Shown: piece by piece, positions 1 through 23,028 of the stretch
Layout: each line of letters begins with the position of its first letter
Position numbering within the stretch: position 1 is the stretch's first letter
Source of the DNA: Gemmatimonadota bacterium
GTDB lineage: Bacteria > Gemmatimonadota > Gemmatimonadetes > Gemmatimonadales > Gemmatimonadaceae
Direction of reading: 5' to 3'
DNA: 23,028 bases
Assembly: GCA_031372565.1 (NCBI GenBank)
Contig: JANMLN010000023.1
Location: 1 to 23,028, forward strand
The notes under the pieces: generated by a model
What the model was told of the DNA's origin: nothing
Seen by the model: the letters and a program-made list of their open reading frames with translations, nothing else
Database searches by the model: none
Made by a program: the position numbers and the translations under genes

Positions 1-700
1 GGTCTTCCACGAAGATGTCCGCCGCCCCCGAGAGGCCGCGCAGCACCGACGACTTGCCGGCGTTGGTATAGCCCACGAGTGCCGTGCGGAACGATGACTT
101 CCGCCCCGCGCGCTGCACCGCGCGCGAACGCGTGACGTCGGCGAGCCGTTCCTTGAGCACGCGCAACCGATGCCCGATCAATCGCCGGTCGGTTTCGAGC
201 TGCGTTTCACCTGGGCCGCGCATGCCGATACCACCGCGGAACTTCTCCAGGTGGGTCCACATGCGCGTGAGCCGCGGCAACAGGTACTCGAGCTGTGCCA
301 GCTCCACCTGCATCTTCGCTTCGGCACTCCGCGCACGCACGGCAAAGATGTCGAGGATGAGTTCGGCGCGGTCCATCACGCGCTTCCCCACCGCGTCCTC
401 GATGGACTTGCCCTGTGCGGGTGAGAGCTCGTCGTCGAACAGGATCAGGCTCGCGTTCTTCTCCACCGCGAGCGCGGTCAGCTCCTCGATCTTCCCCTTG
501 CCGAGGTAGGTGCCGGCGTGCGGGCGGTCGAGTTGCTGGGTGAGCGAGCCCACCACCTGCGCGCCGGCGGTGTCGGCCAGGCGCGCGAGCTCCTCGAGGT
601 GCTCCTGCACGATGTGCTTGGCGTGCGCCCCCTTCCTCGGTGCGCCAATGAGGATGGCGCGCTCGGTGGGCGGGGTGAGTTCGTGAAAGGTGCGTGACAT
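1..700 (-). CDS. hflX: GTPase HflX, 3' end truncated by the window edge
   Basis: Not in the ORF track; translated by hand from ATG at 700: MSRTFHELTPPTERAILIGA..LEELARLADTAGAQVV..YLGKGKIEEL..LILDIF..QVELAQLEYLLPRL..GPGETQLETDRR..ALVGYTNAGKSS (HflX N-domain plus G1 motif). Confidence 0.96.
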   Translation of the reverse strand, partial: MSRTFHELTPPTERAILIGAPRKGAHAKHIVQEHLEELARLADTAGAQVVGSLTQQLDRPHAGTYLGKGKIEELTALAVEKNASLILFDDELSPAQGKSIEDAVGKRVMDRAELILDIFAVRARSAEAKMQVELAQLEYLLPRLTRMWTHLEKFRGGIGMRGPGETQLETDRRLIGHRLRVLKERLADVTRSRAVQRAGRKSSFRTALVGYTNAGKSSVLRGLSGAADIFVED

Positions 701-703
701 CTG

Positions 704-1183
704 CTAGCGCCCCCGGCGCGCGTTGAATCGACCGGTGGCATCAAACGGGCGATTGAGCTCGCCCACCGGCGTACCGACGGTCACGTCGCCCTTGACGCGA
801 TAGTTCACTTCGCCCTGCGTGAGCAGCTGCACGATGACCATCCCGAGCGTGCGATACTCGAACGACACGGGCAGCCGCACTACCGACGAATCCTTGGCGG
901 GGATCTGCAGCCGTTCGAGTGGAAGCCCGATGCCCACGAGCGTGCTGTCGGCATACAACGAGTAGGCCAAGCGCCGGATGTCGATGCCGAACGGGTTCGG
1001 ATTCTTGACGCTCAGCACCACATCGATCGTCGCGCCCGACAGCGCGACATCCTTGAGCGCCACGCTCCGGAAGTCGACGACCGGCGGCTGCGGGCGCAGC
1101 GAGGCGCAGGCACTTGCGACCGAGGCCATGAGCACCAGCGCCGCCATGCGAGCGGCATGTACAACACGCCATGTCGAACTCAT
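704..1183 (-). CDS. LEA type 2 (WHy domain) lipoprotein
   Basis: Hydrophobic leader ending in a lipobox-like VASAC, then VLSVKNPNPFGI..LAYSLY..YRVKG typical of LEA_2/WHy. ATG at 1183 overlaps the wecB stop (ATGA). Confidence 0.85.
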   Translation of the reverse strand: MSSTWRVVHAARMAALVLMASVASACASLRPQPPVVDFRSVALKDVALSGATIDVVLSVKNPNPFGIDIRRLAYSLYADSTLVGIGLPLERLQIPAKDSSVVRLPVSFEYRTLGMVIVQLLTQGEVNYRVKGDVTVGTPVGELNRPFDATGRFNARRGR

Positions 1184-2244
1184 GCAGGCCTCGCTTGGAG
1201 TGCCGAGATGATGCGCGTACCGGCTTGCCCATCCCACCCCTCGGGGCGACGCAGTCCGGCAACGCGCGTGACCGCTGCCAGCGCGTTCACAAGATCAGCC
1301 GGGTCGGGCACGAGTCGGTTGGTTCCCTCGGTGATCGTCACGGGGCGCTCGGTGTTGGGGCGCACGGTCAGGCACGGAATGCCGAGCGCGGTGGTCTCTT
1401 CCTGCAGGCCGCCGGAGTCGGTGATGACCGCGTAGGCCTTGGTGACGAGCTGCAACATGGCCTCGTAGGGCACGGGATCGGTCATGACGACTCGACCGGC
1501 CTCGATGCCGAACTCGGCCATGCGGGCGCGCGTGCGCGGGTGCGCCGGAAAGGTGACCGCGCGTGTCTCGGCGATGATTCGCAGCGCTGCCATGACGGCC
1601 GCGAGTCGCGCGGGCTCGTCCACATTCGACGGCCGATGCAGCGTCACCACGATCGACCCATCGTGCGCCCACGCGCCGTCGGCACCGGGGGCGAGCCCCA
1701 GCCGTGCCAGCGTGAAGTACAGCGTGTCGATCATCACGTTGCCCACGAACACGATCTCCGACTCGGGCTCGCCCTCGGCGCGCAGTCGCACGTCGGCGTC
1801 ACGCGAGGGGGTGAGCAGCAGGTCGGCGAGTCGATCGGTCACGAGCCGGTTGATCTCTTCGGGCATGCCGCGGTCGTCGCTGCGGAGCCCGGCTTCGACA
1901 TGCGCGGTGCGCAGGCCGAGCTTGGACGCCACGATGGTGGCCGCCATGGTCGAGTTCACGTCGCCGTACACGAGCATCCAGTCGGGACGGTGCTTTTCGA
2001 GCACCGGCTCGACGCGCTCCATGATCCGCGCCGTCTGCACGGCGTGCGACGCGCTCCCGACGGCCAGGTTCTCGTCCGGCTTCGCGATGCCCAACGTCTC
2101 GAAGAACGAGTCGGACATGACCTCGTCGTAATGCTGTCCGGTGTGCACGATGACCTGCGCCACGCCCGCGGCCACCCCGGCGCGGTACACGGGGGCCAGC
2201 TTCGGAAAGTTCGGTCGGGCACCAACGATGTGCAGGATCTTCAT
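1180..2244 (-). CDS. wecB: UDP-N-acetylglucosamine 2-epimerase (non-hydrolysing)
   Basis: MKILHIVGARPNF.K, HTGQHYD, VYGDVNST, HVEAGLRS, MPEEINR, TDSGGLQEE, TERP motifs. Start trimmed to ATG at 2244. Confidence 0.95.
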   Translation of the reverse strand: MKILHIVGARPNFPKLAPVYRAGVAAGVAQVIVHTGQHYDEVMSDSFFETLGIAKPDENLAVGSASHAVQTARIMERVEPVLEKHRPDWMLVYGDVNSTMAATIVASKLGLRTAHVEAGLRSDDRGMPEEINRLVTDRLADLLLTPSRDADVRLRAEGEPESEIVFVGNVMIDTLYFTLARLGLAPGADGAWAHDGSIVVTLHRPSNVDEPARLAAVMAALRIIAETRAVTFPAHPRTRARMAEFGIEAGRVVMTDPVPYEAMLQLVTKAYAVITDSGGLQEETTALGIPCLTVRPNTERPVTITEGTNRLVPDPADLVNALAAVTRVAGLRRPEGWDGQAGTRIISALQARPA

Positions 2245-2290
2245 GTGATCACTGATGTCGTGAGCGAAGCGCCAACGCGGCGCATGAACG

Positions 2291-3664
2291 TCAGGGCGTG
2301 GGCAGGGCGGTGTTCGAAGGCCCCTCGGCGCCATCAATCTTCTCGCGCAGCCCCTGCCACCAGGCGAGGCGCTTGCCGATCTCTTTCTCGAACCCGAACG
2401 GACCGGGTTCGTAGAGCGTCGTGTCGGCGATGGCGTCGGGCAGGTATGCCTGTGGAACATAGGCCTCAGGCACTGCGTGCGCGTACTGATACCCCGCACC
2501 GTAGCCGAGGGACTTCATGAGCTCCGTGGGCGCGTTCCGGATGTGGAGCGGGACGGCAGCCGCGGGGTGTTCGGCCGCGAGCGCCTGTGCCCCCTTCCAG
2601 GCGGCGTACACGCGGTTGGACTTGGGCGCCGTGGCCAGATAGACGCAGGCCTCGGCGATGGCGAGTTCGCCCTCGGGGCTGCCAAGGAAGTGAAACGCGT
2701 CGCGTGCGGCGATCGTGACGGTGAGCGCCTGCGGATCGGCCAGACCGATGTCCTCGGTGGCAAAGCGCACCATGCGCCGCACGATGTACAGCGGGTCCTC
2801 CCCCCCGGAGATCATCCGGGCCAGCCAGTAGAGCGCCCCCTGCGGATCGCTGCCGCGCAGCGCCTTGTGGTAGGCGCTGATCAGGTTGTAGTGCTCCTCC
2901 CCCGACTTGTCGTAGCGGGCGACCCGCTGCTGCAGGGCGTCGCGGATGACGGCCAGGGTGATCCGGCGATCCTCGCCCATGAGCCCGCTCGCGGCCTCGA
3001 GCACCGTGAGGGCTCGGCGCGCGTCGCCGTCCGATTCGGTGGCGAGGGCCCGGCGCGCGTCGTCGTCAAAGGCGAGCGTCAGCTGCCCCAAGCCCCGATC
3101 GGCGTCTGAAAGTGCGCGATCGAGTAGCGCCCCGATGTCGTCCGGCGTGAGCGGCTCCAGCACGAACACGCGCACGCGCGAGAGGAGCGCGCCGTTGACC
3201 TCGAAGCTCGGGTTCTCCGTCGTCGCGCCCACGAGCGTGAACAGGCCCGACTCGACATGCGGCAGGAACGCGTCCTGCTGGGCACGGTTGAGCCGATGGA
3301 TCTCGTCCACGAACAGCACCGTGCCGCGCCCCGACGCTCGGCGCGCCTCGGCCTCCGCGACCACCTCGCGCACGCGCGGCACCCCCTCGCTGACGGCGCT
3401 GAACGGCACGAACTCGCGGTCGGAGTGCTGAGCGATCAGCCGCCCGAGCGTCGTCTTGCCGGAGCCGGGCGGGCCCCAGAAGAGCATCGAGGCAACGCGC
3501 CCCCCCTCCAGCTCGCGCCGGAGCGGGCGCCCGGGCCCGAGGAGCTGTTGCTGGCCCACGACTTCGTCGAGCGTGCGCGGCCGCATGCGCGCGGCGAGCG
3601 GAACGCTCACCGCGCCGGCGAACAGGGTGTCCCCGAGGGGTATAGGGCGCTTTCGGGCTGGCAT
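2291..3664 (-). CDS. rarA: Replication-associated recombination protein A (RarA/MgsA AAA+ ATPase)
   Basis: PLAARMRP, Walker [10 protein letters not shown], Walker [51 protein letters not shown]. Confidence 0.96.
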
Positions 3665-3699
3665 CAGGGAGAGTCGGCATCGCCCCGCGACGGGGACGG

Positions 3700-3712
3700 T
3701 GGTAATCTACCA
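3700..3712. promoter_or_regulatory. Palindromic bidirectional extended -10 element between rarA and the nucleotidyltransferase gene
   Basis: TGGTA-ATC-TACCA reads TG-G-TAATCT on + and TG-G-TAGATT on -; both fit TGn-TAnnnT. It is an AT-rich patch in a 51-bp divergent gap. Confidence 0.65.
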
Positions 3713-3715
3713 TTG

Positions 3716-4219
3716 ATGAACGCCGATACCCTCACCGTCCTGTTTGGCGCCCTCAATGCATCGGGGGTCCGGTACGTCGTCGTGGGGGGGCTCGCGGTCA
3801 TGTATTGGGGCTACGTGCGCGCCACGCAGGACGTGGACCTCGTGCTCGCCATGGACGATGCCAACGTGCGGGCGGCGCTTCGCGTGTTCGAGGAGTTGGG
3901 CTACCAGCCACGCGTGCCGGTTGCCCTGGACGACTTCGCGGATCCGGGACGGCGTGCCGAATGGGCCGCTCAGCGCAACATGGTGGTCTTTCCGCTCCAT
4001 AGCGAGCGGTACCGCAGCATGCCGATCGACCTGTTCCTGTCGGCCCCCGTGGACGTCGACGAGGAGCTTGCGGCGGCGGTGCTCGGTGAGATCGCTCCCG
4101 GCATCACCATGCCGATCGTGCGCTACGAGTCGCTGCGGCGGCTCAAGGTCGAAGCAGGGCGCCCCGTCGACCTCGCTGATCTGGAGCGACTCGCGAAGGT
4201 GAGGGAGGATCGCCCATGA
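3716..4219 (+). CDS. Pol-beta-superfamily nucleotidyltransferase
   Basis: YVVVGGLAV..G..RATQDVDL (GG...DxD motif) and C-terminal LK..AGRP.DLADL. The longer 3257 start is antisense overlap with rarA; ATG at 3716 is preferred. Confidence 0.85.
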   Translation: MNADTLTVLFGALNASGVRYVVVGGLAVMYWGYVRATQDVDLVLAMDDANVRAALRVFEELGYQPRVPVALDDFADPGRRAEWAAQRNMVVFPLHSERYRSMPIDLFLSAPVDVDEELAAAVLGEIAPGITMPIVRYESLRRLKVEAGRPVDLADLERLAKVREDRP

Positions 4220-4437
4220 ACTCCACAGGGGATCCACGTCCTGACCGGGGGAGCGATCCCGAGGCGCCCCCGCCCCAGCCGCCCGTCGGCTCATTCGAGG
4301 AGGCCGAGCGCTACGCCTTGGCGCTCGGAGCGCGGATGTCGTTCCGCGAACGCCTCGACTACGCGGCGCACCTGCTGGAGCTTGCCCGACGAATGCGCCC
4401 GTCGAGCGGTCCGTCCGACCCGGCTCAGACCTTGTAG
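4216..4437 (+). CDS. Small (73 aa) hypothetical partner of the nucleotidyltransferase
   Basis: ATGA overlap with the NTase stop and GGAGGA upstream. Helical core [18 protein letters not shown] resembles the (S/T)xxERL small proteins often adjacent to such NTases. Overlaps the 3' end of the epimerase by 13 bp. Confidence 0.6.
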
Positions 4438-5426
4438 AACTCCCGGTACCAGGCCACGAACCGCTCGATCCCGGTTGCGATCGGCGTCGCGGGCTTGAAG
4501 CCGACGTCGGCCTGCAGATCGTCGACATTCGCGTACGTCGCCTGCACATCACCGGGCTGCATGGGGCGCATCTGCTTTTGCGCCACCTTCCCGAGCGACT
4601 TCTCGAGTGCCGCGATCATGTCCATGAGCGGCACCGGGTTGTTGTTGCCGATGTTGTACACGCGGTACGGCGCGCGCGAACTCACCCCCGGCACCACGGG
4701 CACGTTCTCGGGGGTCGGGACGCGGTCGGACACGCGGATCACCCCTTCGACGATGTCATCGATGTACGTGAAGTCGCGCTGCATGTCACCATTGTTGAAC
4801 ACCTCGATCGGTCGCCCCTCGAGGATGGCCTTGGTGAACAGGAAGAGCGCCATGTCGGGGCGGCCCCACGGACCGTACACCGTGAAGAAGCGGAGGCCGG
4901 TGGTCGGCAGGTTGAACAGGTGGCTGTACGTGTGCGCCATCAGCTCGTTCGCCTTCTTGGTGGCGGCGTACAGGCTGATCGGGTGATCCACGTTGTCGGA
5001 CGTCGCGAACGGCAGCTCGGTGTTGGCCCCATAGACGCTGCTGCTCGACGCGTAGGTCAGATGCTGCACGCCATTGTGCCGGCACCCCTCGAGGATATTG
5101 AGGAAGCCGAGCAGGTTGGCGTCCATGTACGCGTACGGGTTGGTGAGCGAGTAGCGCACGCCCGCCTGTGCCGCCAGGTGAATCACCCGCTCGGGCTTTT
5201 CATCGGCGAAGACCCGCGTCATCGCCCCGCGATCGGCCACATCGAGCCGCAAGAAGCGATACCCCGGCGTTCCGGCCAGCCGCTCGAGCCGCGCCTCCTT
5301 GAGGCGCACGTCGTAGTAGTCGTTGACGTTGTCGACGCCGATGACTTCGTCGCCGCGCGCCAGGAGGCGCTGCGTCACGTGAGAACCGATGAAGCCGGCA
5401 TTGCCGGTGACGAGATACCGGGTCAT
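4425..5426 (-). CDS. NAD-dependent epimerase, UDP-glucuronate 4-epimerase (CapI/WcaG-like)
   Basis: [39 protein letters not shown] (YxxxK), [30 protein letters not shown]. Start ATG at 5426. Confidence 0.93.
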
Positions 5427-5508
5427 GGAAGCGAAAGGACGGAGGCGGAAGCGGAGACTGGCGCGGGTGCCGAAGCGTACGCGACGTGCACAACGATCAT
5501 GCCGAAAG

Positions 5509-6063
5509 CTACTCGCGTCGGATGCCGGAGGCAGCGGTGAGCCCGAGCCGCTCGACCACCGACGCGGTGACCTCATCGAGTTCATCGGAGCCGGTGAGCC
5601 GATCGCGCGATGACGCCCAGCGGCGATCGGCGAGCGCCTCGCGCGGCACTTCGCGGAGCCCCGCCGCCTCGAGCGGGACGCGCCACGCCGTGTCGCGTGC
5701 CCAGGCCCACACACTCAGCTGCGCCGACAGTGCCAACTGCAGGTTGCCGCTCCACACCGTGAGCTCCAGCCCGCCCGTCCGTCCAACGGCGGGGCGCAGG
5801 CGCGCGATGCTCTCACGCACATCCGAGAGCGCCACGGATGATCCCCGCCACTCGCTGCCATCCCGGGCGCGGTGGAGCGCGACCGACACGGTGCCGGGCA
5901 TCTCGGCGCTCAGCGCGTGAAAGAGCGCGACCGACCGTTCCGCCGGCGCGTCGGTGCGAGCCACGTGCCACCCCCCCTCCCGCCAGAGGGAAAATCCATC
6001 GGTCTCGGTACGAAAGCGGTAGCCGACATCCACCTCGGCGTGCGCGCCCCGCAGGAAGCTCAC
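5509..6063 (-). CDS. Hypothetical protein
   Basis: 184-aa ORF co-oriented with, and filling the gap after, cca. GTG start lies inside the 11-bp repeat. No family recognised. Confidence 0.65.
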
Positions 6064-6084
6064 AGGAAGCTCACAGGAGGCTCA
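6052..6084. repeat. 3 x 11-bp tandem repeat CAGGA(A/G)GCTCA
   Basis: CAGGAAGCTCA 6052-6062, CAGGAAGCTCA 6063-6073, CAGGAGGCTCA 6074-6084. Confidence 0.95.
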
Positions 6085-7377
6085 CGCGAACTCGGAGGCG
6101 CGCCGGCGCGCCACGGTCATGAGCCCCACGACCGTGTTGCGCGCAGGGTCGTCGAGCACCCAGTCGAGGAGCGCGCCCAACAGTTTCCCTAGCGCGGGCC
6201 CACTCGCGAGCCCGGCGCCGACGATATCGCCGCCGTCGATGGCCAGGTCCGCCAGCTCGACCGGCTCGTGCCACGCCGCCCGCAACATCCGTCGGTACAC
6301 GCTGGCCGCCACGCGTGCCTCGGGCGCGCGCTGGCCGAGCGCACGGGCGGCGTTCCACCGCGCCACCGCAATCCGCATGAAGGCGCCGACGCGCGTGCGG
6401 CCGATGGTCGCCACCCAACGGCGCACCATGGCATTCGTGATGGTGCCCTCCAGCAGCGCTGCTTCCAAGGGAGCGCCGAGCTGCACCCACCGGTCGGCCA
6501 GCTCCGAGACCCAGCGGGCGTCCGAGTTGGAGCTGCGCAGCGCCTTGAGCGCGCCGAGCGATGCGCCGCCGCCCACTTCCACGAAGAGCGCGGTGATCCG
6601 GTTGAGCCGGCGCTGCGGCCGCCCCGCGAGCCCCGGCATGGCCAGCTGGTCGAGCGAGCGCAGCGCGACCTCCGAGACGCGCGCAATCGCCGGGACCAGC
6701 ACGTCGGTGATGCCCGCCTGACGCCAGCGCGAGAGCGCCTCGCTGGGGCGTCGCACCTGCTCCATGGTCTTTTCGAGCTCCTGACGCACACGCTCGGCCG
6801 AGAGCCGCTTGAGATCGCGCGCGCTGCCCACGATCGAATCCCAGGTTGCGGGGTCGATGCGGAAGCCGAACCGCGACGCAAAGCGAATGGCGCGCAGCGC
6901 ACGGAGCCTGTCCTCGCGCATCCGCGCCTCGGGGTCGCCCACGGCGCGCAGCAGGCCGGCCGCCAGGTCCCGCTGACCACCAAACGGGTCACGCAACTCG
7001 GCGCGGGACGGGGACCAGGCCATGGCGTTGACCGTGAAGTCGCGGCGCGCCAGGTCGTCGTCGAGCGACACACCGAACGCCACCTCGGCGTGGCGGCCGT
7101 CAGTCTTCACATCGCGGCGAAAGGTCGTGACTTCGTGCAGCCGGCCGTGCGCATCCATGACGCCCACGGTGCCGTGCTCGATGCCGACGGGCACCGTGCG
7201 CGCGAACAGCTTCTGCACCTGCTGCGGATGCGCACTCGTGGCCAGATCCCAGTCAAGGTGCGGCTGGCCCAGCAGCGCATCGCGCACGGCGCCTCCCACA
7301 CACCAGGCCTCGAACCCCGCCCGCTCGAGCACATCGACGATGCGGAGGACCTCTGCGGGCGGCTTCAGCGTGGTCAC
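6082..7377 (-). CDS. cca: Class II CCA tRNA nucleotidyltransferase
   Basis: VGGAVRD..DWDLAT (motif A), EVTTFR, RRDFTVNAM (RRD motif), REDRLRALR (EDxxR template), SAERVRQE. No HD domain seen. GTG start overlaps the asparaginase stop. Confidence 0.9.
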   Translation of the reverse strand: MTTLKPPAEVLRIVDVLERAGFEAWCVGGAVRDALLGQPHLDWDLATSAHPQQVQKLFARTVPVGIEHGTVGVMDAHGRLHEVTTFRRDVKTDGRHAEVAFGVSLDDDLARRDFTVNAMAWSPSRAELRDPFGGQRDLAAGLLRAVGDPEARMREDRLRALRAIRFASRFGFRIDPATWDSIVGSARDLKRLSAERVRQELEKTMEQVRRPSEALSRWRQAGITDVLVPAIARVSEVALRSLDQLAMPGLAGRPQRRLNRITALFVEVGGGASLGALKALRSSNSDARWVSELADRWVQLGAPLEAALLEGTITNAMVRRWVATIGRTRVGAFMRIAVARWNAARALGQRAPEARVAASVYRRMLRAAWHEPVELADLAIDGGDIVGAGLASGPALGKLLGALLDWVLDDPARNTVVGLMTVARRRASEFA

Positions 7378-8342
7378 GTGGCGAACAGTTCGCGGATCTC
7401 GTGGACCTCGAGTCCGAAGCCGAGCGCGAGCATCAGGTCGATGCGCGCCTGTTGGGCGCGTCGCGAGCCGGCGAAGATGCAGCCCATCTCGGCCAACCGC
7501 TTGCCGCCACCGGGATAGCCGTAGGTGATGCCCACGCGCCCACGCAGCGCGCGCGACGCAATGACGACCGGCTTGCCGTCGTCGATCACGCGCTGGATGC
7601 CGGGGACCATGGCGGGGGGCACGTTGCCGCGCCCCATGGCCGCGATCACGATGCCACGCGCGTCACGGCGGGATGCATCGATGAGTCGGCTGTCCGAGCC
7701 CGCCCAGACGCCGATGATGTCGACCGGCGTGGCGGGTTCGGCGGGCGCGAGCAGCGGCGGCGCTCCCGGCAGTGCTCGGCGGAAGATCACCATCCCGTCA
7801 TCGACGACGCCAACCGGACCGAGCCCCGGGCTCTCGAACGCGTCGAGCAGGTGGGTATGCGCCTTGGTCACGTCGAGTGCGGAATAGACGCGCGACCCCA
7901 TCACCACCATCGTGCCGTATCCGAATGCTTCGGGGCTCGCGGCCACGCGGACGGCATCGATCAGGTTGGCTGGCCCGTCCCACCCGAGGTCGCTCGCGTT
8001 GCGCATGGCACCGGTGAACACAACGGGTTTGTCGCTTCCGATCGAGCGCGCGACGAGATACGCGGTCTCTTCGAGCGAGTCGGTGCCGTGCGCGACCACC
8101 ACGCCATCGATCTCGGGCCGCGCGAGGCGCACCGCGATCGCTTCACGGAGGGCCCATTGCCGCTCGACCGTCATGTGCGGCCCGGGAAACGCTCCCCACT
8201 GCTCCGGTTCGAGCGGCGCGATGTCGTGAATGCCGGGTGCTGCGGCCAGAATCTCGGCAGCCGACAATGCTGGCACCGCACCCCCGGCTCGGGGGTCGAA
8301 CTTCATCGAAATGGTGCCGCCGGTAAACAGGATGGCGATCAT
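7374..8342 (-). CDS. L-asparaginase (cytoplasmic, no signal peptide)
   Basis: LFTGGTISM, HGTDSLEET, KPVVFTGAMR, WDGPANL, K.HT..AFESP. ATG at 8342 overlaps the SDR stop (ATGA). Confidence 0.92.
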   Translation of the reverse strand: MIAILFTGGTISMKFDPRAGGAVPALSAAEILAAAPGIHDIAPLEPEQWGAFPGPHMTVERQWALREAIAVRLARPEIDGVVVAHGTDSLEETAYLVARSIGSDKPVVFTGAMRNASDLGWDGPANLIDAVRVAASPEAFGYGTMVVMGSRVYSALDVTKAHTHLLDAFESPGLGPVGVVDDGMVIFRRALPGAPPLLAPAEPATPVDIIGVWAGSDSRLIDASRRDARGIVIAAMGRGNVPPAMVPGIQRVIDDGKPVVIASRALRGRVGITYGYPGGGKRLAEMGCIFAGSRRAQQARIDLMLALGFGLEVHEIRELFAT

Positions 8343-9094
8343 CCGCAGAGCACGCTGCCACCATTGACGTTCAGGATCTCGCCCGTGACATGTCGCGCAT
8401 ACGGCGTGGCGAGAAAGAGAATCGGCCCGGCGATATCGGCAGGTGACGCGACACGTCCGATCGGAATCGTCCTGGCGATGCGCTCGCGCCCACCGTTCGC
8501 GAAGGCGTCGGCGCACATCTCGGTGTCGACCCATCCCGGCGCCACGGCATTCACCGTGATGTCGCGCGGCGCGAGTTCGACCGCCAGCGACTTCACGAAC
8601 GAGATCATGGCGCCCTTGCTCGCTGCGTAATCCGAGTGGAACGCTTCCCCGCGCTGTCCCGCCGTGCTCGCCACGTGAATCAGGCGCCCGCCCGGGGACA
8701 GCACACGCGCCGCAGCGCGCGAGATGAAGAACATCGCATCGGTGTTGGCGCGCATCGTCTCGCGCCAGCGTTCGTTGGTGAGCACATCGACGCCATCGTC
8801 GGCGGTTGGCCAGATGCCGGCGTTGTGCACGAGGATGTCGAGCCCACCGAGGGCGGCCACGGTATCGGCCACCAGCGCATCGGCACCCGCGCTCATGCCG
8901 ATGTCGTGGGCAAAGGCGTGCGCCGTGGCGCCTGCTGCGCGGAGCTCGGCAACGAGTGCATCAGCCTCCGACGCGCGGGACCGATACCCGATGGAGACGG
9001 CAGCGCCGGCCTCGGCGAGGAGCCGCGTGGTGGCGAGCCCGATCCCGCGCGAGCCTCCAGTGATCAGGGCCCGGCGGCCGGTCAGCGAGAACAT
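8339..9094 (-). CDS. Short-chain dehydrogenase/reductase (FabG-like)
   Basis: TGGSRGIG, HNAG, YAASK, VNAVAPGWVDT, TGEILNVNGG. Confidence 0.93.
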   Translation of the reverse strand: MFSLTGRRALITGGSRGIGLATTRLLAEAGAAVSIGYRSRASEADALVAELRAAGATAHAFAHDIGMSAGADALVADTVAALGGLDILVHNAGIWPTADDGVDVLTNERWRETMRANTDAMFFISRAAARVLSPGGRLIHVASTAGQRGEAFHSDYAASKGAMISFVKSLAVELAPRDITVNAVAPGWVDTEMCADAFANGGRERIARTIPIGRVASPADIAGPILFLATPYARHVTGEILNVNGGSVLCG

Positions 9095-9131
9095 CAGGTT
9101 GGCTCCAGGGCGCGCGCGCCGGCAGCGTCGG

Positions 9132-9704
9132 TCATGCGCCGATGTCCGCTTCGACGAGCTCGCAGATGAGGTGTTGGACGCACAGATGCAGCTCCTGCGC
9201 GCGATCGGTCCGGTCGGTCGGGATGATCACGTTGTGATCGGCCAGCGCACGCAGCTTGCCGCCGTCACGGCTCGAGAGCGCGAGCACGGCGACGCCCTTC
9301 GTGCGCGCCGCCTCGGCCGCCAACAGCACGTTGGGCGAGTTGCCGCTCGTCGAGTGGATGATGAGCAGGTCGCCCGGCCGGGCCAGCGCCTCGACCTGCC
9401 GCGAGAAGACCTGATCGAAGCCGAGGTCGTTGCCTGCGGCGGTCAACAGCGACGTGTCGGTGGTCAGCGCGATGGCGGCCAAGGCACGGCGGTTCTTCAT
9501 GTAGCGGACCACGTACTCCGTGGCCATGTGCTGCGCGTCGGCGGCGCTGCCACCGTTGCCGCAGAAGAACAGCGTGCCGCCCCGCGCGACGGTCTCGCGC
9601 ACCATGCTGGCCGCCTGCGCGATGGCCGGCACGGTCTCCTCGATCGTGCGCTGCGCCGCGGCGGCGAGGTCGGCCAGGCGTTGGCGGATGTGGGCGTCAC
9701 TCAT
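9132..9704 (-). CDS. gmhA: D-sedoheptulose-7-phosphate isomerase
   Basis: CGNGGSAADAQH, GNDLGF..VFSRQVEA, STSGNS.N, QELH...H. Confidence 0.94.
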   Translation of the reverse strand: MSDAHIRQRLADLAAAAQRTIEETVPAIAQAASMVRETVARGGTLFFCGNGGSAADAQHMATEYVVRYMKNRRALAAIALTTDTSLLTAAGNDLGFDQVFSRQVEALARPGDLLIIHSTSGNSPNVLLAAEAARTKGVAVLALSSRDGGKLRALADHNVIIPTDRTDRAQELHLCVQHLICELVEADIGA

Positions 9705-9716
9705 GCGGCGAGAGGC

Positions 9717-10046
9717 TCAGAGGTCGGCGGCAACGGCCAGATGCGATATCTGCGCCATCGCGCGCTGTGCGCGCTCGGTAATGCGCGCCGGCTCGTCACT
9801 CTCGGCCTCGAACGCATAGGTGACGAAGGCATCGGCGGCGAGCAGGTCGAGCGCGGTCTGCCGATCGGTGCGCCCCTCGCACAGCAATCGTGAGAGCAGC
9901 GCCTCTCCCGCACAGAGCAGCACCTCGCCCATGTCGGGTGCGGGTTCGGTGGAGCGCGCGCCGAGTGCGTCGTTGAGGCGCGCCATCAACGCGTCGGGGG
10001 GCACCGGCTGCCGCGAGGCGAGCCACGCACGTGGCGTGACCGCCAT
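9717..10046 (-). CDS. Hypothetical protein (109 aa)
   Basis: ATG 2 nt after the alaS stop; fills the alaS-gmhA gap; helical, contains DLLAADAFVTYAFE. Confidence 0.75.
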   Translation of the reverse strand: MAVTPRAWLASRQPVPPDALMARLNDALGARSTEPAPDMGEVLLCAGEALLSRLLCEGRTDRQTALDLLAADAFVTYAFEAESDEPARITERAQRAMAQISHLAVAADL

Positions 10047-10048
10047 GA

Positions 10049-12823
10049 TCAGGCCGCTCCCAGCGCGCTGGTCACGATCCCCAGTGCGGCAGCGAGCGCC
10101 TCGGGGAGCTTGGCGGCGTCCGGAATGCCGGCCTGCGCCATGTGCGGCTTCCCGCCGCCCTTGCCGCCCGCGATGACCGCGAGCTCGCGCACCAACGCGT
10201 CGGCCTTCACGCCGCGATCGCGCACGTCGTCGGTGACCACCACCAGCAGCGTGTTCTTGCCGTCGGCAAACGAGGCACCAAGCACACCGACACCGCTGCC
10301 GAGCTTCTCGCGGAGTTCGTCGCCTTGGGCCTGCAACGTCTTCACGTCGGCCGCGCTCGACATCGCGCACACGAAACGCGCGGCGCCGATGCTCACCGCC
10401 TTGGCAATCAGCTGGTCGGTCTCGGCCTTCGCGCCTTCGGCCGCATTGGCTTCGAGCTTCTTTTCGAGTGCACGCCGTTCATCGGCCATGACCTTGACGC
10501 GCGCTTCGGCTTCATCGACCCGTGTGGCGCCGACCGCGTGGGCCACGCGACCGAGCGCCTGCGCCCGCTCGTGCAGCAGGGCGTAGGCGCCACGCCCGGT
10601 CAACGCCTCGATACGGCGCACGCCGGCCGCCACCCCCGACTCCTGCACGATGGTGAAGAGGCCGATCTCACCGGTGTTGCGCACGTGCGTCCCACCACAG
10701 AGTTCGGTGGAGTACCCGGGCACATCGACCACGCGGACCACATCGCCGTACTTCTCGCCAAACAGCGCCATGGCGCCCGCCGAGACGGCGTCGCGATACG
10801 GCATCTCCTTGGTGGTCACCGGGGTCGCGTGCCAGATCTGATCGTTGACTTCGCTCTCGATCAACGCCAGCACGTCGGCCTTGACCGGGCCATGGTTGGT
10901 GAAGTCGAAGCGGAGACGGTCGGGCGCCACGAGTGATCCGGCCTGGTGCACGTGCTCGCCCAGGTGCCGGCGGAGTGCGGCGTGGAGCAGGTGCGTGGCC
11001 GTGTGGTTGCGCTCCGTATCGTGGCGCGCGCCCTGCTTCACGCGCGCACGCGCATGCCCAAAGGCCATCGGGCCCTCGATCACACCGATCGCGGCGTGGC
11101 GCCCGTCGAGCTTGCGCACCTCATCGACCTGTACGCGCCAGCCTTCGCCCACGATCTCGCCGTGGTCGCTCACCTGCCCGCCCGACTCGGCGTAGAACGG
11201 CGTCTGCTCGAGCAGGACCGCCACGCGTCCCTCGCCGAGCAGGCGCACGGCGCTGACGCGTGTCTGGACGTCCACGCGCTCGTAGCCGACGAAGGTGGAG
11301 TACCCCTCGCCGCCATTCTTCTCCCACAGGTCGATGTCGCCGATCTCGTCTGCGACCACCTTGATCGCGCGCGACTTGCGTTCCTCCTGCGACCGCTTGC
11401 GCTGCCGCCCGAGCGCCTTCTCGAACTCTTCGACATCGACGTGATAGCCGCGCTCGCGAGCCATCAGCTCGGTGAGGTCGAGCGGGAAGCCGAAGCGATC
11501 GTACAGCGTGAAGGCGTCCTCGCCACTGACGGTGCCGCGCGAGTGGGTCGAGCCCTGCGTGCTGCGGCCCGGTGGCGCGAGTTCGTCGAAGCGCGACATG
11601 CCGGCGTCGATCGTGGCGAAGAAGCGTTCTTCTTCGGCACGCGTGGTGTCGATCAGGTGCTTGTGGCGCACCTGCAGCTCGGGGTAGGTCGCGCGCATCT
11701 GGTCGATCACGACCTGCACCACCGGCGCGAGCGTCGGCTCGCGACGGCCCATCAACCAGGCGTGGCGCACACCGCGACGGAGAATGCGGCGCAGCACGTA
11801 GCCGCGCCCGTCGTTGGACGGGAAGACGCCGTCGGCGAGCAGGAAGGCCACCGCGCGCGCGTGGTCGGCGATGACGCGGAACGAGGCCGGATCGACGCTG
11901 ATCGTGCGCGCCGCACTTCCAACGCCCACCGTCGCGTCGTAGTGCGCATCGCTGATGCGGCCGTGATACGGAATGCCCACCACGCGCTCCACTTCCGCGA
12001 TCATCGGCGCGAAGAGGTCGGTGTGGAAGTTGTTCGTGAGCCGCTGCATGACCGCCGCGATCCGCTCGAGCCCCGCCCCGGTGTCCACGCTCGGCTTGGG
12101 GAGCGGCACCAAGGTGCCGTCCGCCTGCCGGTCGAATTGCATGAAGACCAGGTTCCAGATCTCGAGGAAGCGCCCGACTTCAGCGCCGGCCTCGAACGCA
12201 TCGCGCGAGAAGTCGGTGATGTCGGTGCGGGTCCACTCGCCGCTCGCGCCGTCGGGGAACTTCCAGTCCGGCGCCAGGTGCGCCAAATCGACGTAGATCT
12301 CGGAGCATGGGCCGCAGGGGCCGGTGTCGGCCATCTGCCAGAAGTTGTCCTTCGCGCCCAGGCCGTAGATCCGGCTCTCGGGCACGCCGGCGACGTCGCG
12401 CCAGAGCGCGCGCGCTTCGTCGTCCTCGTGGAAGACGGTGACGCGCAGGTGCTCCTTGGGGAGCTTGAGCTCCTCGGTCACGAACTCCCAGGCGAAGCGG
12501 ATCGCATCGCGCTTGAAGTAGTCGCCGAACGAGAAGTTGCCGAGCATCTCGAAAAAGGTGTGGTGGCGAAAGGTGTGCCCCACCTGCTCGAGGTCGTTGT
12601 GCTTGCCGCCCGCCCGGACGCACTTCTGGCTGGTCGTCGCGCGGCGGTTCCCCTCGGGCGGATCTTCCATCCCAAGGAACACCTTCTTGAACTGGACCAT
12701 TCCAGCATTGGTAAACAGCAAGGTGTCGTCCCCCACGGGGACGAGCGACGACGAGGCGCGCACGGCATGCTGCTGGCGCTCGAAGTAGGCGAGAAAGCGG
12801 CGGCGGATTTCGTCGGCGTTCAT
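10049..12823 (-). CDS. alaS: Alanine--tRNA ligase
   Basis: LLFTNAGMVQFK, HHTFFEMLGNFSFGDYFK, GPCGPCSEI, DTGAGLER, editing domain HTATHLLH and ELCGGTH, C-Ala GGKGGG. Confidence 0.98.
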   Translation of the reverse strand: MNADEIRRRFLAYFERQQHAVRASSSLVPVGDDTLLFTNAGMVQFKKVFLGMEDPPEGNRRATTSQKCVRAGGKHNDLEQVGHTFRHHTFFEMLGNFSFGDYFKRDAIRFAWEFVTEELKLPKEHLRVTVFHEDDEARALWRDVAGVPESRIYGLGAKDNFWQMADTGPCGPCSEIYVDLAHLAPDWKFPDGASGEWTRTDITDFSRDAFEAGAEVGRFLEIWNLVFMQFDRQADGTLVPLPKPSVDTGAGLERIAAVMQRLTNNFHTDLFAPMIAEVERVVGIPYHGRISDAHYDATVGVGSAARTISVDPASFRVIADHARAVAFLLADGVFPSNDGRGYVLRRILRRGVRHAWLMGRREPTLAPVVQVVIDQMRATYPELQVRHKHLIDTTRAEEERFFATIDAGMSRFDELAPPGRSTQGSTHSRGTVSGEDAFTLYDRFGFPLDLTELMARERGYHVDVEEFEKALGRQRKRSQEERKSRAIKVVADEIGDIDLWEKNGGEGYSTFVGYERVDVQTRVSAVRLLGEGRVAVLLEQTPFYAESGGQVSDHGEIVGEGWRVQVDEVRKLDGRHAAIGVIEGPMAFGHARARVKQGARHDTERNHTATHLLHAALRRHLGEHVHQAGSLVAPDRLRFDFTNHGPVKADVLALIESEVNDQIWHATPVTTKEMPYRDAVSAGAMALFGEKYGDVVRVVDVPGYSTELCGGTHVRNTGEIGLFTIVQESGVAAGVRRIEALTGRGAYALLHERAQALGRVAHAVGATRVDEAEARVKVMADERRALEKKLEANAAEGAKAETDQLIAKAVSIGAARFVCAMSSAADVKTLQAQGDELREKLGSGVGVLGASFADGKNTLLVVVTDDVRDRGVKADALVRELAVIAGGKGGGKPHMAQAGIPDAAKLPEALAAALGIVTSALGAA

Positions 12824-12832
12824 AGGCGTGGA

Positions 12833-12862
12833 AAGATAACCGACGCTCCGTTAGGGTACACT
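12833..12862. promoter_or_regulatory. Back-to-back -10 boxes for alaS (-) and heme A synthase (+)
   Basis: TATCTT on - at 12838-12833, 9 nt before the alaS ATG. TACACT on + at 12857-12862, 5 nt before ATG 12868. No Shine-Dalgarno on either side of the 44-bp gap. Confidence 0.55.
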
Positions 12863-12867
12863 GCACG

Positions 12868-14025
12868 ATGGCTACGCTCGCTCAGCCCGACGCCCGTCCT
12901 GAACGCTCGGGCACACCGCTCGTCGCACGCGACAGGCACCGTGCGCCCGGTGCCCCACTCGAAAGCTCGGCCGCCGATGCCAGCGTACGCCGCTGGCTCG
13001 TGGCCACCGCGTGGAGCGTGGTCGCCGCCCTCGTGGTGGGGGGCATCACCCGGCTCACCGACTCGGGGCTCTCGATCACCGTGTGGGCGCCTGTGGCCGG
13101 TATCCTGCCGCCGCTCTCCCACGCCGACTGGGAGCGCGCTTTTCAGGCCTACCTCCAGATCCCCGAGGCGCAGACGGTCCACCGCGGCATCAGCATGGGC
13201 GGCTTTCAGGCGCTCTTCTGGTGGGAGTGGTTTCACCGCCTGGTCGCGCGCGGCGTGGGGCTGGTCATCGCCCTGCCCTACCTCTGGCTCGTGGCGCGGG
13301 GACAGCTGCGCGGGCGGTCGATGGTCGCGCTGGGCGCCCTGCCCGTGCTCGTGGCCGCGCAGGGCGCGCTGGGGTGGTACATGGTCAAGAGTGGCCTGTC
13401 GGTGAAGACCGACGTGAGCCAGTACCGGCTGGTGGCGCACCTGCTCCTGGCGCTCGTGATCTTCGTGATCGCCGTGTGGGGCGCTACAACGCGTGGTCGC
13501 GCCAACCGTCCGGAGGCGATGCGAGCATCCGACCGCGCCACCCGTCCGCTCGCGCTCGGCGCGACCCTGCTTGCCGCGCTCGCCTTCCTGACCATCGCCT
13601 CGGGCGGGTTCGTCGCCGGCCTCGATGGCGGCAAGGTGTACAACGAGTTCCCCCTCATGGGCGGACAGCTCGTGCCGCGCGAGTACGCGCAGTTGGCCCC
13701 GCTCTGGCAGAACTGGTTCGACAACCCGGTGGCCGCGCAGTTCAATCACCGGACGCTCGCGTTCGTCACGTTGGCCGCCGCGTGGGCGCTCTATCTGCTC
13801 GGTCGGCGCGCACTGTCTGGCGTGCCCGCCATTGCGGTCCGGCGCGTGGCGCTCGTAACCGTGCTGCAGGTGGGGCTCGGGATCACCACGCTGCTCCTGT
13901 CCGTGCCGGTGGCAGTGGCGGCGCTGCACCAGTTGGGGGCGGTGGCGCTGCTGGCGGCGGCACTCGTGGCGGCCAACGAGGCGCACGCAGCCGCCCACAC
14001 GCCGCTCGCGATCCGCGACCGCTAG
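12868..14025 (+). CDS. ctaA: Heme A synthase (COX15/CtaA, type 2)
   Basis: GGITRLTDSGLSI, WEWFHR, QGALGWYMVKSGL, VSQYRL..HL, GGFVAGLD, QFNHR, ALHQ; multiple TM helices. Shares the CTAG stop with convergent recX. Confidence 0.94.
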   Translation: MATLAQPDARPERSGTPLVARDRHRAPGAPLESSAADASVRRWLVATAWSVVAALVVGGITRLTDSGLSITVWAPVAGILPPLSHADWERAFQAYLQIPEAQTVHRGISMGGFQALFWWEWFHRLVARGVGLVIALPYLWLVARGQLRGRSMVALGALPVLVAAQGALGWYMVKSGLSVKTDVSQYRLVAHLLLALVIFVIAVWGATTRGRANRPEAMRASDRATRPLALGATLLAALAFLTIASGGFVAGLDGGKVYNEFPLMGGQLVPREYAQLAPLWQNWFDNPVAAQFNHRTLAFVTLAAAWALYLLGRRALSGVPAIAVRRVALVTVLQVGLGITTLLLSVPVAVAALHQLGAVALLAAALVAANEAHAAAHTPLAIRDR

Positions 14026-14603
14026 TCCTCGGCTTCGCCGTCCGCGTCGCCCTCAGCGGCCGCTTCTCGGTCGAGTCTGCGCAGGGTCTCGCGGATCGTA
14101 TCCCCCGCGAACCCGCGCCGCGCCAGAAAGGCCGTCAACCGCCGCGCCCGTGTGCGCGGATCGAGCGCCGAAAGCGACCTGAGCTTCTGGCGCGCCGCAC
14201 GTTCCACGCTCGAGCCTTCGTCCACGAGCCCCTCGTCGACGCGCACCTCCGCGATTGCCTCGGCCGCCATGGCTCGATCGACTCCCCGACGCGTCATCTC
14301 CTGCTGGACGCGCCGCACCGACGCGCGGCGGCTCACCAGATAGGTGCGCGCCACTTGGCGGGCGTAGATCGCGTCGTTGACCAGCCCCGCCTGCACGACG
14401 CGCTGCACCGTGGTCAGGGCGATGTCCGGGGCGTGGCCCTTTTCCTTGAGGCGGCGCAGAAGCCCTGCCTCGGAGTAGCTCCGCCGTTCGAGCATGCGGA
14501 GCGCCTGCGCTCGGCATGCGGCCGCTTGTTCGGCGGGTGACGGGGGCGGCGCGTCGTCCGGGGGGGCGGGCGGGCGGGGGCGTCGGGAGGTGAAGCGGGG
14601 CAT
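14022..14603 (-). CDS. recX: Regulatory protein RecX
   Basis: Downstream of recA; AL..LERR.YSE..L.RRL..KG, GLVND..YA, L.AFLARRGF. Confidence 0.88.
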   Translation of the reverse strand: MPRFTSRRPRPPAPPDDAPPPSPAEQAAACRAQALRMLERRSYSEAGLLRRLKEKGHAPDIALTTVQRVVQAGLVNDAIYARQVARTYLVSRRASVRRVQQEMTRRGVDRAMAAEAIAEVRVDEGLVDEGSSVERAARQKLRSLSALDPRTRARRLTAFLARRGFAGDTIRETLRRLDREAAAEGDADGEAED

Positions 14604-14626
14604 GGGTGGAGGGGGAGAAAAAAAGC

Positions 14627-14653
14627 AGGTCCTTCGCTGCGCTCAGGACGACA
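14627..14653 (-). repeat. Single REP-like element followed by a U7 tract
   Basis: Minus strand reads TGTCGTCCTGAGCGCAGCGAAGGACCT with stem GTCCT/AGGAC, resembling the widespread GTCATCCTGAGCG(C/A)AGCGAAGGATCT repeat (recalled). It is followed by GCTTTTTTT just upstream of recX. Confidence 0.7.
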
Positions 14654-14661
14654 GGGGGTGG

Positions 14662-14741
14662 AAAAAGTGCCGAGGGGCCGCTGAGCGAACGACGTGGGGA
14701 TCCGGGCCCACACGACGATCGAACAACGAACCCCCCGGCAC
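14662..14741 (-). terminator. Long imperfect hairpin plus U5 downstream of recA
   Basis: Arms GTGCCGGGGGGTTCGTTGTTCGATCGTCGTGTGGG and CCCCACGTCGTTCGCTCAGCGGCCCCTCGGCAC, then TTTTT on the minus strand. Several non-Watson-Crick positions are G-U wobbles only on the recA-sense strand. Confidence 0.65.
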
Positions 14742-14764
14742 GACTTCCGGCGGACCAGCGCGGC

Positions 14765-15808
14765 CTAGTCTTCGGCGGCCTCGCTCGCGTCAAGCTCCGG
14801 CTTGCCGCCGACGCCCAACACCACCTTCACCTGCTCCTCGATCTCCAGCATCATCTTGACGTTGTCCTTGAGGAACATCTTGGCGTTCTCACGCCCCTGC
14901 CCGATGCGCTGGCCCTTGTAGCTGTACCAGGCGCCGGACTTCTCGATGATCCCCGTCTCCGAGCCGATGTCCACCAGCAGCGAGACGTGGCTGATCCCCT
15001 CGGCGTACATGATGTCGAACTCGGCTTGCTTGAACGGCGGCGCCACCTTGTTCTTGACCACCTTCACGCGGACGTGCGACCCGATCACGTCCTCCTTCTC
15101 CTTGACCGGCCCGACGCGGCGGATGTCGAGGCGGACCGAGGCGTAGAACTTGAGCGCCTTGCCGCCGGTCGTCGTTTCGGGGCTGCCGAACATGACGCCG
15201 ATCTTCTCGCGCAGCTGGTTGATGAAGACCACCGAGGTCTTCGAGCGCGCGATGGCACCGGTGAGCTTGCGGAGCGCCTGACTCATGAGCCGTGCCTGCA
15301 GGCCCATGTGCGACTCGCCCATCTCCCCCTCGATTTCCGCCTTCGGGACGAGCGCGGCCACCGAGTCGACGACCACGACGTCCACCGCGCCGGAGCGCAC
15401 GAGGATCTCGCAGATCTCGAGCGCCTGCTCGCCCGTGTCGGGCTGGCTGATGAGGAGGTTCTGGACGTCCACGCCAAGCTTGGCGGCGTAGTCGGTGTCG
15501 AGAGCGTGTTCGGCGTCGATGAAGGCGGCCACACCGCCCGCCTTCTGCGCATTGGCCACGATGTGCAGACAGAGTGTCGTCTTGCCGCTCGACTCGGGAC
15601 CGTAGATCTCCGTGATGCGCCCGCGGGGGATCCCACCGATGCCGATGGCGGCATCCAGGTTGATCGCGCCCGTCGAGATGCACTCGATCGGAGCACGGGT
15701 ATCCGTGCCCAGCCGCATGATGGAACCCTTGCCGTGCGACTTCTCGATCTGCGCGATGGCCAGAGAGAGCGCCTTCTTGCGATCGTCCTGCAGCGTGTTG
15801 CTAGCCAT
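14765..15808 (-). CDS. recA: Recombinase RecA
   Basis: [65 protein letters not shown] at 15808 preceded by AAGGTGG. Confidence 0.99.
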
Positions 15809-15857
15809 GACCCACCTTTGGGGTTGGACGTTTGAGCTCTGGCCAGGCTCGACAGGA

Positions 15858-15923
15858 AAGATACCCTGCCCCGGCGCTTTCGGAGACACCCGAAGAAAGT
15901 ACGAAGCTCCCTCGGGAAAGCAA
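15858..15923 (-). promoter_or_regulatory. recA promoter region with a candidate operator
   Basis: On the minus strand: TTGCTT-16 nt-TACTTT, then palindrome TTCGG-GTGTCT-CCGAA, then a second -10-like TATCTT. Confidence 0.55.
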
Positions 15924-15927
15924 GCCA

Positions 15928-16293
15928 CTAATTGAGCCGAAATGCATCGGGCACATGCCGCACCCGAACCGACTCACCCTGCACCAGCACCCCGACGACA
16001 TCAAACCGGTAGGCCTCACCGGGGCGCCCGTGGCGTTCAATCCAGACGTGAGCAGATCGCGCTAACTCTTTCTGCTTCTTCCAGTTAACTGCCTCCACTG
16101 GATCACCAAACCGGTCCCCATGGCGCGCCTTGACCTCGACAAACGCCACCAGGCCGTCCCGCTCCACCACGAGGTCAAGGTCCCGGTGTCCGCTCCGGAA
16201 GCGACGGTTCATCACCCGCCACCCCTGTCGCGTGAGCCACCGAGCCGCGACCCGTTCTCCCAGTTCTCCGAAGGCCTGCCTGACCGCTGACAT
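15928..16293 (-). CDS. yraN: YraN family (UPF0102) putative endonuclease
   Basis: G..GE..AARWL...[26 protein letters not shown]...AF. Start ATG at 16293, with TACCGT 6 nt upstream. Confidence 0.92.
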
Positions 16294-16431
16294 GAGCGTA
16301 CGGTATCCGCCTTCGACCGTGAGTGGTAACCGCGGAATTGCACCACCTATCATTCGCACGCAACGGCGAATGAGATCGAGGTTGCGCTCACACCTCTGGC
16401 CCGTGCAGCACGTTCGCGCTTGATTGCCGCG

Positions 16432-17652
16432 ATGCACATCGTGCTCGCTCCCGTTGGCACGCGCGGCGACGTGGAACCCCTGCTGGCGCTCAGCGACACG
16501 CTCCGCTCACGCGGCCACACCTGTACACTCGCCGCCCCGCGCACCTTCGCGACGGTCGCGGAGCACGAGGGACTGCCCTTCGTGTCGCTTGGAGCAGGCT
16601 TCGACGAGTTCGCGCGCGGCATGCACGACGAGACCCGTGTGATCCTCGCCTTCCGGCACACGCTGCGTGATCAGTACGACGGGCTCATGCGCGCGGCGCA
16701 GGGAGCCGACGCGATTCTCGGCGCCATGCTGTGTTTGGCGGGGCCCTCCGTGGCGCGCGTCCACCGCATCCCATGGCTCTTCGCGGGATTCAGCCCGCAC
16801 TATCTGCGGTCGCGTCTGCAGGTGCCTGCCGGCGTGCCCGTTCGCGCCTTGCCCCCATGGGTGCTCGGCGCGCTGAATGTCGTGCAGGACCTCGCCGTCC
16901 CGATCGCCATGCGCCCCTGGATCGCCGAGGAACGGCGGCTGGGCTTTCCGCCACCCGACGGCGTCTGGCAGCACATGGCGCTCAATGGGGAGTTGCTGCT
17001 CGGCTACGACGAGGAGCTGCTGCCCAACCCTGCCGACGCGACGGGTCGCCTCAACCCGATCGGCGTACTACGTCGCAATGGCGCGTCCGCACCGCTCGAT
17101 GCGGAGCTCGCCCGTTTCCTCGAGGCGGGACCTCCGCCCGTGTACCTCGGCTTCGGATCCATGTCGCACAACGATCCGGGCGCGCTCATGTCCGTGCTGC
17201 TGGGCAGCGTGGCCCGTACCGGTGCGCGCGCCGTAATCAACGCCGGCTGGTCGGGGCTCGCGGCGGAACAGCTACCATCAAGTGTCATCGTTGTGCCGCA
17301 TGCGCCACACGACGCGCTCTTTCCGCAGTGCGCCGGAGCCGTGCACCACGGCGGCGCAGGCACGCTGCACGCCGCCGCGCTGGCCGGCGTACCCCAAGCG
17401 GTGGTGCATCACTGGGCGGATCAGATCCACCACGGCTGGCGCGTCGAGACGCTCGGCATCGGTCCCGGCCCCACGACGATTCGCGCGCTCAATGCCGAGT
17501 GGCTGGACGCGACCATTCGGCGATTCAGCTCCGATGCCGCCATGCGCGAACGCGCGGCGGCGCTGGGTCACCGCATGCGGTCCCGACTCGGTGGGGCGGA
17601 GCGGGCTGCCGATCTCGTCGAGCGGGTCGTACACGCGCATCGGCTGGCGTAG
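16432..17652 (+). CDS. GT1-family glycosyltransferase (Glyco_transf_28 N-term; sterol-glucosyltransferase/aglycone type)
   Basis: GTRGDVEP, FLEAGPPPVYLGFGSM, PHDALFP, VHHGGAGT, AGVPQ, ADQ. Confidence 0.92.
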   Translation: MHIVLAPVGTRGDVEPLLALSDTLRSRGHTCTLAAPRTFATVAEHEGLPFVSLGAGFDEFARGMHDETRVILAFRHTLRDQYDGLMRAAQGADAILGAMLCLAGPSVARVHRIPWLFAGFSPHYLRSRLQVPAGVPVRALPPWVLGALNVVQDLAVPIAMRPWIAEERRLGFPPPDGVWQHMALNGELLLGYDEELLPNPADATGRLNPIGVLRRNGASAPLDAELARFLEAGPPPVYLGFGSMSHNDPGALMSVLLGSVARTGARAVINAGWSGLAAEQLPSSVIVVPHAPHDALFPQCAGAVHHGGAGTLHAAALAGVPQAVVHHWADQIHHGWRVETLGIGPGPTTIRALNAEWLDATIRRFSSDAAMRERAAALGHRMRSRLGGAERAADLVERVVHAHRLA

Positions 17653-17683
17653 TCACGCCTGCCGCCAACCACGCGCGCGGCAG

Positions 17684-19222
17684 CTACTCCTTGACCGCGG
17701 CCGAATCGACGGTCACGTCAAACGGTGCCGTGCGCACCACACCACCCCGGCGGAACTGCACCCAGACCCGATAGTGCCCCGCCTTCGGAAAGGCGTACGG
17801 AAAGCTGAACGATCCGCTGAGCGCCTCGCCACGGGCCATCCCCGGCATGCCCGCGTGTGCCGCCATCCCCGAATCGGCCGACCGCATGCGCTTGGCCAGC
17901 GTGCCGCGCGCGGAGTCGGCGTCGGTACGTCCGGTGAGCGCGGCCTGCGCTGCCAAGGAGGTCGTCCCGATGGGGTGCAGGTGCACGAAGACGTCCATCG
18001 AGTCGCGCACCACGACCGCGTGCGCGGCCATGCCGAGGAACGGCTCCACCGTAGCGGGCGCCCCTGCCTTGTCGCGGAGCACGAAGGCAAGCGGCGCATC
18101 AACGCCGGCCACGATGGGCTGTTTGCCGCGCTCCCAGTTGAGCACACTGCCGTCGTCGAGCGTCGCCGTTTCACCGGTCGCGCCACCAACGAAGCTGGCG
18201 TCATCCGGGTCGCTCATCGGCGTCGTGCCGGGGGGCAGCGTCACGTCCATCTTGCCGACCATCGTCTCCGCATAGCCCGTCTCGCGGACAATGTCGGCGA
18301 AGACGCGGTAGCGGCCAGCCGGGACGCCGGGCAGGGCGCCGGTAAAGTGGAGCGAGTCGAGCATCCGCGGGTGCAGGTGCGCGAGCGCGCCCAGGTCGTC
18401 ACGCACCGCGAAGAGGTGCATCATCTTGCCGTGGTCGGGAATGAACGGCGCCCAGCGGCGCTCGTTCATCGTGGCGGTGTCCATGCTGAAGTCGAGCTGC
18501 CGAACACCGGCGCTGTCGCGCACGGCGACGATCGCCTCGACCGGCGTGTACAAGCCACGCGCGTATGCCTCGTTCTCCTTGTTCCACCAGAAACGGCCGA
18601 GCGTCAGGAGGGTGGTGACGATGACGGCCGCGATGCCGCGCGCAATCCACGAGCGCTTGCGCTGCGCCGTGTCGGGCTCGATACCGGGATCGAGCGTCGA
18701 TTCGCGCGACGCCGCCCCGACGATCGTGAGCAGCCCGACCACGAGGAAGACGCCGAAGGCGGCCAACCCGATTCCCATCTTGGGGTCCATGGTCAGCACC
18801 GTGGTCGCGGCCGCCACGAAGGGCACCACGGCCGTTCCCTTCCCGGCGGAGCCTTCAACGTTGACGCGGACCGAGTAGCTGCCCGACGACATGATCCAGA
18901 GCTGATCACTCCAGAGCGTGCTGTCGCCGACGACGCGCCGCAACTGGTCCGGTGGCGGTGCACTCTTCTCGCCGCCGTTCCAGATGTACGGCGCGGCCGA
19001 TACCGCCGTGACGCCACTCCCCTTCACCCGCACGACGACATCGGCGCGCGCCGGAATCACGGCGGGGGCACGGATGATGACGCGCACCGGGTATGGACCG
19101 GCATCGCCTTCGAAGTAGGTGTCGGGGCTCCCGACGTGTGCCGACGCGAGCAGCGCACCCGATGCGATCAGCGCCGCGAAGGCGACGCGCTGCCAGCCGC
19201 GAGCGAGGCTATCGCTTGACAC
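17684..19222 (-). CDS. Exported, membrane-anchored putative metal-binding protein (N-terminal His, two TM helices, duplicated H...HLHP domains)
   Basis: GTG at 19222 overlaps the upstream gene end. Signal peptide ..ALLASA|HVGSPD; two hydrophobic helices; motifs DHGKMMHLF..AHLHP..GRYRVFAD and LGMAAHAV..VHLHP..GHYRVWVQF. Confidence 0.85.
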   Translation of the reverse strand: MSSDSLARGWQRVAFAALIASGALLASAHVGSPDTYFEGDAGPYPVRVIIRAPAVIPARADVVVRVKGSGVTAVSAAPYIWNGGEKSAPPPDQLRRVVGDSTLWSDQLWIMSSGSYSVRVNVEGSAGKGTAVVPFVAAATTVLTMDPKMGIGLAAFGVFLVVGLLTIVGAASRESTLDPGIEPDTAQRKRSWIARGIAAVIVTTLLTLGRFWWNKENEAYARGLYTPVEAIVAVRDSAGVRQLDFSMDTATMNERRWAPFIPDHGKMMHLFAVRDDLGALAHLHPRMLDSLHFTGALPGVPAGRYRVFADIVRETGYAETMVGKMDVTLPPGTTPMSDPDDASFVGGATGETATLDDGSVLNWERGKQPIVAGVDAPLAFVLRDKAGAPATVEPFLGMAAHAVVVRDSMDVFVHLHPIGTTSLAAQAALTGRTDADSARGTLAKRMRSADSGMAAHAGMPGMARGEALSGSFSFPYAFPKAGHYRVWVQFRRGGVVRTAPFDVTVDSAAVKE

Positions 19223-20417
19223 GCGCCATCCAGCCGCCCCAGGCGAGTCCCAGCCGGCTCGAGAAGGTGGCGAGCACGGCGGCAATGAGCAGCCCCTGTG
19301 CAAAGATCACCGCATCGAAGCCGGGCTGGGCACCACGACGAGGAGCGCCGAGCCAGAACTGGTAGCTCCACGGCCCCATGCCTGCGGTGTACGGGAACTC
19401 GCCGCCGTTGAAGAAGCCGTTCCGTGCCGCCGGACTGAGCATGAAGATCGACCACGGATACTGTGCGGCCACATGGAGTGCGACGAATACGACGCCCAGC
19501 GCGGCAGCGACGAGCCAGCGGTTGCGGCCGCGCAGGCGCTGGATCACGAGATCCACGCCGAAGGCGGGCACGATCAGCCAGACCGGGAAGTACGGCGGCC
19601 ACATGAACGTGCGAGGGTTGTAGATGGGGGCGAGCATCGGCCGCGCCTCGATCGTGCGCAACACGATGCCCATGATCAGCCAGAGCCCCATGTACATGAG
19701 CGCCGCGCCGGTGGCGGGCCACCGCAACCTGCCCGCGGAGGCAAAGCCGACCAGCAAGACGGGAAAGACCGCCCCCCACACCTGGTAGTAGAGCGCTCGG
19801 TGCTGTTCGTTGGGCCACGAGTACTCGAGCGTGGCGCAGGCCAGAATGAAGCAGAGCACCCCGCCAGCCGCCGCGTACATCCAGGCATCGCGCAGCTCGT
19901 TCACCTTGCCGGCCGACCGATTCTGTGCGGACAAGGTCAGGGTCAGCGCGCCGATCATGATGCCCAGCATCCCCGAGAGCAGCACCATGTGCGGCGGGCT
20001 CACGATCTTGACGTCGAGACCGTAGGCCGCGTGCCACCAGTCGTCAAACGGCGCCGACAACAGCATGGCGAAGGTGCCCCAGATCGTGATCCACGCCCCG
20101 AGGGGTCCAAGGAAGCCCCAGAACTTGACGCTCGCCGCGCGATCCTCAGGCGTGCCCGCGAATGTGGTCCGCAGCACGACGAAGCCGCAGGCGAGCCCGG
20201 CGGTGACGCCGCTCGCGTACTCGACCAGATGCGGCGCCGACCAGAAGGTGTCGCGCCCGATCGTCATGTGCCACGAGATGTCCCAGAGCAGCCCCACCAC
20301 GATCCCCGCCGCGCTCGCCAGGATCGTGGCGATGAAGCCGGTGGCGGTTGCCACGTTCGCCTTCGCGCGCGTGGCGCCGACCGCGTAAGTCGCTTCACGT
20401 CCGAGTGTCGTGCTCAT
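19209..20417 (-). CDS. Polytopic membrane protein with two PmoC-like DxxWH...H motifs
   Basis: About 9-10 hydrophobic segments; WDISWHMTIGRDTFWSAPH and FDDWWHAAYGLDVKIVSPPH. AGAGGAG SD upstream; start is ATG 20417 (TTG 20426 is an alternative). Confidence 0.85.
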   Translation of the reverse strand: MSTTLGREATYAVGATRAKANVATATGFIATILASAAGIVVGLLWDISWHMTIGRDTFWSAPHLVEYASGVTAGLACGFVVLRTTFAGTPEDRAASVKFWGFLGPLGAWITIWGTFAMLLSAPFDDWWHAAYGLDVKIVSPPHMVLLSGMLGIMIGALTLTLSAQNRSAGKVNELRDAWMYAAAGGVLCFILACATLEYSWPNEQHRALYYQVWGAVFPVLLVGFASAGRLRWPATGAALMYMGLWLIMGIVLRTIEARPMLAPIYNPRTFMWPPYFPVWLIVPAFGVDLVIQRLRGRNRWLVAAALGVVFVALHVAAQYPWSIFMLSPAARNGFFNGGEFPYTAGMGPWSYQFWLGAPRRGAQPGFDAVIFAQGLLIAAVLATFSSRLGLAWGGWMARVKR

Positions 20418-20451
20418 GCGCAGCAATACTCCTCTGGGGGGCGCCCGGTTT

Positions 20452-20478
20452 CAACACCCGAATCATAATCAGGGTTGT
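20452..20478 (-). promoter_or_regulatory. Candidate -10 (TATGAT) inside an imperfect inverted repeat, upstream of the membrane-protein operon
   Basis: Minus strand CAACCCTGATTATGATTCGGGTGTTG, with TATGAT at 20467-20462 flanked by ACCC-N12-GGGT. Confidence 0.45.
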
Positions 20479-22232
20479 CAGTCCGCGGCCGCGACAGGCG
20501 CCCCCTTCCGCGCCACATAGTCGCCGATGACCAGCATGTCCATCCGCGTGCGCAGATAGCAGGCAATCGCCTCCGCCGGGGTGCAGACCACCGGCTCGTT
20601 CTCGTTGAAGCTGGTGTTGAGGACCACCGGGAGCCCGGTGCGCGCCTCGAACCGCCGGATCACCTCGTAGTAGTCCGGGGCAGCCTCGCGGGACACGGTC
20701 TGCAGCCGGCCCGTGCCATCCACGTGCGTGACGGCGGGCAACCGCTCGCGCCACGCCGGCCGCACCTTGTACACGTGCAGCATGAACGGCGACGGGTGCC
20801 CGCTCTCGAAGAGCTCCTCCTGACGCTCGGCCAGCACCGCCGGCGCGAACGGGCGGAACCACTCCCGGCGCTTGATCCGCGCGTTGAGAATCTCCTTCAT
20901 GTCGGTCCGCCCCGGGTGCGCGAGGATCGAGCGGGCGCCGAGCGCGCGGGGCCCCCACTCCATCCGCCCGTTGAACCAGCCGACCACGTCGCCCGCCGCG
21001 ATGGCGTCGGCCGTGGCATCGAGCCGCGCCTCGCGATCGACACGCTGCGCCACGACTCCGGCGTCGTCGAGCGCGCGTTGTATCTCCGCTTCGGTGAACG
21101 CAGGCCCGAGGTAGGCGTTCTCCAGCGTGTGGCGCGGCCCGTCCGCGAGAATCGACTGGCTCGTGTAGAGCGCGGCACCCAGCGCCAGGCCGTCGTCGCC
21201 GGAGGCAGGGTGCACCACGCTCCGGCGGAAGGGCGTCTCAACCTCGATCATCCCGTTGGCCACGCTGTTGAGCGCGCAGCCACCGGCCAGCACGAGGTCG
21301 GTGGTGCCGGGGACGTCGACGGCCAGCCGGCGGACGAGATGCAGATACGCGCGCTCGAAGGCGTGCTGCACCCCCCAGGCGATATCCATGTCGCGCTGCG
21401 TGATCTCGGCGGACGGATCACGCGGTTCGCCGAACCGCTCGCGCATCCGATCACCCCAGAGACGCGCCATGGTGGCGCGCCCGTTCGCGTCGATCGTGAA
21501 GGCCTCCGTGGTGCCGAACGGCAGGAGCCAACCCGGTGTGAGCGTGAAACCATCATCGGTCAACTGCACCAGTTGGTCCGCCCAGTCGCGCAATGCGTCC
21601 GTGCCGTACGGTGCCAGTCCCATCACCTTCCCTTCGTCGCCGTACTCGCCATACCCGATGAACTGGCACGCCATGGCGTACAGGATGCCGAGCGAATCGG
21701 GCAAGAAGGTGCGATGGGTGACGTCGATGCGACCGCCGGTGCAGCGCGCGCGCATGGCCGACACGAAGTCACCCGAGCCGTCGACGGACATGCCGGCGCA
21801 CGACTCGAATGGCGACGTGAAGTACGCCGAGGCGATATGGGCGAGATGATGTTCGACGTGAACGGCGCGGAAGGTGAGTGCGCTGGCCTCGGTCCCCATC
21901 TCGCGCGCGACGGTCTCGTGCAGGCTGCCCAGGGCGCGACGCGAGAGAAGCATCCGGCCGAAAGTGAGCAGCTGCCCGGGACGTTGCAGCGCGGCCGCGA
22001 TCTTTGCGCCGCGATTGGCCTTCGTGTCGCGGCCAATGGCCACGAATTCCACGTCGCCCATGGTGAGCCCCGCCATGCGCAGGCACTCGGCGATGGCCAG
22101 CCGCGGAAAGCCCGCCCAGTACTTCTGCCGGTTGAGCCGCTCCTCGGCAATGGCCGCGACCGGCCGCCCGTCGATGACGAGGGCGGCGGACGCACCGGGG
22201 TGGAGCGCGTTGATGCCGAGGATGACGGCCAC
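20478..22232 (-). CDS. Carbamoyltransferase, NodU/CmcH/TobZ family
   Basis: AAIAEERLNR.K, HVEHHLAH, VDGSGD, GKVMGLAPYG, AGGCALN, GRMEWGPRALGARSIL, KRREWFRPFAP, HVDGTGR.QTV, LNTSFN. Confidence 0.95.
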   Translation of the reverse strand: MAVILGINALHPGASAALVIDGRPVAAIAEERLNRQKYWAGFPRLAIAECLRMAGLTMGDVEFVAIGRDTKANRGAKIAAALQRPGQLLTFGRMLLSRRALGSLHETVAREMGTEASALTFRAVHVEHHLAHIASAYFTSPFESCAGMSVDGSGDFVSAMRARCTGGRIDVTHRTFLPDSLGILYAMACQFIGYGEYGDEGKVMGLAPYGTDALRDWADQLVQLTDDGFTLTPGWLLPFGTTEAFTIDANGRATMARLWGDRMRERFGEPRDPSAEITQRDMDIAWGVQHAFERAYLHLVRRLAVDVPGTTDLVLAGGCALNSVANGMIEVETPFRRSVVHPASGDDGLALGAALYTSQSILADGPRHTLENAYLGPAFTEAEIQRALDDAGVVAQRVDREARLDATADAIAAGDVVGWFNGRMEWGPRALGARSILAHPGRTDMKEILNARIKRREWFRPFAPAVLAERQEELFESGHPSPFMLHVYKVRPAWRERLPAVTHVDGTGRLQTVSREAAPDYYEVIRRFEARTGLPVVLNTSFNENEPVVCTPAEAIACYLRTRMDMLVIGDYVARKGAPVAAAD

Positions 22233-22238
22233 GAGGCC

Positions 22239-22247
22239 AAGTTAGCA
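22239..22247 (-). promoter_or_regulatory. Extended -10 giving a probably leaderless carbamoyltransferase mRNA
   Basis: Minus strand reads TG-C-TAACTT-GGCCTC-GTG, with the start codon at 22232. Confidence 0.55.
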
Positions 22248-22317
22248 GGGAGCGATGGACAGCCGCACGTGGGCGCGGGGGGCCCTGTGCTCGTGCACGT
22301 GCCGTGAAGCGCCGCGA

Positions 22318-22908
22318 CTAGTGCGCCGGCCCCACAAATGCCGCGACAGCGTCGATGACCTCGGGCGCCTTGAGCATCCGGCGATGCCCGCCGACGTCCA
22401 CCTCGAGATACATCGCCTTGGGCCAGTGGTCGGCAATCGTGCGACCGTCCGACACCGGCACCTCGGCGTCATGCCGATCATGCACGATCAGCGCCGGCAC
22501 GCGAAAGCCGCCACCGGAGCGTCGAATGTCCACTTCGTCGGGATGCGCGCCCGTGATCTCGGCCAGCCGCTCGCGCATGTGACGGCCGATGCGCGGCTCG
22601 ATGCCGATGAGCGTGGCGAAGCGGTCGAGTACGTCCGGCAGCGAGGCCGGCGCGCCCAGGAGCACGGCGCGCTCGGTGCGAAGCCCGCGTGTGAGTGCGA
22701 TCGCCGCGGAAGCCGCGCCCATGGAGTGCGCGACCACCGTGTGGTACGTACCGACGTGCTGCTGCAACGTCTGCAGCGCCTCGGCGAAGGCGATGGGATG
22801 GGCGCGCTTGCCCGCCGAGCGACCATGCGCGGGACCGTCGAGCGCCACGACGCGATGGCCCGCCTCGATGAGCGGCTCGGCGATGCGCCCGAGTTGCGTG
22901 CCCCGCCC
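22318..22908 (-). CDS. Alpha/beta hydrolase, N-terminal part missing or corrupted at the window end
   Basis: GRGTQL, VVALDGPAHGRS, nucleophile AHSMG, acid HDRHDAEVP, His in GGHRRML. The frame is open up to an in-frame TAG at 22909-22911 inside G-rich noise. Confidence 0.85.
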   Translation of the reverse strand, partial: GRGTQLGRIAEPLIEAGHRVVALDGPAHGRSAGKRAHPIAFAEALQTLQQHVGTYHTVVAHSMGAASAAIALTRGLRTERAVLLGAPASLPDVLDRFATLIGIEPRIGRHMRERLAEITGAHPDEVDIRRSGGGFRVPALIVHDRHDAEVPVSDGRTIADHWPKAMYLEVDVGGHRRMLKAPEVIDAVAAFVGPAH

Positions 22909-23028
22909 CTACCCCCCCGGCCGCAGGCCGATGGGCGCGCGAGTGGGGGGCCCCCACACCCCCATAAGCAACGTGTCTTCGACGCGCCCGGTGCGGGCGG
23001 GGGCGCGGGGGGCCAGATACCCGGCGGG

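Follow-up and report, generated by a model that had tools for sequence, protein, structure and literature searches.

The copper-dependent membrane monooxygenases (CuMMOs), such as the particulate methane monooxygenase (pMMO) and the ammonia monooxygenase (AMO), are trimers of protomers that oxidize methane, ammonia or alkanes with the help of copper, and are encoded by xmoCAB operons of three genes, in the order C, A, B. In subunit C of pMMO the ligands of the CuC site are Asp156, His160 and His173, and the CuD site is Asn227-x3-His231-x13-His245; PmoA has seven helices, and PmoB presents His33 and two cupredoxin-like barrels linked by two helices (PMC12576850). An N-terminal His is a hallmark of copper sites, being found in PmoB, CopC, LPMO and YcnI (PMC10952591, PMC7529816). 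B. subtilis YcnJ combines an extracellular CopC domain with an N-terminal His, a polytopic CopD domain holding a copper-binding His and a YtkA domain, and functions in copper import and oxidase assembly (PMC13344008). Here we describe a gene pair that looks like a new, widespread and distant relative of the CuMMO membrane subunits rather than a canonical pMMO/AMO, and that probably handles or uses copper.

The pair lies in the window, i.e., the whole stretch of 23,028 nucleotides of Gemmatimonadota DNA that was analyzed, and is laid out as follows:

19209..20417, minus strand: gene 1, a 402-aa polytopic membrane protein; ATG at 20417, ORF 19209..20426
17684..19222, minus strand: gene 2, a 512-aa precursor in which a signal peptide and one beta-sandwich precede two TM helices, followed by a pair of repeated beta-sandwiches; ORF 17684..19303
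19209..19222, minus strand: overlap of the gene 1 end with the GTG start of gene 2, 14 nt

An earlier note on this DNA had described two overlapping, co-oriented and uncharacterized genes with their own Shine-Dalgarno sequence and a candidate promoter. Both ORFs, their shared strand and their overlap were confirmed, and no Pfam or NCBIfam family was reached by either product (Pfam: 0 families at E<=1). Taking the GTG at 19222 as the gene 2 start yields 512 aa, the length recorded in the protein database (P0123). The Shine-Dalgarno sequence of gene 1 was recovered as a GGAG 11 nt upstream of its ATG; the candidate promoter was not, as a consensus scan of 17400-20700 returned neither a sigma-70-like promoter nor a terminator. 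The 14-nt overlap suggests translational coupling of the two genes, and co-transcription with a same-strand carbamoyltransferase gene is possible given that it terminates 58 nt upstream of gene 1. The numbers of relatives argue against chance ORFs: of the 8000 candidates scored for gene 1, 6846 are related to it at E<=1e-3, and its family comprises 1913 representatives at 50% identity; for gene 2 the count of relatives is 2034 of 8000.

The AF2 model of gene 1 (pLDDT 92.7, pTM 0.91) contains about 10 helices, seven of which (residues 7-52, 61-87, 106-132, 141-167, 171-195, 208-228 and 234-253) make up a conserved core, and the positive-inside rule predicts that its N- and C-termini are both inside. 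The following features were delineated in this protein:

19659..20417, minus strand: conserved 7-helix core, residues 1-253, the part common to distant actinobacterial homologues
20229..20285, minus strand: motif 1, W45-H63, WDISWHMTIGRDTFWSAPH (residues 45-63); Asp46-x3-His50-x12-His63 at the outer ends of helices 1 and 2
19989..20048, minus strand: motif 2, F124-H143, FDDWWHAAYGLDVKIVSPPH (residues 124-143); Asp125-x3-His129-x13-His143 at the outer ends of helices 3 and 4

Motif 2 is an in-register repeat of motif 1, and the two correspond to the PmoC-type metal motif and its second copy proposed in the earlier note, which had also given the PmoC motif correctly, as the PmoC chains 7s4l_C and 6cxh_C carry EQDGTWHQTIVRDTDFTPSH in their alignment with the gene 1 profile. 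When a profile of the first hairpin (residues 25-95) was searched against the PDB, all 14 matches were AmoC/PmoC (best E 5.2e-5); D46, H50 and H63 align onto the CuC ligands Asp156, His160 and His173, with residues 156-178 of 1yew_C placed by HMMER on hairpin-profile positions 22-44. The full-length profile likewise matched AmoC/PmoC alone (4/4), and weak matches to Pfam AmoC were obtained for 14 of the 53 gene 1 family members (best E 0.0011), with no other Pfam family matched by more than two of the 53. At the level of sequence, motif 1 is thus truly, if locally, homologous to the CuC site of PmoC, and the homology is statistically significant. The three residues are also strongly conserved: D46 and H63 are present in 53/53 and H50 in 46/53 members of the A1 alignment, and each is present in 77/77 members of the locus set. 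Five of the seven A1 members without H50 are also without both H129 and H143, as expected if both motifs form one center, and in one subfamily His is replaced by Asp, Glu or Gln. Motif 2 has the spacing of CuD (x3 then x13), its first residue being Asp where CuD has Asn, and the offset from motif 1 to motif 2 is 79 residues as against 71 in PmoC. A profile of the second hairpin did not recover PmoC from the PDB, its six matches all being ribosomal protein eS8 (E>=0.82).

Comparisons of the fold point to a different subunit. Foldseek aligned the gene 1 model with 10 PmoA/AmoA chains of 220-274 aa over 236-282 columns, with prob 0.96-1.0 and TM (target) 0.45-0.55; these chains take ranks 1-7, 10, 11 and 17 among the 49 matches listed, the 39 others listed all having prob <= 0.38, and a viral library used as a control gave nothing above prob 0.41. 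The best E for these chains is 0.0098 (none at E<=0.001) and their rmsd is 6.5-14.8 A; chains B of pMMO and A, B and D of AMO were assigned to subunit A on the basis of their lengths and of what chains A and C are in 7s4h. In that structure, chain A is PmoB and chain C is PmoC (PMC12576850). PmoC/AmoC chains are absent among the 49 matches listed. The superposition on PmoA/AmoA probably involves the core of residues 1-253. A PDB profile search with residues 170-402 found no PmoA signal, the sole match being CydA (E 0.047), and the 25 Pfam families listed for the 53 family members include neither AMO nor CopD. Of the earlier proposal of a PmoC/PmoA fusion, the CuC homology is supported and the best fold matches are to PmoA/AmoA chains; fusion as such is not shown, since 402 aa are too few for both subunits, PmoC is missing from the fold matches listed and residues 170-402 are devoid of a PmoA signal. 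A single 7-TM PmoA-like core with PmoC-type motifs fits better.

That sequence points to subunit C and fold to subunit A would also be understandable if the likeness were a coincidence, i.e., a short motif on a generic helix bundle in a family unrelated to CuMMOs. The homologous stretch is indeed short (about 22-36 residues), no CuMMO match was obtained with the second hairpin or with the C-terminal part of gene 1, and the Foldseek E-values are weak. We nevertheless consider coincidence improbable: the three independent sequence searches gave only CuMMO subunits or, for Pfam AmoC, competitors in at most two members; the aligned ligands coincide exactly and are the most conserved residues; and the Foldseek prob of PmoA/AmoA chains from different organisms stands far above that of all other matches listed and of the control library.

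Gene 2 was modeled by AF2 (pLDDT 92.2, pTM 0.88) as a helix (4-26), a beta region (35-137), two helices (147-174 and 185-222) and two further beta regions (229-327 and 342-506), which correspond to the following features:

19139..19222, minus strand: signal peptide, residues 1-28, ending A-S-A (sequence ALLASA/HVGSPD and helix 4-26)
19136-19138, minus strand: codon of His29, the predicted mature N-terminus, directly after A-S-A
18788..19138, minus strand: N-terminal periplasmic beta-sandwich, residues 29-145, starting HVGSPD; invariant residues include Y44, W109 and M111
18557..18784, minus strand: TM helices 147-174 and 185-222 with a short positively charged (cytoplasmic) loop between them, from AF2 and sequence
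18218..18550, minus strand: periplasmic beta-sandwich repeat 1, residues 225-335; invariant D263-H264-G265, H269, H282-x-H284-P and D310
17687..18217, minus strand: periplasmic beta-sandwich repeat 2, residues 336-512; invariant H401, H414-x-H416-P and M398; filamin/Ig-like end (PGxYxxWVQ)

The A-x-A motif predicts signal-peptide cleavage before His29. An N-terminal His in the context A-x-A/H-V/I-G-S-P is found in 63 of the 65 complete locus ORFs, and 56 of the 57 rows of the gene 2 alignment A3 have the N-terminal His. Beyond this His1 the N-terminal domain has no second invariant His, and the H-x-H of the CuB site is absent from it. The two repeats are homologous to each other (hhalign prob 88%, E 2.8e-6), and each carries a His-x12-His-x-His-Pro cluster. 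Searches with the N-terminal domain against the PDB gave a weak similarity to 9ll2_A, a “Copper resistance protein” (E 0.005), and sub-threshold Pfam matches were found to YtkA-like domains in 9/57 family members (best E 1.6e-4) and to CopC in 2/57 (best E 0.029). These domains lean, if weakly, to YtkA/FixH/CopC-type copper-binding sandwiches, all of their similarities falling below curated thresholds. PmoB is neither among the PDB profile matches of gene 2 nor among the 48 Foldseek matches listed for it (0/48), and the 25 Pfam families listed for its family members do not include Monooxygenase_B. Of the PmoB likeness that had been proposed for gene 2, the topology (as modeled by AF2) and the conserved N-terminal His stand, and homology by sequence or fold and the CuB H-x-H do not.

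The two genes travel together. In 78 of 80 related loci gene 1 is followed directly by a gene 2 homologue on the same strand, and the remaining two (L002 and L075) stop at a contig edge, so that pairing holds in 78/78 testable loci, in line with the co-occurrence check suggested in the earlier note. The 80 loci come from Gemmatimonadota, Acidobacteriota, Verrucomicrobiota and Eisenbacteria; the pair bears adjacent NCBI locus tags in four MAGs and is also present in the cultured Chondrinema litorale WSW3-B12 (OQ292_RS32125/32130), and the family extends across heterotrophic soil phyla, with at least 596 species-level genomes. There is no third conserved gene, the next commonest neighbor cluster, a Ser/Thr kinase with PD40 repeats, being found at 13/81 loci; strictly speaking, the C-A-B order that the earlier note had inferred for the locus, in two polypeptides, is not present, and the locus is a two-gene module. 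Other neighbors in the 81 loci include TlpA-like redoxins (8), CcdA/DsbD (5), SURF1 (4) and Cu/Zn superoxide dismutase (3). Around the 80 close loci we found no consistent copper theme, and no conserved gene for an electron donor or substrate-specific downstream metabolism near the loci.

These results bear on whether a canonical particulate methane, ammonia or alkane monooxygenase was simply overlooked by annotation, which we consider extremely unlikely. What speaks for it are resemblances of motif and topology only, and it is countered by the presence of two genes rather than three with one 402-aa membrane subunit, the lack of detectable PmoB homology and a gene 1 fold match no better than the E-value given above. 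Membership of the known families is refuted by the Pfam searches, in which neither window protein matched AmoC, AMO or Monooxygenase_B at E<=1; comparison with the Pfam families named in the earlier note was negative for these two proteins and weakly positive, for AmoC, in gene 1 family members, and the structural comparison gave PmoA/AmoA as the best, though statistically weak, matches of gene 1 and no PmoB among the matches listed for gene 2.

Evidence for a link to copper comes from actinobacterial homologues (for example WP_024126299.1, WP_212728630.1, WP_014805643.1 and WP_138230750.1, each annotated “hypothetical protein”), which show 27-36% identity to gene 1 over part of the protein and are matched by its A1 profile only over profile positions 15-277. 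After the membrane core they have A-x-A-H-D-P-G-Q-G, a beta domain and a final helix, and they look like a fusion of the membrane core with a gene-2-like head; a profile of the N-terminal domain of gene 2 fails to pick up this head. The beta domain of one of them gives weak matches to FixH (E 0.01) and YtkA (E 0.049), and one scores 13.6 bits against Pfam AmoC (cut-off 26.7). In 4/6 plasmid contexts inspected, copper or heavy-metal genes adjoin these homologues: a cupredoxin, an HMA protein, a CopY-family regulator and a copper P-type ATPase passing TIGR01511 in S. mirabilis pI; a multicopper oxidase, a cupredoxin and DUF305 in Streptomyces sp. F2; HMA, CopY-family, TlpA and CcdA proteins in M. 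chubuense NBB4; and YHS and CopY-family proteins in M. aubagnense. All of these copper neighborhoods belong to a remote actinobacterial branch, and all of them are on plasmids.

The explanation that we tentatively put first is copper handling by the pair as the two obligate subunits of one complex in the cytoplasmic membrane, which would bind a metal on its periplasmic side, copper being the likeliest. The gene 1 core, with its probable PmoA/AmoA-like fold, would carry the two PmoC-type ligand motifs as tandem helix-loop-helix units and so bring two Asp and four His to the outer boundary of the membrane, a set sufficient for two neighboring mononuclear sites or one dinuclear site. Gene 2, anchored by its two helices, would set three beta-sandwich domains over the periplasmic face and, once cleaved, start with a free N-terminal His as a histidine-brace-type ligand; this subunit may capture copper and then pass it to, or cap, the Asp/His center of gene 1. 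The complex could serve to acquire copper and supply cuproenzymes with it, or to detoxify the metal, and a redox step may be involved; we prefer such a role to the oxidation of methane, ammonia or alkanes, and B. subtilis YcnJ is a precedent for it. We infer the identity of the metal, the contact between subunits, the direction of copper flow and the physiological role. Against copper handling, gene 1 conserves the very residues that are proposed as the CuMMO active site. Cu(I) transport paths use Met or Cys, and the hard ligands of an Asp/His/His set are more usual where Cu(II), Fe(II) or Zn takes part in catalysis. The limitation of the copper context to plasmids of a distant branch, the lack of a consistent copper theme around the close loci and the sub-threshold similarities of the gene 2 domains also weigh against it.

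The same residues are central to a reading of the pair as a minimal two-subunit cousin of pMMO/AMO, i.e., a copper-dependent membrane oxygenase or oxidoreductase with CuC- and CuD-type sites in one polypeptide, gene 2 serving as a PmoB-like scaffold or as a copper- and electron-delivering cap, and a small hydrocarbon, a lipid or quinol, an inorganic compound or Cu(I) itself as substrate. The logic of nearest relatives favors an enzyme, as the sole characterized relatives by sequence and fold are monooxygenase catalytic subunits. The retention of all three CuC ligands in a stretch significantly homologous to the proposed CuMMO active site, a second motif with exact CuD spacing, PmoA/AmoA as the best fold matches, the PmoB-like topology and N-terminal His of gene 2 and a pairing as strict as that of subunits of one enzyme are all consistent with it, and the concerted ligand swaps in one subfamily suggest a tuned catalytic center. 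However, no electron-donor or substrate-specific downstream gene is conserved nearby, a separate A and C pair, PmoB homology and the CuB H-x-H of the gene 2 N-terminal domain are all missing, the spread over heterotrophic soil genomes is unlike that of specialized CuMMO hosts, and the distant homologues reside in copper-resistance islands rather than catabolic clusters. We thus see oxygenase or oxidoreductase chemistry as a serious but somewhat doubtful prospect and slightly favor copper handling over it; the two would be reconciled if the pair acted as a cuprous oxidase or cupric reductase.

Rather unlikely, in our estimate, is a membrane pair that uses Fe, Zn or Mn, or no metal, such as a di-iron/zinc enzyme, a transporter or a sensor, in which gene 1 and PmoC would have a 2-His-1-carboxylate hairpin from a common ancestor but not its chemistry in common. 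Fe(II) and Zn are bound by Asp/His/His triads no less readily than Cu, and the first crystal structure reportedly had zinc in the PmoC site; the gene 2 similarities are all below threshold at the family level, the His to Asp/Glu/Gln exchange would be compatible with another metal, and a conserved mid-membrane Asp289 of gene 1 (D in 51/53 members, E in 2/53) would suit ion translocation. The near-universal N-terminal His of gene 2, the copper context of the actinobacterial homologues and the identity of the gene 2 leads (YtkA, CopC and a copper resistance protein) argue for copper instead. Overall, the interpretation in the earlier note is partly supported, and its alternative of a copper-handling relative is, if anything, the better-supported function.

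Placed beside known systems, gene 1 shares with PmoC/AmoC (PF04896) the Asp-x3-His-x12-His CuC hairpin, aligned residue for residue, the W-H-x-x-I-x-R-D-T-x-F/W-x-P-x-H pattern around the CuC ligands and, on its predicted topology, the position of both motifs at the periplasmic membrane boundary; however, the similarity is limited to the short stretch noted above and stays below the Pfam AmoC threshold, and gene 1 has 10 helices and no CAB operon where PmoC/AmoC has 5–6 helices and lies in one. With PmoA/AmoA (PF02461) the gene 1 core shares seven helices in about 250 residues, whereas gene 1 has three extra helices and no PmoA sequence signal, and the metal motifs are borne here by the PmoA-like core and in CuMMOs by subunit C. 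Like PmoB/AmoB (PF04744), gene 2 has a signal peptide, an N-terminal His, a periplasmic beta-sandwich, two TM helices and further beta-sandwich structure. The H-x-H of CuB (His137/His139) is in the N-terminal domain of PmoB, whereas those of gene 2 (282/284 and 414/416) follow the TM helices as part of two C-terminal His-x12-His-x-His-Pro repeats that set it apart from PmoB; its domains are Ig/E-set-like (YtkA, filamin) in appearance and those of PmoB are cupredoxins. The actinobacterial homologues are homologous to gene 1 over helices 1–7 and keep both Asp/His motifs but, unlike the window pair, are single proteins of 475-489 aa. Finally, YcnJ/CopCD with YcnI and CtaK (YtkA) differ from the pair in that the membrane domain is CopD-like there and PmoA/PmoC-like in gene 1, and the YtkA and CopC matches are sub-threshold, occurring in a minority of gene 2 members and not in the window gene 2 itself. 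The two nonetheless have in common an N-terminal-His domain, a polytopic His-bearing membrane domain and a YtkA-like sandwich, and the TlpA/CcdA, SURF1 or Cu/Zn-SOD neighbors at some loci are a further likeness to copper import and oxidase-assembly systems.

The pair lies on the minus strand of a window of about 69% G+C, and its neighbours are ordinary genes; the nearest relatives of the window proteins and of the locus come from Gemmatimonadota MAGs. The two genes are co-oriented and overlap by 14 nt:

17684-19222, minus strand: gene 2, GTG start, 512 aa, the same length as its database copy P0123
19209-20417, minus strand: gene 1, ATG start with GGAG 11 nt upstream, 402 aa
20478-22232, minus strand: carbamoyltransferase of the NodU/CmcH type (Carbam_trans_N plus Carbam_trans_C), ending 58 nt upstream of gene 1
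12868-14025, plus strand: heme A synthase (COX15-CtaA, E 3e-92), about 3.7 kb past the end of gene 2

The carbamoyltransferase gene may be co-transcribed with gene 1; it is absent from the recurrent neighbour clusters of related loci. A convergent GT28/EryCIII-like glycosyltransferase gene follows the pair downstream, and farther along the window come the genes for RecA, RecX and AlaRS and that for the heme A synthase CtaA, the last being of interest only because SURF1, TlpA or CcdA adjoin the pair in some related loci. The candidate promoter once assigned to the pair is unsupported, as a consensus scan found neither a sigma-70-like promoter nor a terminator around the two genes.

Single-sequence searches with the window proteins returned nothing meaningful from Pfam and NCBIfam at E<=1 (the sole line, Phage_attach at E 0.56, is at chance level) and no PDB match for either protein. 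Both nonetheless belong to large families: 6846 of 8000 scored candidates are relatives of gene 1 at E<=1e-3, and 2034 of 8000 are relatives of gene 2. A library clustered at 50% identity holds 1913 representatives of gene 1, 194 of them at E<=1e-30. Every named match listed is labelled 'hypothetical protein', and no precomputed Pfam domain is recorded for any of them; the ESM Atlas likewise gave for gene 1 only unnamed clusters of its own family. A scan of one genome per species with a 12-sequence alignment yielded at least 600 matching stretches, of which at least 596 could be confirmed. The top 80 loci were retained; by record title, counted by hand, these comprise 52 Gemmatimonadota, 24 Acidobacteriota, 3 Verrucomicrobiota and 1 Eisenbacteria.

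In 78 of these best 80 loci (of at least 596) a gene 2 homologue directly follows gene 1 on the same strand, and in the other two (L002 and L075) the contig stops within gene 1 or where it ends. Neighbouring NCBI locus tags were also found for the pair in four MAGs. The pair is thus obligate, and the co-occurrence that the earlier note had proposed to check across genomes is borne out. A search for longer, fused forms retrieved three proteins, all gene-calling artefacts: P0392 and P0394 (715 and 806 aa) run through gene 1 and gene 2 across a garbled junction with the signal peptide inside, thereby showing the adjacency once more, whereas P0393 matches gene 1 alone and continues into unrelated sequence. 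The cultured Bacteroidota strain Chondrinema litorale WSW3-B12 has a complete pair (OQ292_RS32125/32130, both labelled 'hypothetical') adjoining an RND efflux pump and CorA. Clustering of every ORF of 90 aa or longer in the 80 loci and the window (81 loci) revealed no third conserved neighbour, the pair and its antisense shadows aside. The commonest other neighbour is a Ser/Thr kinase with PD40 repeats (13/81), followed by a TlpA-like redoxin (8), CcdA/DsbD (5), SURF1 (4) and Cu/Zn superoxide dismutase (3), along with many unrelated enzymes. The redoxin and CcdA/DsbD genes lie upstream of the pair in one group of Gemmatimonadota loci, and the superoxide dismutase gene stands right after gene 2 in the related loci L043, L047 and L057 (e.g., L057:5520-6065, minus strand).

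Alignment of 53 diverse full-length gene 1 members with 28-49% identity to the window protein showed one pattern to occur twice among the residues that are invariant or nearly so:

Motif 1, gene 1: W45-D46-x-x-W49-H50...G54-R55-D56...H63
Motif 2, gene 1: F124-D125-x-W127-W128-H129...G133-x-D135...P142-H143

In this alignment D46 and H63 are present in 53/53 members, D125 in 52/53, H129 and H143 in 47/53 each and H50 in 46/53, and all six Asp/His residues are kept in 77/77 sequences when the 76 locus copies and the window are compared. A profile of the whole protein retrieved from the PDB four sequences at E<=10, all of them AmoC or PmoC (E 0.042-8.2) and aligned at motif 1. With a profile of hairpin 1 (residues 25-95, 73 sequences) all 14 PDB matches are AmoC or PmoC, the best being AmoC (9leg_C) at E 5.2e-5, and residues 156-178 of 1yew_C align to profile positions starting at D46. 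PMC12576850 gives Asp156, His160 and His173 of PmoC as the CuC site of pMMO, and Asn227, His231 and His245 as the CuD site. On that assignment D46, H50 and H63 correspond to the CuC triad and share its x3 and x12 spacing, and the x3 and x13 spacing of CuD recurs in D125, H129 and H143; the second motif follows the first after 79 residues in gene 1, as against 71 in PmoC. Searched singly against Pfam, 14 of the 53 members matched AmoC (best E 0.0011), and every other family was matched by at most two. The proposal of a PmoC-type metal motif is upheld, the hairpin-1 profile and the aligned CuC ligands carrying it. The hairpin-2 profile found no PmoC in the PDB, its six matches all being ribosomal protein eS8 (E>=0.82), and a profile of residues 170-402 found no CuMMO, only a marginal CydA (E 0.047).

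The two hairpins align in register (D/D, WH/WH, PH/PH) in hhalign, with modest significance (P 0.001, probability 21%), and in four actinobacterial homologues the hairpin-1 profile also picks up hairpin 2 (i-E 0.007-0.22, nominal database size one million); as judged from these alignments, hairpins 1 and 2 are repeats of each other. Five of the seven members without H50, which have Asp or Glu in its place, also lack both H129 and H143, a joint loss that is expected if both motifs build one centre. In these five (P0281, P0303, P0340, P0359 and P0388) H129 and H143 are replaced by Gln, Thr, Ser or Glu, and this concerted change of the ligand set may point to another metal or function in such divergent relatives. 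As an account of the centre itself, a site for a metal other than copper appears unlikely.

The AF2 model of gene 1 (pLDDT 92.7, pTM 0.91) has these helices:

Gene 1, residues 7-52, 61-87, 106-132, 141-167, 171-195, 208-228, 234-253, 282-294, 300-326 and 369-397: helices

Lys and Arg are rich at the N-terminus, in loops 88-105, 167-176, 229-233 and 295-300, and at the C-terminus, from which we read both termini as probably cytoplasmic, in which case the motifs would sit on the periplasmic side, at the ends of helix pairs 1/2 and 3/4. The helix 282-294 contains Asp289 (window 19551-19553), which is Asp in 51/53 members and Glu in 2/53, in a region not common to the actinobacterial homologues. 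When the model was compared with the PDB using Foldseek, ranks 1-7, 10, 11 and 17 were taken by chain B of pMMO entries and by 273-274-aa chains of AMO entries (probability 0.96-1.00, target TM-score 0.45-0.55, 236-282 aligned columns); the other 39 matches listed have probabilities of at most 0.38, and the background against a viral library reaches at most 0.41. In the pMMO structure 7s4h, PMC12576850 has residues of chain A forming the PmoB site and residues of chain C the PmoC sites, so that chain B would by elimination be PmoA; the AMO chains are taken as AmoA from their length and from the C chains being named AmoC. On this assignment PmoA/AmoA chains lead the matches of gene 1; no match attained E<=0.001 and no PmoC chain is among those listed. 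The same paper gives PmoA seven helices, exactly the number formed by residues 1-253 of gene 1, and only this core is common to the actinobacterial homologues; both points suggest that the likeness to PmoA resides in the seven-helix core. That the likeness of gene 1 to CuMMOs is a coincidence we regard as highly improbable.

The AF2 model of gene 2 (pLDDT 92.2, pTM 0.88) and the gene 2 alignment give the following features:

Residues 4-26: signal helix
Residues 35-137: N-terminal beta-sandwich
Residues 147-174 and 185-222: helices, with a short Arg/Lys-rich loop between them
Residues 229-327 and 342-506: C-terminal beta domains
H269, H282 and H284, with D263, H264 and D310: cluster of repeat 1
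H401, H414 and H416, with M398: cluster of repeat 2

In 63 of 65 complete ORFs from the loci the predicted signal peptide ends in A-x-A followed directly by H-V/I-G-S-P-D/N, the exceptions being L074, with Asp in place of the His, and L052, which is out of frame at that point; His29 is kept in 56/57 members of the curated alignment. The N-terminal domain has invariant Y44, W109 and M111 and no second invariant His. The C-terminal domains repeat each other (hhalign probability 88%, E 2.8e-6), each with an invariant His-x12-His-x-His-Pro cluster. The copies in L074 (3808-5307), L044 (6191-7189, only 333 aa) and L052, with its N-terminal domain out of frame with the remainder, are possible cases of decay or assembly error.

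Gene 2 had been likened to PmoB, and it does share the topology of PmoB in the model and its N-terminal His ligand; it differs in that the H-x-H of the CuB site is missing from its N-terminal domain. Profile searches of the PDB with the whole protein and with each domain found no PmoB, Foldseek returned only generic tandem Ig/FnIII proteins (TM<=0.30, with PmoB or AmoB in 0/48 matches listed), and Monooxygenase_B is not among the Pfam families matched by any notable number of members. The architectural resemblance thus holds, but nothing ties gene 2 to PmoB by descent. What matches there are lean elsewhere and are weak: YtkA-like in 9/57 members (best E 1.6e-4) and CopC in 2/57, the N-terminal domain with the 'Copper resistance protein' 9ll2_A (E 0.005), and the last domain with a filamin-type Ig domain (E 0.05). 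In the ESM Atlas, gene 2 met actinobacterial 'secreted protein' clusters (0.87) and, at 0.76, one cluster in which 14% of the members carry YtkA.

A tblastn search of plasmids gave seven records, of which six were examined and one (H4, Streptomyces sp. FR1) left out. Four of them carry actinobacterial homologues that are single proteins of 475-489 aa:

L082:7902-9371, plasmid locus: actinobacterial homologue
L083:7998-9431, plasmid locus: actinobacterial homologue
L085:7959-9404, plasmid locus: actinobacterial homologue
L086:8007-9434, plasmid locus: actinobacterial homologue

In all four the seven-helix core is followed by a conserved A-x-A-H-D-P-G-Q-G, a beta-rich domain and a final helix; the beta domain of one has weak matches to FixH (E 0.01) and YtkA (E 0.049). 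By eye, the protein looks like the core fused to a gene-2-like head. This stays a lead, since its grounds are only the A-x-A-H motif and the weak FixH and YtkA matches, and the profile of the gene 2 N-terminal domain did not match the C-terminal head. The A-x-A before the His resembles a signal-peptidase site within the chain, where cleavage would leave that His at a new N-terminus. Copper or heavy-metal islands surround all four homologues (4/6 plasmid records examined). S. mirabilis P16B-1 (SMIR_RS41270) has on pI a cupredoxin, an HMA protein, a P-type ATPase passing the copper-translocating model TIGR01511, a CopY-family regulator and a DUF5134 protein that includes a Met-rich stretch; Streptomyces sp. 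F2 pFRL4 has a multicopper oxidase, ResB/CcsB, a cupredoxin, DUF5134 and DUF305; M. chubuense NBB4 pMYCCH.01 has an HMA protein, TlpA, CcdA and a CopY-family regulator; and M. aubagnense has a YHS-domain protein and a CopY-family regulator with an M56 peptidase. The Rubrobacter record contains a partial unannotated match and no metal genes. There, on a Rubrobacter marinus plasmid (L084:8001-9022), the match is to the gene 1 hairpins and the next 'hypothetical protein' (8309-9022) resembles the later gene 1 helices, the A-I-D-L segment included, which looks like a split or frameshifted homologue.

Taken together, a conserved pair combines two PmoC-type Asp/His/His hairpins, at the outer face if the predicted orientation holds, within a PmoA-like core, and gene 2 contributes two His clusters and, as predicted, a free N-terminal His, all of them facing the periplasm as the gene 1 motifs would. 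The two proteins would form one complex, the metal held would be copper, and the periplasmic subunit would load or cap the membrane site. We tentatively favour a role in copper handling, that is, capture, transfer and perhaps a redox step, serving delivery to cuproenzymes or detoxification. This preference derives from the copper islands around the distant homologues, the leanings of gene 2 to YtkA, CopC and 'copper resistance protein', the lack of catabolic partner genes, the wide spread across heterotrophic soil phyla, and the architectural precedent of B. subtilis YcnJ with YcnI and CtaK, as described in PMC13344008. A true oxygenase or oxidoreductase comes second, a possibility to be taken seriously if with some doubt: the sole characterised relatives are monooxygenase subunits, and the conserved residues are the proposed active-site residues of those relatives. 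A cuprous oxidase or cupric reductase would fit both copper handling and the enzyme reading.

How the pMMO/AMO active site (CuC/CuD, subunit C) is constituted and works chemically, and where CuMMOs originated, are long-standing questions. Here, a large unannotated family, spanning no fewer than 596 species-level genomes, 1913 clusters (50% identity) and at least one cultured strain, has the CuC-type ligands two times over in a single small polypeptide whose constant partner is a periplasmic protein with His1, and so offers a directly testable comparison system for that site. It may also bring to light new machinery for copper handling or copper redox chemistry in Gemmatimonadota, Acidobacteriota, Verrucomicrobiota, Bacteroidota and Actinomycetota. 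Both proteins deserve family models of their own, as present annotation labels them 'hypothetical'. No description of the family was found in the literature searched, which covered main texts only and few subscription journals; the one 'CuMMO-like' paper concerns ordinary CuMMO operons. More speculatively, and with considerable doubt, the family could be a CuMMO-superfamily branch that is not made up of monooxygenases, the first of its kind to be recognised. It would be a minimal copper membrane enzyme of two subunits, or the copper-handling ancestor of one, in which a PmoA-like seven-helix core acquired CuC-type and CuD-type hairpins by internal duplication beneath a His1 periplasmic cap. If so, PmoA and PmoC would descend from one such core, pMMO/AMO would have arisen out of a copper-handling membrane complex that is widespread among soil bacteria, and the pair would provide a simple model, outside the methanotrophs, for the disputed active site of pMMO.

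With respect to the known systems, the family is probably a distant relative of the membrane part of CuMMOs and would function like it. On family membership, a canonical pMMO or AMO is excluded: gene 1 and gene 2 fall below the Pfam thresholds of PmoC, PmoA and PmoB as defined families, gene 2 has neither homology to PmoB nor, in its N-terminal domain, the CuB H-x-H, and the module consists of two genes, whereas CuMMO operons have three.

Follow-up and report, generated by a model that had tools for sequence, protein, structure and literature searches.

The analysed window, the whole 23,028-nt stretch of contig JANMLN010000023.1 from a Gemmatimonadota bacterium, carries two overlapping genes on its reverse strand. 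The first (19209..20426) encodes a membrane protein of 10 helices, whose longest ORF begins at a TTG (20426) and gives 405 aa; since the database copy of the protein (P0002) has 402 aa, the ATG at 20417 is implied as the start. Residue numbers follow the 405-aa ORF. The second gene (17684..19222, likely start GTG 19222) encodes a downstream partner of 512 aa with a signal peptide, a β-sandwich, two membrane helices and two His-rich β-sandwich repeats. The 3′ end of the membrane-protein gene, stop codon included, and the likely GTG start of the partner share 14 nt (19209..19222), and this overlap suggests translational coupling. A promoter and terminator scan of positions 16400-23028 found none.

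Translation of 19989-20285 on the reverse strand confirms the two Asp/His motifs that the initial annotation had described. Motif 1 (20229..20285, reverse strand) reads W-D-I-S-W-H-MTIGRDTFWSAP-H, or W48-D49-x3-H53-x4-R58-D59-T60-x5-H66, and has both the PmoC spacing and the internal RDT ascribed to it; the codons of D49, H53 and H66 span 20282-20229. Motif 2 (19989..20045, reverse strand) reads D-D-W-W-H-AAYGLDVKIVSPP-H, or D128-x3-H132-x13-H146, follows 79 residues after motif 1, and lies where it had been placed (codons of D128, H132 and H146, 20045-19989). Each motif is borne by a helical hairpin encoded on the same strand: hairpin A (helices 29-55 and 64-90; 20157..20342) bears motif 1, and hairpin B (helices 109-135 and 144-170; 19917..20102) bears motif 2. 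The six-helix C-terminal half (residues 176-405; 19212..19901, reverse strand) contains a conserved H209 and D292 and has no sequence relative in the PDB. Among 200,000 shuffled proteins, 0.3% contain at least one D-x3-H-x12/13-H pattern and none contains two.

Topology and internal duplication

In the AlphaFold2 model of the membrane protein (pLDDT 93.1, pTM 0.91), D49 and H53 close helix 29-55 and H66 opens the next helix, 64-90; the second motif is arranged in the same manner, with D128 and H132 closing helix 109-135 and H146 opening helix 144-170. These helix positions put exactly two membrane passes between the motif loops and place both loops on the same membrane face, as the initial annotation had expected, rather than on opposite faces. 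The density of Lys and Arg, calculated over an alignment of 60 family members, is about 0.17 per residue in the predicted inside loops vs about 0.07 in the predicted outside loops, a bias that speaks for a cytoplasmic N-terminus and for motif loops on the periplasmic side.

The two motifs are the product of a true tandem duplication. Comparison of hairpin 25-95 with hairpin 100-172 by hhalign gives 91% probability (E 1.1e-6) and pairs D49 with D128, H53 with H132 and H66 with H146, and five hhalign controls against other regions of the protein reach at most 1%. In BLAST against a Leifsonia homologue, hairpin B also cross-matches hairpin A (E 1.2e-4). The duplication proposed at the outset is therefore real.

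Four conserved His at one membrane level, on four helices, could also be read as the ligands of a haem b held in a four-helix bundle, making the protein a membrane redox carrier. The same His, however, sit at helix ends and are paired with invariant Asp, exactly as in the PmoC copper sites, and no search returned a haem-protein match, which makes this reading extremely improbable.

A large family with conserved Asp and His

The membrane protein belongs to a family that is very large, new and without a Pfam or NCBIfam model. Searched as a single sequence, the window protein matches nothing in Pfam or NCBIfam at E ≤ 1 and, by phmmer, nothing in the PDB, and ESM Atlas searches of both the membrane protein and the partner returned unnamed clusters only. 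Relatives number 4127 proteins at E ≤ 1e-3 among 8000 scored candidates, and an exhaustive search gave 1909 cluster representatives at 50% identity, 917 of them at E ≤ 1e-10. The names given by the sources are "hypothetical protein" throughout the rows listed, none with a Pfam domain, and the actinobacterial branch is entirely "hypothetical". In a scan of species genomes the family was present in at least 594 of the 600 stretches examined; it is found in Gemmatimonadota, Acidobacteriota, Verrucomicrobiota, Bacteroidota and Actinomycetota. A literature search for a published description of the family, judged from titles and abstract openings, found nothing relevant.

Conservation of the six motif residues was examined at three depths. 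In an alignment of the window protein with 59 full-length relatives chosen from 269 (7 and 52 from two family searches; alignment A1), D49 and H66 are present in 60/60 sequences, D128 in 59/60 (Glu in one, Asn never), H132 in 54/60 (Q4, T1, S1), H146 in 54/60 (Q4, F1, E1) and H53 in 53/60 (D3, E2, Q2). In a second set, made up of the window protein and 70 relatives whose sequences were translated from GTDB genomes, each of the six is present in 71/71, and so are R58, D138 and D292. The six are likewise retained in 7/7 distant plasmid-borne annotated homologues. The constancy expected of the putative ligands was accordingly judged to hold in the genomic relatives, with no varying His or Asp.

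The exceptions in A1 follow a pattern. In a subclade of five of the 60 sequences, H53, H132 and H146 are jointly exchanged for D/E, Q/T/S and Q/E, respectively. The two sites change together, since five of the seven A1 sequences without H53 also lack H132 and H146. Because this subclade replaces the three His as a set, the same site cannot be present in all members of the family.

Relation to the PmoC and AmoC copper sites

The two motifs have counterparts in PmoC/AmoC, the active-site subunit C of copper membrane monooxygenases (CuMMOs). In M. capsulatus PmoC, one paper gives CuC as Asp156/His160/His173 and CuD as Asn227/His231/His245, with Arg165 nearby (PMC12576850). In N. briensis AmoC, a second paper gives CuC as Asp134/His138/His151 and CuD as Asn205/His209/His223; both are reported to be occupied, about 8 Å apart, where earlier structures had led to an expectation of 4.5-5.6 Å, and a dinuclear CuC/CuD site is discussed as a looming possibility (PMC12801151). 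The initial annotation had assumed that PmoC carries a single Asp/His/His set. This premise is out of date, because PmoC already has the CuC D-x3-H-x12-H and CuD N-x3-H-x13-H spacings that are found here (PMC12576850, PMC12801151). The idea that two sets depart from canonical pMMO is consequently not supported.

Profile searches connect the family to these proteins directly. A profile of 45 members (A7; 23 of the window type, the window protein included, and 22 actinobacterial) gave 14 PDB matches at E ≤ 10, of which 13 are AmoC or PmoC chains with E-values of 2.1e-4, 2.3e-4, 1.1e-3, 2.8e-3, 3.2e-3 and so on to 0.22; the fourteenth is unrelated (E 1.6). These 13 chains are homologous to one another and count as one line of evidence, and the E-values are modest. 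The alignment covers both hairpins (query 28-146 vs AmoC 122-243) and places D49, H53 and H66 on the D, H and H of DASWHQVIIRDTSFTPSH, and D128, H132 and H146 on the N, H and H of NEWGHAFWFMEELFSAPLH. Chain 9pxf_G and the published AmoC numbering differ by a constant offset of 18, so that the aligned residues are exactly the six published AmoC ligands (PMC12801151). The PmoC-type character claimed for the motifs thus stands, with the six residues paired one-to-one with the CuC and CuD ligands.

Narrower searches yield less. The A1 profile found four PDB matches at E ≤ 10, all four AmoC or PmoC (best E 0.0014), in an alignment that covers motif 1 only. Pfam AmoC (PF04896) is the commonest sub-threshold family both in the 60-member set (15/60, best E 0.0011; any other family in at most 2 members) and in the 45-member set (15/45, best 2e-4; next FixH with 5), and no member of either set reaches its gathering score. 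A profile of the motif-2 hairpin alone (A3; residues 98-175, 71 sequences) matched no PmoC in the PDB at E ≤ 10 and returned only ribosomal eS8 noise. Two negative controls, the partner profile and a profile of the C-terminal half, matched no PmoC in the PDB.

Comparison with PmoC/AmoC brings out likeness and difference at the same positions. Both proteins have a four-helix core of two hairpins; in both, D-x3-H-x12-H is followed some 70-80 residues on by (N/D)-x3-H-x13-H, the six ligand positions align, and SWH, RDT and the P-x-H ends recur, with motif 1 aligning to the CuC Asp/His/His and RDT. The only ligand difference is at CuD, where the Asn of PmoC/AmoC is Asp128 here. In contrast to PmoC/AmoC, with about 250-270 aa, the present protein has an N-terminal core followed by six further helices (405 aa, 10 helices), its two hairpins are still recognisably alike, it has no pmoA/amoA or pmoB/amoB neighbours (xmoCAB), and its hosts are mostly not known as methane or ammonia oxidisers. 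Since the spacings match and motif 2 aligns onto the CuD Asn/His/His, the protein reproduces the two-site pocket of PmoC at the level of sequence. The family core is probably a remote homologue of the PmoC/AmoC CuC and CuD pocket, with the two motifs as its metal ligands.

A fold search with the whole protein lists chains of a different subunit. The membrane-protein model gave no match at E ≤ 1e-3 against the PDB; among the matches listed, 10 of the top 12 are PmoA or AmoA chains, not PmoC (3rfr_B, 7s4h_B, 6cxh_B and 9cl6_B among them), with Foldseek E-values of 0.017-0.26, probabilities of 0.96-1.0, TM-scores on the target of 0.39-0.56 and identities of 14-20%. The matches may mean that the membrane subunits share a fold. 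In PmoA, the GDWDFW motif at the end of the first helix is the one encoded by the A189 primer. PmoA/AmoA chains are the best listed fold matches of the whole model. Profile searches of Pfam and the PDB gave no such signal at the sequence level, and a PmoA-like C-terminal half is without sequence support, because the profile of that half (A4) found only noise in the PDB and no PmoC. A fold search of the same model against a viral library likewise returned noise (probability at most 0.54).

The downstream partner and a putative role in copper handling

The partner is the one constant neighbour of the membrane protein. A set of 80 genomic loci was drawn from Gemmatimonadota (51, with Palauibacter placed there), Acidobacteriota (24), Verrucomicrobiota (3), Eisenbacteria (1) and Methylomirabilota (1). 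A partner homologue lies directly downstream in 78 of them, and in the other two (L001 and L027) the contig ends before it. Every other flank family is confined to 8 or fewer of the 80 loci; the carbamoyltransferase upstream of the window gene recurs in L001 only. By Pfam, no PmoA- or PmoB-type gene is present among the window ORFs, in the partner or in the conserved flank clusters of the relatives. No copper gene is conserved around the 80 loci either, the nearest hints being Redoxin (7), DsbD_TM (4) and SURF1 (3).

The partner is a membrane-anchored periplasmic protein and a probable copper protein. From the 78 loci, 60 partners were extracted (13 genes ran off the contig and 5 had no start by the rule used), and in all 60 the sequence H-[VIL]-G-[ST] comes after a signal-like segment. 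Putative cleavage between LLASA and HVGSPD would make an invariant His (codon 19136..19138, reverse strand) the mature N-terminus of the window partner. In an alignment of 58 sequences, this His (H29) is invariant, as are H264, H269, H282, H284 and H401. In the partner model (pLDDT 91.6), a β-sandwich is joined by a hairpin of helices 147-174 and 185-222 and by two more β-sandwiches, the last two being homologous repeats (hhalign 93.6%). YtkA-like (PF13115) is matched below threshold by 11/58 sequences (best 22.7 bits vs a cutoff of 25.9) and CopC (PF04234) by 6/58, with no match above threshold to either family among the 58; seven of the eight YtkA matches at E ≤ 0.05 fall on the N-terminal domain. 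Against the PDB, the partner profile finds 9ll2, a 'copper resistance protein', at E 0.036.

Two other relationships of the partner region were considered. Homology to PmoB is not supported: none of the 58 members gives a PmoB/AmoB signal in Pfam, and the 50 best fold matches do not include PmoB. The fused periplasmic domain of the actinobacterial proteins, which starts AHAHDPG, scores 0.2% by hhalign against the N-terminal domain of the partner, and this link was rejected. A search for longer proteins found three, two of which, P0393 (806 aa) and P0391 (715 aa), combine stretches of the membrane protein with stretches of the partner; these apparent natural fusions were not counted as evidence, because they are single metagenome sequences and the gene overlap lets a frameshift make such an ORF.

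Some more distant, plasmid-borne homologues lie near copper genes. A tblastn search of plasmids with residues 25-175 gave 11 records, the homologues being 27-36% identical over the core, and the context of eight records was examined. Four of the eight, those of Streptomyces sp. F2, S. mirabilis, Leifsonia and M. vanbaalenii, have unambiguous copper genes within 7 kb, among them a copC immediately upstream, a multicopper oxidase, cupredoxins, heavy-metal P-type ATPases and HMA proteins; metal islands are, however, common on plasmids in any case. M. aubagnense and M. chubuense give weaker hints (YHS domain, CopY-family regulators, TlpA/CcdA), and two records are without copper genes (Rubrobacter has none).

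These contexts bear on the choice of metal. A membrane metallohydrolase or other enzyme using zinc or iron, not copper, at the Asp/His sites would fit Asp/His/His triads, which are good zinc binders, and the exchange of His for Gln, Asp or Glu in the subclade. The CuC site of PmoC itself held zinc in crystal structures. Yet the only detectable relatives are copper enzymes, the genes beside distant family members are specific to copper (CopC, multicopper oxidase, cupredoxin), and the N-terminal His of the partner is a copper-type feature, so a zinc or iron enzyme appears hardly probable.

By analogy with systems of the CopC/CopD/YtkA type, the pair may, tentatively, serve periplasmic copper handling, whether it acquires the metal or delivers it to or from the membrane. 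Like CopC/CopD and YcnJ-type copper acquisition, it combines a polytopic membrane protein with a periplasmic β-sandwich that starts with His, the partner has the sub-threshold YtkA and CopC signals, and an annotated copC stands immediately ahead of one homologue. It differs in that the membrane core is PmoC-like, with no CopD (PF05425) match to the window protein (E ≤ 1) and no CopD in the 25-family listings of the 60- and 45-member sets, and in that the partner is membrane-anchored and has two extra His-rich domains. In mechanistic terms, the two homologous hairpins would form a four-helix core in which the two motifs supply the metal ligands of a pocket on the periplasmic side, at the surface of the membrane. 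This pocket might hold one copper ion or two, a few ångströms apart, with the D128 carboxylate replacing the amide of the CuMMO site. The membrane protein would work in complex with the downstream protein, which would be anchored by its helical hairpin and begin with an N-terminal His, the classic copper-binding terminus.

Oxidase chemistry is the second candidate. The two genes could encode a divergent copper membrane oxidase or monooxygenase in which the membrane protein is the catalytic subunit, with a CuC/CuD-like active site, and the partner takes the part of PmoB. The pocket of the membrane protein is probably homologous to that of pMMO/AMO, with the six ligand positions kept, and the best listed whole-protein fold matches are PmoA/AmoA chains, but AmoA and PmoB family signals are absent from Pfam searches. 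The partner has the layout of PmoB (signal peptide, N-terminal His, periplasmic β-sandwich, two membrane helices and a second periplasmic region of further β-sandwich), whereas its fold search returns generic Ig/FnIII stacks only, which are not cupredoxin-like. The order membrane subunit then B-like protein recalls xmoCAB; however, no downstream metabolism is conserved (Fe-ADH in just 5/80 loci), the hosts are ordinary heterotrophs of five phyla, and the actinobacterial homologues lie in copper-resistance islands, not in catabolic clusters. A copper-dependent oxidase or oxygenase is on this balance unlikely, and copper handling is tentatively favoured, because of the copper contexts in Actinomycetota and the lack of a conserved catabolic neighbour.

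A bolder version of the oxidase reading, quite improbable at present, would make the two-gene module a minimal relative of ancestral CuMMO type: a symmetric, duplicated CuC/CuD pocket in a PmoA-like fold, followed by a PmoB-like partner with N-terminal His (C-A-B order), acting as an active copper oxidase or oxygenase of abundant soil heterotrophs, with PmoC and PmoA both derived from such a protein. The family may in this respect hold a clue to the origin of the CuMMO membrane subunits.

The reading proposed here would give a function, probably copper-related, to thousands of "hypothetical proteins" in major soil phyla. Whether CuC and CuD of pMMO/AMO form one dinuclear centre is posed as an open question, in an enzyme that is hard to handle, in the AmoC paper (PMC12801151). 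The same six-ligand pocket appears to be kept in a different protein of a very large family, which carries a natural Asn-to-Asp variant of CuD. Members also occur in cultured non-methanotrophs (Chondrinema, Streptomyces, Mycolicibacterium and Leifsonia), and such hosts are tractable material for the chemistry of the metal site; in Chondrinema litorale, the plasmid genes OQ292_RS32125/RS32130 are the same pair of membrane protein and partner.

Fold and sequence affinities of the membrane protein

The whole model of the 405-aa membrane protein (window 19209-20426, minus strand) finds PmoA/AmoA chains in 10 of its 12 top PDB fold matches; in contrast, all of its sequence signal goes to PmoC/AmoC. 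This split between PmoA/AmoA fold and PmoC/AmoC sequence signal may hint at a common fold of both membrane subunits of the copper membrane monooxygenases.

Divergent relatives and their surroundings

The two PmoC-type motifs (D49/H53/H66 and D128/H132/H146) are altered in one subclade (P0160, P0182, P0219, P0238, and P0267) of the alignment of the membrane protein with 59 full-length relatives. Substitution there is joint: H53 gives way to D or E, H132 to Q, T, or S, and H146 to Q or E; D49, H66, and D128 (or E) are retained. Members of this subclade may bind another metal or serve another role.

An actinobacterial branch (L088:6959-8404 and 113 relatives, P0271 among them; about 455-500 aa) has the two-hairpin core in common with the window protein. 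Its C-terminal part runs from a late membrane helix through a conserved A-H-A-H-D-P-G motif and an extracytoplasmic domain of ~120 aa to a final helix. FixH matches, all sub-threshold, appear in 5 of the 45 family members profiled, a set including 22 from this branch. Near the homologue, three of the eight plasmid loci (L083, L085, and L088) carry a PLP-dependent cysteine synthase paired with an MFS transporter; a comparable pair is part of a mycobacterial regulon that responds to copper.

Partner repeats and possible fusions

Residues about 224-512 of the 512-aa partner (window 17684-18560, minus strand) form two homologous beta-sandwich repeats, which match no named family. Both contain an invariant cluster of His residues, D-H-G-K-x-M-H ... 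A-H-L-H-P in one and M-G-M-x-x-H ... V-H-L-H-P in the other, and these clusters are probably additional metal sites. Two rare metagenome ORFs, P0393 (806 aa) and P0391 (715 aa), each a single sequence, join portions of membrane protein and partner; either natural fusion or an artefactual frameshift in the overlapping genes could account for them.

Flanking genes

The upstream neighbour of the membrane-protein ORF is a NodU/CmcH-type carbamoyltransferase gene (window 20478-22232, minus strand; Pfam E 6e-71 and 2e-39), whose end lies 52 nt away. Among the 80 genomic loci, this neighbour recurs only in L001, the closest relative, and is therefore ruled out as a member of the two-gene module. The remainder of the window (2-17652) carries unremarkable housekeeping genes: HflX-type GTPase, UDP-GlcNAc 2-epimerase, MgsA, CCA/poly(A) polymerase, asparaginase, AlaRS, CtaA (12868-14025), RecX, RecA, and a GT28-type glycosyltransferase.
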